NCBI GenBank assembly: GCA_024684155.1
Contig: JAIKXK010000265.1
Location: 1 to 33,942 of the forward strand
Source of the DNA: Lachnospiraceae bacterium
GTDB lineage: Bacteria; Bacillota; Clostridia; Lachnospirales; Lachnospiraceae
Direction: 5' to 3'
Length of the DNA stretch: 33,942 nt
Part shown: positions 1 through 33,942 of the stretch, piece after piece
How positions within the stretch are numbered: the first letter of the stretch is position 1
Layout of the letters: the number at the start of each line of letters is the position of its first letter
Position numbers and translations under genes: made by a program
The notes under the pieces: generated by a model
Told to the model about the DNA's origin: nothing
Databases searched by the model: none
The model's input: only the letters and a program-made list of their open reading frames with translations

Positions 1-1
1 G

Positions 2-142
2 GCAAGAAAAATGATGCATATTCCTTTTGATGCACCGACAGAAGAACAAAGAATTTTACGTAATAAATTAATTCAATATGGATTATTTGGTGTAACTTAT
101 ACAAGTAATCCAGATTTTTTTAATGAAAAAAAAGACCAATAG
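2..142 (+). CDS. 3' end of an upstream gene cut by the window edge (46 codons, product unknown)
   Basis: Frame 2 is open from the window edge to TAG 140-142 (...HIPFDAPTEEQRILRNKLIQYGLFGVTYTSNPDFFNEKKDQ*). It overlaps the ATG at 123 by 20 nt, consistent with the operon packing seen elsewhere. No recognisable motif. Confidence 0.4.
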   Translation, partial: ARKMMHIPFDAPTEEQRILRNKLIQYGLFGVTYTSNPDFFNEKKDQ

Positions 143-1001
143 GTCCAAACTGTATGAGGCTTTTATGATATCAGTTATTTTATTTGGAGAAAATAAAAAA
201 AGTTTAGAAAAGCAGACTTTAAAGGACATAGAAATTATTTCTGTAGGAGCGGAGGATATTTCTGCCAGAAATAAGGCTTTAAAGGAAGTAAAGGGAGAAT
301 ATGTAACCTTTGTCTCTGCGAAGGATGAATTGGCACCTGATTATTTAGAATATTTAACAAAGGGAATGGTAGGAGCGCATCTTAGTGTTTGTGGATATAA
401 CATAGAAGAAGATGGGAAATGTTTATATGAAACTCCTGAAAGCGTTCCTCGAATGATGAGTGGAGAAGATATGCAGTGCAGGTTGTTTTATCAGTATCAC
501 TATCAGGGATATCTGCAAAATAAAATGTTCCGCCGCCAAATCATTCAGTCGAAACACCTTTTGTTTGATGAGACGCTAGAAGAAAATGGGGATTTCTTGT
601 TTTTGATGCAGTATCTTCGTTATGCAAAGCTTGTTCGATTACAGCCGGAAGTGAAGTATCACTTTCATCCATATCAGGGTTTAAAGAAGAGTACTAAGAG
701 TGATGCTATGATGAAGATTTCTGAGACCGAAGGGTATTTGCGTTGCCTAAAAGAACTTCCAAAACGAAGTGATGCTATGTGGTTGGGAGAACAAACGGCA
801 GCGGGCAGTGCTTTAATGGCTTATGAAGCGATGGAAATTGAGGCCAGGAAAAAGAACGATCCTGAATTATTTGTAAAGAGCAGCATGAAAAAGATGGCAA
901 AAAAATGTCTCAAGTTAGATTATGAAATAGAAGATGAGGAAGAGGAACAGTTGTTTTTGGGATTGTTAGAATATTCGAAAACGGGAAAAGTTCTGTTATA
1001 G
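123..1001 (+). CDS. Degenerate GT2-like glycosyltransferase homologue (possibly non-catalytic)
   Basis: ISVILFGEN..DIEIISVGAED..ARNKALKEVKGEYVTFVSAKDEL aligns by eye with the GT2 pattern ISVIIPxYN..EIIxVDDGS..ARNxGxxxAxGEYixFxDSDD. However, DDGS is replaced by GAED, DSDD by SAKD, and about 20 residues between them are missing. The later ...NKMFRRQII...FDETLEENGDFLF matches the GT2 acceptor half. An alternative start is ATG 165 (MISVILF). Confidence 0.6.
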   Translation: MKKKTNRSKLYEAFMISVILFGENKKSLEKQTLKDIEIISVGAEDISARNKALKEVKGEYVTFVSAKDELAPDYLEYLTKGMVGAHLSVCGYNIEEDGKCLYETPESVPRMMSGEDMQCRLFYQYHYQGYLQNKMFRRQIIQSKHLLFDETLEENGDFLFLMQYLRYAKLVRLQPEVKYHFHPYQGLKKSTKSDAMMKISETEGYLRCLKELPKRSDAMWLGEQTAAGSALMAYEAMEIEARKKNDPELFVKSSMKKMAKKCLKLDYEIEDEEEEQLFLGLLEYSKTGKVLL

Positions 1002-1010
1002 GATGAGTAT

Positions 1011-2465
1011 ATGATATTAATGAGTGCAAGTGGATATGATACTATCTTTCGACTCTATATAGTGGTGGGGCTAATTGTATTAGCTTTAGCAGCATTTTTT
1101 GTTTATAAAAAGATTTCTGGAGATAAAATATTTCTTTTTTTAATCTTGGGAGTAGGCAGTGTTTTGCTATTTGTAGAACCGATATTTGCAACTCCAGATG
1201 AACCATTACACTATGCCAATGCTTACCAAATATCCAGTTTTTTTTATGGAGAGGAATTTGGAGTAGGATATAGTACAAGACGTACCATAGATTGGCTGCC
1301 ACCTTATAAAGATAGTGAATTGACAAAAGAGGGGTATGATCGATATGTCTCTTCTTTTGGAGGAAATCAGGATAAAAGTACATATGTATTTTTTGATAAT
1401 TATGCCACCGGATCAAGTAAATTATTATACCTGTTTTCTGGGGTAGGCGTTACTTTGGCAAGAGTGTTTCAAACAAGTTTTGGAACTCTTTCCATAATGG
1501 GAGCCTTAGGCAATCTATTGTTTTACGCCTTTATGCTTTATTACAGTGCAAAGATAATCCCTGTAGGAAAACGTGTGATTTATGTGTTGGGACTAATGCC
1601 TATGTGTATGCAACAGGCGACTTCTTATTCCTATGATGCGGTGCTTATACCATGTGCTATATTGATTATAGCCATGGCATTACGAGTCTCGCAAGATAAG
1701 GCATTTCGTTTACGATGGTGGGATATTCTTTTCGCAGGATTTAGTTTTCTTGTTTTGTTTGTGGCAAAGGGAAAAGCATATTTCCCAATAGCAATCGCAG
1801 CGGGGATTATTATCTTTAAAAAGTCTTGGCTGGATAAAAAATATAAGAAATACTGGTTAGCCATAGGTAGCGTAGCAGTAATGGGAATTGTGGTATTCTT
1901 TTGTGTTTTACATGGAGGAGAACGAATCCTTGGGTTATTACATATGGAGCCAACAATCAACCGGAGCGGAAATCTTTCCTATGCGCCTATTTATTACTTT
2001 ACTCATATAAAAGAGACTTTTTCGATTTTTTCAAATACTCTTACAACAAGAGGAAGTGATTATCTTTATGAAATGGTTGGGGGAAAATTAGGATGGCTTC
2101 AGGTTTGGTTACATCCTGTGCTAATGAAATTGATCATGTTACTACTGATGCTTTCTTGCATACGAAGACCAGAGGAAAAGTCCTTACCCATCATAAAGCG
2201 AATATTAGTAACTGGATGCGCTTTTTTTGCAATTCTTCTTCCTATGTTTGCAATGTTAATTTTTGAGACGGAAAAAACATCAGTTGTGATTGAGGGATTT
2301 CAGGGACGATATATGCTGCCAAGTGTGTTGCCATTTTGTATATCCGTGTTTTTTTGGAAGAAACCACTTCTTTCCACGGAAAAAATAAAGGATGTATATT
2401 TTGCAGTCGTGGCTGGAATACTTTTGTATATATCTTATATAGATTTTTTAGTAAAAATAACATAA
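1011..2465 (+). CDS. Polytopic membrane protein, DUF2142/GT-C-like (putative extracytoplasmic glycosyltransferase)
   Basis: 484 aa with about 12 hydrophobic segments. A KKISGDK loop (inside by the positive-inside rule) is followed by TM2 and then a PDEPLH acidic motif (1194-1211) opening a large loop. AGGA lies 7 nt upstream of the ATG. The gene sits directly upstream of glf. Confidence 0.55.
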   Translation: MILMSASGYDTIFRLYIVVGLIVLALAAFFVYKKISGDKIFLFLILGVGSVLLFVEPIFATPDEPLHYANAYQISSFFYGEEFGVGYSTRRTIDWLPPYKDSELTKEGYDRYVSSFGGNQDKSTYVFFDNYATGSSKLLYLFSGVGVTLARVFQTSFGTLSIMGALGNLLFYAFMLYYSAKIIPVGKRVIYVLGLMPMCMQQATSYSYDAVLIPCAILIIAMALRVSQDKAFRLRWWDILFAGFSFLVLFVAKGKAYFPIAIAAGIIIFKKSWLDKKYKKYWLAIGSVAVMGIVVFFCVLHGGERILGLLHMEPTINRSGNLSYAPIYYFTHIKETFSIFSNTLTTRGSDYLYEMVGGKLGWLQVWLHPVLMKLIMLLLMLSCIRRPEEKSLPIIKRILVTGCAFFAILLPMFAMLIFETEKTSVVIEGFQGRYMLPSVLPFCISVFFWKKPLLSTEKIKDVYFAVVAGILLYISYIDFLVKIT

Positions 2466-2476
2466 AGGAGAATAAA

Positions 2477-3592
2477 ATGAAATACGATTATTTAGTAGTT
2501 GGAGCAGGATTGTTTGGGGCAGTATTTGCATATGAAGCAAAGAAAAAAGGGAAAAAAGTTCTTGTTATAGATAAGAGAAATCATATTGCAGGTAATATTT
2601 ACACAGAAAAAAGAAGTGATATTAATGTTCATGTATATGGGGCTCATATTTTTCACACGAATGAGAAATCAACTTGGGAATATGTAAATCAGTTTGCAGA
2701 GTTTAACAACTATATTAACTCACCAATTGCCCGCTATAAGGACGAATTATATAATCTACCTTTTAATATGAATACATTTTCGAAGATGTGGAATATTAAA
2801 ACTCCTCAAGAGGCAAAGGATAAGATCGCGTCTCAGATTGCGGAATTAAATATTACAGAACCAAAGAATTTAGAGGAACAGGCACTTTCTTTAGCAGGAC
2901 GTGATGTATATGAAAAGCTAGTAAAGGGCTATACAGAAAAACAGTGGGGAAGAAGCTGTAGTGAGTTACCAGCTTTTATTATTAAGCGTTTACCACTACG
3001 TTTTACCTTTGATAATAATTATTTCAATGCTCGTTATCAGGGAATTCCAATGGGTGGCTACACTCAGATTGTTGAGAAAATGTTAGATGGGATTGAAGTA
3101 AGAACAAGTGAAGATTTCTTTGATGTAAAGAAGACAGGAAAACTTTCTGATGGCACGGAAGTAGAATATGACAAAATTTTATTTACAGGTCAGATTGATG
3201 AATACTATGATTCCTGCTTTGGACCTTTGGAATATCGTTCTGTTCGATTTGAAACAGAAGAATTAGAGGAAGAAAATTATCAGGGGAATGCAGTTGTAAA
3301 TTACACAGAAAGAGAAGTTCCATATACTCGAATTATTGAACATAAGCACTTCGAGTTTGGAACACAGCCTACAACGATTATTTCTAGAGAATATTCTTCT
3401 GAGTGGAAGCCAGGGGTAGAACCATATTATCCGGTGAATAATGAAAAGAATAATGCGTTATATGAAAAGTATGCTTCTCTTGCAGCAAAGGAAGAAAATG
3501 TAATTTTTGGTGGCCGTTTGGGACAGTATAAATACTACGATATGGATAAAGTAATTGAAGCTGCCTTAGAGTGCGTGAAGGAAAATTTGTAA
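2477..3592 (+). CDS. glf: UDP-galactopyranose mutase
   Basis: MKYDYLVVGAGLFGAVFAYEA (FAD GxGxxG), VLVIDKRNHIAGN, HVYGAHIFHTN, YNLPFNMNTF and GRLGQYKYYDMD are classic Glf motifs, and the 371-aa length fits. AAGGAG at 2465-2470 supports ATG 2477 rather than the ORF-track start at 2336, which overlaps the previous gene. Confidence 0.93.
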   Translation: MKYDYLVVGAGLFGAVFAYEAKKKGKKVLVIDKRNHIAGNIYTEKRSDINVHVYGAHIFHTNEKSTWEYVNQFAEFNNYINSPIARYKDELYNLPFNMNTFSKMWNIKTPQEAKDKIASQIAELNITEPKNLEEQALSLAGRDVYEKLVKGYTEKQWGRSCSELPAFIIKRLPLRFTFDNNYFNARYQGIPMGGYTQIVEKMLDGIEVRTSEDFFDVKKTGKLSDGTEVEYDKILFTGQIDEYYDSCFGPLEYRSVRFETEELEEENYQGNAVVNYTEREVPYTRIIEHKHFEFGTQPTTIISREYSSEWKPGVEPYYPVNNEKNNALYEKYASLAAKEENVIFGGRLGQYKYYDMDKVIEAALECVKENL

Positions 3593-3669
3593 AGATTGGA
3601 TATATTTACGATTTTATGTTTTAATAAAGGGTGGCAGATTTAGAAAAAACAGGAAAAAGAGGACGTAGA

Positions 3670-4599
3670 ATGAAAAAGAAAATTGCCGTATTAATCCCTT
3701 GTTTCAATGAAAGTGTTACCATTGAAAAGGTAGTAAGGGATTATAAGAGGGCGTTGCCTGAAGCAGATATTTATGTATACGACAATAATTCAACAGATCA
3801 TACAGATGAAATCGCAAGAAAGGCTGGAGCCATTGTACGTTATGAAAGACGTCAGGGAAAAGGAAATGTAATACGCAGTATGTTCCAGCAAGTAGATGCT
3901 GATTGTTATTTGATGATTGATGGAGACGACACTTATCCTGCAGAAAATGCAAGAGAAATGTGTGAGTATGTTTTAAATGATGGTGTTGATATGGTAATTG
4001 GCGACCGTTTATCTTCTACATATTTTACAGAGAATAAACGAGCCTTTCATAATTTCGGAAATGTCTTAGTTCGAAAACTGATTAATGGATTATTTCATAG
4101 CAATGTAAAGGACATTATGACAGGCTATCGAGCATTTAGTAAAACTTTTGTAAAGTCCTTCCCTGTTCTTTCAAAGGGATTTGAGATTGAAACAGAAATG
4201 ACTATTCATGCTCTAGATAAGAATTTCAATTTAAAAGAAATACCAGTTACTTATAGAGACAGACCAGAAGGAAGTGAATCGAAGTTAAATACCTTTAGCG
4301 ATGGGTTCAAAGTTCTTAGAACCATTGCTTCCTTGTGCAGAGATTATAAACCACTATTTTTCTTTACAATATTGGCACTGTTATTCTTTGCAGTGGGGAT
4401 GATACTGTTTATCCCGGTATTCTCTGAATATTTAAGTACAGGATTGGTACTTCGATTCCCTACGTTGTTTGTGTCTTGTATGAGTTTTATTATAGCAATG
4501 CTTATGTATGTCTGTGGACTAATCTTAAGTGTAATAGCAAAGAAACATCGACAGTTGTTTGAACTATATTTATATCAGTTAGAAAAAACGGAGGAATAA
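3670..4599 (+). CDS. Polyprenyl-phosphate glycosyltransferase (GT2, GtrB/CsbB/Ppm1-like, two C-terminal TM helices)
   Basis: [38 protein letters not shown] form the GT2 catalytic core. Two C-terminal hydrophobic helices follow ([23 protein letters not shown] and [27 protein letters not shown]). ATG 3670 is preceded by AGAGGA; the ORF-track GTG 3631 start looks like an over-extension. Confidence 0.75.
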
Positions 4600-4601
4600 A
4601 A

Positions 4602-5480
4602 ATGAAGGGTATTATTTTAGCAGGTGGTAGTGGTACAAGACTTTATCCACTTACAAAGGCAATTTCAAAACAGATTATGCCTATTTATGACAAACCAATG
4701 ATTTATTATCCATTGTCTACTTTAATGTTGGCTGGAATTAGGGAAGTGCTTATTATATCAACTCCTAGAGATTTGCCAGTATTTGAAGAACTTTTAGGGG
4801 ATGGAAGCCAACTTGGAATGGAGATTTCCTATGCAGTGCAAGAGGCACCAAATGGTTTGGCAGAGGCTTTCATTATTGGCGCCGACTTTATTGGAGATGA
4901 TGCAGTCGCATTAGTATTAGGAGATAACATCTTCTATGGACAGAGCTTTTCAAAGGTGCTTCGCCAAACGGCAGAACGTACAGAGAACAATGCGGGAGCT
5001 ACTATTTTTGGTTACTATGTTCGCGATCCAAGAGAATATGGTGTAGTTGAATTTGATGAAGAAGGAACTGCAATTTCTATTGAAGAAAAACCGGAACATC
5101 CAAAGTCAAATTATGCAGTTCCAGGTTTATATTTCTATGACAATGATGTTGTAAAGATTGCGAAGTCTATTCAGCCATCTGCTCGTGGAGAATTAGAAAT
5201 TACTGCAGTAAATAATGCATACCTTGAAAGAGGAGATTTACATGTTGAAACTTTAGGCCGTGGATTTGCCTGGCTTGATACAGGAAATCATGATATGTTA
5301 CTTGCAGCTGCGAACTTTGTTTCAACTTTCCAAAAGAGACAGGGACTTTACATTTCTTGTATTGAAGAAATTGCTTATAAACGTGGATTCATTGACAAAG
5401 ATCAGCTTTTAAAATTGGCAGAACCATTAATGAAGACAGAGTATGGAAAATATCTTGTGGAAGTAGCAGAAGGTTTATAA
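4602..5480 (+). CDS. rfbA: Glucose-1-phosphate thymidylyltransferase
   Basis: [49 protein letters not shown] and the C-terminal [10 protein letters not shown] are canonical RmlA. GGAGGA lies upstream. Confidence 0.95.
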
Positions 5481-5483
5481 GAT

Positions 5484-7043
5484 ATGGGAATCATTCGTCG
5501 TGGATTGGCGTTTTGTAAAAAAGTTTATAAGTTTGGACCAGACAATGCCATAAAAGGTAGAAAAATTCGAATTGATTATTTGAAGCATAATTATAATCCT
5601 TTTTCTCATACAAAGATCCAGGAACAATATTTAAAGAGGGCAATTACAAATTGTAAACTAGACTTTACGGTTATCATACTTGGAGATGAGAATGAAAAAA
5701 CCTATGAGTCTGTTAAAGCTCAGCTTATAAAGCCAAAAGACATTCTTTATGGGAAAACCTTAACGAACATAAATGAGATAGCTAAGAAGGAAGAAACAGA
5801 CTATATAGTGATTCTTCCTTCCGGCTGTTTATTAAGTGATGTTTATTTGGCAAATATTGCTATGAGATTACAGGATGAATCAAGGGTGTGCCCAAAACTT
5901 ATTTATACTGATTCTATGGATTTTAAAGGGAATTATTTCTTTAAATCCGATTACGGTCCAGATAGTTTAAGTGCTCAAAACTATATTGGAAACATATTTG
6001 CAGTAAATCGAGAAGCCTTTCTAAAAGAGGGAGGATTCCAAAAAGATGATATAGATTCGGGAATACATGAATTTTTATTATCTTTTACAAAGACTGCTTT
6101 TGAGGATATAGAAAAAGAAGAAGAAATTATGCATATTACTTCTCCACTAGATTATTATCCGACCTTTGAATTAGAAATAGTGCCGTTTTCTTATGAGATT
6201 CAAAATCATCCAAAGATCTCTATTCTTATTCCAAACAAGGATAATAAGGAAGTACTAAAAACATGTATAGATTCTGTTTTGACGAAATCCACATATGATA
6301 ATTATGAAATAATAATTATTGAAAATAATAGTGAACAACAGGAAACTTTTGATTATTATGAATCCTTAACGGATGAAAGGATCAAGGTAATTACCTGTGT
6401 TACGGATTGGAATTATTCTTATATAAACAATTATGGATTAAAGTCTGTAACTGGTGAATATGTTATATTTTTAAATAACGATACAGAGGTGATTTCTTCA
6501 GATTGGATGGAGCAAATGTTGTATTTTGCGCAGAGAAAGGATGTGGGTGCTGTAGGAGCAAAACTTTTATACCCAGATCATACCATTCAACATGGAGGTG
6601 TAACCCTTGGAATTCGAGGAATTGCAGGCCATGCGTTTTTAGGATTTCCTGAAGAATCAAAGGGATATATGAATCGATTGATTTGTGTGCAAAATGTATC
6701 AGCTGTTACTGCAGCCTGCATGATGGTGAAAAAAACCATTCTTGATGAGGTCAAAGGATTTGATGAGGATTTTGCAGTTGCTTTTAATGATGTTGATTTA
6801 TGTATGAGAATTCGTAAATTGGGATATCGTATCGTAATGAATCCGCATGCAAGACTCTTTCATTATGAATCAAAAAGTCGAGGGCATGATGAAAATAATG
6901 CAGAAAAATTAAAGCGGTTTAACCGTGAATGTGATCGATTCGGAAAGCGTTGGTATCCTGAGTTAATGGGAATAGATCCCTATTATAATAGAAATTTAAC
7001 CATGTCTGCGGATGATTTTTCCTATGCAGATATTTATGAATAA
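5484..7043 (+). CDS. Two-module GT2 glycosyltransferase (divergent N-terminal module plus canonical C-terminal GT2)
   Basis: The C-terminal module has ISILIPNKDN..YEIIIIENNS..GEYVIFLNNDTEV..DVGAVGAKLLYPDHTIQHGG..AVTAACMMV..DEDFAVAFNDVDLCMRIR..HYESKSRG. The N-terminal module has FTVIILGDEN..DYIVILPSG..LIYTDSMDF..YGPDSLSAQNYIGNIF, the YxDxD..KPD..NYIG pattern of many O-antigen GT2s. Confidence 0.8.
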   Translation: MGIIRRGLAFCKKVYKFGPDNAIKGRKIRIDYLKHNYNPFSHTKIQEQYLKRAITNCKLDFTVIILGDENEKTYESVKAQLIKPKDILYGKTLTNINEIAKKEETDYIVILPSGCLLSDVYLANIAMRLQDESRVCPKLIYTDSMDFKGNYFFKSDYGPDSLSAQNYIGNIFAVNREAFLKEGGFQKDDIDSGIHEFLLSFTKTAFEDIEKEEEIMHITSPLDYYPTFELEIVPFSYEIQNHPKISILIPNKDNKEVLKTCIDSVLTKSTYDNYEIIIIENNSEQQETFDYYESLTDERIKVITCVTDWNYSYINNYGLKSVTGEYVIFLNNDTEVISSDWMEQMLYFAQRKDVGAVGAKLLYPDHTIQHGGVTLGIRGIAGHAFLGFPEESKGYMNRLICVQNVSAVTAACMMVKKTILDEVKGFDEDFAVAFNDVDLCMRIRKLGYRIVMNPHARLFHYESKSRGHDENNAEKLKRFNRECDRFGKRWYPELMGIDPYYNRNLTMSADDFSYADIYE

Positions 7044-7053
7044 GAGGTAGAGT

Positions 7054-8034
7054 ATGGATGCATCCATTGTGATCCCTGTAAAAAACGGGGGTAAACGTTT
7101 TGAAGATGTATTAAAAATGATATTTGCTCAAACTACAAATTACACCTATGAAGTGATTTGTGTTGATTCTGGTTCCTCTGACGATTCTGTGGCAGTGGCT
7201 AAGAAATATGGAGCAGATGTATATGAAATTCCACCAGAGGAATTTGGACATGGGAAGACAAGAAATTATGGGGCTTCTCTTGGAACGGGTGAGTTTATTA
7301 TATTCTTAACCCAGGATGCAACCCCTGCATCAGTTCATTGGCTGGACGCCATGATTGATGCCATGAAGTTGGATGAACAAATTGCAGGAGGATTCGGAAA
7401 ACATCTTCCATATGGAGATTGCAATCCACCAGATCGCCAGATGTTAGAAAATCATTTTGGACGATATGGAAATGAAAACTTTATTCATGAACTAACAGAA
7501 GATAAAAAGCAGCAATATTTTGAGGATGAAGGATATCGCCAGTATTTAAGTTTTTTTTCTGACAATTGTTCCTGTTTGCGTAGAAGTGTATGGGAGAAAA
7601 TCCCTTACGATGATACGGATTTTTCAGAAGATCAGATATGGGCTAGAAAAATATTAGAAGCTGGATATAAAAAGGTTTATGTGCCAGAGGGGGCGGTATA
7701 CCACTCCCACAATTATCCCATCAGTACCTATGGTCAAAGATATTATGATGAGTTTAAAGCACTATATCGGGTGCAACAGGCTTCTTTTTGTCCAGATTTA
7801 AAAACTTATATTCGAAGAGTATTAGGTGATACAAGATACCAGTGCAGTTATATAAAGCATTGTGGCGATTATAAAGCAATGGAAAAAATCAAATGGTATT
7901 TTTATTGTTTGAGAAGAAATATGATTCGATATGAGGCGGCCCATCGAGCAGTACAGTACTTCTCTTTGAGCGAGGAAAAGCAAAAGAAAATGGATGAGAA
8001 ATATTCTCAACAATTAAAGCAGATTAAAGGGTAA
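7054..8034 (+). CDS. GT2 family glycosyltransferase (rhamnosyltransferase-like)
   Basis: ASIVIPVKNGG..YEVICVDSGSSDDS..FGHGKTRNYGA..GEFIIFLTQDA..SDNCSCLRR..FSEDQIWA is the GT2 Rossmann core with the TQDA variant seen in rhamnosyltransferase-type GT2s. AAGAGG lies 6 nt upstream. Confidence 0.75.
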   Translation: MDASIVIPVKNGGKRFEDVLKMIFAQTTNYTYEVICVDSGSSDDSVAVAKKYGADVYEIPPEEFGHGKTRNYGASLGTGEFIIFLTQDATPASVHWLDAMIDAMKLDEQIAGGFGKHLPYGDCNPPDRQMLENHFGRYGNENFIHELTEDKKQQYFEDEGYRQYLSFFSDNCSCLRRSVWEKIPYDDTDFSEDQIWARKILEAGYKKVYVPEGAVYHSHNYPISTYGQRYYDEFKALYRVQQASFCPDLKTYIRRVLGDTRYQCSYIKHCGDYKAMEKIKWYFYCLRRNMIRYEAAHRAVQYFSLSEEKQKKMDEKYSQQLKQIKG

Positions 8035-8037
8035 ACA

Positions 8038-9255
8038 ATGAGTGTAAAAAGAAAAGTTAGAACAATAATTGAAAATTTTGTGGGGAAGTATGGATATTCT
8101 TTGGTAAAAGATAATCCATATGGGGAAGATATTACAATGAGCCAGCGTTATCCCTGGATTGTGGATCGAAAAGAAATTCCTTTCGATAAAGAAGCCTTTC
8201 AAAACCGAGGGGAGAAAATAACACTTTCCTGGGTAATTCCAAATTTAGGACCGGGCTCTGGCGGACATTTAGATATTATTCGAGCAATCCATATTTTGCA
8301 CACCATGGGAATAAAGAATCGAATTTATATTTACAATGGAAATGAGAATACACCTTCTCATGAATTAAAAAACGCTGTAAAAGAATTTTATGGCTATGAC
8401 TTGGAAGATGACGAAATATATGCATCTACAAAGATGATGACCTATACAGATGGCGTAATCGCCACTTCGTGGCAGACCGCCTATATTGTTCGTAATTTTA
8501 ATAACTGCATTACAAAATTTTATTTTGTTCAGGATTATGAGCCATATTTTTATCCTATTGGTTCAGAATATGCCTTTGCAGAAAATACTTATAAATTTGG
8601 TTTTAGAGGAATTACTGCAGGGGGATGGCTTGAAAAAAAATTACATGATGATTATGGAATGAAAACAAAGGGATTTTCTTTTTCTTATGAAAGAAATCTT
8701 TATCATAAAATTGAAAAAAGAGATGATAAAAATCGTATCTTTTTTTATGCAAGACCTTATACAGAACGTCGAGCATTTGAGGTGGGCGTATTAGCTTTTG
8801 AAGAGTTAGCCCGTCGCATGCCAGATGTAGAAATTGTATTAGCAGGTCAGAAGCTAAATGCCTTCAAACTAAATTTCCCTTATGTAGATAAAGGAATTAT
8901 GAAATTAGAAGATTTATGTGATTTGTATTCTCAGTGTGATATGTGCGTTGTGCTTTCCATGACAAATCTTTCTTTATTACCAATGGAGGTAATGGCTTCA
9001 AATTCAGTGGTTGTTAGTAACAGAGGAGATAATAATGCCTGGTTATTGAATGAGGAAAATTCAGTACTGGTAGATACAGATCCTATGGAAATTGCAGACC
9101 GTTTGGAATACTTCCTTAAGCATAAGGAAGAGCTGGCGATTCGAAGAGAAAATGGTTTGAAAGAAGTAGAAAAATACACCTGGGAAGGTGAAATAAAAAA
9201 GGTATATGACTTTGTTAATGAGTGCATTAATGAGGATATGCAAAAGTATTTATAA
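8038..9255 (+). CDS. GT-B fold glycosyltransferase, WsaF-like (putative rhamnosyltransferase)
   Basis: LSWVIPNLGPGSGGHLDIIRAIHILHTMG near the N-terminus, FFYARPYTERRAFEVGVLA and a C-terminal ...LSLLPMEVMASNSVVV.. (the E-x7-E region of retaining/inverting GT-B enzymes) match my recollection of the WsaF rhamnosyltransferase family of the Geobacillus S-layer glycan cluster. Confidence 0.6.
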   Translation: MSVKRKVRTIIENFVGKYGYSLVKDNPYGEDITMSQRYPWIVDRKEIPFDKEAFQNRGEKITLSWVIPNLGPGSGGHLDIIRAIHILHTMGIKNRIYIYNGNENTPSHELKNAVKEFYGYDLEDDEIYASTKMMTYTDGVIATSWQTAYIVRNFNNCITKFYFVQDYEPYFYPIGSEYAFAENTYKFGFRGITAGGWLEKKLHDDYGMKTKGFSFSYERNLYHKIEKRDDKNRIFFYARPYTERRAFEVGVLAFEELARRMPDVEIVLAGQKLNAFKLNFPYVDKGIMKLEDLCDLYSQCDMCVVLSMTNLSLLPMEVMASNSVVVSNRGDNNAWLLNEENSVLVDTDPMEIADRLEYFLKHKEELAIRRENGLKEVEKYTWEGEIKKVYDFVNECINEDMQKYL

Positions 9256-9270
9256 AAAAGGAGAAACCTT

Positions 9271-10173
9271 TTGAAAAAAGTATTGGTATTAGGTGGCAAT
9301 GGATTTATTTGCCGAAATCTTGTAAAAACACTAGTCCAAGGTGAAGATGAAGTATATAGTTTTGATTTACATATCCCAGAGAAAAAAATCCCTAAGGTTC
9401 ACTATTTAGAAGGTGATTTTTTTGATGACTATGTTTTGAAAAATGTAGTGCAGGGAATGGATATTGTATATCATGGTATTTGTACATTAAATCCAGGTAA
9501 CTCTAATGACAAATATATGCAGGGGTATACCAGGGATTTGGTACAAACAGTAAAATTATGTGATTTGCTTCGTGAGAATAACGCTAGAATGATTTTTTTG
9601 TCTTCTGGTGGTACGGTATATGGAAAACAACCGGAAATGCCTATAAAGGAAACGGTACTTCCTAGACCTATTAATCACTATGGAAATTTAAAACTCTGTA
9701 GCGAAAATATGATTCGTGTATTTAATGTACAAAATGATACGGACTTTCGTATAGTTCGAATATCAAATCCATATGGTCCGGGGCAGGATTATCAAAAAGG
9801 CGTGGGCTTTATTGATGCAGCTTTAAAAAGAGGCTTGGCAGGAGAAAAAGTACAGGTCTATGGAGATGGTAGTGTTGTTAGAGATTATATCTATATTGAA
9901 GATGTTTGTAATGTTTTAGCCCATATGGGTATGGACCCTGGAAAACATGATATTATCAACCTTGGTAGTGGAAGAGGTGCTTCTATGCAGGAAATCCTTT
10001 CCATTGTAAAAGGATTTATTCCTAATCTACAAGTGGAGTATTTGCCGGGGCGATCTGTGGATGTACCAGAGATTTATTTGGATAATCATCGATTAATGAA
10101 ACTATATCCATCAAAATTAACTACATTAGAAGATGGAATTAAAAAATATTATGAGTATTTAAAGGAGTTATAA
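9271..10173 (+). CDS. NAD-dependent nucleotide-sugar epimerase/reductase (extended SDR, GalE-like); substrate unknown
   Basis: KVLVLGGNGFICRNL (GxxGxxG), LSSGGTVYG, the catalytic YxxxK in NHYGNLKLC and RISNPYGPGQ. A TTG start at 9271 lies 6 nt after AAGGAGA. The protein does not look like RmlB (no STDEVYG, too short) or RmlD (no STDYVF). Confidence 0.75.
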   Translation: MKKVLVLGGNGFICRNLVKTLVQGEDEVYSFDLHIPEKKIPKVHYLEGDFFDDYVLKNVVQGMDIVYHGICTLNPGNSNDKYMQGYTRDLVQTVKLCDLLRENNARMIFLSSGGTVYGKQPEMPIKETVLPRPINHYGNLKLCSENMIRVFNVQNDTDFRIVRISNPYGPGQDYQKGVGFIDAALKRGLAGEKVQVYGDGSVVRDYIYIEDVCNVLAHMGMDPGKHDIINLGSGRGASMQEILSIVKGFIPNLQVEYLPGRSVDVPEIYLDNHRLMKLYPSKLTTLEDGIKKYYEYLKEL

Positions 10174-10175
10174 AC

Positions 10176-10754
10176 ATGAGTAAGATTACAGTTACAAAAA
10201 ATTGCAATGGAATTGAAGGACTTCACGTAATTGAACCAAAGGTATTTGGTGATGACAGAGGATATTTTACAGAAACATATAATTACAATGATTTTGCAGA
10301 AGAAGGAATCGATGTAAAATTTGTTCAGGACAATCAGTCTGCATCTAAAAAAGGTGTATTACGTGGTTTACATTTCCAGATTAACTATCCTCAGGATAAG
10401 CTGGTTCGTGTAATTAGAGGACGTGTATTTGATGTTGCTGTAGATTTAAGAGATGGATCTGATACTTATGGAAAATGGTTTGGTGTTGAACTAACAGCAG
10501 AGAATAAAAAACAGTTATTTATCCCTAAAAATTTTGCTCACGGATTTATTGTATTATCGGATGAAGCAGAGTTCTGTTACAAGGTAACTGATTTTTATCA
10601 TCCAAACGATGAGGGTGGATTAATGTGGAACGATCCAGATATCGCTGTAGAATGGCCAATGCCAGAAGGAATGGGACCAGACGATTTAATTTTATCTGAT
10701 AAAGATAAGGTAAACGACAGCTATCAGGAATTTTTAAAAAAGAAAAATAGCTAA
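10176..10754 (+). CDS. rfbC: dTDP-4-dehydrorhamnose 3,5-epimerase
   Basis: VFGDDRGYFTETY, VQDNQSASKKGVLRGLHFQ, KLVRVIRGRVFDVAVDLR and LFIPKNFAHGF are canonical RmlC cupin motifs. AAGGAG lies upstream. Confidence 0.93.
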   Translation: MSKITVTKNCNGIEGLHVIEPKVFGDDRGYFTETYNYNDFAEEGIDVKFVQDNQSASKKGVLRGLHFQINYPQDKLVRVIRGRVFDVAVDLRDGSDTYGKWFGVELTAENKKQLFIPKNFAHGFIVLSDEAEFCYKVTDFYHPNDEGGLMWNDPDIAVEWPMPEGMGPDDLILSDKDKVNDSYQEFLKKKNS

Positions 10755-10765
10755 GGATAGAAACT

Positions 10766-11608
10766 ATGAGTAAGAATTTTGCCTGTGTGGAAATAGTAAA
10801 AGAACTGATAGAAAATAGAAAACTAGTTTTCACTCTTGGAAAAAATGATTTTAAAACGAAATATGCGGGACAATACTTAGGTATTGTCTGGGCATTTGTT
10901 CAGCCTGTAATTACAGTATTGGTATATTGGTTTGTATTTGAAAAAGCCTTAAATCAAGGAACTCGAATCACAAAGGCAGGAATTGAAGTGCCTTATGTTT
11001 TATGGCTGATTGCGGGCTTAGTACCTTGGTTTTATTTCTCGGAGTTGATGGCACAGGGAACATCGGCATTAATTGATTATAACTATTTGGTAAAAAAGGT
11101 TGTATTTAATATTAGTACTTTGCCAGTAGTAAAAATGATTTCTAGTCTATTTGTTCATTTTTTCTTTGTGGCATTTACTTTATTTTTGTATTGTTTATAT
11201 GGAAATTATCCAGATTTGTATACATTGCAGTTAATCTATTATTCCGTGGCAATGTCCATATTTATACTTGGATTTATCTATGCGTCAAGTGCAATTGTGG
11301 TTTTCTTTAGAGATTTCTCTCAGGTGATTAGCATTGCTCTTCAAGTAGGCATGTGGGTTACCCCTATTATGTGGAATCTGGATGGAATGGTTACGGCAGG
11401 ACGCATTGGTAAGACTTTAGAAATAATCATAAAATTAAACCCTATGTATTACATTGTAAATGGTTATAGAGAATCTCTAATTTCAAAGGTTTGGTTTTGG
11501 GAGAATCCTACCCTTACCATTTACTATTGGGGGTTGACTATTTTTATGTTTGTATTTGGCACATCTGTATTTAGAAAATTAAAAGTTCATTTTGCAGACG
11601 TGTTGTAA
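10766..11608 (+). CDS. ABC-2 type polysaccharide/teichoic-acid export permease (Wzm/TagG/RgpC-like)
   Basis: 280 aa with 6 hydrophobic segments. The N-terminal ...LGKNDFKTKYAGQYLGIVWAFVQP is the conserved ABC-2 polysaccharide permease signature. It sits directly upstream of the cognate ATPase. Confidence 0.85.
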   Translation: MSKNFACVEIVKELIENRKLVFTLGKNDFKTKYAGQYLGIVWAFVQPVITVLVYWFVFEKALNQGTRITKAGIEVPYVLWLIAGLVPWFYFSELMAQGTSALIDYNYLVKKVVFNISTLPVVKMISSLFVHFFFVAFTLFLYCLYGNYPDLYTLQLIYYSVAMSIFILGFIYASSAIVVFFRDFSQVISIALQVGMWVTPIMWNLDGMVTAGRIGKTLEIIIKLNPMYYIVNGYRESLISKVWFWENPTLTIYYWGLTIFMFVFGTSVFRKLKVHFADVL

Positions 11609-11619
11609 GGAATAGAGTT

Positions 11620-12927
11620 ATGGAAGAATATGCAATTCAAGTAAAAGATGTCAGCAAGATGTATAAATTATTTGATGACAATAAGTCACGAGTAATGGAT
11701 GCTCTTGGACTGACAAAGAAACAACTATATAAAGAACACTATGCTTTGCATCATATGGAGTTTGATGTAAAAAAAGGAGAAACCGTAGGATTAATCGGAA
11801 CCAATGGTGCTGGTAAATCCACCATATTAAAAATCATAACTGGTGTATTACATCCAACCGAGGGGAATGTGGAGATTGATGGAAGAATCTCTGCACTTCT
11901 AGAGTTAGGGGCTGGATTTAATATGGAGTATACCGGCATTGAAAATATTTACCTAAATGGAACAATGATTGGGTTCTCAAAAGAAGAAATAGATGAGAAG
12001 TTAGATGATATTTTAAATTTTGCCGATATTGGAGATTTTGTTTATCAGCCGGTGAAAACCTATTCTTCAGGTATGTTTGTTCGTTTGGCTTTTGCAGTAG
12101 CAATTAATATTGATCCTGAAATTCTGATTGTAGATGAAGCCCTTTCTGTTGGTGATGTTTTCTTCCAGGCAAAATGCTATAAAAAGTTTGAAGAATTTAA
12201 GGCAATGGGAAAGACAATCCTATTTGTAAGTCATGATTTATCCAGCATTACAAGATATTGTGATCGTGTCATTTTATTAAACAAAGGTCGTAAGCTTGCA
12301 GAAGGCACCCCTGGAGAAATGGTAAATCTTTACAAGCGAGTTTTGGCGGGAGCTGCTGATGTTGAGGGGATTGAAGCTGGAGAAAAAGGCGCATTAGAAC
12401 CTAAAACCGGTAGTGTGATAGATAAAGACGGAATGTGGAAAAGTCACTTTACCATTAACCCTAAGGTGGACGAGTATGGTGATGGTAAAGCAGAAATTAT
12501 AGATTTCGGTGTGTTTGATGAAAGAAATCTTGTAACAAATACACTTCAAAAAGGAGAGAAATTTACCATTCGCTCAAGGGTAAAGTTCCATTCGAAAATG
12601 GAAAATCCTATTTTTACTTATACCTTAAAGAATATTCAGGGAGTAGCGATTACTGGTACTAACACCATGTATGAAAAAGTAGATACAGATACTGCAAATG
12701 ATGGTGATGTATATGAAGTTGCTTTTTCTCAGGAAATGAGTCTTCAGGGCGGTGAATACTTATTATCGATTAGTTGTACCAGCTATGAAGGTGGAGAATT
12801 CCATGTTCATAATCGTTTATATGATGTAATTAACTTAACGGTGATTTCGACACAAAACACCGTAGGATTTTATGATATGTTTTCTGAAGTTTCAGTGGAA
12901 CGTAATGGAGAAACCATATTAAACTAG
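11620..12927 (+). CDS. Polysaccharide export ABC ATPase with C-terminal extension (Wzt/TagH/RgpD-like, Wzt_C-type putative glycan-binding domain)
   Basis: Walker A GTNGAGKST, signature YSSGMFVRLAFA, Walker B ILIVDEALSVGD and H-loop VSHD lie within about aa 1-245. Residues about 250-435 (12367-12924) form an extra beta-rich domain (AEIIDFGVFD..FTIRSRVKF..YEVAFSQEMSLQGGEYLLSIS). Confidence 0.85.
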   Translation: MEEYAIQVKDVSKMYKLFDDNKSRVMDALGLTKKQLYKEHYALHHMEFDVKKGETVGLIGTNGAGKSTILKIITGVLHPTEGNVEIDGRISALLELGAGFNMEYTGIENIYLNGTMIGFSKEEIDEKLDDILNFADIGDFVYQPVKTYSSGMFVRLAFAVAINIDPEILIVDEALSVGDVFFQAKCYKKFEEFKAMGKTILFVSHDLSSITRYCDRVILLNKGRKLAEGTPGEMVNLYKRVLAGAADVEGIEAGEKGALEPKTGSVIDKDGMWKSHFTINPKVDEYGDGKAEIIDFGVFDERNLVTNTLQKGEKFTIRSRVKFHSKMENPIFTYTLKNIQGVAITGTNTMYEKVDTDTANDGDVYEVAFSQEMSLQGGEYLLSISCTSYEGGEFHVHNRLYDVINLTVISTQNTVGFYDMFSEVSVERNGETILN

Positions 12928-13796
12928 TGGGGGTCACTTTGAAACAAGAAGAATTAATGCGAATACAAAGCATTGTGGAAGATGGGAAAAACCTTTCTTA
13001 TTCCGAAAAAAAAGAATATTTCCAGACAGAAGCATTCCATAGCGAATCGGTGTCTGTATTGGAACAGTTATCTTATTATAGAGAAAATCTCTACAATTGG
13101 TATCCGTTTCAATCCAGTGATCGTGTTTTAGTTTTAGGATGTGAGTGTGGCTATCTAACGGACTTTCTTTGCCAAAAGGTGAAGAAAGTTGTTTGCGTTG
13201 AACAGGAAAAAATATTTTCAGATATTTGTAATTCGAGATTTCATCAATATGAGAATTTTCAAATGGTAATCGTAGATCATCTCCTTTCCTTTGCAAAAGA
13301 TGAAAAAGAGGAATATGACATTATTATCTGTGATCATGGCATAGAAAAATATGGAGAAGCCTTATTTGAAGTTTTAAAAGAGCTTTGTAAGAGTACTACT
13401 ACCGTATTTGTTTCTGGTTCTAATCGTTTGGGAATGAAATATTGGAATGGGGCGCAAACAAAACAATATCCCAATCTGTTTGCAGGATTGCAACAAGATT
13501 ATGTGAAAGTGGAACATAGATTGTATTCCAGAAAAGAATATATAAAACTATTTGCGCGGGCAGGGTTCGTAGATGATATTTATGAGTATTATCCTTATCC
13601 CGATGAAGTATTCCCAACTGCAATTTATTCAGAAAATCGTCTTCCTAAAGTAGGAGAATTAAATAAACAGTTAAGGGATTTTTCTGAAAAGAAGGTAAGC
13701 TTTTTTAAAGAAAACGAAGCGTTTGATGTTGTAATTGAACAGGAAAACTTCCCAGAGTTTTCCAACGGGTTATTATTTGTATTACAGGTGAAATAA
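12927..13796 (+). CDS. Class I SAM-dependent methyltransferase-like protein (variant motif I)
   Basis: DRVLVLGCECGYLTDFL (motif I with GxExG instead of GxGxG, 13137-13151), VVCVEQE (acidic end of beta-2) and YDIIICDHG (motif II). The start is uncertain: GTG 12927 overlaps the wzt-like stop by 1 nt, and TTG 12939 or ATG 12957 are also possible. Confidence 0.6.
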   Translation: MGVTLKQEELMRIQSIVEDGKNLSYSEKKEYFQTEAFHSESVSVLEQLSYYRENLYNWYPFQSSDRVLVLGCECGYLTDFLCQKVKKVVCVEQEKIFSDICNSRFHQYENFQMVIVDHLLSFAKDEKEEYDIIICDHGIEKYGEALFEVLKELCKSTTTVFVSGSNRLGMKYWNGAQTKQYPNLFAGLQQDYVKVEHRLYSRKEYIKLFARAGFVDDIYEYYPYPDEVFPTAIYSENRLPKVGELNKQLRDFSEKKVSFFKENEAFDVVIEQENFPEFSNGLLFVLQVK

Positions 13797-13797
13797 A

Positions 13798-16728
13798 ATG
13801 GAAAGAATTATTTATTCTAAGTTTTCCAATGACAGAAAAAAAGAATATGCTTTGGTAACAAAAATTCTATCAAAGGATAATGAATTATATGTGTTAAAGG
13901 AAAGTGAGGAAGAAACAGCAAAAAACCATATATTTAAGCTCGTGGAAATCTGTGAGGGGTTAAAAAAACAACTTTTAGATACAGACTTTTATGTTCCTAT
14001 GAGTAAGAAAACAACCAATGGAATCAGAATGGAATATGTAGAAGGCAAGACGCTAGAAGAACATTTTGACGAATTATTAGTAGAGGGAAAAACAAAGGAA
14101 TGTGCAGAAGAAATATATGATTTTTTAAAAGATCTTTTGGAAAAAATACCACACAGTGATTTTAAGATGACAGAAGAATTTTCTGACGTCTTTGGTGAGG
14201 TAACATTGCCAGAGGGGTTATCTAGTTTTGAATGGTCAGATATTGATTTAATTTTCCCTAATATTATTTTGAGTAATAAAGGAAAAGCTATTATTGATTA
14301 TGAATGGACGTTCCATTTTCCTGTTCCGGTGGAGTATATTTGGTTTCGCTCACTTCATAGCTATATTGATTATAGCGAGAAGAGAAAAGAACTTTTAGAT
14401 TATAACTTATATGAGAAACTTGGAATTACAGAAGATATGATAGGTGCATTTTGGAAGATGGAAGATGCTTTCCAAAGTGGTATTTATGAAAAGAGTAGTT
14501 CCTTGGATGAGTTCCATGAAAAGGTGGGGCTTGAGCATTTTTCTTTTCCTTCTGATTATGAGTGTATTCATATGCCAGAGGAAACACCTGGTGATTTCTT
14601 ACGTGTTATAGCAGAATTAGAATCCGAAATTGACAGACAGGTAGAGCGTAAGATGGAAGGGTCTTGCTCTATAAAAAAATTAATTTTATGGGCAGCAAAA
14701 CTTTATGGTAGCGCATCAGAGAAAGAAAAAGAGTTGGCTCATAGAAGTATGAATGCCTCCATGTATTCCTACGATATTTTATTTCCAAATGAGTTGCAAC
14801 ATGATGAATTTATAGTAGTAGATACTGTGAATCAGAAAGCAATGGATGGGCTAAATAGTGGAAAAATTGTTGTAGTGGATGATTGGCTTTATGACAAAGA
14901 AGAAGTGACTCTATGTGATTTACTAGAAGAAAAAACTGAACTGGATTGCAGTTTGTCTTTTTCATATAAGAATGCAAAAGTGTTTTTAGAAGAACGAATG
15001 AAAGATGAACAGAAAAAAACACAAACACTGTTTTCTAATGTGAGAAAAAGAGAAAGAGAAAAAAATGAGAGAAATCTTGCTACGAAAAAAAAGAACGTCA
15101 TATTCTTTTTGGTTTTAGGAGTTTTGACTGTTTTTCGTATTGGTTTGCAACTTCGCTTGCCTATAGGAGCATTTCCTGCTCAATATAGTGACGATGGTAT
15201 TATGATGAGTAATGCCATTAATCTTATGCAGGGAAACTATTTAGGAGAGTATAATTCCTATGTTTTAACAAAGGGGATTTCTTATTCCTTGTTTTTGGTA
15301 CTTACTTATGCAACCATGATTCCTTATGGAATGATGTTATGTATATGGAATATTATTTCTGCAGTAGTGTTTTTGCGCGGAATTTCGCCTCGGATATATT
15401 CAAAAAAATTATTTGCATTTTTATATTTGGTATTACTGTACTTACCAATAGGAATGGATCGATTTATTGGAACAAGAATTTATCGAATTGGAATTATGCC
15501 TTACTTTGCTCTTTTGGTAGCTGGCTGTGCAATTGGTGCTTATCTTAGAAGGGATAAGGGAAGCAAAGCTCTTTTGCCATGGCTGATCTTTGAGGGATTA
15601 TTCCTGGCATTTTTCTATAATATTCGTGAAGATTCTATTTGGATTATGCCATTAGTATTTGTGATTCTAATCATAGAGATAGCTTTAGTTTTCGGTGGAT
15701 TGTGTAAGAAAGAGATGAATCTTTCGAAATTTCTTAAAAGAAGTTTGTTGTATTTACTTCCCATCCTTATATTGTTTGGAACACAGCAGATTTATAAAGG
15801 GGTAAATTATTGTGTATATGGAATTGCAGAAGTAAATGATCGAGCAGGATCTTCCTATGCGGATGTATTAGAGGATTTATATCATATTGATGGCGAAATT
15901 GAGAGAGTAGATGTCTGGGTAACACAGGAAATGCTTCAGAATGCCATTGATGTAAGTCCAACACTTGCATCGATTGAGAAAGAAATCCATGAGAATATGG
16001 CTCAATGGGCAGTGGAAAAGCAGGTACGTGGAGATTTAGTTGGTTGGGCATTGCGAGAAGCAGTAGCAGAAGCTGGCTATTATAAAGATGCTGTTTCAAC
16101 CGAAGCGTTCTATGCTGATGTTCACAAAGAACTAACAGACGCTTTTTCCAACGGCTCTTTAAAGGAAAGGGATGGAATCTATTTATCTTCACAGTTACAG
16201 GCAACAACTCCAAAAGAACTTGTAAAGGTAGTATTAAAATCTCTTCGCACAATGTTTTATGATAGTACCTATTACGAAGTGAAGGCAGAAGCTCAAAAAG
16301 CTCAAGGAAATGTAGATGAAGTCCGTACCTTCGAAAGAGTTACTGGACAACTTGCAGTAATGACAGAAAAGGATTTAAAGGGATATAACAAAGAAGCGAT
16401 TACGGTTGCTAATGCAATTATTTTTGTTTATCGCATTCTGGGATTTATCACTACGCTTTTAAGTGTAGTTGCATATTTATATTTAACAATTTCACTGTTG
16501 AAAAAAAGAAAGTACCAAAATGTTATCTGTATGGATTCATGGTTGATTTTAACAGGTCTTATTCTCAGTGCATTTGTACTTTGTTTTGGAGTAATGATGG
16601 CCATGCGATGGTTTGTGGACAATGTGAATATTTGGTCTGCTTTTTATACAGCAGCTTGTTTTCCATATATTGTATTGTTTAAATGGCTGGCACTTTACTT
16701 AGGTTATAAAGAGTATAAGGAAGGATAA
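13798..16728 (+). CDS. Chimeric protein: N-terminal protein-kinase-like domain, charged/coiled linker, GT-C-like polytopic membrane domain with a ~200-aa extracytoplasmic insert
   Basis: The kinase-like signature comprises YVLKES (Lys34), MEYVEGKTL (hinge-like), DLIFPN (D150-x4-N155, 14245-14262) and IIDYEW (D167, 14296-14298), spaced as in APH/WbdD-type kinases. A K/E/R-rich stretch spans aa 395-432. TM1 starts near aa 433 and is followed by AQYSDDG (15190-15195). About 8 TMs, a soluble segment at about aa 660-860 and 3 more TMs follow. Confidence 0.55.
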   Translation: MERIIYSKFSNDRKKEYALVTKILSKDNELYVLKESEEETAKNHIFKLVEICEGLKKQLLDTDFYVPMSKKTTNGIRMEYVEGKTLEEHFDELLVEGKTKECAEEIYDFLKDLLEKIPHSDFKMTEEFSDVFGEVTLPEGLSSFEWSDIDLIFPNIILSNKGKAIIDYEWTFHFPVPVEYIWFRSLHSYIDYSEKRKELLDYNLYEKLGITEDMIGAFWKMEDAFQSGIYEKSSSLDEFHEKVGLEHFSFPSDYECIHMPEETPGDFLRVIAELESEIDRQVERKMEGSCSIKKLILWAAKLYGSASEKEKELAHRSMNASMYSYDILFPNELQHDEFIVVDTVNQKAMDGLNSGKIVVVDDWLYDKEEVTLCDLLEEKTELDCSLSFSYKNAKVFLEERMKDEQKKTQTLFSNVRKREREKNERNLATKKKNVIFFLVLGVLTVFRIGLQLRLPIGAFPAQYSDDGIMMSNAINLMQGNYLGEYNSYVLTKGISYSLFLVLTYATMIPYGMMLCIWNIISAVVFLRGISPRIYSKKLFAFLYLVLLYLPIGMDRFIGTRIYRIGIMPYFALLVAGCAIGAYLRRDKGSKALLPWLIFEGLFLAFFYNIREDSIWIMPLVFVILIIEIALVFGGLCKKEMNLSKFLKRSLLYLLPILILFGTQQIYKGVNYCVYGIAEVNDRAGSSYADVLEDLYHIDGEIERVDVWVTQEMLQNAIDVSPTLASIEKEIHENMAQWAVEKQVRGDLVGWALREAVAEAGYYKDAVSTEAFYADVHKELTDAFSNGSLKERDGIYLSSQLQATTPKELVKVVLKSLRTMFYDSTYYEVKAEAQKAQGNVDEVRTFERVTGQLAVMTEKDLKGYNKEAITVANAIIFVYRILGFITTLLSVVAYLYLTISLLKKRKYQNVICMDSWLILTGLILSAFVLCFGVMMAMRWFVDNVNIWSAFYTAACFPYIVLFKWLALYLGYKEYKEG

Positions 16729-16729
16729 T

Positions 16730-17749
16730 ATGATTATTAAACTTGGAATTGCCTGTATAGGAATTCTTCTGTCTTCCCTATGTGTGGGACTGAATTTTAT
16801 AAAGGAAAAATTTAATATTGTGGAAGCGGTATTATATGGATTTCTTGGAGTCTTGGGAGGATTAGAAGTCATTTCTCTTCCGTGCATCTATCTTAGACAA
16901 AGCTTTTCTTCGTTTTTTTTGATCGGACTTATTGCAGTAGTTGTAGCATCTGTTATAGGTGTGTTTAGAAAGCGTAAATATTTGCTGACCTGGATAAAGG
17001 AAAGTGTTCGGGGAATTCCTAAAAATATATATTTCTTTATATTTTTGGTTTTCTTATTGGGACAGGTAGGAATATTACAGCTTACTTATCATATGGATGA
17101 AGATGATGCCTTTTATGTTGCTACTAGTACGACTTCGATAGATACGGATACGTTATATATTTATGATGCATTTACAGGAGAAGCTTATGATACCTATCCA
17201 GCAAGATATGTATTATCCCCATTTCCTTTGTATACAGCTTTTGTAGCAAAATGTTTCGGTCTTCGACCTATGGTGGTAGCCCATACAGTTTTTGCAGCTG
17301 TTATGATTATATTGGCGTATGGTGCAATCTGGCTGTTTTCGGAATTATTCTTTGAGGATGGAGAAAAGAAAAGTATTGTCATGGTAATAGCTTCAGGACT
17401 TACAGTATTTTCTTATTATTCTGCTGACATTGCAGGAGCTAGACTTTTGCTTCGCCCATGGCAGGGGAAAACTCTGTTAGCATCCATTGTATTGCCAGTC
17501 ATATTGTATTTTGTTTTAAAATGCGGGAAAAAAGCGAGTATGTCGCTTTTGGAATTTTGTCTGTTATTTCTTATGATGTTAGGCGCATGCTTTGTATCCT
17601 CTATGGGAATTGTTTTATCAGTTGTTATGCTTGGTGTTATTCTTGTAGTTTTATTTTTGCAGACAAAAAATATAAAAATGTTGTTGCAGGGAATTGCTTG
17701 CTGCATTCCAGGAGCAGCACTTTCTTTGATTTATTTAATGATTCGATAG
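16730..17749 (+). CDS. Polytopic membrane protein of unknown function (GT-C-like acidic loop motif)
   Basis: 339 aa with about 9-10 hydrophobic segments. An RKRKYLL loop (inside) is followed by TM4 and then YHMDEDDAFYVATS (DEDD at 17096-17107), predicted outside. AGGAAGGA lies upstream of the ATG. Confidence 0.45.
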   Translation: MIIKLGIACIGILLSSLCVGLNFIKEKFNIVEAVLYGFLGVLGGLEVISLPCIYLRQSFSSFFLIGLIAVVVASVIGVFRKRKYLLTWIKESVRGIPKNIYFFIFLVFLLGQVGILQLTYHMDEDDAFYVATSTTSIDTDTLYIYDAFTGEAYDTYPARYVLSPFPLYTAFVAKCFGLRPMVVAHTVFAAVMIILAYGAIWLFSELFFEDGEKKSIVMVIASGLTVFSYYSADIAGARLLLRPWQGKTLLASIVLPVILYFVLKCGKKASMSLLEFCLLFLMMLGACFVSSMGIVLSVVMLGVILVVLFLQTKNIKMLLQGIACCIPGAALSLIYLMIR

Positions 17750-17758
17750 GATAGAAAA

Positions 17759-19402
17759 ATGATAGAAGTATTTGCGGATGTAATGAAAAACTTTTTAGAG
17801 TTTTTCAATGGAAATTATACTTATATAGTTTTATATGTATTGGCCTTAATTGTAATGGTTATCTGGATGAAGAAAAAAGATGTGACAAAGAATCTTATCT
17901 GGATGAGTATTCTATTATCTATTGTAATTTTCTGCCCAATTACTGCAAAGATAATTATGGTGGGACTTGGAGATAATGTATATTGGAGGATGTTTTGGCT
18001 ATATCCATTCATTCCAGTTATTTCAGTTGCATTGACTTTATTAGTATCAAAGGTAAAGCATAAATTGTTACGTTTTTTTGCAGTGGGAATGTGCGGAGTG
18101 TTTATTCTTTTGGCCGGGAATTCCGTCATCAGTAAGGAATTGTTTGATCGAGCAGAAAACTATGAAAAGACTCCACAGTACGTAATAGAAGTTTGTAACA
18201 TGATTAACGAGGATGCAAAAGAGCAGAATATTACAGATAAAAAATTAGCAACCTGCTCAGCATTTTTATTATATGTGAGACAATATGATGCTACATTAAA
18301 AATGGAAAATAGTAGAGAAAACATTCGTGGGTTTGATGATAGAGAAAATGCATCTATGATTTTTCAATACTTATGTGGTCAAAATGAGAGCATTGATTAT
18401 GATGAGCTGGCAGAATTACTTCGGGAAGAAAACTGTTCCTACATTGTTTTAGATATGGAATATCAGACAGAAATGGGAAGCGAATTAGTAAATCGGGGCT
18501 TTACTCCTGTTGGAAATTATGGACAGTATTATGTTTATAGAGATGGATTCATCAATCTTATGGAACCAATTGAAAACAACGAAGTGGTCAGTCAGTTTGC
18601 AACTTCTGATTCGGGATATTTAATCGGACAATACGCGTCCTTAACAGGGGATCAATCTTCCTTTTATACTATTACAGATACAAAAGGACATTTGATTGTT
18701 ATTGACGGAGGATGGAAAGGGGATAGCGAATATGTTCGTCAGGTAATTGATTACTTTGGCGGAAAAGTGGATGCCTGGATTATTACACATCCTCACTTTG
18801 ACCATGTTCGTGCCTTTAATACCTTAATGGCATCAGAAAACTGCCCAGAAATCACTACGATTTATGCTTCTGAATTTGATTATGATCAATATAAAGAAGA
18901 AGCCAAAAACTGGGATCATTTTGAAGACTTTGAAGATTTTTTAAGCGTTACAAAGGATGCTACGAATTTAGAATATTTACATGCAGGAGACTCTTTGGAA
19001 ATTTGTGGCTTACAAGTGGATGTTTACCATGATTATTCTACCAAAGATGGGGGAGATGCCTGTAATGATGGTTCTTTGGTTTTTGAAGTGACAGCAAACC
19101 AACAAAGTATGCTCTTTTGTGGAGATACAGGAGAGGAACAGTCAGAGACGATTATAGAAAATTATGGAGAACAACTTTCAGCAGATTATCTTCAAATGGG
19201 ACACCACGGAAATGGCGGGTTAAATGAAGAATTCTATAAATTAGTTTCTCCTTCAGTGGCTTTTTTCGATGCACCAGAGTGGCTTATGAATCCAGAGGGA
19301 GAAACTACCTATACCACACCTGAAAATCGTGAGTTGATGGAGTCCCTAGGTGCAAAGATTTATTATTTTAATACAGCACCAAATTATATTATTTTGGATT
19401 AA
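17759..19402 (+). CDS. Membrane-anchored metallo-beta-lactamase-fold hydrolase (ComEC/Pce-type MBL domain), 4 N-terminal TM helices
   Basis: There are 4 TMs in aa 20-123, with KKKDVTK and SKVKHKLLR loops. The MBL motifs are VIDGG, THPHFDH (HxHxDH, 18788-18805), LFCGDTGEE and LQMGHHGNGG, the last being the ComEC-like xHHGS motif. The positive-inside rule places the C-terminal 420 aa outside the membrane. Confidence 0.7.
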   Translation: MIEVFADVMKNFLEFFNGNYTYIVLYVLALIVMVIWMKKKDVTKNLIWMSILLSIVIFCPITAKIIMVGLGDNVYWRMFWLYPFIPVISVALTLLVSKVKHKLLRFFAVGMCGVFILLAGNSVISKELFDRAENYEKTPQYVIEVCNMINEDAKEQNITDKKLATCSAFLLYVRQYDATLKMENSRENIRGFDDRENASMIFQYLCGQNESIDYDELAELLREENCSYIVLDMEYQTEMGSELVNRGFTPVGNYGQYYVYRDGFINLMEPIENNEVVSQFATSDSGYLIGQYASLTGDQSSFYTITDTKGHLIVIDGGWKGDSEYVRQVIDYFGGKVDAWIITHPHFDHVRAFNTLMASENCPEITTIYASEFDYDQYKEEAKNWDHFEDFEDFLSVTKDATNLEYLHAGDSLEICGLQVDVYHDYSTKDGGDACNDGSLVFEVTANQQSMLFCGDTGEEQSETIIENYGEQLSADYLQMGHHGNGGLNEEFYKLVSPSVAFFDAPEWLMNPEGETTYTTPENRELMESLGAKIYYFNTAPNYIILD

Positions 19403-19421
19403 ACGACAATAGGAGTATAGT

Positions 19422-20774
19422 ATGCAGGGAAAGAAAAAAATATTTACCATTGTGTTTTTTGCATTTGCAGGAGCACATATTTTAACATTTACCCACGGAG
19501 ATTCTACTAGAATTATGGAATGGGCGAAGCTATTTTTAGATAGCTTGTTTTCTGGAAATATTAGAAATTATGCTGAAGTATTATTGGATAAAGATATCCC
19601 TTCAAACTACAGCATTTTTATTCATATTATAAATTCCATTTGGGTGCTTCCTGTATATGGGATTGATACTTTTATAGATGGAGATATACCTTTATATGTG
19701 TATTCCATGTGGCACCGTGTGCTGTCAGTTCTGCTTACGTTTATTACTATGGGCTATATAGAAAAAATAGGAATACATTTTGGTGTGTCTAGGGAAAAAA
19801 TGGAAGTTGCTACGTTTTTCTATGGCATTTCTACACCACTAATTGTAGGAACTTATGCTATGGGACAAATTGATGCATACCCAACGTTGTTTATGGTAAT
19901 GGGGTTATATTATTTGCTTGAAGAAAAAACGACAGAATCCATTTTATCCTTTTCAGTGATTTTATTTTTAAAACCGTTTGCCTTTATGTATATAGCTCCT
20001 ATGCTGCTGTTATATTTTGCAGATAAATGGAAAAAAGCAATTCCTTATGGAGTATTAGTCGGTATAGTTTGGATTGTGAAAAAACTTGTTACAAAGATAT
20101 TTATCGGATATGGAGATATGGTCTATGTAGAAGAGGTGGAATGGGATCATTTAAGCTTCTTTTTCACTTCAGAGATAAATGTCTTACCACTTTTTGTATT
20201 AACGGTGGGAGTTGTACTTTGTATCTGTTTTGTAAAGGGCATGAAAGGAAAGGTGAAAGAGTGGGATTATATTTACTATCCATATGTAGTATTTTTAGCT
20301 TTTGTAGCATTTAACTTTTGGAATCCCCAGTGGTTTTTGTATGGGATGCCTTTTATCACAATTATATTGTGTAAGATGTGTAATGAAGCAGAAGCAATGG
20401 CTTTTGGTGCAGGCATAAATGGGGCATATTTACTCTTTAACTATTGTGCTTTTAATGGCATGGTGGAAAGTAATATGATTGCAGGTGGACTTATTGCAAA
20501 AACAAGTGGCATTAAGTGGAAAAGTGCAAGCTTACTTGGATTAATTGCAAATAAAATGCCTACAATATCAGGGTACATAACTTCAATTAGTTTAGGAATA
20601 TTAGTGGCTTGTATGATATATGTTTGTTATGCTACTAGGAAAGAGACGTTAGAAGCAGAAGTAGTGGATGCATCTTTGTTTGAAAATAAGAAAAAAGCTT
20701 TTTTGGTTTTATTTGTGATGATATCCATATTTATGATTATATATTCTTATTTTGAGCTATTTAGATGGAATTAA
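19422..20774 (+). CDS. Polytopic membrane protein of unknown function (possible GT-C glycosyltransferase, polymerase or ligase)
   Basis: 450 aa with about 11-12 hydrophobic segments. The N-terminal MQGKKK (inside) is followed by TM1 and then THGDSTRIMEW opening an external loop. TAGGAG lies upstream. I recognise no soluble domain or named motif. Confidence 0.4.
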   Translation: MQGKKKIFTIVFFAFAGAHILTFTHGDSTRIMEWAKLFLDSLFSGNIRNYAEVLLDKDIPSNYSIFIHIINSIWVLPVYGIDTFIDGDIPLYVYSMWHRVLSVLLTFITMGYIEKIGIHFGVSREKMEVATFFYGISTPLIVGTYAMGQIDAYPTLFMVMGLYYLLEEKTTESILSFSVILFLKPFAFMYIAPMLLLYFADKWKKAIPYGVLVGIVWIVKKLVTKIFIGYGDMVYVEEVEWDHLSFFFTSEINVLPLFVLTVGVVLCICFVKGMKGKVKEWDYIYYPYVVFLAFVAFNFWNPQWFLYGMPFITIILCKMCNEAEAMAFGAGINGAYLLFNYCAFNGMVESNMIAGGLIAKTSGIKWKSASLLGLIANKMPTISGYITSISLGILVACMIYVCYATRKETLEAEVVDASLFENKKKAFLVLFVMISIFMIIYSYFELFRWN

Positions 20775-20903
20775 TTCCATTTGAATATAAAATGGTGAGT
20801 GGGCATGAAGTTCTTAATGTGCTGCGAGTTAGGAATGAAATGTCTTTTGGTTTTGTGCTTTAAAATGCTCGAAAGAGTAAATTTTGCATGGAGGAAAAAA
20901 TAA

Positions 20904-22196
20904 ATGAAAAAATTTTTCAGCAAAAAGAGAAACATAGTGATTGCCGTAATTGTTGTAATTGCATTAGCTGCAGCAGGTGTTGGCGGATACTATTATTTCT
21001 TTGTTGGAACAAGTAGCGAGGATATTGCATATGTGTCCAGCGTAGCAACAATTACAGGCCAGACTGCAAATGGATTAAATAATCGCTATGCAGGTGTTGT
21101 AGAGGCCGAAGAGACTTGGAGTGTAGCATTGGATAGTTCTTTAACGGTTAGTGAGACTTATGTTGAAGTAGGACAGGAGGTAGAGGCAGATACTCCTTTA
21201 TTTTCCTATGATATGACTGAAACAGAAGCATCCCTTCGAAGTGCACAGTTAGAACTAGAAAGATTAAACAACGAACTTACTGCAATGCAAACAGATTTAA
21301 ATGAGTTAGTTGCTGCAAGGGATGCAACAGGGGATGAAAGTGCAAAGGCGGAATATACAGTTGAAATTCAACAGTCCCAGTTAGATATTACCTCAAAGCA
21401 GTATGATATTACTTCGAAAAAAGAGGAAATTACAAAACTTCAGGAAACGTTAAATAAGGGAACGGTAAACAGTAAAATCGCAGGAGTGGTAAAGTCAATT
21501 GCATCATCAGATAGTAGTGAGATGTCTGATTCAAATGCATTTATTACCATTGTAAATATGAATAAGTTCCAAATTAAAGGAAGTGTAAATGAACAGAATT
21601 TAGCTTCTTTATCTGCAGATTTACCAGTCATTGTGTATTCAAGATCAGATAGCGAGGCTTATTGGAAGGGAACGATTACAAAGGTAGATTCGAATAATGC
21701 TACAAGTAATGGTTCTGATGAGACTGACTCAGATGAAATGACGTCTTCCTCTAACTACCCATTCTATGTTTCAGTAGAAGATACCACTGGTTTAAATATG
21801 GGACAGCACGTTTATATTGAACTAGACCAAGGACAGTTGGAAGAGGATACTTCTGCTATTTCATTAGAGGAATACTATATCGATATGACAGATGAACAAA
21901 ATCCATTTGTTTGGGTGGATGAAGATGGTAAGCTGGCAAAACGAAGTGTAACCCTTGGCGAATATAATGAGGATACCATGACCTACGTAATAACAGATGG
22001 GTTAGACCTTACTGACTTAATTGCAGTGCCTTATGAAGGATTAAAAGAGGGTATGGAGACTTCAAATATGGATGAAGTAGATACAGAGGATGTCAGTGAA
22101 GAAGGTGACTACGAAGAGTCTGAAGAATCAGAAGGCGATGTAGAAGAATTAACCGATGATTCTGAAATGGAAGATGAGGGTGAAATAGAGGAGTAA
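20904..22196 (+). CDS. HlyD/MacA-family membrane-fusion (periplasmic adaptor) protein 1, with acidic C-terminal tail
   Basis: An N-terminal TM (IVIAVIVVIALAAAGVGGYYYFF), lipoyl halves (RYAGVVEAEE..VEVGQEVEADTPLFSYD and KIAGVVKSI), a coiled-coil hairpin (SLRSAQLELERLNNELTAMQTDLNEL..) and a beta-barrel/MP domain. The last 42 aa (22068-22193) are overwhelmingly D/E/S. Confidence 0.8.
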   Translation: MKKFFSKKRNIVIAVIVVIALAAAGVGGYYYFFVGTSSEDIAYVSSVATITGQTANGLNNRYAGVVEAEETWSVALDSSLTVSETYVEVGQEVEADTPLFSYDMTETEASLRSAQLELERLNNELTAMQTDLNELVAARDATGDESAKAEYTVEIQQSQLDITSKQYDITSKKEEITKLQETLNKGTVNSKIAGVVKSIASSDSSEMSDSNAFITIVNMNKFQIKGSVNEQNLASLSADLPVIVYSRSDSEAYWKGTITKVDSNNATSNGSDETDSDEMTSSSNYPFYVSVEDTTGLNMGQHVYIELDQGQLEEDTSAISLEEYYIDMTDEQNPFVWVDEDGKLAKRSVTLGEYNEDTMTYVITDGLDLTDLIAVPYEGLKEGMETSNMDEVDTEDVSEEGDYEESEESEGDVEELTDDSEMEDEGEIEE

Positions 22197-22213
22197 TCCC
22201 GGAGGAGAATAAA

Positions 22214-22936
22214 TTGATTTTAGAAATGAAAAACGTTTATAAAGATTTTCCTCAGGGAGATTTCACTGTAAACGTATTAAAACATATTAATATTCAAATC
22301 CAAGAAGGCGATTATGTTGCTATTACTGGACCATCCGGTTCTGGAAAAACCACAATGATGAACTTAATCGGTTGCTTGGATTCAGTTACCAAAGGCCAAA
22401 TGATTTTGGATGGAGAGGATGTTAGCTCTTATACAGATAATCAACTTTCTGATTTAAGACTCCATAAAATTGGATTTGTATTTCAGAACTTTGAATTGTT
22501 AGGACAAAAGAGTGCAATTAAAAATGTTTGTGTTCCTTTGGCTTTTGCAGGAGTTCCGAAAAAAGAACAAATGGAAAGAGCAAAGGAAGCTTTAGAGAGG
22601 GTAGGATTAGGAGAGAGATTAGATTTCAAACCAAATCAGTTATCCGGTGGACAAAAACAAAGGGTTGCAATTGCAAGAGCCATGATCAATCGTCCACGTA
22701 TTTTACTTGCAGATGAGCCTACAGGTGCATTAGATTCAGCATCAGGAAAGGCAGTAATGGAGCTCTTTCAGCAGTTAAATGATGAAGGAACTACTATTAT
22801 AATGATTACTCATGACGCAGATGTTGCAGCAAAGGCGAAACGCAGAGCTGTAATGCGAGATGGTATATTAACTTCAGATGATGAGACTTTGGTACCACCT
22901 TATGAGGGAGAGGAGGTGCCTGAAAATGACCAATAA
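22214..22936 (+). CDS. MacB-family ABC transporter ATP-binding protein
   Basis: Walker A GPSGSGKTT, Q-loop, LSGGQKQRVAIARA, ILLADEPTGALD and ITHD. TTG 22214 lies 7 nt after GGAGGAG; ATG 22226 is an alternative start. The N-terminus MILEMKNVYKDF fits the family consensus. Confidence 0.9.
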   Translation: MILEMKNVYKDFPQGDFTVNVLKHINIQIQEGDYVAITGPSGSGKTTMMNLIGCLDSVTKGQMILDGEDVSSYTDNQLSDLRLHKIGFVFQNFELLGQKSAIKNVCVPLAFAGVPKKEQMERAKEALERVGLGERLDFKPNQLSGGQKQRVAIARAMINRPRILLADEPTGALDSASGKAVMELFQQLNDEGTTIIMITHDADVAAKAKRRAVMRDGILTSDDETLVPPYEGEEVPENDQ

Positions 22937-24533
22937 AGAGTGGAGTCTTAAGAAAAAGATTATTGTTGGCATTCTTGTTGGAATTCTCATATTTGCATTA
23001 GTGATTGGTGTCGTTTATATCGCTGTGTATTCTAATATGGGAAAGGTTCGCGTTATCCCTGTATCTGATGCCATTGGATATGATTCTGATTCTGATCAGT
23101 ATACTATGGAAGGAAGTATTAGCACAGGGGTTACTCAAGATGTAACAACAGAAGATGGAAAAGTTTCTGAAATTTTAGTAAAGGTTGGAGACTATGTTGA
23201 AAAGGGCACTGCTTTAGTGAGATTAGATGCAACTGAAGCTCAACTTCAATTAGAACAGGCGAAAATTGATTTACAATCAAAGCAGGTTGATTTGAATAAT
23301 GCTTATGCAAAGCAGGAAATGCTGAATAATGCTCAAAGTTATGTAGAGACAATAAAAGTTCCTGTGGATTCTGATGATGAAGACAGTTCTGAAAGCGATT
23401 CTGATTCTTCTAGTGAAAGTTCTGATTCATCATCAGATTCAGAGTCTTCTGATGATAGCGATTCCGATTCAGAGTCTTCCGAAGAAAGTGATTCAGATTC
23501 TGATTCATCTGAAGAAAGTGACTCGGATTCCGATTCGTCCAGTGATAGTTCTGATTCATCATCAGATTCAGAATCAGAGTCTTCCGAAGAAAGTGATTCA
23601 GAAACTGAGTATAAGGAAGTGGTAGTGGAAACAGATGAACCACAATTTCAAACTTCGGATGGGACTATTTATTCAGAATCAGAATTACGAAAAGAAAAGA
23701 CTTCTACAGAAAATGACATTAGAGATTTACAAACGGATATTAAGGAAGCTCAGGTAAATATAGAAAATGCACAGGAAACTTTAGATAACTGTACCGTAAA
23801 AGCAACCTTGGATGGTTATGTGACAAAGGTGTCTGAAACCGCAATTAAAAGCGACACTTCTGAAGAGGACTCAGATGAGGATGAAGAAGAACTAGATGGG
23901 GAAATCGATACCTCATCAGATATTGTTTCAGATACAGATGATAGCATGGAAGATGATGGGGTTATTGTCCAGGTGTCTTCCTTGGATGGTTTATTTGTGA
24001 AATCTGCTATGAGTGAATGGCGATTAGAAAAATTTGGTGTGGGAGACACTGTCTATGTCATGGATTGGGAAAGTGGCAATACCTATAAGGCAACCATTAC
24101 TACTATTTCTTCTTATGCTTCTGAATATTATTCACAGATGTATCAGTATATGGGAGGAACTTCATCAAGTTACTATCCTTTTACAGCGCAGATTACAGAA
24201 GATGGAACAGGACTTACTGCTGGAGATTATGTAGATGTTTCTTTTAGCGCTTCCATGGATATGGATAGCGATGAGGAAGAATACACTGAAGATGGACCAA
24301 TTAGCCTGATGAAAGCATTTGTTCGCACTGAAAATGGAAAGAAGTACGTTTATGTAAGAGGTGAGAATGACAAATTAAAGAAACAGTATGTAACTGTTGA
24401 TAGTCAGTCTCAGGAAACCTATACCATATCAGAGGGTCTTACCTATGATGATTATATCGCGTTCCCTTATGGAAATAATGTAAGAGAAGGCGCATTAACG
24501 GTAGAAGGTAGCATTGATGAATTATATGAATAA
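22926..24533 (+). CDS. HlyD/MacA-family membrane-fusion protein 2, carrying an 81-aa Ser/Asp/Glu tract in the hairpin region
   Basis: ATG 22926 follows GGAGGAGG and overlaps the ATPase stop by 11 nt; the ORF-track start 22878 is an over-extension. Features are a TM (IIVGILVGILIFALVIGVVYIAV), a lipoyl half (ILVKVGDYVEKGTALVRLD), helix 1 (EAQLQLEQAKIDLQSKQVDLNNAYAKQEMLNNAQ), the S/D/E tract, helix 2 (RKEKTSTENDIRDLQTDIKEAQVNIENAQETLDNC) and LDGYVTKV. Confidence 0.8.
   Translation: MTNKEWSLKKKIIVGILVGILIFALVIGVVYIAVYSNMGKVRVIPVSDAIGYDSDSDQYTMEGSISTGVTQDVTTEDGKVSEILVKVGDYVEKGTALVRLDATEAQLQLEQAKIDLQSKQVDLNNAYAKQEMLNNAQSYVETIKVPVDSDDEDSSESDSDSSSESSDSSSDSESSDDSDSDSESSEESDSDSDSSEESDSDSDSSSDSSDSSSDSESESSEESDSETEYKEVVVETDEPQFQTSDGTIYSESELRKEKTSTENDIRDLQTDIKEAQVNIENAQETLDNCTVKATLDGYVTKVSETAIKSDTSEEDSDEDEEELDGEIDTSSDIVSDTDDSMEDDGVIVQVSSLDGLFVKSAMSEWRLEKFGVGDTVYVMDWESGNTYKATITTISSYASEYYSQMYQYMGGTSSSYYPFTAQITEDGTGLTAGDYVDVSFSASMDMDSDEEEYTEDGPISLMKAFVRTENGKKYVYVRGENDKLKKQYVTVDSQSQETYTISEGLTYDDYIAFPYGNNVREGALTVEGSIDELYE
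23367..23609 (+). repeat. Imperfect tandem/dispersed coding repeat encoding 81 consecutive S/D/E residues (one T)
   Basis: The translation is DSDDEDSSESDSDSSSESSDSSSDSESSDDSDSDSESSEESDSDSDSSEESDSDSDSSSDSSDSSSDSESESSEESDSETE. One 26-nt exact repeat occurs at 23418-23443 and 23547-23572 (offset 129). One 29-nt exact repeat occurs at 23469-23497 and 23574-23602 (offset 105). Both offsets are multiples of 3. Confidence 0.95.
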
Positions 24534-24552
24534 TAAGAAATAAGAGGCGATT

Positions 24553-25803
24553 ATGAGAGAAAATTTAGTCGAAGCGTTACAGGAAATTTGGTCTCATAAA
24601 ATGAGATCATTCTTAACAATGCTAGGTGTTATTATAGGTATTGCGTCTATTATTGCAATTGTTTCCACCATTAAAGGTACCAATGATCAAATAATGAAAG
24701 ACTTGGTAGGAAAGGGTAATAATAACGTATCTATTAGTTTATACCAGGGTGATTACGAGTATTATTTTGAAGGGGATACAGTTTCGGAAATTACGCAGGT
24801 AACAGAAGAGCAACAGGAAGAAATCCGTTCCATCGAACATGTGGAAGATGCCACATTTTATAATTCAAGAACTTATGTAGATAATATTTCGGCTGGTTCA
24901 AAGGTGTTATCAGGTGGAAAGATTTACGGGATTGATACACATTATTTAAATACATGTGGATATGTGGTATATCAAGGTCGTGCCTTTGTGGATATTGACT
25001 ATAAAAAGTGTAATAAGGTAGCACTTTTGGATTCTACTGCTGCAGATATTTTATTTCCTGGAGAAAACGCAGTTGGTCAAACGTTAGAAATTAGCGGAGA
25101 ACCCTTTATTATTGTGGGATTATATCAACAGCAGACTGCCTTTGAACCAGATATTCAAAATCTGTCTGACTATGAAACCTATTATACGGAATCATATGGT
25201 ACGGTTTTAATACCAAATGTGGATTGGGCTATTTGCTATAAATATGATGAACCTCAAAACGCATTTGTACGAGCAGATGATACAGAAAATATGTCTGCGA
25301 TTGGAAAATCAGCTCAGAAAATTATGCAGGAGTGTATCTCATCTTCAGGAACAGATTTAACCTATACAGCAGAGGATTTAGTTGAGGAAGCTAAACAACA
25401 ACAGCAGTTGTCAAATAGTACTAATAACTTACTGATTTGGGTTGCTAGTATAGCCCTGTTAGTTGGGGGTATTGGCGTTATGAATATTATGCTGGTATCT
25501 GTAACAGAACGAACAAGAGAAATTGGTTTGAAGAGATCCCTTGGAGCCAGAAGACGAAGAATTCTAATGCAGTTTTTAACGGAATCTGCAGTTCTTACCA
25601 GTTTAGGCGGTGTTCTTGGCGTTGTGATAGGAATTGTAATGGCGGTAATTATATCAAATATTTCCGGAACACCAGTGGGAATTTCAGTGCCAGCCATTGT
25701 GGTGAGTGTAGCATTTTCTATGGTAATTGGAATTTTGTTTGGTTTACTCCCTTCCGTTAAAGCCGCTAATTTAAACCCAATCGATGCACTTCGAAGGGAA
25801 TAG
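24553..25803 (+). CDS. MacB-type ABC transporter permease (FtsX domain with large extracytoplasmic domain)
   Basis: The N-terminal MRSFLTMLGVIIGIASIIAIVS TM is followed by an extracytoplasmic domain of about 240 aa and a C-terminal FtsX 3-TM bundle (LLVGGIGVMNIMLVSVTERTREIGLKRSLGARRRRI...NLNPIDALRRE). AAGAGG lies upstream. Confidence 0.9.
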   Translation: MRENLVEALQEIWSHKMRSFLTMLGVIIGIASIIAIVSTIKGTNDQIMKDLVGKGNNNVSISLYQGDYEYYFEGDTVSEITQVTEEQQEEIRSIEHVEDATFYNSRTYVDNISAGSKVLSGGKIYGIDTHYLNTCGYVVYQGRAFVDIDYKKCNKVALLDSTAADILFPGENAVGQTLEISGEPFIIVGLYQQQTAFEPDIQNLSDYETYYTESYGTVLIPNVDWAICYKYDEPQNAFVRADDTENMSAIGKSAQKIMQECISSSGTDLTYTAEDLVEEAKQQQQLSNSTNNLLIWVASIALLVGGIGVMNIMLVSVTERTREIGLKRSLGARRRRILMQFLTESAVLTSLGGVLGVVIGIVMAVIISNISGTPVGISVPAIVVSVAFSMVIGILFGLLPSVKAANLNPIDALRRE

Positions 25804-25881
25804 TGGAATTATTATTCATTTTTTGATACAATTTCATATAAGTTTGGCAATTTATATTGTGACTAAGGAAAGGGCGTTGTT

Positions 25882-27105
25882 ATGACTAAGGAAGAAGCAG
25901 TTCTTTTATTAAAAGAACATAACCAAGAACATGTATTAAAGTATTTTGATACTTTAAGTGAAATAGAACAAAAGGATCTTTTATGTCAAATCAAAGCAGT
26001 TGATTGGGAGATGATTGAAACAGCGAAGTCTGAAGATAACCAGAGCCGTGGGGAGATTACTCCCCTTGGCGCTGTTGAAATCAAAGAAATAGAAGAGCGT
26101 AGAGAAGAGTTTGTAGAAGAAGGATTAAAGGCAATTCGAGAAGGCAAGGTAGGAGCTATCTTACTAGCTGGTGGAATGGGAACACGACTTGGTTTTGATC
26201 AGCCAAAGGGAACTTATTCTATTGGAGAAACCAGAGATTTATCTATTTTTGAATGCTTAATCAATAATCTATTAAAAGTAACAGATATGGCACAGGCCTA
26301 TGTACCACTTTATGTGATGACTAGTGAAAAGAATCATGAAGCTACTGTAAAATTCTTTGAAGAAAAGAATTACTTCGGTTACCCTGAGGAAGATGTACAC
26401 TTCTTTATTCAGGATATGGCTCCTGCAGTGGATTATGACGGAAAGCTTTTACTAGAAGAAAAAGGCAGATTGGCAACCTCTCCAAATGGAAATGGTGGTT
26501 GGTTTACATCTTTACATAAGTCTGGATTATTAGACGATGTTCATAATCGTGGAGTTGAGTGGTTAAATATTTTTGCGGTAGATAATGTATTACAGCAAAT
26601 AGCGGACCCTGCTTTTATTGGTGCTACAATTTTAAGTGGCAAAGAGAGCGGAAGCAAAGTAGTTAGAAAAGCAGAACCTCAAGAACGAGTAGGTGTTTTA
26701 TGTGCTGAAAATGGAAGACCATCTATTGTGGAATACTATGAAATGACAGATGAGATGGCAAATCTTCGTGATGAAGATGGTGAACTTACCTATCGTTTCG
26801 GAGTGATCTTAAACTATTTATTCCGTGTAGATCGTTTGGAAGAAATTATGGCAAATCATATGCATGTACATGTGGTTGAAAAGAAGATTCCTTATATTAA
26901 TGAGGAGGGTGAACTTGTAAAGCCAGAGGAACCAAACGGATATAAGTTTGAAACATTAATCCTTGATATGATTAATATGATGGATTCAAACTTACCTTAT
27001 GAAGTAGTTCGTGAAAAAGAATTTGCACCTGTGAAAAATCTTCATGGAGTAGATTCTGTAGATAGTGCAAGAGAACTTTTAAAAGCAAATGGAGTTGAAC
27101 TTTAA
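25882..27105 (+). CDS. UDPGP-family (eukaryotic-type, UAP1-like) UDP-sugar / UDP-N-acetylhexosamine pyrophosphorylase
   Basis: ILLAGGMGTRLGFDQPKGTY, LYVMTSEKNHEAT, SPNGNGGWF, FAVDNVL and YKFETLILD match the PF01704-type uridylyltransferase signature. The stop overlaps the next start (TAATG at 27103-27107). Confidence 0.8.
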   Translation: MTKEEAVLLLKEHNQEHVLKYFDTLSEIEQKDLLCQIKAVDWEMIETAKSEDNQSRGEITPLGAVEIKEIEERREEFVEEGLKAIREGKVGAILLAGGMGTRLGFDQPKGTYSIGETRDLSIFECLINNLLKVTDMAQAYVPLYVMTSEKNHEATVKFFEEKNYFGYPEEDVHFFIQDMAPAVDYDGKLLLEEKGRLATSPNGNGGWFTSLHKSGLLDDVHNRGVEWLNIFAVDNVLQQIADPAFIGATILSGKESGSKVVRKAEPQERVGVLCAENGRPSIVEYYEMTDEMANLRDEDGELTYRFGVILNYLFRVDRLEEIMANHMHVHVVEKKIPYINEEGELVKPEEPNGYKFETLILDMINMMDSNLPYEVVREKEFAPVKNLHGVDSVDSARELLKANGVEL

Positions 27106-28514
27106 TGTACAGTGAAGGGAAACGAAGCTGGGTCAAACATTTAGATTTTACATTCTTAGATCTAATATGTTTGGAACTGTCCTTAATTTTGGCATATGCA
27201 TGGCGATTCGATGGAAAATGGCTTTTTGATGAAGACATTTATCAAAGATTGGCTGTGATGGTTCTTGTCATTCATATTGTAGTGGTGTTCTTTTTGGAAC
27301 CTTATAAAGGAATTCTACGAAGAAATAAATTCCAGGAATTTAGAGCCACGCTGACTTCAGCCGTAGTATGTTTCGGTGGAGTATTGGTGTATATGTATGC
27401 CATAAAACAATCCGTACTATACTCCCGTCAGTTATTGTTTGTGTTCTTGATTTTTTCCGTAATTATGATTTACACAGAACGTGTAATTTGGAAGCGAGTG
27501 ATTCGTGCCAGAAAACTTCAGGATAAAAACAAGGCCTTAATGACAGTGGTTGCAGAAAGCTCGAATGTTGAGCGATGCTTAAAAGAAATTGCTCAGAATA
27601 AATATACAAACTTTAAAGTTACCGGTGTTGTGGTTGTGGATCAATCCCTTGAAGGCACTTTGATCATGGGAATTCCTGTAATTGCAAATGCAGATAATTT
27701 TTTAGATTATGTACGAACTCATGTTGTAGATGAAGTATTCATTGATGGAAATACGAGAGAAAGTTCAGAGGCACTTGCCTCTGCTCTAGTAGAACTAGGT
27801 ACTACCGTACATATGAGTTTGGTTCATTCAAAGGTATTAGTTCCAAATCGTCAGCTAGACAATTATGGAAATTATGTAGTATTAACAAGCAGTATGCGAA
27901 TTGCTACCAATCGGCAGTTGTTTATAAAACGTACCATGGATATTTTGGGAAGCTTGATTGGATTAATATTAGTAGGAATTGCCTATATAGTGTTTGCACC
28001 TATTATTAAGATTCAATCTCCAGGTCCAGTTTTTTATAAACAGGTTCGTATTGGAAAGAATGGTAGAAGATTTAATTTCTATAAATTCAGATCTATGCAT
28101 GTAGGCGCAGATGCTATGTTGGATAAATTAAAAGAAGAAAACGAGATGAAGGGGAATATGTTTAAAATGGAAAACGATCCTCGAATCATCCCAATTGGGC
28201 ATTTTATGAGAAAGTATTCTATTGATGAGCTTCCTCAGTTTTGGAATGTGCTAAAAGGGGATATGAGTCTTGTTGGAACCCGTCCACCTACGGAAGACGA
28301 ATACGATATGTATGAGTATCATCACAAGGCACGTCTTGGCATTCGTCCTGGTCTTACAGGAATGTGGCAAGTTAGTGGAAGAAGTGATATAACAGACTTT
28401 GAAGAAGTGGTAGAACTTGATACAGAATACATTATGAACTGGACACTAGGTTTGGATATTAAGATTTTGTTTAAAACAGTAGGAGTTGTTTTTAGCGGAA
28501 AGGGTTCAAAGTAA
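27105..28514 (+). CDS. Initiating polyprenyl-phosphate hexose-1-phosphate transferase (large WbaP/WsaP/EpsE-type bacterial sugar transferase)
   Basis: The N-terminal half has 4-5 TMs plus a Rossmann-like region. The C-terminal catalytic domain has KRTMDILGSLIGLILVGIAYIVFAPIIKIQSPGPVFYKQVRIGKNGRRFNFYKFRSM..NDPRI..IDELPQFWNVLKGDMSLVGTRPP..GLTGMWQVSGRSD. Confidence 0.9.
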   Translation: MYSEGKRSWVKHLDFTFLDLICLELSLILAYAWRFDGKWLFDEDIYQRLAVMVLVIHIVVVFFLEPYKGILRRNKFQEFRATLTSAVVCFGGVLVYMYAIKQSVLYSRQLLFVFLIFSVIMIYTERVIWKRVIRARKLQDKNKALMTVVAESSNVERCLKEIAQNKYTNFKVTGVVVVDQSLEGTLIMGIPVIANADNFLDYVRTHVVDEVFIDGNTRESSEALASALVELGTTVHMSLVHSKVLVPNRQLDNYGNYVVLTSSMRIATNRQLFIKRTMDILGSLIGLILVGIAYIVFAPIIKIQSPGPVFYKQVRIGKNGRRFNFYKFRSMHVGADAMLDKLKEENEMKGNMFKMENDPRIIPIGHFMRKYSIDELPQFWNVLKGDMSLVGTRPPTEDEYDMYEYHHKARLGIRPGLTGMWQVSGRSDITDFEEVVELDTEYIMNWTLGLDIKILFKTVGVVFSGKGSK

Positions 28515-29825
28515 TTGGCTGCAAAATTTACCGTTTTAATTCGTACATTTGGAACGAATCTTTCTTACTATAGAGATTGTTTGGAATCCTTAAACGCTCT
28601 AAGCTTTGAAAACTGGGAACTCATCATATTAGATGAAACGAATTCTCAGGAAGTAGAGTGGCTGACAGAGGAAATGTTTCCAGAGGAAAATCGAGTAGTA
28701 TATCGTAAGATTAAACATAAACATGGATTCGCCTATGCTTATAACATAGGCGTTCATTTTGCCTCTGGTGATTATATTATTTTATTAGGACAACACGATC
28801 GTTTGTCGGGTAATACGCTAGAAGCATTAAATAAAAAAGTAAAGGACTATGAAATTGTCTATAGCGATCATGATGAGTTAATCGAATCAAATCGTATGCA
28901 TCCTCATTTTAAACCTGATTATAATGAGGAACTTTTAAGACATGGTCCCTACATAGGAAGCTTTCTTTGTTTTCGAAAGAATCTATGCATGAAGATGGGT
29001 GAGTTTCACGAAAAGTTAGAATACTACCCCATGTATGATTTCTTATTTCGATGTGTGGAAGCAAAAATTCAAGTGGGACACATACCGGCACTGCTCTATC
29101 ATGAACGTGTGGTAGATGAGATGATACCAAAGGAGCGAAAAGAAAAAATGCTTCGCGAGTATGCAACCATAGTCTTAGCACATATCAGGCGAAAAGGCTT
29201 AGATGCTAGTGTAGTACCGGAAAAGAAAAACAGATTTCTCGATGTGGAATATAAGGCAGATTTTTATAAGAATCATCGAAATGAATATTTGTTTTTGCAT
29301 GAAAAGGGAGTCCGAATCCGCGGAAAAAAATATATGCAAAAATTATACAGTGTTTTATCACAGCCTGATGTTGGTGTGGTAGGCATCCGATTTTTGCACT
29401 ATGATTTCACAAATGATAATTGCGGATACATTTATGGTAATGAGGGAATTGCATACCCAGCCTGTTATAACAAAAGTGTTTTTTCAACTGGATATGAGAA
29501 CCGTGCTATTATACCTGCAGATGTAAGTATGGTAGATGCGGGCTGCTGTATGATAGATGCAAAACTTTACCGTCACATAGGAGGGTTTGGCGCAAATCTT
29601 GATGGCAGAGACATTATGTTGGATTTTTGCCTAAAAGCAAGAGATGCTGGACGACGTGTGGTATACTTACCAGATGTGGTTGCATATCGGAAAATAGGCA
29701 ATACCATCAGTACGCAAAGTTCAAATGGATTAATTATGGAACGTTGGCATGATAAGTTAAAAGCCGGGGATCCATTCTATAATGAGAATTTGCCTTTGGG
29801 ACTGGATAATTATGAATTGTATTAG
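28515..29825 (+). CDS. GT2 glycosyltransferase with a truncated, apparently degenerate second GT2 half-module
   Basis: TTG 28515 directly abuts the upstream TAA. The GT2 core begins at residue 5 (FTVLIRTF) and the next Met is residue 53, so a non-ATG start is required. The N-module has WELIILDETNS..GDYIILLGQHD..VYSDHDEL..FKPDYNEELLRHGPYIGSF. The C-terminal part, NEYLFLHEKGV..DVGVVGIRFLHYD..AGCCMIDA..MLDFCLKARDAGRRVVYLP, aligns with the second half of a GT2 but has HEK where the paralogue at 5484 has NND. Confidence 0.7.
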   Translation: MAAKFTVLIRTFGTNLSYYRDCLESLNALSFENWELIILDETNSQEVEWLTEEMFPEENRVVYRKIKHKHGFAYAYNIGVHFASGDYIILLGQHDRLSGNTLEALNKKVKDYEIVYSDHDELIESNRMHPHFKPDYNEELLRHGPYIGSFLCFRKNLCMKMGEFHEKLEYYPMYDFLFRCVEAKIQVGHIPALLYHERVVDEMIPKERKEKMLREYATIVLAHIRRKGLDASVVPEKKNRFLDVEYKADFYKNHRNEYLFLHEKGVRIRGKKYMQKLYSVLSQPDVGVVGIRFLHYDFTNDNCGYIYGNEGIAYPACYNKSVFSTGYENRAIIPADVSMVDAGCCMIDAKLYRHIGGFGANLDGRDIMLDFCLKARDAGRRVVYLPDVVAYRKIGNTISTQSSNGLIMERWHDKLKAGDPFYNENLPLGLDNYELY

Positions 29826-29838
29826 TGAGGACTTTATT

Positions 29839-30924
29839 ATGGCTAAGAAAGCTACAAAGAAAATGTCAAAAAAACAGATGAAAAGAAAAAAGCAAAAGAA
29901 AATACTTATAATTGAGTTTGTCATCCTTTTAGTACTTCTTGTTGTTTTATTCGTATGGGTGAAATTTGGAAAGATTGATTTTAACTCTTTGAGAGACATT
30001 GCAACAAATAACCTAGATGACGATACAAAAGAATTATTAGATGGATATACCACCATTGCACTATTTGGGGTGGATAATCGTAGTGTTGGAGACTATGATA
30101 CAGGAAATTCTGATAGTATTATGATCTGTAGCATTAATAATGATACAAAAGAAGTAAAGATTGTTTCTGTTTATCGTGATACCTTTATGGATGTGGATGG
30201 TGAAGGAACTCTTAGAAAATGTAACTATGCATACAATCATGGTGGTGTAGAAGAAGCAATTGAAATGCTAAATAGAAACCTGGATTTAGATATTCAAAAC
30301 TATGTAACTGTAGATTTCTATGCATTGGCAGAAGCTGTTGATTCTGTTGGTGGAATCACTTTACCAGAGGGACTTGGTACGGAGGAGGCAGAATATGTTA
30401 ACTCCTATATTGGTGAAGTTGCTGCTGTTACAGGAAAGACTGGAAATAATGTAAGTGCAGGACAGACAGAATTAGATGGTGTTCAGGCTGTTGCCTATTG
30501 CCGAGTACGTTATACTTCCGGCGGAGATTTTAAGCGTGCGGAAAGACAGCGTACTGTAGTAAACTGTTTGGTAGAAGAAGTGAAAGGAGCAAGCATCTTT
30601 GAATTAAACGATTTAGTAGATGGAATTCTTCCATATATTTCTACAAGCTTAACAGCATCCAATATTATGGGTATGGCTACAGCGATGCAGGATTATACAT
30701 TAGCAGATACCCATGGATTCCCATTTACTATGAGAACAGAAACCTATGGATCTAACCCAGGTTCGGTAGATGTACCATGTACATTGGAAACGAATGTTTC
30801 TGAGTTGTACCAATATTTATTTGGGGAAGAACATACCGCATCCACAGAATTACAGGAAATATCAGATGCGATTGTAAACTACACTGGATTTACAGAATCT
30901 TCTGCTGTAGATTACGGCTATTAA
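29839..30924 (+). CDS. LytR-CpsA-Psr (LCP) family glycopolymer-to-peptidoglycan phosphotransferase
   Basis: A basic N-terminus (MAKKATKKMSKKQMKRKKQKK) plus a TM, then IALFGVDNRS..GNSDSIMICSIN..VKIVSVYRDTF..NYAYNHGG..VDFYALAEAVDSVGGI..AVAYCRVRY..GDFKRAERQR, the LCP core. ATG 29839 follows GTGAGGA; the ORF-track start 29782 overlaps the previous gene. Confidence 0.88.
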   Translation: MAKKATKKMSKKQMKRKKQKKILIIEFVILLVLLVVLFVWVKFGKIDFNSLRDIATNNLDDDTKELLDGYTTIALFGVDNRSVGDYDTGNSDSIMICSINNDTKEVKIVSVYRDTFMDVDGEGTLRKCNYAYNHGGVEEAIEMLNRNLDLDIQNYVTVDFYALAEAVDSVGGITLPEGLGTEEAEYVNSYIGEVAAVTGKTGNNVSAGQTELDGVQAVAYCRVRYTSGGDFKRAERQRTVVNCLVEEVKGASIFELNDLVDGILPYISTSLTASNIMGMATAMQDYTLADTHGFPFTMRTETYGSNPGSVDVPCTLETNVSELYQYLFGEEHTASTELQEISDAIVNYTGFTESSAVDYGY

Positions 30925-30939
30925 GATGGAATCATTTGA

Positions 30940-30975
30940 AAGGTGGTATTTTTATACCACCTTTTTTCTTTTCTT
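30940..30975 (+). terminator. Rho-independent terminator closing the glycopolymer locus
   Basis: A perfect 10-bp stem, AAGGTGGTAT (30940-30949) / ATACCACCTT (30954-30963), with a TTTT loop, followed by TTTTCTTTTC. It begins 16 nt after the LCP stop. Confidence 0.85.
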
Positions 30976-31031
30976 AAATTTGTCAAAAGTTTTTCACAAA
31001 TTTGACACAAATTGATTGTAGACTAACTAAT
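30976..31031 (+). promoter_or_regulatory. Putative htrA promoter with upstream/overlapping direct repeats
   Basis: A TTGACA consensus -35 lies at 31002-31007, with a weak -10 ACTAAT at 31026-31031 (18-bp spacer). AAATTTGTCA (30976-30985) and AAATTTGACA (30998-31007) are 22 bp apart. There is a tandem CACAAATTTGA / CACAAATTGA at 30995-31015. Confidence 0.35.
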
Positions 31032-31070
31032 GTAAAAAACAAAAAAGTATTTTGAAGGGAGTCTGATTCG

Positions 31071-32420
31071 ATGAATTACCAATACTATGAATACAACTCA
31101 AATGATAACGGCTCAGGGGATCAAGAACCAAATTATGGAGGAGGATACAATCCGTATCAGGATCCTGTTAAACCGAAAAAACCAAAAAAGGAACGTCCTT
31201 TTTTAAAAACCATAGGGAAGGTAGTAGCCATTGCTTTAGTTTTTGGACTAGTGGCTGGTTGTGCATTTGAAGGTGCAAGCTATCTTACGTCTAAGAAATT
31301 AGGAACGGATGAAGAAGTTACATCTACAGCTACTACATTGACATCAGGAGATGGCAGTGTGGATTCTACTGCAACATCCTCTGCCATTACAGTAACAGAT
31401 GTTTCAGATATTGCTGAAAATGTTATGCCTGCCATTGTACAGGTAACAAACATGTCCATTGTGGAATATAGAAGTTGGTTCGGCCAGAATTATCAGGAAG
31501 AATCTGAATCAGCTGGTTCCGGAATTATTATCAGTCAGGACGACACTTATTTATATATTGCAACAAATAACCATGTAGTAGAAGGCGCAACAACATTAAC
31601 GATTACATTTTGTGATGATACAGCAGTTGAAGCTGAGATTCAGGGAACAGACGCCCAGACAGATTTAGCTGTTGTAAAGGTAAAGGTTGCTGAAATTGAA
31701 GAGGATACCTTAAACACTATTAAGGTTGCAACTTTAGGATCTTCTGATGACCTAAAGGTAGGCTCATCCGCTGTTGTTATTGGTAACGCCCTAGGTTATG
31801 GACAGTCAGTAACAACAGGTGTTATTTCAGCCTTGGATCGAGACGTTAGTTTTGAAAATTCAGATGGATCTACTTATACACAGACCTTAATTCAAACCGA
31901 TGCTGCAGTAAACCCAGGTAACTCTGGTGGAGCACTTTTGAATATGAATGGTGAGGTTATCGGAATTGTATCAGCAAAATATTCGGATACAGATGTAGAA
32001 GGAATGGGATATGCAATTCCAATTTCAACTGCTACTTCAGTTATTGAAAGTTTAATGTCTGGAGAAGAAGTAACTACAGATGAAGATACAACAGAGGTAA
32101 CAGGTAATGGAGCTTATCTTGGTATTGCGGGAGTAGATTTAGATTCCCAGACAGCATACCAGTACAGCATGCCAACAGGTGTTTATGTAGCACAGGTTGT
32201 TTCTGGAAGTGGTTCTGAAGAGGCTGGAATTGTAAAAGGTGATGTGATTACAGCATTTAATGGTACAGAGATTACATCCATGGCAGAACTTCAGGAACTA
32301 TTAGCACAATGCAACCCTGGAGATACCGTAAGTGTATCTATTGCTCAGGCTGCAAATAATTATGCAATTACCACTGTTAATGTTACACTTGGTGAGCAGG
32401 AAACGACTACGGAAGAGTAG
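31071..32420 (+). CDS. htrA: HtrA/DegP-family (S1C) membrane-anchored serine protease with C-terminal PDZ domain
   Basis: The catalytic triad contexts are TNNHVVEG (His), TDLAVVKV (Asp) and GNSGGALLN (Ser). A single TM (VVAIALVFGLVAGCAF) and an S/T-rich linker precede the protease domain. The PDZ-like region is YLGIAGVDL..GVYVAQVVSGSGSEEAGIVKGDVITAFNG. Confidence 0.92.
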   Translation: MNYQYYEYNSNDNGSGDQEPNYGGGYNPYQDPVKPKKPKKERPFLKTIGKVVAIALVFGLVAGCAFEGASYLTSKKLGTDEEVTSTATTLTSGDGSVDSTATSSAITVTDVSDIAENVMPAIVQVTNMSIVEYRSWFGQNYQEESESAGSGIIISQDDTYLYIATNNHVVEGATTLTITFCDDTAVEAEIQGTDAQTDLAVVKVKVAEIEEDTLNTIKVATLGSSDDLKVGSSAVVIGNALGYGQSVTTGVISALDRDVSFENSDGSTYTQTLIQTDAAVNPGNSGGALLNMNGEVIGIVSAKYSDTDVEGMGYAIPISTATSVIESLMSGEEVTTDEDTTEVTGNGAYLGIAGVDLDSQTAYQYSMPTGVYVAQVVSGSGSEEAGIVKGDVITAFNGTEITSMAELQELLAQCNPGDTVSVSIAQAANNYAITTVNVTLGEQETTTEE

Positions 32421-32444
32421 TTCATAGTTTTAATAAAAAGAAAT

Positions 32445-32495
32445 GGGACTTTAAAATTTCCTTATGAAAAAGAGGGATTTTAAAGTCCCTTTTTA
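32445..32495 (+). terminator. Rho-independent terminator after htrA
   Basis: A 13-bp perfect stem, GGGACTTTAAAAT (32445-32457) / ATTTTAAAGTCCC (32477-32489), extendable by wobble pairs, followed by TTTTT (32490-32494). Confidence 0.8.
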
Positions 32496-32525
32496 GTTTC
32501 ACAATAAGGCAAGTTGTTGTATAAT
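32496..32525 (+). promoter_or_regulatory. Putative promoter of the carbamate kinase gene
   Basis: A perfect -10 TATAAT lies at 32520-32525. The -35 is only weak (GTTTCA/TTTCAC around 32496-32502). AGGAGG at 32542-32547 precedes ATG 32556. Confidence 0.35.
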
Positions 32526-32555
32526 CGTATTATATTTTCCTAGGAGGAAGGACTT

Positions 32556-33482
32556 ATGAAGAAAAAAATAGTAATTGCACTCGGACATAATGCATTAGGC
32601 ACTACTTTGCCAGAACAGCAGGAAGCAATCAAAAATACAGCAAAAGCGATTGCAGCCTTTGTAGAACAGGAATATCAGGTGGTAATTACACATTCTAACG
32701 GACCACAGGTAGGAATGATTCATACAGCTATGTCAGAATTTGCAAAGGCACATAGTGATTATACTGCAACACCTATGAGTGTATGTTCAGCTATGTCTCA
32801 GGGCTATATTGGATATGATTTGCAAAACGGAATTCGAAGCGAGTTAATTAGTCGTGGAATTTATAAAACAGTTTCTACAGTCCTTACTCAGGTAACAGTA
32901 GATCCTTATGATGAAGCTTTCTATAAACCAGGAAAGCAGATTGGCCGTATTCTTTCAAAAGAAGAAGCAGCACAGGAAGAAGCAAAAGGAAATCACGTAA
33001 CAGAAGTAGAGGGCGGATACCGCCGAGTGGTTGCTACACCAAAGCCTATGGAAGTGGTGGAACTTGATTCTATTAAAGCACTTTTAGATGCAGATCAGGT
33101 TGTGATTGCCTGCGGAGGTGGTGGTATTCCAGTACTTGCTCAGGGACATAATTTAAAGGGCGCATCTGCTGTTATTGAAAAGGATACAGCAGCAGGATTT
33201 TTAGCAGATCAGATTGAAGCAGAAATGCTTGTAATCTTAACTGGTGTGGAGAAGGTTTCATTGCATTATGGTATGCCAGATGAAAAACCAGTAGATTATA
33301 TTTCTGTTGCAGATGCAAAAGAAATGCTTGCAAATGGTGAGTTTGAAGCTCAGACTATGGCGCCTAAGATTCAGGCAGCTGTGGATTATATTGGGGATTC
33401 AGCAGTTCGTAAAACTTTAATTACAAAATTAACTTCCGAGTCAGTAGTTGGTGAAAAAACCGGAACTATGATTGGAAAGTAA
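32556..33482 (+). CDS. arcC: Carbamate kinase
   Basis: KIVIALGHNALG..VVITHSNGPQVG.., ..VIACGGGGIPV.. and ..VIEKDTAAGFLA..LVILTGVEKV match the amino-acid-kinase-fold carbamate kinase pattern, and the 308-aa length fits. Confidence 0.85.
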   Translation: MKKKIVIALGHNALGTTLPEQQEAIKNTAKAIAAFVEQEYQVVITHSNGPQVGMIHTAMSEFAKAHSDYTATPMSVCSAMSQGYIGYDLQNGIRSELISRGIYKTVSTVLTQVTVDPYDEAFYKPGKQIGRILSKEEAAQEEAKGNHVTEVEGGYRRVVATPKPMEVVELDSIKALLDADQVVIACGGGGIPVLAQGHNLKGASAVIEKDTAAGFLADQIEAEMLVILTGVEKVSLHYGMPDEKPVDYISVADAKEMLANGEFEAQTMAPKIQAAVDYIGDSAVRKTLITKLTSESVVGEKTGTMIGK

Positions 33483-33495
33483 GAAAGGTTATAAG

Positions 33496-33942
33496 ATGGA
33501 TTATAAGAGAAAAACCAAAATTATTTGCACGATTGGACCTGCTTCTCAGGACCAGGATACATTACGCAAGTTGATGCTTGCAGGTATGAATGTTTGTCGC
33601 TTGAATTTTTCCCATGGCGATTATGATGAACAGAGAGGAAAACTACAAAACATTCGTGCAGTCAGAGAAGAATTAAATCTTCCGATTGCTACTTTATTGG
33701 ATACCAAAGGACCAGAAATCCGATTAAAAGAGTTTAAAGATGGATTTATTATGTTAGAAGAAGGACAGGATTTTACTCTTTGCACAGAGGATGTGGTAGG
33801 CGATGAAACAAAGGTATCTATTACTTACAAGGGACTTACCTCAGATGTTAAAATCGGAGATCATATTTTAATTGACGATGGTCTTATTGAAATGATTGTA
33901 AAGGATGTAGAAGATACAGAAATCCTTTGCAAGGTTGTAAAT
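33496..33942 (+). CDS. pyk: Pyruvate kinase (5' part, runs off the window)
   Basis: KTKIICTIGPAS, GMNVCRLNFSHGDYDE and LLDTKGPEIR are canonical. The frame is open to the window end. Confidence 0.92.
   Translation, partial: MDYKRKTKIICTIGPASQDQDTLRKLMLAGMNVCRLNFSHGDYDEQRGKLQNIRAVREELNLPIATLLDTKGPEIRLKEFKDGFIMLEEGQDFTLCTEDVVGDETKVSITYKGLTSDVKIGDHILIDDGLIEMIVKDVEDTEILCKVVN

What the first reader, a model, noticed from the sequence alone, without database searches (positions are those of the whole stretch)
10766..14502. Cap-dependent ABC export logic: Wzm, Wzt with extra C-terminal domain, then methyltransferase-like and kinase-like modules in WbdD domain order
Seen: four consecutive genes with 1-12 nt spacing or overlap. 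The ATPase is 435 aa, but its nucleotide-binding domain ends near aa 245. That leaves about 190 beta-rich residues (12367-12924), as in Wzt proteins that carry a carbohydrate-binding C-domain. A methyltransferase-like ORF follows immediately, and then an ORF whose first ~230 aa carry a D-x4-N ... D kinase signature. Established: in E. coli O8/O9a the Wzt C-domain recognises a non-reducing-end methyl or methyl-phosphate cap. That cap is installed by WbdD (methyltransferase, then kinase, then coiled coil), and capping sets chain length. The Geobacillus stearothermophilus S-layer glycan uses a 2-O-methyl cap (WsaE). Inference: this locus encodes a cap-and-export chain-length control system. The WbdD-like terminator appears to be split into two genes while keeping the same module order. 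To my knowledge this arrangement is not described for Gram-positive wall polysaccharides.
Basis: partly seen in the sequence, partly recalled or inferred. Interest (0 to 1): 0.75.

Follow-up and report, generated by a model that had tools for sequence, protein, structure and literature searches.

The report
Capped-glycan export module in a Lachnospiraceae
A gut-type Gram-positive bacterium carries, next to its rhamnose-polysaccharide genes, an ABC exporter with a sugar-end-reading domain and a two-gene relative of the Klebsiella O7 "methyltransferase-kinase" chain terminator. This is a known export logic in a lineage where it has not been described, and here the methyltransferase half looks catalytically decayed.

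Summary
Four tightly packed + strand genes encode Wzm, a 435-aa Wzt with a Pfam Wzt_C domain (E 6.7e-40), a 289-aa class-I-methyltransferase-like protein, and a 976-aa protein. The first 250 aa of that protein fold as a protein-kinase-like (APH/choline-kinase type) domain with invariant K34, D150-x4-N155 and D167.

The cap-and-export reading is supported, but WbdD is the wrong relative. The pair is homologous to the K. pneumoniae O7 ORF6-N terminator, which puts methyl-phosphate on terminal rhamnose (hmmsearch E 1e-30 to 5e-43; hhalign 98.5 %, E 1.8e-15). WbdD is not detectable by sequence.

The kinase module family is large: 3372 representative clusters, mostly Lachnospiraceae among the genome loci. 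It sits almost always directly after Wzm-Wzt(Wzt_C)-MT (52-56 of 56 loci). The split form is common (10 of 56).

Two features are unusual:
- The methyltransferase-like protein has lost 12 of 16 canonical residues, including one Gly of the GxGxG motif and the EDH motif. It groups with a degenerate-MT lineage that has its own Wzt-C subtype.
- The kinase is fused to a GT-C-like membrane glycosyltransferase.

The cap chemistry (phosphate or methyl-phosphate) is inferred, not shown. This is a new variant of a known kind, of moderate interest.

The parts
10766..11608 (+). Wzm, ABC-2 type permease (280 aa)
   Evidence: Pfam ABC2_membrane E 8.6e-15. A Wzm homolog lies upstream of the kinase module in 49 of 56 genome loci.
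11620..12375 (+). Wzt nucleotide-binding domain (aa 1-252). Walker A GTNGAGKS starts at aa 60, signature YSSGM at aa 148, Walker B LIVDEA at aa 169.
   Evidence: phmmer against the PDB: A. aeolicus Wzt 8dku, E 6.2e-75, aa 6-252. Motif positions.
12376..12927 (+). Wzt C-terminal extension (aa 253-435). The Pfam Wzt_C carbohydrate-binding module covers aa 284-420 (nt 12469-12879).
   Evidence: PF14524 Wzt_C E 6.7e-40, 136.8 bits, profile 3-143 of 143. Its nearest relatives (55-68 % identity) come from loci with a degenerate MT.
12927..13796 (+). Methyltransferase-like protein (289 aa from GTG 12927; the start is more likely TTG 12939). It is homologous to the MT domain of ORF6(O7)-N-type terminators but is degenerate: motif I reads VLVLGCECG (V69, G71, E73, G75) and the EDH motif reads TKQ (aa 178-180).
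13798..14547 (+). Kinase-like module (aa 1-250 of the 976-aa protein). K34 (13897-13899), catalytic-loop D150 (14245-14247) and N155 (14260-14262), metal-binding D167 (14296-14298) within IIDYEW.
   Evidence: AlphaFold2 pLDDT 93.7. Foldseek: APH(3')-Ia E 8.4e-6, probability 1.0, followed by macrolide, choline and MTR kinases and protein kinases. Invariant residues. hhalign against the ORF6-like family: 98.5 %, E 1.8e-15.
14548..15090 (+). Linker of about 180 aa, charged and helical near its end. It replaces the Ig-like domain that follows the kinase in most relatives.
   Evidence: An HMM of the post-kinase domain hits 60 family members in the set of 68 but not this protein. No Pfam hit.
15091..16728 (+). 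GT-C-like polytopic membrane domain (aa 432-976). An invariant DD (aa 465-466, nt 15190-15195) sits in the first loop after TM1, predicted to be outside the cell.
   Evidence: AlphaFold2 pLDDT 87.0. Foldseek: ArnT 5ezm E 3.8e-4, then Pmt1-Pmt2, AglB, STT3 and PglB. Invariant D56 and nearly invariant D57 in alignment A4. It is a separate 562-aa gene in the syntenic locus L006. Hydrophobic segments.

Best explanation
The four genes form the termination-and-export module of an ABC-transporter-dependent wall-polysaccharide pathway, rich in rhamnose and probably containing galactofuranose, in a Lachnospiraceae-like Firmicute.

Proposed sequence of events:
1. The polymer is built on a polyprenol carrier at the cytoplasmic face.
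2. The kinase-like module (aa 1-250 of the 976-aa protein) phosphorylates the non-reducing terminal sugar with ATP, which stops elongation.
3. The Wzt C-terminal carbohydrate-binding module recognises this modified end and admits only capped chains to the Wzm/Wzt channel.

The 289-aa protein is the methyltransferase half of the same terminator, as in K. pneumoniae O7 ORF6-N. Here it has lost most SAM-binding and active-site residues, so it most likely acts as a structural partner of the kinase. The cap is then more likely a phosphate (or something else that is not methylated) than methyl-phosphate.

The kinase is tethered to the membrane by fusion to a GT-C-like glycosyltransferase, which presumably decorates the polymer after export.

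Shown here: gene content, domain homologies, folds, conserved catalytic residues, synteny statistics and MT degeneracy. Inferred: kinase activity on the glycan end, the cap chemistry, cap reading by Wzt-C, and the role of the GT-C domain.
For: - Wzt_C E 6.7e-40.
- The kinase-like fold is predicted with high confidence and matches APH, choline-kinase and protein-kinase structures. 65 PDB hits have E<=1e-3 and all of the top 50 listed are kinases.
- K34, D150, N155 and D167 are invariant.
- The window's MT-like and kinase-like ORFs match consecutive domains of single 590-745-aa proteins, a Rosetta-stone fusion.
- Profile-profile comparison of the kinase modules gives 98.5 %, E 1.8e-15 over 200 columns. 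D150/N155/D167-E169-W170 fall on the ORF6-family invariants D446/N451/D464-E466-W467.
- The first of these corresponds to D441 of ORF6(O7), whose D441A mutant abolishes phosphorylation. The enzyme adds methyl-phosphate to O3 of terminal alpha-Rha, and non-terminated chains are not exported (PMC11231755).
- Synteny: of 56 genome loci with enough upstream DNA, 56 have the MT domain, 52 a Wzt_C, 53 a Wzt NBD and 49 a Wzm directly upstream. The gene order is the same in four hand-checked contigs.
- MT degeneracy. Purifying selection on the MT-like gene.
- Wzt-C subtype co-varies with MT status.
- The locus also has RmlA, RmlC, Glf, a WsaF-like rhamnosyltransferase, GT2 enzymes, a Bac_transf initiating transferase and an LCP ligase.
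Against: - No biochemical or structural data exist for this polymer, so a terminal modification is not demonstrated.
- A Glu at the central Gly of motif I and loss of EDH argue against methyltransfer but do not prove inactivity. The Rossmann core, E92 and Y142 remain.
- The window's protein lacks both the Ig-like domain and any long coiled-coil 'ruler' found in prototype terminators. Chain-length control may therefore work differently or be absent.
- The co-variation of Wzt-C subtype with MT status may simply reflect co-inheritance.
- Foldseek TM-scores for the kinase are modest (about 0.5).
Confidence: 0.72

Rival explanations
1. This is a full ORF6(O7)/WbdD(O9a)-like chemistry. The 289-aa protein is an active SAM-dependent methyltransferase, and kinase plus MT together install a methyl-phosphate cap that Wzt-C reads.
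For: The protein is homologous to the O7 terminator, in which both activities were demonstrated. The MT-like gene is under purifying selection (dN/dS about 0.12). It keeps the Rossmann core, G71, G75, the post-motif-I acid E92, Y142 and the NxxGxKY motif. It gives weak class I MT profile hits.
Against: 12 of 16 positions that are invariant in active-type homologs (proteobacterial and Firmicute) are changed: Y28M, Y66E, H67Q, E89V, G93E, S114E, R117F, E157K, E191S and E204T-D205K-H206Q. These include G93, which was part of the G91A/G93A MT variant constructed for ORF6(O7) (plasmid list), and two of the Tyr residues named as SAM contacts. The closest ortholog (L006) shares the Glu in motif I and the loss of EDH.
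Confidence: 0.2
2. The kinase-like domain is a small-molecule kinase (choline, aminoglycoside or sugar-1-kinase type) that supplies a precursor or decoration. For example, it could feed the UDP-sugar pyrophosphorylase at 25882-27105. It would not be a chain terminator, and Wzt-C would bind the polymer backbone rather than a cap.
For: The best structural matches are small-molecule kinases: APH(3'), Mph, LicA choline kinase, MTR kinase and FN3K. An IDxEW/Y motif is typical of choline and APH kinases. A PF01704 UDPGP gene lies in the window.
Against: The module is fused to, or directly follows, the terminator-type MT domain in 56 of 56 loci, and follows Wzt_C in 52 of 56. It is also found fused to polymerising GT2 and RgpF modules, the architecture of known terminator-polymerase proteins. 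It is homologous to the ORF6(O7) kinase that acts on the glycan terminus. No LicC/LicD-type genes were seen in the window.
Confidence: 0.05
3. The MT-like and kinase-like proteins are relics or scaffolds with no catalytic role. Export by Wzm/Wzt does not depend on a cap in this lineage.
For: The MT half is clearly degenerate. The Ig-like domain and coiled coil are missing.
Against: Every catalytic residue of the kinase module is invariant across the family, including in all degenerate-MT members. The genes are under purifying selection. A CBM-bearing Wzt is retained, with a subtype specific to this lineage.
Confidence: 0.03

Closest known systems
Klebsiella pneumoniae O7 ORF6(O7)-N methyltransferase-kinase terminator, working with its CBM-bearing Wzm/Wzt (Kelly et al., J Biol Chem 2024, PMC11231755)
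   Same: The MT domain is homologous, including its C-terminal PxPDY...NSF extension, and so is the 'unannotated' APH-like kinase domain. The order is MT then kinase. Both share the D-x4-N and (I/L)IDxEW motifs, with D150 here corresponding to D441 there. Both belong to rhamnose-containing polymers exported by an ABC transporter. Firmicute relatives show the same variants as reported for ORF6: ending after the kinase region, or fused to GT2 polymerase modules.
   Different: - Here the two domains are separate genes.
- The MT half lacks most canonical residues.
- The Ig-like domain and coiled coil after the kinase are absent.
- The kinase is fused to a GT-C-like membrane domain instead of cytoplasmic GT2 modules.
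- The host is a Gram-positive Lachnospiraceae-type organism with an LCP ligase rather than LPS.
- Published orthologs were only from alpha- and gamma-proteobacteria and cyanobacteria.
E. coli O9a / K. pneumoniae O3 WbdD (MT 1-210, eukaryotic-like kinase 211-459, coiled coil 460-708; PMC3482155) with Wzt-CBM
   Same: The logic is the same: kinase plus methyltransferase in the order MT then kinase, a terminal cap read by the Wzt C-terminal CBM, and termination coupled to export.
   Different: No detectable sequence relationship: WbdD is absent from the PDB profile hits at E<=1 to E<=10. The WbdD kinase resembles Src/ROCK-type protein kinases, whereas this module is closest to APH and choline kinases, and WbdD is not in the top 50 Foldseek hits. 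The 2024 paper also states that the O7 and O3 kinases differ in sequence and structure. The resemblance is analogy, not family membership.
Geobacillus stearothermophilus NRS 2004/3a S-layer glycan system (WsaE methyl cap, Wzm/Wzt)
   Same: It is a Gram-positive, rhamnose-based glycan made by an ABC-transporter-dependent pathway with a non-reducing-end cap. A WsaF-like rhamnosyltransferase is present in this window (PF22772/PF21374).
   Different: I did not test homology to WsaE.
APH(3') aminoglycoside, macrolide (Mph) and choline (LicA) kinases
   Same: They are the best structural matches, with the same catalytic-loop D-x4-N and metal-binding Asp in an IDxE(W/Y) context.
   Different: There is no significant sequence similarity. 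The genomic context and domain fusions are exclusively glycan-assembly.
ArnT, PMT and oligosaccharyltransferase GT-C glycosyltransferases (for the C-terminal domain of the 976-aa protein)
   Same: Foldseek probability is 0.99-1.0 for ArnT, Pmt1/2, AglB and STT3. An invariant acidic DD pair lies in the first loop after TM1, as in GT-C catalytic loops.
   Different: TM-scores are low (about 0.3). There is no Pfam family and no sequence hit. Donor and acceptor are unknown. I know of no described fusion of a GT-C domain to a cytoplasmic kinase-like terminator.

Membership tests
Wzt with C-terminal carbohydrate-binding module (Pfam PF14524 Wzt_C) | ABC nucleotide-binding domain of the Wzt/TagH type followed by a Wzt_C beta-sandwich domain scoring above the Pfam gathering threshold | tested here: met
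   ABC_tran E 1.1e-23 and Wzt_C 136.8 bits against a cut-off of 30.4, full profile coverage. The NBD matches A. aeolicus Wzt at E 6e-75.
Wzt with C-terminal carbohydrate-binding module (Pfam PF14524 Wzt_C) | The CBM binds the modified non-reducing terminus, and export depends on that binding | not testable with these tools
   This needs binding assays or genetics. The only indirect support is the co-occurrence with terminator genes.
ORF6(O7)-N-type methyltransferase-kinase glycan terminators | MT domain homologous to the family, including the PxPDY / NSF C-terminal extension | tested here: met
ORF6(O7)-N-type methyltransferase-kinase glycan terminators | Intact SAM-binding motif (E/D)xGxGxG (G91, G93) and the conserved residues Y28, Y66, E112, Y158 | tested here: not met
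   The window has V69-L-G71-C-E73-C-G75. Y28 is M, Y66 is E and the EDH motif is TKQ. G91, E112 and Y158 are kept. The score is 4 of 16 canonical positions. It is therefore a homolog, but not demonstrably an active MT member.
ORF6(O7)-N-type methyltransferase-kinase glycan terminators | APH-like kinase domain with the catalytic Asp (D441 in ORF6) directly after the MT domain | tested here: met
   hhalign 98.5 %, E 1.8e-15, 200 columns. D150-x4-N155 aligns with the family's D-x4-N, and D167-x-E-W aligns with LIDxEW. The domain follows the MT-like gene with a 1-nt gap.
ORF6(O7)-N-type methyltransferase-kinase glycan terminators | Coiled-coil molecular ruler (and Ig-like domain) after the kinase | tested here: not met
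   The post-kinase domain HMM finds 60 family members in the set of 68 but not this protein. The linker is about 180 aa and is followed by TM helices. No dedicated coiled-coil predictor was run.
ORF6(O7)-N-type methyltransferase-kinase glycan terminators | Adds phosphate or methyl-phosphate to the terminal sugar and thereby stops polymerisation | not testable with these tools
   This requires in vitro assays and NMR or MS of the polymer.
WbdD (E. coli O9a / K. pneumoniae O3) family | Sequence or structural membership of the MT and eukaryotic-like kinase domains in the WbdD family | tested here: not met
   WbdD chains are absent from the PDB profile searches with A1, A2 and A3 at E<=1 to E<=10 and from the top 50 Foldseek hits. 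The best folds are APH and choline kinases.
Protein-kinase-like (PKL) superfamily | Bilobal fold with a beta3 Lys, a catalytic-loop D-x4-N and a metal-binding Asp | tested here: met
   AlphaFold2 pLDDT 93.7 and pTM 0.87. 65 Foldseek hits have E<=1e-3, and the top 50 are all PKL kinases. K34, D150, N155 and D167 are invariant. K34 aligns on the JAK1 VAVK Lys in a sub-threshold HMM hit.
GT-C fold glycosyltransferases (C-terminal domain of the 976-aa protein) | Polytopic membrane fold like ArnT/PMT/OST with acidic catalytic residues in the first extracytoplasmic loop | tested here: inconclusive
   The Foldseek top hits are all GT-C (ArnT E 3.8e-4, probability 1.0), but TM-scores are about 0.3. 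The invariant DD465-466 lies after TM1. There is no sequence-family hit.

The most novel reading that the evidence does not exclude
A lineage of Lachnospiraceae wall-polysaccharide systems, including this window, has turned the methyltransferase half of the ORF6-type terminator into a pseudoenzyme and caps its rhamnan with bare phosphate or another non-methylated group. That cap would be read by a co-evolved, distinct Wzt-C subtype. In this window the terminating kinase is in addition physically fused to an extracytoplasmic GT-C glycosyltransferase. That fusion would couple cytoplasmic chain termination to post-export decoration in one polypeptide, an arrangement not described for any capped-glycan system.
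Probability: 0.3. Interest if true: 0.65.

Novelty: new variant of a known kind. Interest (0 to 1): 0.5.

Why it matters
Cap-dependent ABC export with a dedicated terminator has been worked out almost only in Gram-negative O antigens. The K. pneumoniae O7-type methyltransferase-kinase was recognised only in 2024, and its kinase domain has no Pfam model.

This study shows that the module forms a very large family (3372 clusters at 50 % identity). It is widespread among Lachnospiraceae genera that include gut commensals (Blautia, Roseburia, Acetatifactor, Butyrivibrio), and it is nearly always wired to a CBM-bearing Wzt.

That predicts phosphate- or methyl-phosphate-capped, length-controlled wall rhamnans in these organisms. 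Such polymers are relevant to phage receptors, immune recognition and glycoengineering.

The degenerate-MT lineage with its own Wzt-C subtype offers a natural experiment on how cap chemistry and CBM specificity co-evolve. The kinase-GT-C fusion hints at a link between termination and extracytoplasmic modification.

Tried and rejected
- Direct sequence searches of the 976-aa protein and of the domain profile A2 against PDB sequences found nothing significant. The best hit was the JAK1 N-lobe at E 0.065, so the fold had to come from AlphaFold2 and Foldseek.
- The whole-protein alignment A1 was unusable as a PDB query because GT2 domains of fused members dominated it. My first trimming of A1 by columns also failed. 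I re-extracted the domains with jackhmmer envelopes.
I used a degenerate DNA pattern for IDYEWTF instead. That scan returns 8-kb blocks not centred on the match and stopped at 120 rows, so the synteny statistics use only the 56 loci with at least 3.5 kb upstream.
I rebuilt the first ~445 aa of five orthologs from OCR text of SI Fig. 9 (noisy) and corrected motif I from the published mutagenesis primer. A single-sequence search and the A2 HMM against these fragments did not detect the kinase part. Profile-profile comparison with 30 full-length ORF6-like proteins did.
- The 2019 Glycobiology census by Mann, Kimber and Whitfield could not be read. Prior mention of Firmicute MT-kinase terminators there cannot be excluded.
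- The WbdD-family hypothesis was rejected.
- The R. gnavus glucorhamnan paper was checked for a comparable module. It describes a flippase/polymerase (Wzx/Wzy-type) scheme and mentions no ABC transporter, methyltransferase or kinase.
- No coiled-coil predictor was available. Only composition and an HMM for the post-kinase domain were used.

Full report
**1. What is in the sequence**

The window has about 35 % G+C, and all large ORFs lie on the + strand. It encodes a wall-polysaccharide locus, in this order:
- GT2 enzymes, DUF2142, Glf, RmlA, a WsaF-like rhamnosyltransferase, an NAD-dependent epimerase/reductase and RmlC
- the four genes of the finding
- DUF6077, a membrane protein with a metallo-beta-lactamase (MBL) domain, and another membrane protein
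- a MacB/HlyD-type ABC system, a UDP-sugar pyrophosphorylase, a Bac_transf initiating transferase, a GT2 and an LCP ligase

The four genes are Wzm (10766-11608), Wzt (11620-12927), a 289-aa ORF (12927-13796) and a 976-aa ORF (13798-16728). The gaps between them are 11, -1 and 1 nt. The 289-aa ORF more likely starts at TTG 12939, behind a GGGGG run; its ortholog in a related contig starts at the equivalent position.

**2. Wzt**

The nucleotide-binding domain (aa 6-252) aligns with Aquifex aeolicus Wzt at E 6e-75. The remaining ~185 residues contain a full-length Pfam Wzt_C domain (aa 284-420, E 6.7e-40, 136.8 bits against a cut-off of 30.4).

**3. The kinase-like module**

The 976-aa protein has no Pfam hit and no PDB sequence hit. 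A homology search showed that only its first ~245 aa are widely conserved, as a mobile module. In other proteins this module follows a methyltransferase domain (590-745 aa proteins) or opens proteins that continue into GT2 or RgpF glycosyltransferase modules.

K34, D150, N155, D167, E169, W170 and R184 are invariant in clean alignments. An AlphaFold2 model built on that alignment is confident (pLDDT 93.7, pTM 0.87).

Foldseek against the PDB places it in the protein-kinase-like superfamily:
- APH(3')-Ia is best (E 8.4e-6, probability 1.0, TM about 0.5).
- Macrolide phosphotransferases, LicA choline kinase, MTR kinase, FN3K, STK17B, Csk and RioK1 follow.
- 65 hits have E<=1e-3.

An exhaustive HMM search found 3372 representative clusters (50 % identity) at E<=1e-3, and 1733 at E<=1e-30. 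This is a large, unannotated family.

**4. The methyltransferase-like ORF and the "split"**

The 289-aa protein matches the N-terminal 200-300 aa of the fused proteins at E 1e-40 to 1e-20, directly before their kinase module. The two window ORFs thus correspond to one polypeptide elsewhere, in the order MT then kinase.

The split form recurs. In two hand-checked contigs a separate 305-aa MT gene precedes a kinase-GT2 or a kinase-RgpF protein. In a survey of GTDB species genomes, 10 of 56 informative loci are split and 46 are fused. Most of the top 150 metagenomic representatives carry the module at their N terminus.

**5. Association with the transporter**

I scanned genome contigs with a degenerate pattern for IDYEWTF (120 blocks, mostly Lachnospiraceae) and analysed them with local HMMs. 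117 loci carry the kinase module. Of the 56 with at least 3.5 kb upstream in the retrieved block:

| Feature directly upstream of the kinase module | Loci (of 56) |
|---|---|
| MT-like domain | 56 |
| Wzt C-domain | 52 |
| Wzt NBD | 53 |
| Wzm | 49 |

The median distance from the start of the Wzt C-domain to the start of the kinase is 1.48 kb, so they are directly adjacent.

Four contigs with precomputed Pfam annotation show the same order, RmlC or RmlB, then Wzm, Wzt(Wzt_C), MT and kinase. This is strong comparative support for a functional unit.

**6. Which known family**

WbdD has the same domain order (MT 1-210, kinase 211-459, coiled coil 460-708; PMC3482155). However, it does not appear in any PDB profile search at E<=1 to E<=10 or among the top 50 structural hits.

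The literature search led to Kelly et al. 2024 (PMC11231755). In K. pneumoniae O7, ORF6 carries these parts in order:
- an N-terminal MT
- an "unannotated" 223-aa domain shown to be a kinase, with AmiN (APH-like) as its closest fold; D441A abolishes activity
- an Ig-like domain and a coiled coil
- GT2 rhamnosyltransferase modules

ORF6 adds methyl-phosphate to O3 of the terminal alpha-Rha. Orthologs were reported from alpha- and gamma-proteobacteria and cyanobacteria.

With the rebuilt KpO7 fragment I then retrieved full-length ORF6-like proteins, including the Pseudomonas sp. M1 ortholog named in the paper. Their alignment has invariant D446-x4-N451 and D464-x-E466-W467. Profile-profile comparison with the window's kinase family gives 98.5 % probability, E 1.8e-15, over 200 columns. 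It superposes D150/N155/D167-E169-W170 on those invariants.

The window's pair is therefore a homolog of the O7-type terminator. WbdD is only an analogue.

**7. The MT half is degenerate here**

Sixteen positions are invariant in ORF6-like proteins and in most Firmicute homologs: Y28, Y66, H67, E89, G91, G93, G95, D/E112, S114, R117, E157, Y158, E191, E204, D205 and H206. The window keeps four of them: G91, G95, E112 and Y158. Motif I reads VLVLGCECG and the EDH motif reads TKQ.

Among 80 near-complete genome homologs:

| Class | Canonical positions kept | Number of homologs |
|---|---|---|
| Canonical | >=13 | 62 |
| Intermediate | 9-10 | 7 |
| Degenerate | <=8 | 11 |

The window belongs to the degenerate class.

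The closest ortholog (L006, 56 % identity) shares the Glu in motif I and the lost EDH. dN/dS is about 0.12, with dS saturated, so the protein is maintained. The kinase residues are invariant in all members, degenerate or not.

The window's Wzt C-domain is most similar (55-68 %) to those of degenerate-MT or truncated-MT loci. All canonical-MT loci score 42-54 %. This is compatible either with a distinct cap and a matching CBM or with simple co-inheritance.

**8. The rest of the 976-aa protein**

The Ig-like post-kinase domain, found in 60 family members in the set of 68, is absent here. Instead, a ~180-aa linker leads to a polytopic membrane domain (aa ~432-976).

That domain occurs as a free-standing 560-675-aa protein in other Lachnospiraceae. 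In the syntenic contig L006 it is a separate gene directly after a 417-aa kinase protein. One other assembly (P0002) has the fusion.

Its AlphaFold2 model (pLDDT 87.0) matches GT-C glycosyltransferases: ArnT E 3.8e-4, then Pmt1/2, AglB, STT3, PglB and ALG12. TM-scores are only about 0.3. An invariant DD (aa 465-466) lies in the first loop after TM1. That loop is predicted to be outside the cell, given the cytoplasmic N-terminal kinase.

**9. Mechanism proposed**

Shown: the parts list, homologies, conserved catalytic residues and synteny. Inferred: everything below.
1. The polymer is elongated in the cytoplasm.
2. The kinase module phosphorylates the terminal sugar, probably rhamnose by analogy with O7.
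3. The degenerate MT-like protein acts mainly as a partner or scaffold, so the cap is probably not methylated.
4. The Wzt C-domain reads the cap and licenses export by Wzm/Wzt.
5. The GT-C domain and the neighbouring DUF6077/DUF2142-type membrane proteins decorate the exported chain.
6. The LCP enzyme attaches it to peptidoglycan.

With no coiled-coil ruler, chain-length control may depend on kinase/polymerase stoichiometry or on membrane tethering.

**10. Novelty and score**

The export logic and the terminator family are both known. Three things are new relative to what I could read:
- the presence and abundance of the family in Firmicutes
- a lineage with a decayed MT and its own Wzt-C subtype
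- a kinase-GT-C fusion

I rate this a new variant of a known kind, interest 0.5.

Noticed in passing
window 13798-16728 (aa 432-976 = nt 15091-16728): The 976-aa ORF is a fusion of the kinase-like terminator protein with a GT-C-like membrane glycosyltransferase (invariant DD465-466). In the syntenic contig L006 the two are adjacent separate genes of 417 and 562 aa with overlapping stop and start. The fusion is also seen in one other assembly (P0002).
   Followed up: yes
genome loci L010-L129; window 12376-12927 and 12927-13796: The Wzt C-domain subtype co-varies with the state of the MT domain. The window's ten nearest Wzt-C relatives (55-68 % identity) all come from degenerate- or truncated-MT loci, while the canonical-MT loci that follow in the ranking score 42-54 %.
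   Followed up: partly
window 1011-2465, 16730-17749, 17759-19402, 19422-20774: Four further polytopic membrane proteins of unknown role flank the module: DUF2142, DUF6077, a membrane domain fused to a metallo-beta-lactamase domain, and a 450-aa protein without a Pfam hit. DUF6077 genes also follow the terminator in the unrelated contig L009. They may be extracytoplasmic glycan-modifying enzymes.
   Followed up: no
window 2336-3592: The glf (UDP-galactopyranose mutase) ORF as listed starts at a TTG that overlaps the upstream DUF2142 gene by 130 nt. The NAD-binding domain begins at aa 54, so the real start is probably about 45 codons downstream.
   Followed up: no
window 20904-25803: A MacB-type ABC system (two HlyD-like adaptor genes, an ATPase and a MacB_PCD/FtsX permease) sits between the polysaccharide genes and the UDPGP, Bac_transf, GT2 and LCP block. 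The same adaptor and ATPase genes follow the module in L006, so the linkage is conserved.
   Followed up: no
family members P0003-P0068 (e.g. P0015 aa 531-681): Most relatives carry a conserved ~150-aa domain after the kinase (consensus QVYxDxGxGFSEE...RIDP...C...NG...TxDPxI). It probably equals the Ig-like 'CBM' noted in ORF6(O7). Many end in a short basic helix (e.g. ...YRLMKKIKNLLKKG) that could bind the membrane. Neither feature is present in this window's protein.
   Followed up: partly
window 1-33942: GC skew is positive in every 1-kb bin (0.14-0.38) and every ORF of at least 150 aa but one lies on the + strand. The exception, 15767-16252 on the - strand, lies inside the 976-aa gene and is probably spurious. 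This fits a long co-directional, leading-strand gene block.
   Followed up: no

Follow-up and report, generated by a model that had tools for sequence, protein, structure and literature searches.

Introduction

The best available reference for the protein described here is ORF6 of Klebsiella pneumoniae O7, whose N-terminal region is a methyltransferase-kinase chain terminator (Kelly et al., J Biol Chem 2024; PMC11231755). ORF6(O7) is a single soluble or peripheral protein of 1,414 aa, serves a Gram-negative O antigen, and contains a methyltransferase, a kinase, an Ig-like domain, a coiled coil and two GT2 modules. Mutation of its kinase residue D441 to alanine abolishes both kinase activity and export (PMC11231755). 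Escherichia coli O9a WbdD works by a similar logic, in which a kinase and a methyltransferase cap the non-reducing end of the chain, the carbohydrate-binding module (CBM) of Wzt reads the cap, and a C-terminal spacer and anchor hold the catalytic domains off the membrane (PMC3482155). The WbdD kinase has been described as eukaryotic-protein-kinase-like; the long coiled coil that follows it is trimeric, and the C-terminus binds the membrane peripherally (PMC3482155).

In Gram-positive bacteria, chain termination and length control of ABC-transporter-dependent cell-wall polysaccharides were without experimental basis according to a 2022 review of Rha-CWPS (PMC9574508). The GT-C enzymes of three- and four-component extracytoplasmic glycosylation systems (GtrC types, GacL, CsdB and WpsJ), which also occur in rhamnan-type loci, are polytopic, carry an acidic motif after TM1 and are recurrently paired with a DPMS/GtrB-type C55-P-sugar synthase (PMC9574508). 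A DxD, DD or DE motif in the first extracytoplasmic loop, shortly after TM1, is the published signature of GT-C enzymes (PMC6801728). The O-antigen pathway of Citrobacter youngae O1/O2 contains, besides a Wzt-CBM exporter, both a methyl-phosphate terminator and a GT-C (GT136) that adds side chains after export, as two separate proteins (PMC11127046). Its GT-C draws on undecaprenyl-phosphate-ribofuranose, which a PRPP-dependent synthase provides, with a MATE transporter as flippase (PMC11127046).

A single open reading frame spans a kinase-like and a GT-C-like module

The window that we analyzed is a stretch of 33,942 nucleotides from a Lachnospiraceae bacterium (contig JAIKXK010000265.1 of assembly GCA_024684155.1). 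As reported in an earlier sequence-only reading, it contains an ORF of 976 aa at 13798..16728 on the + strand, which is also the strand of its parts and of the genes described below with coordinates between 3631 and 19402. The ORF encodes a kinase-like module, a connector and a GT-C-like membrane module. Sequence comparisons and structural models suggest that the protein joins a cytoplasmic glycan-capping kinase to a GT-C glycosyltransferase that would act outside the cell. Capping and GT-C steps are normally carried out by separate proteins, and their fusion is rare, as only three fused copies were found, all of them close relatives.

An assembly or frameshift artefact that joined neighboring genes could also create such an ORF, and in a related locus, L001, the two halves are indeed annotated as separate genes (417 aa and 562 aa). 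However, the split in L001 falls on a run of Ns that marks a scaffold gap, and the reading frame is open across it. Moreover, the fused ORF is uninterrupted in the window, in a metagenome-assembled genome from NCBI (L008) and in P0002, a near-identical independent assembly from Logan. Because the intact ORFs, the independent assembly and the in-frame L001 locus agree, we regard the fusion as genuine and the artefact as scarcely credible and effectively refuted. We found no annotated or characterized family with the same layout, which upholds the earlier statement that no characterized protein is known to have this architecture. The fusion may also have arisen neutrally from pathway genes that lay next to each other.

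The kinase module resembles the ORF6(O7) terminator kinase

The N-terminal module (aa 1-233, 13798..14496) is predicted to be a cytoplasmic APH/ChoK-type glycan kinase. The kinase-like motifs picked out from the sequence (YVLK34ES, MEYVEG, D150-LIFP-N155 and IID167YEW) are all present at the residues claimed, with a spacing of 12 residues between N155 and D167, and their conservation is far above the chance level. In a 30-sequence alignment (23-61% identity to the target), K34, D150, N155, D167, Y168, E169, W170 and R184 are invariant, and I166 is invariant as well. K34 (13897..13899), which does not vary in a second alignment either, occupies the position of the beta-3-type lysine and was aligned with the VAVK motif of JAK1 in a sub-significant PDB profile match. 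D150 and N155 bound a Brenner-type DxxxxN catalytic loop (14245..14262), and D167 (14296..14298) is the equivalent of the metal-binding aspartate of DFG or IDxE motifs.

The AF2 model of aa 1-230 (pLDDT 90-98) has a protein-kinase-like fold of the APH/choline-kinase type with a nucleotide pocket, and not the non-kinase fold lacking such a pocket that would have spoken against the sequence-only reading. Foldseek returned 92 PDB matches at E <= 1e-3, including, with a probability of 1.00, APH enzymes (APH(3')-Ia, E = 1.6e-5, and APH(2'')), LicA, Mph enzymes and homoserine kinase.

A profile of the kinase family matched ORF6(O7) residues 440-539 with 23 bits (E = 2e-9, as a single target). In this alignment ORF6(O7) D441, FD458CEW and R475 correspond to D150, IID167YEW and R184, respectively. 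ORF6(O7) also aligned end to end with Firmicute methyltransferase-kinase (MT-kinase) proteins (E = 3e-47) and with kinase-GT2 proteins (E = 3e-123). The kinase modules of ORF6(O7) and of our protein are thus homologous; both have an APH/AmiN-like fold and neither belongs to a Pfam family. WbdD chains were not among the PDB matches for the kinase profile, the MT-kinase protein or the window methyltransferase, even at E <= 1-10. By these searches WbdD is not detectably related, and ORF6(O7) is the better reference. WbdD also differs from our protein in its type of kinase, since ours is APH/ChoK-like, in carrying its methyltransferase on the kinase polypeptide, since ours is encoded by a separate gene, and in its anchor, which here is an integral GT-C module with 10 TM helices.

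Exporter and methyltransferase genes precede the fused ORF

Immediately upstream are genes for a Wzm and Wzt ABC exporter (10766..12927) and a methyltransferase homolog. Wzm (10766..11608) matches Pfam ABC2_membrane, and Wzt (11620..12927) matches ABC_tran and, at E = 7e-40, Wzt_C. The Wzt CBM is 30% identical to that of K. pneumoniae O7 Wzt (E = 1e-18). The 289-aa class I methyltransferase homolog (12927..13796), the putative partner of the kinase, is encoded by a gene that ends 1 nt upstream of the fused ORF. Over aa 7-286 it is homologous to the N-terminal methyltransferase domains of MT-kinase terminators (BLASTP E down to 7e-41). Its SAM motif I is atypical (LGCECG). In all three fused loci, the methyltransferase has a glutamate at the G93 position of motif I, lacks equivalents of Y28 and Y66, and has a deletion of about 10 aa. 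Given these changes, the activity of the enzyme is in doubt, and the cap may be unmethylated.

The order Wzm, Wzt with Wzt_C, methyltransferase and kinase recurs in the window and in loci L004-L008 and L067, and the terminator pair adjoins a CBM-bearing Wzt in every architecture examined. Likewise, ORF6(O7) lies directly after Wzm and a CBM-bearing Wzt in a locus that, like ours, contains rml genes, and its methyltransferase is of the same family as ours. Its GT2 modules also have a homolog in the window: GT2c, a polymerase-type GT2 (5484..7043), resembles the C-terminal rhamnosyltransferase modules of ORF6(O7), with residues 137-512 matching ORF6(O7) residues 997-1410 at E = 4e-64 by BLASTP. 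The two systems differ in that here the methyltransferase, with its deviant SAM motif, is a separate gene, the Ig-like domain and the long coiled coil are missing, the fusion partner of the kinase is a 10-TM GT-C module, and the polymer is predicted to be a Firmicute cell-wall polymer.

Together with the homology to a validated terminator kinase, the upstream methyltransferase homolog and CBM-bearing Wzt place the chain-terminator idea of the sequence-only reading on firmer ground. The comparisons suggest that the module is an ORF6(O7)-type chain-terminator kinase in a Gram-positive host. In all three fused loci, the fused ORF is followed downstream by syntenic genes for a polytopic DUF6077 protein (16730..17749) and an MBL-fold protein with four TM helices (17759..19402).

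The membrane module has the features of a GT-C enzyme

Hydropathy, the model's secondary structure and the positive-inside rule give 10 TM helices for the membrane module (aa 431-976), within the GT-C range of 8-13. Seven helices form the GT-C-like core (aa 431-674, 15088..15819), a mostly helical soluble domain that is predicted to be extracytoplasmic lies between TM7 and TM8 (aa 675-864, 15820..16389), and TM8-TM10 precede a cytoplasmic C-terminus (aa 865-976, 16390..16725). Of the topology proposed earlier, about eight helices, an insert and three more, the last three stand, while seven rather than eight come before the insert, whose length is about 190 aa.

The acidic motif AQYSD465D466G noted in the first reading is found after TM1. 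The D465-D466 pair (15190..15195) lies about 12 residues past TM1 in the first extracytoplasmic loop, the GT-C signature position. All 20 family members compared (20-67% identity) have D465, and conservation of D466 is at least 90%. The REDSIW motif of the predicted third extracytoplasmic loop (R610-E611-D612, 15625..15633) contains the invariant residues E611, D612 and W615, along with R610, whose conservation is also at least 90%. The acidic pair and the conserved charged residues of the outer loops agree with the published GT-C signature (PMC6801728). The fused proteins keep the family-conserved extracytoplasmic residues D465, D466, K492, R560/R563, E611, D612, W615, S720 and E778, of which S720 is in the conserved SPTLAS motif of the soluble domain. 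This domain, 72% identical to that of P0002, is the best-conserved part between the two proteins.

The model of the membrane region is of high confidence (pLDDT 89.5, pTM 0.88). With Foldseek, 11 of its 12 top PDB matches were GT-C enzymes, from four CAZy families. ArnT was the best (E = 1.2e-4, probability 1.00), followed by Pmt1/2 and then AglB, EmbC, PglB and STT3. The TM region thus superposes on GT-C cores, a point on which the sequence-only reading could have failed, with modest TM-scores of 0.26-0.34 to the solved structures. ArnT (5ezm), AglB (3waj) and the PMTs are the best structural references. Pmt1/Pmt2 (6p25) matched with a probability of 0.99-1.00 and an rmsd of about 9-10 Å over about 300 columns, and like our membrane module they have an acidic pair in loop 1. 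A further resemblance is that in Pmt1/Pmt2, too, a soluble domain separates TM7 from TM8. In PMTs, however, this domain is a beta-trefoil MIR domain, whereas ours is mainly helical, and PMTs possess 11 TM helices, use Dol-P-Man to act on proteins and share no sequence similarity with the membrane module.

By sequence, the family stands apart from known GT-C systems. Neither the target nor 20 family members matched Pfam or NCBIfam, even at E <= 1, the PDB gave no sequence match, and no profile tied the family to a curated GT-C family (PMT_2, YfhO, ArnT and similar). The module also differs from these systems in the helical domain of about 190 aa that separates TM7 from TM8, and none of the known enzymes carries a cytoplasmic kinase. 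The membrane module is probably a post-export side-chain GT-C.

A clade-specific connector leads into TM1

The two modules are joined by aa 234-430 (14497..15087). The sequence-only reading saw a charged linker here; although a positively charged RKREREKNERNLATKKK (aa 416-432) does lie immediately before TM1, the region as a whole is a connector of about 190 aa. Besides helices, its low-pLDDT model contains a small alpha/beta part and, at the end, one long helix (aa 390-429) that ends in RKREREKNERNLATKKK and runs into TM1. No long coiled-coil ruler or strong heptad signal was evident in this low-pLDDT model. The connector is clade-specific: among 1.84 billion representative proteins it was matched only by the sister protein P0002, with 40-45% identity.

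Stand-alone GT-C relatives are recurrently partnered by a DPMS-type synthase

Stand-alone relatives of the membrane module form at least 2,496 clusters at 50% identity, with no Pfam family. Using the REDSIW motif as a seed pattern, we recovered 59 genome loci. In 11 of the 57 stand-alone genome loci, close homologs of GT2b, a synthase encoded in the window, lie within 6 kb of the GT-C gene, and in at least seven they are adjacent. A GT2b homolog also adjoins the most abundant GT-C subfamily. These neighbors are 54-66% identical to GT2b, and the pair often forms a simple two-gene module without other glycan genes. Other stand-alone members occur in loci with Wzt, MT-kinase or GT2c genes (L023, L026 and L044).

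GT2b itself (3631..4599) is a 322-aa polyprenyl-phosphate-sugar synthase of the DPMS/GtrB/ArnC type with two C-terminal TM helices, and matches PDB 5mlz (E = 2.4e-12) and NCBIfam AglJ (9e-68). The recurrent adjacency of DPMS/ArnC-type synthase homologs is indirect support for the use of a polyprenyl-phosphate-sugar donor by the GT-C module, and GT2b may be the enzyme that makes this donor. No GtrA- or Wzx-type flippase was recognized within the window. Other polytopic proteins of the locus are also candidate partners for GT2b, namely a DUF2142 protein (beside GT2b and Glf), the DUF6077 protein and a 450-aa protein at 19422..20774.

Discussion

We favor, with a probability of about 60%, a two-sided enzyme in which an ORF6(O7)-type terminator kinase and a post-export GT-C serve an ABC-transporter-dependent, rhamnose-containing cell-wall polysaccharide of a Lachnospiraceae-type Firmicute. 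The N-terminal module would use ATP to phosphorylate the non-reducing terminal sugar of the undecaprenyl-linked chain, and the methyltransferase homolog may methylate the terminal phosphate. The cap would stop polymerization and be recognized by the Wzt CBM before export by Wzm/Wzt. In other terminators a coiled coil and a peripheral anchor position the kinase, which here would hang by its connector from the 10-TM GT-C. After export, the GT-C module most likely moves a hexose from the GT2b-made polyprenyl-phosphate-sugar to the polymer, in the manner of GacL, CsdB and GtrC-type enzymes. The two folds, the homology with the ORF6(O7) kinase, the conserved catalytic residues, the genomic setting and the scarcity of the fusion are observations, whereas the substrates and the nature of the cap are inferences, as would be any functional link between the halves through which termination inside might be tied to modification outside.

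One could instead view the GT-C module as mainly an integral-membrane anchor and spacer. It would set the distance of the terminator kinase from membrane and exporter, a role that in WbdD and ORF6(O7) falls to a coiled-coil ruler and an amphipathic helix, and any glycosyltransferase activity would be irrelevant or lost. Known terminators have to be associated with the membrane and need a spacer (PMC11231755), none of the 186 other kinase-family members analyzed has a TM helix, the connector is clade-specific and the fusion is rare. Nevertheless, a 10-TM enzyme would be a costly anchor, and the retention of all the conserved extracytoplasmic residues (D465, D466, K492, E611, D612, W615, S720 and E778), together with the high identity of the outer domain, indicates continued selection on enzymatic function, which makes this view rather unlikely. 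The GT-C module might also transfer or polymerize a second lipid-linked oligo- or polysaccharide block onto the exported rhamnan, as in Lactococcus WpsJ/WpsI, with the kinase-made phosphate being or marking the attachment site. Such enzymes are described in Gram-positive Rha-CWPS pathways (PMC9574508), and the window contains a second group of genes for initiation and assembly (Bac_transf, 27105..28514; GT2, 28515..29825; Glf and several GT2 genes). Transfer of a single sugar is favored by the recurrent partnership of stand-alone members with a synthase of monosaccharide-lipids, often as a two-gene module, and we consider block transfer unlikely.

Less likely still, the kinase-like domain may be no terminator but phosphorylate a different target, such as a protein, a lipid intermediate or a sugar within the chain, or it may be a pseudo-kinase that regulates the GT-C from the cytoplasmic side. 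The apparent degeneracy of the partner methyltransferase at its SAM site, the lack of a recognizable coiled-coil ruler and the many small-molecule substrates of the APH/ChoK fold could be read in this way. Yet all catalytic residues are intact, the homology is to a validated terminator kinase, the kinase directly follows a CBM-bearing Wzt and a methyltransferase in every architecture examined, and the presence of a CBM on Wzt implies that the chain ends in a cap (PMC11231755).

A bolder extension of the two-sided enzyme is that the fusion is a working transmembrane coupling device at Wzm/Wzt, in which each chain is passed straight from capping inside to decoration outside or the state of one module gates the other, and in which the connector and GT-C replace the coiled-coil ruler as the chain-length determinant in this clade. 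This proposal is speculative and rather improbable. If true, it would give first access to the way in which Gram-positive rhamnan-type pathways end their chains and control chain length, and a GT-C family of > 2,400 clusters would gain a function.

The kinase/methyltransferase pair defined in K. pneumoniae in 2024 appears to be widespread in gut Firmicutes, as judged from this locus and roughly 190 relatives. The analysis also delineates a large uncurated membrane-protein family that combines a GT-C fold with a clear catalytic signature and is recurrently partnered by a DPMS-type enzyme, and the predicted post-export glycosylation offers a testable function for thousands of "hypothetical proteins". 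The rare fusion serves as a Rosetta stone that ties the capping and GT-C steps to one pathway, and it is a natural construct for probing whether termination, export and decoration share a single membrane site. The surface polysaccharides that such pathways would make in Lachnospiraceae are host- and phage-facing antigens.

A Kinase Module and a GT-C-like Membrane Module Are Encoded by One Gene

The kinase-like and acidic motifs that led the sequence-only reading to propose a chimera were all present in the target, each at the residue named. They lie within a single uninterrupted 976-aa ORF, 13798..16728 (+), which belongs to a long same-strand series of closely spaced genes and comprises a kinase module (residues 1-233), a connector (234-430), and a GT-C-like membrane module (431-976). 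Scans of Pfam and NCBIfam with the whole protein and with three sub-regions gave no match, and phmmer and profile searches of PDB sequences (whole protein, kinase profile, and GT-C profile) gave sub-significant matches only.

We searched a collection of 5.8 billion proteins and found a sole full-length relative, P0002 (966 aa, 58% identity), and 66 more proteins that match only residues 1-245. In some of these 66 the module comes after an N-terminal methyltransferase (MT-kinase, ~600-740 aa); in the others it heads GT2 or RgpF multidomain proteins (~1,000-1,500 aa). Of the 354 proteins collected, just two, the window protein and P0002, combine both modules, and the same two are the only ones of 188 kinase family members with predicted transmembrane (TM) helices. 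In a HMMER pass over 1.84 billion representatives, connector residues 300-430 were covered by P0002 alone.

The fusion of the kinase and GT-C modules is genuine. A Lachnospiraceae MAG (RUI243; locus L008) carries an unbroken 966-aa fused ORF that differs from P0002 at four residues, in a locus fully syntenic with the window. At another locus, L001, the gene call gives two products of 417 and 562 aa, which we considered as a natural split kinase/GT-C pair. We rejected this possibility, as the boundary (L001 6192-6201) is a run of N in a scaffold gap and the frame continues through it; the apparent split is thus an assembly artefact and L001 a third fused copy. Other N-terminally extended GT-C members were also ruled out as kinase carriers, since the added sequence in them is HAD-like, acyltransferase-like, or made up of additional TM or extracellular segments. 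Rare fusions in the GT-C family include a protein with an N-terminal HAD-like domain (P0139) and one with an acyltransferase-3-like polytopic N terminus (P0181). In the 1,488-aa P0216 the GT-C core is duplicated in tandem, and P0232 has a long C-terminal extension.

The N-Terminal Module Resembles the Kinase of the Klebsiella O7 Terminator

In a 30-sequence alignment, K34, D150, N155, D167-Y-E-W, and R184 were invariant. The AlphaFold2 model of residues 1-230 has pLDDT values of 90-98, and its 92 PDB fold matches at E <= 1e-3 were to aminoglycoside, macrolide, and choline/homoserine kinases and to protein kinases, with APH(3')-Ia at the top (E = 1.6e-5). Against PDB sequences, the kinase profile drew matches at E about 0.1 that were without exception kinases aligned in the correct register, which is a hint only.

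A search with the kinase-alignment profile yielded neither a named member nor a Gram-negative one. ORF6(O7), the methyltransferase-kinase terminator of the K. pneumoniae O7 antigen (PMC11231755), was connected to the module only after we used a published mutagenesis primer sequence to locate orf6 in metagenome contigs. The gene at L067:5755..9999 encodes exactly 1,414 aa, as expected for ORF6(O7). Its contig (RCUT01000002.1, 694 kb) contains a complete K. pneumoniae O7-type rfb region with RmlA, RmlC, Wzm, Wzt, and orf6, and looks like Klebsiella genome sequence, since the published primer matches exactly.

The kinase profile matched ORF6(O7) residues 440-539 (E = 2e-9). In this alignment the essential D441 of ORF6(O7) corresponds to D150 of the target, FD458CEW to IID167YEW, and R475 to R184. 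ORF6(O7) also aligned end to end with a Firmicute MT-kinase (P0062; BLASTP, E = 3e-47) and with a kinase-GT2 protein (P0010; BLASTP, E = 3e-123) over the region that starts at the catalytic loop and takes in both GT2 modules. The N-terminal module is best read as a predicted glycan terminator kinase of the ORF6(O7) type. We also considered the E. coli O9a terminator WbdD, which has a eukaryotic-protein-kinase-like domain and a trimeric coiled coil (PMC3482155), as a homologue of the kinase and the methyltransferase; it was rejected, as PDB sequence searches detected no sequence link.

In most MT-kinase and kinase-GT2 proteins (P0003-P0068), the kinase is directly followed by a conserved Q-[IV]-Y-x-D-x-G-x-G-F-S-E-E segment. 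In ORF6(O7) this segment lies at about residues 585-600 and probably marks where the Ig-like/CBM domain described for that protein begins. Unlike ORF6(O7) and most family members, the target and P0002 lack the segment and have a clade-specific connector in its place.

The Paired Methyltransferase Has a Degenerate SAM Motif

A 289-aa methyltransferase homologue (12927-13796) stops 1 nt before the target and can be aligned along its entire length with the methyltransferase domains of MT-kinase proteins (E down to 7e-41). Counterparts are paired with the fused gene at L001 (4097-4951) and L008 (3862-4713). In all three, SAM motif I reads LGCECG or LGAECG, with E at the position of G93 of ORF6(O7); all three also lack the equivalents of Y28 and Y66 and have a deletion of about 10 aa. 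The equivalents of G93, Y28, and Y66 are kept in methyltransferases paired with non-fused kinases. Because of the degenerate motif, the absent tyrosines, and the deletion, methylation by the window enzyme is uncertain. Judging from these residues, the fused-locus proteins may be pseudo-enzymes or have an altered cofactor site.

The Membrane Module Belongs to an Uncurated GT-C-like Family

Searches with residues 430-976 recovered stand-alone membrane proteins of ~560-690 aa. Across the 1.84 billion representatives, the module matched 2,496 clusters (E <= 1e-3), of which 456 reached E <= 1e-30; nearly all are stand-alone. Neither Pfam, NCBIfam, nor PDB sequence profiles touch this family; 20 members compared with Pfam at E <= 1 gave noise only, and the literature on DUF6077 and GT-C yielded nothing useful. 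In a 20-sequence alignment, D465, K492, P550, E611, D612, W615, S720, E778, Y825, and Y950 were invariant and D466, R560, R563, and R610 nearly so.

The GT-C-like core that had been proposed from the sequence was borne out by the structural model (pLDDT 89.5, pTM 0.88). ArnT (E = 1.2e-4, probability 1.00) headed its PDB fold matches, ahead of Pmt1/Pmt2, AglB, EmbC, PglB, and STT3, and TM-scores across the matches were modest, at 0.26-0.34. Hydropathy, model secondary structure, and the positive-inside rule predict an N-in protein with 10 TM helices, whose 675-864 domain is outside, placing the conserved charged residues in extracytoplasmic loops 1-3. GT-C enzymes carry a DxD/DD motif soon after TM1 and charged residues in later loops (PMC6801728), and the GT-C components of Gram-positive side-chain systems, whose sequences are not conserved, are recognized by 8-13 TM helices and structural similarity to ArnT/AglB (PMC9574508). 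The module fits both descriptions, and on the model it is a predicted GT-C-fold enzyme of an uncurated family.

Gene Context Fits a Capped, Exported Rhamnose Polymer

Genes upstream of the target encode RmlA, RmlC, an epimerase/reductase, a WsaF-type glycosyltransferase, several GT2 enzymes, Glf, Wzm, and a Wzt with a Wzt_C carbohydrate-binding module (CBM; E = 7e-40); a Bac_transf initiating transferase and an LCP ligase are encoded further downstream. The Wzt CBM is 30% identical to that of the O7 Wzt (E = 1e-18), and the polymerase-type GT2 at 5484..7043 matches the polymerase modules of ORF6(O7) (E = 4e-64). From these homologies and those of the methyltransferase and kinase, the window has the functions of ORF6(O7) as separate genes. 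The order Wzm, Wzt(CBM), methyltransferase, kinase is repeated at L004/L005, where the last two form an MT-kinase fusion, at L006/L007, where a methyltransferase is paired with a kinase-GT2 protein, and in Klebsiella O7 (L067). These neighbors are consistent with a rhamnose polymer that is capped and exported by an ABC transporter.

A second GT2 enzyme, GT2b (322 aa, 3631..4599), resembles dolichol-phosphate-mannose synthase (5mlz, E = 2.4e-12), ArnC, and AglJ (NCBIfam, 9e-68), and has two C-terminal TM helices. We examined 59 reference-genome loci of the GT-C family, 57 of them stand-alone. The family occurs mainly in Lachnospiraceae, Oscillospiraceae, and Clostridia, with some members in Enterococcus and a few in Gram-negative MAGs. 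GT2b homologues (54-66% identity) lie within 6 kb of the GT-C gene in 11 of the 57 and directly adjoin it in at least seven loci. A GT2 60% identical to GT2b (E = 7e-141) comes 91 nt after the GT-C gene in the most abundant subfamily, where no further glycan genes lie near the pair. Stand-alone members also occur in loci with Wzt, MT-kinase, and GT2 genes (L023, L026, and L044). These associations suggest that GT2b is likely the donor-making partner of the GT-C module. At L068 (435-4412), a locus of the most abundant stand-alone subfamily (cluster of >3,600 sequences), genes for an ECF-type sigma factor and a 222-aa protein, possibly an anti-sigma factor, precede the GT-C/GT2b pair, suggesting regulation by envelope stress.

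In the mechanism we propose, a cytoplasmic ORF6(O7)-type terminator kinase would be fused to a functional GT-C that both anchors it and transfers side chains after export. The C. youngae O1/O2 pathway likewise includes a terminator, a Wzt-CBM exporter, and a GT-C, although there the terminator and GT-C are separate proteins (PMC11127046), whereas in the window the kinase and GT-C-like modules are covalently joined. The covalent fusion is new, as are the clade-specific connector and the predicted anchoring of a terminator by an integral-membrane domain, and two large uncurated families are newly recognized. Since only three closely related fused copies are known, the fusion may instead be a neutral merger of pathway neighbors. 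As for the GT2b product, several polytopic proteins in the locus are alternative candidate users. Genes for a DUF2142 polytopic protein, the UDP-galactopyranose mutase Glf, and GT2b lie side by side at 1011-4599; the three could constitute another set for extracytoplasmic glycosylation, perhaps with galactofuranose, in competition with the GT-C module for that product.

Glf probably starts downstream of its listed start (2336-3592; TTG at 2336), which overlaps the DUF2142 gene by 130 nt; the protein's Rossmann motif begins at residue 51-54.

Other Membrane Proteins Accompany the Fused Gene

Downstream of the fused gene, each of the three loci has genes for a DUF6077 polytopic protein and an MBL-fold protein (window 16730-19402; L001 7901-10557; L008 7625-10290) and then a MacB-like HlyD/ABC/HlyD/FtsX set. 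The MBL-fold protein has four N-terminal TM helices and a domain like the ComEC C-terminal MBL domain; that such a putative extracytoplasmic phosphodiesterase could process a phosphate cap is pure speculation. The second HlyD gene (22878-24533) overlaps the ABC gene by 58 nt, and its listed start is probably too far upstream. A 450-aa protein with about nine TM helices (19422-20774) had no family match. In two Oscillospiraceae MAGs, weak homologues of it (22-26% identity; L046 7647-9092 and L047 7549-8982) are encoded immediately after a stand-alone GT-C gene, and it is a candidate flippase or other membrane partner.

Follow-up and report, generated by a model that had tools for sequence, protein, structure and literature searches.

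We have analyzed a gene for a predicted extracytoplasmic metallo-beta-lactamase (MBL) domain on a contig from a member of the Lachnospiraceae (JAIKXK010000265.1, positions 1 to 33,942, referred to here as the window). The main and invariant partner of this ORF is the gene for a polytopic membrane protein of the DUF6077 family, which was missed in the first-pass annotation. On balance, we favor the reading in which the product of the MBL ORF joins DUF6077 as the second subunit of a membrane enzyme encoded by two genes, a GT-C-like unit onto which an active phosphodiesterase has been grafted that would edit the glycopolymer or a lipid-linked precursor. The MBL domain is an optional module of the unit made up of DUF6077, four transmembrane (TM) helices and a linker domain. 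The features discussed are listed in Table 1.

Table 1. Positions of the genes, domains and motifs discussed in the text (nucleotides of the window; TM, transmembrane; aa, residues of the encoded protein)
Feature	Position	Strand	Description
GT2 with two C-terminal TM helices	3631..4599	+	GtrB/CsbB-like architecture; Pfam GT2, E = 2.4e-18; TM segments aa 243-302
Methyltransferase	12927-13796		
Kinase-like protein	13798-16728		976 aa
DUF6077 polytopic membrane protein	16730..17749	+	339 aa, ~10 TM; Pfam PF19554, E = 2.6e-87, full length
DUF6077 DEDD motif	17096-17107		D123-E-D-D126
DUF6077 RYVLSPFP	17204-17227		
DUF6077 RPWQGK	17453-17470		
Junction DUF6077 / MBL ORF	17747..17758	+	DUF6077 TAG stop; Shine-Dalgarno AGGA 17748-17751; 9-nt spacer to ATG
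MBL ORF	17759..19402	+	547 aa, ATG to TAA; four TM helices, linker, MBL domain
Four TM helices	17813..18130	+	aa 19-37, 51-69, 78-96, 106-124; N-out/C-out; hydropathy and K/R counts, AF2 helices
Alpha/beta linker domain	18161..18628	+	aa ~135-290; extracytoplasmic; AF2 secondary structure and pLDDT
MBL-fold domain, ComEC/Pce clade	18644..19399	+	aa 296-547; Pfam, PDB sequence matches, Foldseek, conservation
Motif I	18698-18712	+	D316 in VIDGG, aa 314-318
Motif II	18785-18805	+	H344-x-H346-x-D348-H349 in THPHFDH, aa 343-349
NDGS motif	19061-19075	+	N436
Motif IV	19118-19138	+	D456 in CGDTGEE, aa 454-460
Motif V	19196-19219	+	H482, H483, N485 in MGHHGNGG, aa 480-487
D504 site	19262-19276	+	

The MBL ORF and its junction with the upstream gene

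The MBL ORF called in the first-pass annotation is a real gene, with a start, a stop, a Shine-Dalgarno sequence read ahead of the ATG and an intact frame, and the motif and loop strings quoted from it were all found in the protein, at the residues given here. The 547-aa protein has 179 homologues, and its AF2 model has a pLDDT of 91.9. The layout of the junction suggests that the DUF6077 and MBL ORFs are translationally coupled. In the window the two lie in one frame, 1029 nt apart (16730 versus 17759) with the TAG between them; we take this common frame to be coincidence. The artefact of a split gene, by pseudogene formation or readthrough, was rejected because the two genes are in different frames in other loci, such as the orthologous pairs of loci L001 and L008, and because the Shine-Dalgarno sequence and ATG are present.

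Pairing and fusion with DUF6077

The DUF6077 gene is found directly upstream of the MBL gene in every one of the 42 long-form loci, whereas the 8 kb around the short forms of the MBL protein do not contain it. The two are also found as one polypeptide: L071 encodes a protein of 1008 aa that combines DUF6077, the four TM helices with their linker, and the MBL domain. Two other single polypeptides, P0263 (630 aa) and P0296 (694 aa), join DUF6077 to the TM helices and linker without an MBL domain, and L061 and L055 carry two-gene versions that likewise have none. Truncated fusions of DUF6077, linker and MBL also exist. In Lactonifactor the MBL gene is separate, yet it lies inside the same rhamnan-type cluster. 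The predicted topologies make the two proteins compatible halves, with the C-terminus of DUF6077 and the N-terminus of the MBL ORF product both outside.

When 1.84 billion representatives were searched with a DUF6077 profile, the family comprised ~3,650 representative clusters; the best 150 of these matches, P0263 and P0296 among them, were all close relatives and included no bridge to known families. DUF6077 was not mentioned in the literature searched, and searches combining MBL with cell-wall polysaccharide or GT-C gave nothing relevant.

DUF6077 as half of a putative GT-C transferase

Together, DUF6077 and the TM-linker part of the MBL ORF look like a split GT-C-type transferase. The combined unit has ~14 TM helices (~10 from DUF6077 and four from its partner) and an outside alpha/beta domain, which agrees with the polytopic plan of GT-C enzymes (8-13 or more TM helices and an extracytoplasmic C-terminal domain). 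A DxD-type acidic motif in an outer loop, a further GT-C trait, is present as well: D125 and D126 of the DEDD motif are invariant and sit at the start of a 60-aa loop (aa 120-179) that is predicted to lie outside. RYVLSPFP, H185 and RPWQGK are also invariant, and the RPWQGK loop shares the predicted outer location. A Foldseek search with the DUF6077 model (AF2 pLDDT 91.1) gave a single coherent match, to the yeast GT-C enzyme Pmt4 (9e61, 9e6i; prob 0.97, E 0.27, TMq 0.42, rmsd 6.5 over 291 columns), all others having prob < 0.15.

Of the 42 loci, 25 have a GtrB-like GT2 gene directly upstream and 19 have GtrA there. The slot after GT2/GtrA is the one occupied by GT-C enzymes in multi-component transmembrane glycosylation systems, and small GT-C enzymes have been speculated to need a second, acceptor-binding protein (PMC8035078). 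The split GT-C reading thus draws on the invariant outward DEDD loop, on Pmt4 as the sole coherent fold match, and on the gene slot after the GtrB-like GT2 and GtrA. No GtrA homologue is found in the window. Its GT2 at 3631..4599 is weakly similar to the GtrB-like GT2 of L001 (E = 1e-5) and could be the C55-P-sugar synthase that feeds an extracytoplasmic GT-C step, in which the pair would take part.

At the sequence level the GT-C assignment is weak, and no proof of it was obtained. The 41 DUF6077 sequences scanned matched no GT-C Pfam family, a profile search of DUF6077 against PDB sequences gave no match, hhalign comparisons with the DUF2142 protein and the 450-aa membrane protein of the window found nothing, and the fused forms, scanned with Pfam, likewise gave no GT-C match. 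The unit also differs from known GT-C transferases in being split mostly between two genes and in carrying a hydrolase domain, where they have a carbohydrate-binding domain or no extra domain.

The four TM helices, the linker and the location of the MBL domain

The hydropathy scan of the 547-aa protein finds exactly four TM segments. As proposed in the first-pass annotation, the sequences KKKDVTK (aa 38-44) and SKVKHKLLR (aa 97-105) follow TM1 and TM3. There are four K/R residues in each of the loops aa 38-50 and 97-105, while in the C-terminal part of 423 aa there are 26 K/R to 78 D/E; by the positive-inside rule, this distribution predicts that both termini (N-out/C-out), and with the C-terminus the MBL domain, are outside the cell, as had been suggested before on the same rule. 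Two further observations agree: all 32 distinct short homologues consist of a signal anchor or a lipoprotein leader (lipobox) followed directly by the MBL domain, and the topology allows fusion to the upstream protein.

The earlier description of the protein as anchored by four TM helices was right about the helices, but they are more than an anchor, and probably represent the variable TM module of the GT-C-like unit. The outer face of this module has conserved P60, A63, Y75, P83 and N134, and aa 16-157 give a weak, sub-threshold Pfam match to positions 337-477 of the YfhO profile (E = 0.013), the one profile signal that bears on GT-C membership. The linker domain, which matched no Pfam family, accompanies the four-helix module always, whether or not the MBL domain is present; it is found in the MBL-less partners of L061 and L055 and in P0263 and P0296.

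The MBL domain

Membership in the MBL fold goes far beyond what chance would give and is indicated by the predicted structure, by motifs I, II, IV and V, and by a match to Pfam Lactamase_B (PF00753; E = 1.7e-11, above the gathering score) that begins at aa 296, nt 18644, in agreement with the domain start proposed earlier. Foldseek matched the AF2 model to 385 MBL-fold entries of the PDB at E <= 1e-3. The ComEC MBL domain ranks first (9ic4, 3e-15, TMt 0.76) and Pce follows (1wra/2bib, 8e-14 to 3e-13, TMt 0.64), while the next tier begins at 1e-9, ~5 orders of magnitude weaker. The first matches of the family profile to PDB sequences are the same proteins (9ic4, 3.7e-8; CbpE 12qj, 7.6e-8; 1wra, 1.2e-7), so the earlier label of ComEC/Pce-type is well founded. 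The profile alignment to Pce/CbpE runs from motif II through the WD pair and the DxxNxxS loop to motif IV; in its C-terminal half (GHHGNGG, FFDAP) the domain is nearer ComEC than Pce. ComEC MBL and Pce both act as phosphodiesterases outside the cytoplasm, and each has the other as its nearest relative in structure (PMC8579336, PMC12455585, PMC5031224). By fold and profile, the domain studied here is a predicted extracytoplasmic phosphodiesterase of this clade.

The metal ligands, whose lack of conservation in orthologues the first-pass annotation would have taken as a refutation, are conserved: 81 of the 83 distinct homologues drawn from genomes have D316, H344, H346, D348, H349, N436, D456, H482, H483, N485 and D504 all intact. 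D316, H344, H349, D456 and H483 are invariant, D348 is 95% and H346 86% conserved (otherwise D), and W385 and D386 are also conserved. This pattern indicates strong purifying selection on the predicted catalytic residues. The claim of a full MBL motif set was correct in that all of the strings are present; the canonical motif III His, however, is not conserved: this protein has H424, but the position is N in 57%, S in 24% and H in 19% of homologues. N436 of the NDGS motif (99% conserved) may stand in for it at the predicted metal site. ComEC motif III has likewise been reported as Asn (PMC8579336).

Among characterised proteins Pce/CbpE of Streptococcus pneumoniae (2bib, 1wra, 12qj) is similar to this protein in having an extracytoplasmic MBL module with motif II HxHxDH, the W-D pair, the DxxNxxS loop and the bridging Asp of motif IV, and both are tied to a wall glycopolymer. 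Identity is only 15-17%, however, and the protein described here has an obligate partner in DUF6077 and is held by TM helices and a linker in place of choline-binding repeats. Neither CW_binding_1 nor another repeat family was found in the ORF by Pfam. Cell-wall-binding repeats were considered as a Pce parallel in the homologue P0103, which appears repeat-like by eye, and were rejected, as no Pfam repeat family matched it even at E <= 10.

Possible activities of the enzyme

In the reading that we favor, DUF6077 and the TM-linker part of its partner would form a single polytopic unit whose catalytic face looks out of the cell. It would most likely be a GT-C-type transferase that decorates exported wall polysaccharide using a lipid-phosphate-linked donor. 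A binuclear-metal phosphodiesterase of the ComEC/Pce clade, grafted at the C-terminus of this unit, would be held at the outer membrane surface beside the transferase, where it would most likely hydrolyse a phosphodiester on the same glycopolymer or on a lipid-linked precursor, in a Pce-like editing or trimming reaction. LtaS, GacH and EptA have an N-terminal TM module and an extracellular phospho-transfer domain of the alkaline-phosphatase/sulfatase fold with a Thr or Ser nucleophile. By analogy, a polytopic membrane module may in both cases present the substrate to an outward metal-dependent phosphodiester domain, although in these enzymes that domain does not have the MBL fold and is not known to bear any sequence or fold relationship to the one described here. 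The favored reading can be extended to a Lachnospiraceae-specific bifunctional machine, in which a split GT-C-type transferase is coupled to the ComEC/Pce-type phosphodiesterase for concerted glycosylation and phosphodiester cleavage. We consider this extension doubtful. It might operate on the exported polymer by a "deprotect, then glycosylate" scheme, or it might consume or clear a polyprenyl-(pyro)phosphate-linked donor.

The substrate of the MBL domain need not be the product of this operon, since the short MBL-only homologues are found in contexts unrelated to glycan synthesis and one truncated DUF6077-MBL fusion is positioned between clpC and radA. Moreover, the short forms tether the domain only ~5-10 residues from the TM anchor, so that a membrane lipid suits them at least as well as a wall polymer. 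The domain might thus act on the lipid carrier, cleaving polyprenyl-phosphate or -pyrophosphate species at the outer leaflet for glycan release from the carrier, removal of surplus C55-P-sugar or conversion of C55-PP to C55-P beside the transferase. MBL-fold enzymes that cut lipid phosphodiesters exist, NAPE-PLD for example; here the domain is fused to a GT-C-like membrane unit that would use a lipid donor, and the family is found in both ABC- and Wzx-dependent clusters, to which the carrier is common. We nevertheless regard this as unlikely: a linker domain of ~165 aa parts the MBL domain from the membrane in the long form, the nearest characterised relatives act on wall polymer (Pce) and DNA (ComEC), and in some genomes the GT-C-like unit occurs without the MBL domain.

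Hydrolysis of something other than a phosphodiester is less probable again. The MBL fold is chemically versatile, and a sulfatase, lactonase, sugar de-acylase or beta-lactamase, with either the polymer or a small molecule as its substrate, would be in keeping with the arylsulfatase 8gyg (1.4e-9) in the second Foldseek tier and with weak NCBIfam matches to B3-like beta-lactamase models. These matches are 5-6 orders of magnitude weaker than those to ComEC and Pce and fall far under the family cutoffs (for blaAHM, 33.9 bits against 590), and the family shares the Pce-specific W385-D386 and DxxNDGS beyond the core motifs.

The first-pass annotation had proposed a cycle of capping, export and uncapping, in which the kinase-like protein and the methyltransferase would install a phosphate-containing cap for export and the external MBL domain would remove it. 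In the form considered here, the cap would be a methyl-phosphate-type group at the chain end, which Wzt_C would recognise for export. Its placement of the gene in a glycopolymer operon is borne out: Pfam scans of the ORFs identify Rml genes and Glf in the window, along with several genes for GT2, a Wzm, a Wzt that has Wzt_C, Bac_transf and an LCP gene. No LicD- or TagF-type genes, CDP-alditol synthesis genes, or lic-type or choline genes were found among the window ORFs scanned. The methyl-phosphate cap, as made by WbdD in E. coli O9a, is a phosphodiester and its chemistry would suit a Pce-like enzyme; the proposed capping genes are directly upstream of the pair, and L008 repeats the gene order of the window. 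The link to these genes does not hold across the family, however. Among the 42 long-form loci, Wzm/Wzt are found in four, the methyltransferase in four and the 976-aa protein in two (on the same contig); one contig besides that of the window carries this protein. About 25 of the loci belong to Wzx-type clusters, where they follow a GtrB-like GT2 and GtrA and where Wzt, the kinase and the methyltransferase are all missing, and L012 has Wzm/Wzt without the methyltransferase or the 976-aa protein. The 976-aa protein itself has no Pfam, NCBIfam or PDB match, its kinase nature resting on motifs (DLIFPN...IIDYEW) read by eye. We consider the capping cycle very unlikely.

Two other features of the gene neighborhood were considered and rejected. 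The 450-aa membrane protein downstream is not a conserved third partner, being absent in L008, the nearest syntenic contig; nor is it related to the 598-aa protein found after the pair in type-B loci. CDP-alditol genes do not provide a general clue to a phospho-substituent, as L061 is the only locus in which IspD-like and SDR genes come after the pair.

As slight a probability as that of the capping cycle is given to a surface nuclease of the ComEC kind, which would break down DNA from the environment or the matrix. ComEC (9ic4; full-length 9vc6, 30bt) is the best match in both fold and sequence; both proteins have the MBL domain outside and C-terminal to a polytopic membrane module, and share the HHG of motif V and an Asn/Asp-rich loop that may take the place of a strict motif III His. 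The NCBIfam ComEC_Rec2 model (TIGR00361) matches at E = 6.8e-14, with 50.9 bits against a cutoff of 190 and over the MBL region only (aa 308-508). ComEC has the motif II variant HxDxDH and the HHGS residues (PMC12455585). That variant is found in 14% of homologues, but the protein described here has HPHFDH, and N485 (98% conserved) replaces the Ser of HHGS. The domain is also very acidic (net charge -35, family average -22; pI 4.1-4.9), whereas a strongly positive site was predicted for ComEC (PMC5031224). Taken alone, the MBL domain of ComEC shows undetectable DNA binding and depends on the OB fold (PMC12455585); there is no OB fold in the MBL ORF, nor a competence channel domain (Competence or DUF4131 by Pfam). 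Finally, the operon that contains the gene is one for glycan and not for competence, and its obligate pairing with a membrane protein of glycan clusters has no nuclease rationale. A role of the MBL domain in binding the acceptor only, with no catalytic part, is barely credible: the C-terminal extracytoplasmic domains of GT-C enzymes often bind acceptor polymer, but the complete metal-ligand set is kept in nearly all homologues, the same domain occurs as a stand-alone ectoenzyme, and the constant extracytoplasmic part of the unit is the linker.

Implications for the Lachnospiraceae

The Roseburia, Eubacterium rectale group and Acetatifactor members of the Lachnospiraceae are dominant butyrate producers of the gut, and to our knowledge their surface glycopolymers are almost unstudied. 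The DUF6077 and MBL pair is carried in cell-wall sugar-polymer operons of gut Lachnospiraceae. As half of a split GT-C-like enzyme, DUF6077 would gain its first functional frame, and the outward MBL phosphodiesterases of the ComEC/Pce type would gain a third branch, with the domain free, anchored or fused to a GT-C-like unit. A coupled machine, should it exist, would add a new class to the enzymes that edit wall glycopolymers. If the MBL domain does edit phospho-substituents on the wall polymer in the manner of Pce, this would also test the idea that small GT-C enzymes need a second protein on the acceptor side (PMC8035078), and it would provide a handle on surface variation, with a bearing on immune recognition and the remodelling of phage receptors in gut commensals.

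A four-helix protein in a wall-glycopolymer locus

The window is a wall-glycopolymer locus with a GC content of ~35%. It carries sugar genes (RmlA, RmlC, an RmlD-like epimerase and UDP-galactopyranose mutase), transferases (several GT2, a WsaF-like rhamnosyltransferase, a methyltransferase and a polyprenyl-phosphate sugar-phosphate transferase) and genes for export and attachment (Wzm, Wzt with a Wzt_C domain and an LCP ligase). The target ORF is closely spaced within a long same-strand operon. The preceding DUF6077 gene ends in TAG (17747-17749), with AGGA at 17748-17751 and the target ATG 9 nt past the stop; 19 nt separate the target TAA from the next gene start. The best homologues of the 547-aa product, at 66% identity, come from Lachnospiraceae MAGs. 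Pfam Lactamase_B matches from aa 296 (E = 1.7e-11), and the strings quoted in the first-pass annotation (VIDGG, THPHFDH, CGDTGEE, MGHHGNGG, KKKDVTK and SKVKHKLLR) all occur at their expected places. ORF, motifs, Pfam match and gene content thus bear out its observation of a 4TM metallo-beta-lactamase (MBL) protein in a glycopolymer operon.

Coordinates of the features discussed, in the window and in homologous loci (L0xx)
Sequence	Feature	Position	Strand	Remarks
Window	DUF2142 protein	1011-2465		Polytopic; another candidate acceptor-side enzyme
Window	UDP-galactopyranose mutase ORF, as called	2336-3592	+	TTG start; overlaps DUF2142 gene by 130 nt; true start probably beyond 2465, as the Rossmann motif begins only at ~aa 51
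Window	GT2	3631-4599	+	Two C-terminal TM helices; GtrB/CsbB-type C55-P-sugar synthase architecture
Window	976-aa protein	13798-16728	+	N-terminal ~250 aa kinase-like by eye (VTK, MEYVEG, DLIFPN, IIDYEW); K/E-rich ~aa 390-430, then about nine TM helices, large loop aa ~635-870
Window	DUF6077 membrane protein	16730-17749	+	Full-length match, 2.6e-87
Window	Target	17759-19402	+	4TM, alpha/beta linker, MBL
Window	450-aa protein	19422-20774	+	About 8 TM; directly downstream of MBL gene
Window	MacB-type tripartite efflux set	20904-25803	+	HlyD-like, ABC ATPase, FtsX/MacB permease; splits glycan locus into halves
Window	HlyD-like protein	20904-22196		Very acidic tail
Window	551-aa ORF	22878-24533		Long Ser/Asp/Glu-rich low-complexity tract; true start probably further downstream, given a 59-nt overlap with the ATPase ORF as listed
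L061	Whole stretch from GT2, DUF6077 and 4TM-linker without MBL to Wzt	3011-16688		GT2, DUF6077 and 4TM-linker in one operon; Lactonifactor longoviformis DSM 17459
L061	Short MBL gene	7929-8819	opposite	Followed by RmlB, RmlA, RmlC, Wzm, Wzt with Wzt_C
L071	Single 1008-aa ORF	15-3041		DUF6077, 4TM, linker twice, MBL
L002/L003	Truncated DUF6077-linker-MBL fusion P0106 (many contigs)	10001-11794		Between clpC and a radA-like gene; adjoins phage tail-fibre-like genes

A hydropathy scan finds exactly four TM segments (aa 19-37, 51-69, 78-96 and 106-124). Loops 38-50 and 97-105 hold four K/R each; K/R are scarce in the remaining non-TM stretches (N-terminus, loop 70-77, C-terminal 423 aa), all of them acidic. 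By the positive-inside rule, this distribution predicts an N-out/C-out topology with the MBL domain outside the cell, in agreement with the first reading. Independently of the charge distribution, the short homologues (~290-330 aa) point the same way: in each of the 32 distinct proteins, an N-terminus rich in K/R leads into a single hydrophobic segment, and MBL starts only a few residues later; three have a lipobox (e.g. 'LIGC' in P0114). This architecture suggests that the domain family is extracytoplasmic throughout.

Relationship of the MBL domain to ComEC and Pce

In the AF2 model (pLDDT 91.9, 64 homologues), four TM helices come first; a disordered hinge (aa ~121-139) then leads into an alpha/beta linker (aa ~140-290), and the MBL sandwich forms the C-terminal end. 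In a Foldseek search of the PDB the top hit is the MBL domain of ComEC (9ic4, 3e-15, TMt 0.76), followed by the phosphorylcholine esterase Pce/CbpE (1wra and 2bib, 8e-14 to 3e-13, TMt 0.64) and, from 1e-9, by a tier comprising arylsulfatase 8gyg, YhfI, ElaC-like, CPSF73 and RNase J. A profile of the target family likewise matches ComEC 9ic4 (3.7e-8) and CbpE 12qj (7.6e-8) and 1wra (1.2e-7) first in the PDB; phmmer matches 9ic4 at 5.5e-5, and NCBIfam ComEC_Rec2 aligns to aa 308-508 (6.8e-14), far under the family cutoff. The Pce alignment spans motif II, a W-D pair (W385 and D386, 91-95% conserved in the target family), the 'DxxN(D)xS' loop and motif IV, while that to ComEC is strongest over motifs IV-V and the strand after them. 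Pce and the ComEC MBL domain are mutual closest structural relatives, and the latter is an extracellular, Mn2+-dependent phosphodiesterase and nuclease (PMC5031224, PMC8579336, PMC12455585). Since the structural and sequence searches agree with this kinship, the original label 'ComEC/Pce-type' is correct, and the domain is, by sequence and model, a putative new addition to the ComEC/Pce-type ecto-phosphodiesterases. The protein is not a ComEC, since it has no channel domain or OB fold and scores under the family cutoff, nor is it a Pce orthologue, given the lack of a choline-binding module and only 15-17% identity.

To gauge active-site conservation we used 83 distinct proteins from species-representative genomes as well as the 112 best database homologues. 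D316, H344, H346, D348, H349, N436, D456, H482, H483, N485 and D504 are near-invariant (H346 is replaced by D in 14% of homologues), and 81 of the 83 proteins have the complete set. At H424, the canonical motif III position, homologues vary between N, S and H, and N436 is 99% conserved; in ComEC an Asn has been reported where the motif III His is expected (PMC8579336).

Partnership with DUF6077

The first-pass annotation was right about the four TM helices but overlooked their main partner, the product of the upstream DUF6077 gene. We scanned one genome per species, finding 352 relatives and fetching 80 loci, and added contigs from protein look-ups. In all 42 loci that encode the long 4TM-linker-MBL protein, the next gene upstream is DUF6077, read from the same strand; no DUF6077 gene was found within 8 kb of the short MBL-only genes in the scanned loci. 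Isolates with the pair include Roseburia zhanii BX1005 (L017) and Pseudobutyrivibrio ruminis AD2017 (L090). In the window the two ORFs (16730-19402, + strand) share a reading frame, with only the TAG and 9 nt between them.

Elsewhere the two are fused. The single ORF of L071 holds all the domains, on a 3-kb MAG contig where the fusion could be an assembly or frameshift artefact. Two DUF6077-4TM-linker fusions, P0263 (630 aa) and P0296 (694 aa), lack MBL, and positions 5-260 of the target-family profile align to residues 377-623 of P0263 (5e-36). Five further fusions (P0072, P0090, P0095, P0101 and P0106) contain just the C-terminal two-thirds of DUF6077, followed by a single TM helix, the linker and MBL. 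In L. longoviformis (L061) and in locus L055, DUF6077 is followed by a 260- or 246-aa 4TM-linker gene that ends exactly at the would-be MBL start. Together, the fusions and MBL-less versions suggest that DUF6077 and the 4TM-linker module are one functional unit, encoded by two genes in most genomes, and that MBL is an optional module which also stands alone. The predicted topologies of the halves fit: in DUF6077 a basic loop (aa 81-99, 6 K/R) is inside, and the 60-aa DEDD loop, the RPWQGK loop and the C-terminus are outside, which suits a target whose N-terminus also lies outside. P0263 has an acidic spacer with no TM helix.

A possible GT-C-type transferase

We put the chances that this unit is a GT-C-type transferase at about even. 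It has about 10 + 4 TM helices and an outside C-terminal alpha/beta domain. D123-E-D-D126 heads the long outside loop of DUF6077, with D125 and D126 invariant, as are R242, Q245, G246 and K247 in the second outside loop. The sole coherent Foldseek match of the DUF6077 model (pLDDT 91) is the yeast GT-C enzyme Pmt4 (prob 0.97), a weak one with E only 0.27, TM 0.42 and rmsd 6.5 Å over 291 columns; all others have prob < 0.15 and rmsd ~20 Å. The 4TM part gives a sub-threshold match to YfhO. A GtrB-like GT2 directly precedes the pair in 25 of 42 loci and GtrA in 19; where transmembrane glycosylation systems have several components, this gene slot belongs to their GT-C enzyme (PMC8035078). Comparisons of DUF6077 and the unit with known GT-C families by sequence profile were all negative, and a literature search found no paper mentioning DUF6077. 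Within the window, no gene for a GtrA-type flippase was detected.

Proposed function and substrate

DUF6077 and the 4TM-linker module would assemble into a GT-C-like enzyme working on exported polymer at the outer membrane face, with the MBL domain positioned beside it. MBL would be an active binuclear-metal phosphodiesterase that cuts a phosphodiester on the exported polymer or its lipid-linked precursor, where we infer its substrate to lie. Pce-like trimming of a phospho-substituent is favoured. In L. longoviformis the separate MBL gene is flanked by GT2-DUF6077-4TM/linker genes on one side and rml-Wzm-Wzt_C genes on the other, an arrangement that favours a tie to the glycopolymer also where MBL is not fused. 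L061 is also the sole locus with a candidate alditol-phosphate (phosphodiester) substituent pathway adjoining the unit; an IspD-like cytidylyltransferase and an SDR come next there, resembling CDP-alditol synthesis.

As an alternative to such trimming, MBL may cleave or recycle a polyprenyl-(pyro)phosphate species; the stand-alone forms, with their very short tethers, are consistent with this. These forms and the truncated fusion also occur outside glycan clusters, which speaks against a strictly operon-specific substrate. No glycan genes lie within 10 kb of the fusion in L002/L003, so the module is not confined to polysaccharide operons. Another homologue, P0103 (495 aa; L006/L007), is a secreted form in which a ~200-aa Gly/aromatic-rich, repeat-looking N-terminus, matching no Pfam repeat family, precedes MBL. 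Its setting is mobile-element or prophage-like, with an integrase/resolvase, HNH, a toxin-antitoxin pair and a LexA-like gene.

A ComEC-like nuclease is unlikely. The target shares its motif II, HxHxDH, with Pce, whereas ComEC has HxDxDH; the target family has an invariant Asn in place of the ComEC HHGS Ser, which has been linked to binding of the 5'-phosphate (PMC12455585). The domain is also strongly acidic (net charge -35 in the target, family mean -22; pI 4.1-4.9), and DNA binding by the isolated ComEC MBL domain requires an OB-fold partner (PMC12455585); taken together, acidity and OB-fold dependence argue against a nuclease role.

Also very improbable is the cycle first suggested, in which the external MBL removes a phosphate-containing cap installed by the upstream kinase-like protein and methyltransferase. 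The chemistry is reasonable, a methyl-phosphate cap being a phosphodiester, but the association is not conserved: the methyltransferase occurs in 4 of the 42 pair loci, and the 976-aa protein, outside the window, on a single further contig (L008). Among the ABC-transporter-dependent (type A) clusters, which include the window, L008/L011, L012 and L041, L012 has Wzm/Wzt without either gene. The Wzx-type (type B) clusters, ~25 loci, read GT2-GtrA-DUF6077-MBL-598 aa-GT2-GT2-Wzx-...-Bac_transf. The 976-aa protein is called kinase-like from motifs picked out by eye, since Pfam, NCBIfam and PDB searches gave no match to it; to find such a part joined to a polytopic membrane domain is unusual for a WbdD-type terminator.

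The 450-aa protein has no Pfam or NCBIfam family and is not related to the 598-aa membrane protein after the pair in type B loci. In the closest syntenic contig, L008, it is missing and the HlyD/YknX-like gene comes straight after the MBL gene. It is possibly an insertion specific to the lineage, acting as a polymerase, a ligase or a GT-C-like enzyme.

The predicted architecture of the target pair, judged from sequence and models, thus joins a phosphodiesterase to a GT-C-like unit divided between two genes, and we found no description of it anywhere. Loss of the single TAG between the DUF6077 and MBL ORFs would yield an architecture like that of L071, and free, anchored and fused states of one MBL domain occur within a single bacterial family.

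Follow-up and report, generated by a model that had tools for sequence, protein, structure and literature searches.

The window analysed here, a 33,942-nucleotide contig from a Lachnospiraceae bacterium, encodes a MacB-type transporter cassette in which one of two adaptor proteins (adaptor 2, P0001) is interrupted by a long run of serine, aspartate and glutamate residues. Retranslation of 23367-23609 on the forward strand gave 81 codons made up of S43, D22, E15 and T1 with no other residue (net charge -37), as the first-pass annotation of this DNA had described, and the flanking peptides that it gave also matched the translation. Other S/D/E/T runs of at least 8 residues, found by six-frame translation of the whole window, reached at most 14 residues. 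The coordinates of the cassette and of the features of adaptor 2 are collected in Table 1.

Table 1. Position, strand and supporting evidence for the genes of the transporter cassette and for the features encoded within the adaptor 2 gene.
Feature	Position	Strand	Evidence
Adaptor 1, paralogous YknX/MacA-type, tight hairpin turn, acidic C-terminal tail of ~45 aa	20904..22196	+	Pfam HlyD_3, HlyD_D23; NCBIfam RND_mfp
ABC ATPase, MacB/LolD/FtsE type	22214..22936	+	Pfam ABC_tran 5.8e-33; best NCBIfam match MacB nucleotide-binding domain, 3e-76
Adaptor 2 (P0001), YknX/MacA-type, 535 aa, tract carrier	22926..24533	+	Ribosome-binding site; structure and sequence matches
N-terminal transmembrane anchor, residues 8-36	22947..23033	+	AlphaFold2 helix
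Hairpin helix 1, residues 103-134	23232..23327	+	AlphaFold2 with DSSP; 10-residue-block mean pLDDT 91-96
Tip beta cap, first half, strands 137-139 and 142-146, YVETIKVPV	23334..23363	+	AlphaFold2; conserved in orthologues
S/D/E(T) polyanionic disordered loop, residues 148-228	23367..23609	+	Translation; pLDDT <50 at 150-225
Related repeat copies inside the tract	23397-23446/23526-23575 and 23565-23608	+	Repeat search
Imperfect in-frame tandem repeat, period 30 nt x3.3	23433..23530	+	Tandem Repeats Finder
Tip beta cap, second half, residues 229-250, EYKEVVVETDEPQFQTSDGTIY	23610..23675	+	AlphaFold2 strands 229-233, 240-242, 248-250; conserved
Hairpin helix 2, residues 251-287	23676..23786	+	AlphaFold2; 10-residue-block mean pLDDT 90-96
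Second acidic disordered insert, residues 309-342, between second lipoyl half and beta-barrel	23850..23951	+	pLDDT <50
MacB-type permease, MacB_PCD and FtsX domains	24553..25803	+	Pfam 2.3e-26, 2.4e-21; NCBIfam MacB 2.9e-51

The DNA of the tract is repetitive. The exact repeats noted earlier were all present, one of 26 nt starting at 23418 and again at 23547 and one of 29 nt starting at 23469 and again at 23574. The repeat search also yielded a 44-nt family in four copies, along with a 50-nt pair. When the codons of the tract were shuffled 2000 times, the longest exact repeat was 12.7 nt on average and at most 24 nt, compared to the 29 nt observed; since the observed repeat exceeds every shuffle, the repeats are duplications and not an effect of composition. 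The repeat composition also gives rise, as a side effect, to two ORFs that overlap the tract, 23374-23625 (+) and 23410-23643 (-). An assembly artefact or a non-coding repeat was ruled out, as the tract is in frame, has conserved flanks and has a counterpart in every orthologue; its exact length (81 aa) is that found in one assembly. Translation starts at ATG 22926, which is taken as the true start because a ribosome-binding site (GAGGAGG, 22909-22915) lies upstream and the N-terminus MTNKEWSLKKK is kept in orthologues.

Adaptor 2 combines an N-terminal anchor, a split lipoyl domain with an alpha-hairpin, beta-barrel and membrane-proximal domains, and adjacent transporter genes, all features of the adaptor family. 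Its best match among solved structures by sequence was Spr0693 (5xu0; 9e-16). An AlphaFold2 monomer model built on a 16-sequence alignment matched AcrA, MacA and Spr0693 in Foldseek at E-values of 1e-15 to 1e-12 over 380-530 alignment columns (target-normalised TM-score of 0.57 for Spr0693), with MexA also matched. Profile scores were low for Pfam HlyD_3, for RND_mfp (77 bits against a cut-off of 94.9) and for the split lipoyl domain (Biotin_lipoyl_2, residues 93-117, with an E-value of 2.7e-5 that misses the Pfam cut-off), and the orthologues are recorded with PF25984 (BSH_YknX) and Beta-barrel_YknX. Taken with the matches of the neighbouring genes, these profile, sequence and structure results agree with the initial assignment of the protein to the MacA/YknX-type adaptors and of its gene to an operon that also encodes a MacB-type ATPase and permease. 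A scan for promoters and terminators inside the cassette found none above shuffle expectation, which is consistent with a single operon.

The two adaptors share 28% identity over the whole architecture, with the ATPase gene lying between them. The gene order adaptor 1, ATPase, adaptor 2, MacB-type permease was kept in 70 of 84 loci and the cassette is conserved in Clostridia; in the present lineage it is embedded in a rhamnose cell-wall polysaccharide locus, and in one distant relative it is surrounded by housekeeping genes. Spr0693 from Streptococcus pneumoniae (5XU0) and YknX from Bacillus have the same domain order (N-terminal transmembrane helix, split lipoyl, alpha-hairpin, beta-barrel, membrane-proximal) and the same split MacB-type ATPase and permease partners. 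The present system differs from them in having two paralogous adaptors that flank the ATPase gene, with no YknW-like gene adjoining the cassette, and in three structural respects: a beta cap and an 81-aa polyanionic loop replace the hairpin turn, adaptor 2 has a second acidic insert and adaptor 1 has an acidic tail. The tail is kept in orthologues of adaptor 1, and the second insert is missing from three relatives of adaptor 2 (P0012, P0013, P0016). Paired adaptors are also found in TriABC-OpmH of Pseudomonas aeruginosa, where two paralogous adaptors and one transporter are encoded per operon, the pump is of the RND type, the host is diderm and the adaptors contact the outer-membrane channel. 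The cassette described here likewise has two paralogous adaptors for one transporter, but the transporter is MacB-type, the host is monoderm and one of the adaptors has a modified tip.

In the AlphaFold2 model the tract is predicted to be disordered (pLDDT <50 across residues 150-225) and leaves a tip beta cap between the two hairpin helices, with strands 290-302 coming after the second helix. The earlier placement of the tract at the hairpin tip therefore stood, with one amendment: the tract forms a closed loop that emerges from a small conserved beta cap and does not interrupt a simple helical turn. As the pTM of the model is low (0.37), the relative orientation of its domains is not established. 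By the positive-inside rule, the basic N-terminus (MTNKEWSLKKK) would lie inside the cell and the remainder of the protein outside. E. coli MacA of the MacAB-TolC pump (5NIK, 3FPP) has the same overall adaptor fold and partnership with MacB, and its hairpin tip docks tip-to-tip with TolC. A disordered insert at this position would probably be incompatible with TolC-like docking. The host is a monoderm member of the Lachnospiraceae, in keeping with the earlier expectation of an organism without an outer membrane, and has no TolC.

All seven orthologues (61-72% identity) carried a tract at the same tip that was 58-93 aa long, dominated by S, T, D and E and had a net charge of -17 to -36. These tracts were without hydrophobic residues, except for a terminal V in five of the seven. 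In several orthologues (P0008, P0047, P0048) the tract consisted mainly of D/E with little S/T. A strain-specific expansion, which the first-pass annotation had raised as a possibility, is thus not what the tract represents. The tract of the metagenome-assembled genome RUI179 was 93 aa (S53, D29) and was encoded by an 18-nt DNA unit with codons unlike those of P0001. S/D tracts arose independently out of different repeat units.

The Clostridial adaptor-2 family comprised 737 representative clusters at 50% identity (E<=1e-30), with homologues present in the genomes of Fusicatenibacter saccharivorans, Lacrimispora saccharolytica and Roseburia yibonii. Tip inserts were delimited with two sub-profiles, one of the lipoyl half plus helix 1 and the other of helix 2 plus the lipoyl half. 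The insertion measured 25-582 aa (median 230 aa) and was net negative in 164/164 family members, among which P0001 ranked fifth by negative charge density. Across genome loci it was net negative in 70/71, the exception being L076 with a short tip insert and a net charge of +2. In the same loci the tip turn or insert had a median of 3 aa in adaptor 1 (n=61) compared to 200 aa in adaptor 2 (n=74), and the adaptor 1 turn was at most 10 aa in all 61. Many relatives have a folded module at the same tip site. Pfam searches of eight large tip inserts gave sub-threshold PKD, I-set and Ig_3 matches in two and no match in six, and Foldseek with a model of P0032, whose tip module is ~90 aa, returned adaptor structures only, with no separate match for the module. 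Compared by eye with L012 and P0032, the second half of the beta cap in adaptor 2 (residues 229-250) resembles a vestige of the motif found in the tip modules of these larger relatives. These data show that the P0001 tract is one instance of a hypervariable tip insertion found throughout the family, which turns over fast by repeat gain and loss and whose net charge is almost always negative.

Length polymorphism had been predicted from the repeats. An exact look-up of the P0001 protein found no record, its 90% cluster had one member, and no relative was found among 600 pattern stretches to which P0001 was matched in a scan of JGI metagenomes. Because no same-species tract variants were found, orthologue clusters of at least 90% identity were used instead. 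All internal indels in these clusters fell in acidic tracts, the second acidic insert included, so the prediction held in relatives, in which proteins at least 90% identical differ exactly there. Such indels, together with a tip sequence that is not conserved and insert lengths from 25 to 582 aa, are also what would be expected if the tip of adaptor 2, having no docking partner in a monoderm, were simply a permissive loop in which slippage-prone DNA grows and shrinks and acidity is merely tolerated as soluble and non-aggregating. Similar acidic tracts at two further exposed sites, the tail of adaptor 1 and the second insert of adaptor 2, point the same way, as does the acidity of other exported proteins of the window (net charge -45 for an HtrA-like and -46 for an MBL-fold protein). 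However, the insertion was never lost in 164 members, the paralogue adaptor 1 never gained one, the net charge was negative in every family member and in all but one locus, and S/D tracts of independent origin were built from different repeat units. The folded modules at the same site also argue for a functional role of the tip in display, and we consider neutral filler an unlikely explanation.

We also weighed the analogy, drawn in the first-pass annotation, to the serine-aspartate stalks that carry staphylococcal Clf/Sdr proteins across the wall. The repeat regions of ClfA/B and SdrC-E are, like the present tract, S/D-rich, repeat-encoded, length-polymorphic, extracellular and acidic (PMC3794999). 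The likeness proved to be compositional only. Those regions are stalks with a strict SD dipeptide array, whereas the tract is an internal loop of a membrane-anchored adaptor, contains Glu at 15/81 positions (19%) and has a longest strict (SD)n or (DS)n run of 6 residues. No LPXTG-like motif was present in the adaptor 2 protein, Pfam detected no Clf/Sdr ligand-binding domain in it and the NCBIfam ClfA model scored 20.3 bits against a cut-off of 1150. The tract is also a loop anchored in the beta cap at either end, with no distal domain to hold out, and by scaling it would have an Rg of ~27 Å and a geometric reach of at most ~145 Å. Gram-positive walls are 100-400 Å thick and start above the adaptor. 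A closed loop of 81 residues therefore cannot span the wall as Sdr stalks do, and a stalk-like role is most unlikely. Staphylococcal SD-repeat regions are glycosylated by SdgA/SdgB; no glycosyltransferase of this type was found among window ORFs of at least 150 aa, those found being of the GT2 family plus one WsaF-like protein.

Glycosylation by another route is possible, if rather less than probable. The Ser-rich extracytoplasmic loop could be O-glycosylated outside the membrane by a GT-C-type enzyme using a polyprenyl-phosphate sugar, with the glycan serving as a protease shield or a modulator. Ser/Thr-rich disordered extracytoplasmic regions of streptococcal PrsA, PBP1a, LytR and PknB are glycosylated, and the authors of that study report regions of this kind to be common across Firmicutes (Rahman et al., 2025; PMC12041528). 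With 54% S+T and a pLDDT <50, the tract is Ser/Thr-rich and predicted to be disordered, and the N-terminal anchor of the protein would place it outside. It also resembles the streptococcal regions in lying beside a folded domain in a membrane-anchored Firmicute envelope protein. A GT2 encoded nearby (3631-4599) resembled polyprenyl-P-sugar synthases (AglJ at 9e-68 and, more weakly, PpgS, PgfS and ArnC, all below curated cut-offs), and it adjoins a DUF2142 polytopic membrane protein (1011-2465) that is a candidate GT-C. This precedent and the neighbouring genes provide circumstantial support, which the other roles put forward in the first-pass annotation (spacer, cation binding) have not gained, as do the position of the cassette within a cell-wall polysaccharide locus and the Pro/Thr-rich linkers in the tip insert of distant relatives. 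However, side-chain decoration of the rhamnose polysaccharide is a sufficient explanation for the GT2 and DUF2142 genes, the cassette of the distant relative lies among housekeeping genes, and the mostly D/E tracts of P0008, P0047 and P0048 offer few S/T. The streptococcal regions, moreover, are mostly C-terminal poly-S/T tails rather than a polyanionic internal loop, the streptococcal study makes no mention of adaptors and no SdgA/SdgB-like enzyme was seen among the window ORFs of at least 150 aa.

A net charge of -37 within 81 residues could also serve electrostatic capture, in which anionic loops would aid the expulsion or sequestration of cationic antimicrobial peptides or of Ca2+/Mg2+ by gathering them near the pump. 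Characterised Gram-positive MacB-type adaptor systems do protect against cationic peptides, with LL-37 countered by Spr0693-0695, SDP by YknWXYZ and AS-48 by a system in Enterococcus (PMC5768738, PMC5985334). The conserved setting of the cassette, with polysaccharide genes or housekeeping genes around it, is however unlike a peptide-resistance island, and many relatives have a lower charge density and folded tip modules. We regard capture as quite unlikely.

The function that we favour, with about even confidence, is that of a flexible anionic brush, possibly glycosylated, that faces the wall where the pump opens. The adaptors would form a helical barrel ~50 Å long above the permease, as those of Spr0693 and YknX do, probably mixing adaptor 1 and adaptor 2 (a hetero-hexamer is assumed), with its open end at the inner face of the wall. 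In Spr0693, residues 142-163 of the hairpin turn (22 residues) are disordered and the assembled pump reaches approximately the inner-wall zone (PMC5768738); YknX in purified form binds to peptidoglycan (PMC5985334). From each of three to six adaptor-2 tips would extend a flexible, non-sticky and strongly anionic loop of the size estimated above. Together, these loops could act as an electrostatic and entropic brush round the exit that keeps anionic wall polymers from blocking or sticking to its mouth, and the brush could also fix the spacing to the wall. Binding of divalent cations or cationic peptide substrates may be a secondary role, and the serines may be O-glycosylated, a modification compatible with the brush. 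Selection would then act on the charge, disorder and approximate length of the tract and not on its sequence. Several observations count against a brush: tract sequence and length are so variable, even between strains, that a merely tolerated filler may also account for them, acidic low complexity also occurs at other exposed parts (the tail of adaptor 1, the second insert of adaptor 2), and the short tip insert of L076 has a net charge of +2. As acidity is shared with other exported proteins of the window, part of it may reflect a general exoproteome bias.

Within the literature searched, we found no description of hairpin-tip insertions or of two-adaptor MacB cassettes in Gram-positives; the first-pass annotation had likewise been aware of no adaptor with such an insert. 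Reviews call the role of adaptors, and notably of their hairpins, unexplained in bacteria without an outer membrane (PMC4446572, PMC5985334). A broader reading, which we regard as unlikely, is that the cassette is a core Clostridial envelope machine and not a drug pump, in which the adaptor-2 tip would be a modular, wall-engaging display site of polyanionic, possibly glycosylated loops or of folded modules, coupling MacB mechanotransmission to the assembly of wall polysaccharide or peptidoglycan. If this were true, the long-unexplained hairpins of Gram-positive adaptors would gain a defined job. The present data identify one place where evolution acts on a Gram-positive adaptor, with the tip of one paralogue turned into a display site that is hypervariable and net-negative and that of the other still a minimal turn, and the insertion would mark where these adaptors face the cell wall. 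The insert can be removed, neutralised or swapped and so offers a testable handle on adaptor function. With it, adaptors join the Firmicute envelope proteins in which an emerging class of extracytoplasmic low-complexity regions is found, and commensals that are abundant in gut and rumen gain a marker that varies between strains.

Translation of 23367-23609 (+), in the adaptor 2 gene, gave 81 residues (S43, D22, E15 and one T), bearing out the first-pass annotation of a tract of Ser, Asp and Glu only with a single T. The tract corresponds to residues 148-228 of an ORF with the listed coordinates 22878-24533. Translation of this ORF actually starts at the ATG at 22926, with a GAGGAGG ribosome-binding site at 22909-22915 and an N-terminus (MTNKEWSLKKK) found in every orthologue; adaptor 2 (P0001) is therefore 535 aa. 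Six-frame translation revealed no comparable tract elsewhere in the window. A repeat search confirmed exact repeats of 26 nt (23418/23547) and 29 nt (23469/23574) at the coordinates first annotated, Tandem Repeats Finder detected 3.3 copies of a 30-nt period at 23433-23530, and imperfect repeat families of 44 nt and 50 nt were also present. When the codons of the tract were shuffled 2000 times, the longest exact repeat averaged 12.7 nt and never exceeded 24 nt, indicating that the repeats are duplications and not a side-effect of composition.

Adaptor 2 belongs to a cassette of four co-oriented genes with intergenic spacing of -11 to +19 nt, within which no promoter or terminator signals rose above shuffle expectation. 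Its best solved-structure match by sequence was S. pneumoniae Spr0693 (5xu0, E 9e-16), and its AlphaFold2 model matched AcrA, MacA, MexA and Spr0693 (Foldseek E 1e-15 to 1e-12), with a TM-score of 0.57 normalised to 5xu0. Adaptors 1 and 2 are paralogues that share 28% identity over their entire architecture. The gene order was intact in 70 of 84 loci, with most of the remainder appearing to be cut by contig ends, and it was spread over Lachnospiraceae, Oscillospiraceae and a few Erysipelotrichaceae (20904-25803 in the window).

Genes of the transporter cassette and predicted elements of adaptor 2
Feature	Location	Strand	Remarks
Adaptor 1	20904-22196	+	First gene of cassette
ABC ATPase	22214-22936	+	MacB/LolD/FtsE type
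Adaptor 2 (P0001)	22926-24533	+	
Permease	24553-25803	+	MacB_PCD and FtsX domains
Transmembrane helix	residues 8-36		AlphaFold2; followed by first lipoyl half
Hairpin helix 1	residues 103-134		AlphaFold2; block pLDDT 91-96
Short strands	residues 137-139, 142-146		AlphaFold2
Disordered stretch	residues 150-225		AlphaFold2; pLDDT <50
Strands	residues 229-233, 240-242, 248-250		AlphaFold2
Hairpin helix 2	residues 251-287		AlphaFold2; followed by second lipoyl half
Second disordered acidic insert	residues 309-342 (23850-23951)		AlphaFold2
Beta-barrel and membrane-proximal domains	after residues 309-342		AlphaFold2

The AlphaFold2 model of adaptor 2 (16-sequence input, mean pLDDT 71) had a pTM of only 0.37, so that inter-domain geometry is not fixed by it. 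The tract lay between the two hairpin helices, as first proposed for the hairpin tip, although it is predicted to be a closed loop leaving a small conserved beta cap and not a simple helical turn. The second acidic insert separates the second lipoyl half from the beta-barrel and is missing in the related proteins P0012, P0013 and P0016. The earlier analogy with Clf/Sdr proteins, in which the tract would act as a wall-spanning stalk, did not hold up and is unlikely: in contrast to those proteins the tract is a loop and no stalk, its SD runs are short, adaptor 2 has no LPXTG motif and the match to the ClfA model was negligible.

Tracts of 58-93 aa were present at the same position in all seven orthologues (61-72% identity), preceded by a conserved ...T(I/V)(K/Q)VP(V/I) and followed by EY(K/Q)(D/E)V. 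All seven were dominated by S/T/D/E, with net charges of -17 to -36 and no hydrophobic residues except a terminal V in five. The 93-aa tract of MAG RUI179 (S53/D29) is built from ten copies of the 18-nt unit GACAGTAATAGTTCTTCA, with codons differing from those of the window, and is an independent expansion. Relatives at 40-49% identity carried shorter D/E/T tracts. In a full-library profile search 737 representative clusters matched at E<=1e-30, and both hairpin helices could be anchored in 164 members. The segment between the helices ranged from 25 to 582 aa (median 230) and was net negative in 164/164 (median -0.14 charge per residue), with P0001 fifth by negative charge density. Across the genome loci the adaptor 2 insert had a median of 200 aa (n=74) and was net negative in 70 of 71, compared to a median of 3 aa and a maximum <=10 for the turn of the adaptor 1 paralogue in the same loci (n=61). 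S/D-rich runs were again found in the deeply diverged relatives P0099, P0034, P0038 and P0041, with P0099 carrying a pure S/D run of 82 aa directly before helix 2. Charge and disorder are conserved in the tract, sequence and length are not.

No same-species sequence of the window's adaptor 2 was present in the searchable collections, and length polymorphism was measured for six orthologues, within their clusters at ≥90% identity. All internal indels fell inside acidic tracts. Those of the tip tract involved a 9-aa unit (DSEKSDSSS) in cluster 1, a TEDS unit in cluster 5 and 6-14 aa in cluster 6, and clusters 4, 5 and 9 had indels in the second acidic insert. The sole other length difference was a C-terminal truncation in P0218. 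The length polymorphism predicted between strains was therefore observed in relatives. Because the tip insert is hypervariable, neutral filler, i.e., a tolerated loop, is a serious alternative to a functional tract. Three observations weaken this alternative: no relative lacks the insert, the adaptor 1 paralogue never acquires one and the negative sign of the charge is nearly invariant.

Larger tip inserts hold a folded module of ~90 aa between two disordered linkers (residues 162-252 of P0032, pLDDT 75-80 in the predicted structure), with Pro/Thr-rich linkers and weak Ig/PKD-like signals in some members. The module is common to most larger members (e.g., P0032, L009, L012, L016, L018, P0017, P0023, P0099), with the motif NPYRFLC...G.VIT..FL...VLE(I/V)REGD..G.L...W. 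It had no Pfam match and Foldseek returned no separate match for it. Compared by eye, the DEPQFQTSDGTIYSESEL cap in the window appears to be what remains of the N-terminal motif of this module.

The relatives came almost entirely from uncultured Lachnospiraceae, Oscillospiraceae and other Clostridia of rumen and gut, all monoderms. Four loci with a Clostridial cassette (L041, L019, L062, L047) were titled Alloprevotella, Tidjanibacter, Bacteroidaceae or Senegalimassilia 'cleanbin' genomes and are probably mis-binned contigs. The window corresponds to a cell-wall polysaccharide locus of the rhamnose/galactofuranose type, with genes for several GT2 glycosyltransferases, a WsaF-like enzyme, Glf, RmlA-, RmlC- and RmlD-like enzymes, Wzm, Wzt with a Wzt_C domain, a methyltransferase, membrane proteins with DUF2142 and DUF6077, a UDP-sugar pyrophosphorylase, a priming phosphotransferase, an LCP ligase and, assigned by synteny with L001, an HtrA-like protease. 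This synteny was kept in relatives to ~40% identity (L001, L082, L083, L085); the cassette of the distant P0038 (L084) lies among relA, aspS, rpsB and tsf. No Pfam or NCBIfam match was found for a 976-aa ORF (13798-16728) downstream of Wzt and the methyltransferase or a 450-aa polytopic membrane ORF (19422-20774) just upstream of the cassette. A 547-aa metallo-beta-lactamase-fold protein (17759-19402, net charge -46), resembling the ComEC C-terminal domain, is conserved in L001 immediately ahead of the cassette; L083 has a His_Phos_1 protein at this position. As listed, the UDP-galactopyranose mutase ORF (2336-3592) starts at a TTG and shares 130 nt with the DUF2142 gene before it; translation probably begins further downstream, as the L085 orthologue is 371 aa.

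One GT2 (3631-4599) resembles polyprenyl-phosphate sugar synthases (AglJ 9e-68; PpgS, PgfS and ArnC weaker; all below cut-offs) and lies close to the DUF2142 polytopic membrane protein (1011-2465). The two could be parts of an extracytoplasmic glycosylation system. O-glycosylation of the tract is possible by analogy with streptococci, in which glycosylation via GtrB/PgtC2 or Pgf protects disordered, S/T-rich extracytoplasmic regions from proteolysis (PMC12041528), and the window has this synthase-like GT2 beside DUF2142. However, polysaccharide decoration accounts equally well for both genes, and the tracts of several relatives are almost pure D/E.

Both adaptors are extreme polyanions (net charges -65 and -90). 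Other exported proteins of the window are acidic too, so the acidity of the tract may in part be a general exoproteome bias. The adaptor 1 C-terminus (22059-22196, residues ~386-430) forms an acidic tail of ~45 aa with 18 D/E in the last 30, and tails of the same character, 40-60 aa long, are found at the C-terminus of its orthologues (L001-L007, L045).

The tract is predicted to form a disordered loop of strong negative charge, carried by one of two paralogous adaptors at its distal tip. Spr0693 and YknX assemble into MacA-like hexameric tubes, the hairpin turn of Spr0693 is disordered as well, and the modelled pump reaches ~154 A, to about the zone of the inner wall. Peptidoglycan is bound by YknX, and the role of MacA-like adaptors in monoderms is regarded as an open question (PMC5768738, PMC5985334, PMC4446572). 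Denatured-state scaling gives each loop an Rg of ~27 A, and the closed-loop reach is <= ~145 A. We infer for the tract a specific function in which three to six loops per pump would together act as an anionic entropic brush around the open end of the tube, which would stop anionic wall polymers clogging or sticking to the exit and would set the spacing between pump and wall; cation or cationic-peptide binding and O-glycosylation may be additions to this brush. The adaptor family is already known; the literature searched gave no description of the tip insertion, of the polarity between paralogues, of the conserved two-adaptor cassette or of a two-adaptor MacB system in Gram-positives, in agreement with the first-pass annotation, which was aware of no adaptor with such an insert. 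The tip insertion offers a direct experimental handle on the job of adaptor hairpins in monoderm bacteria.
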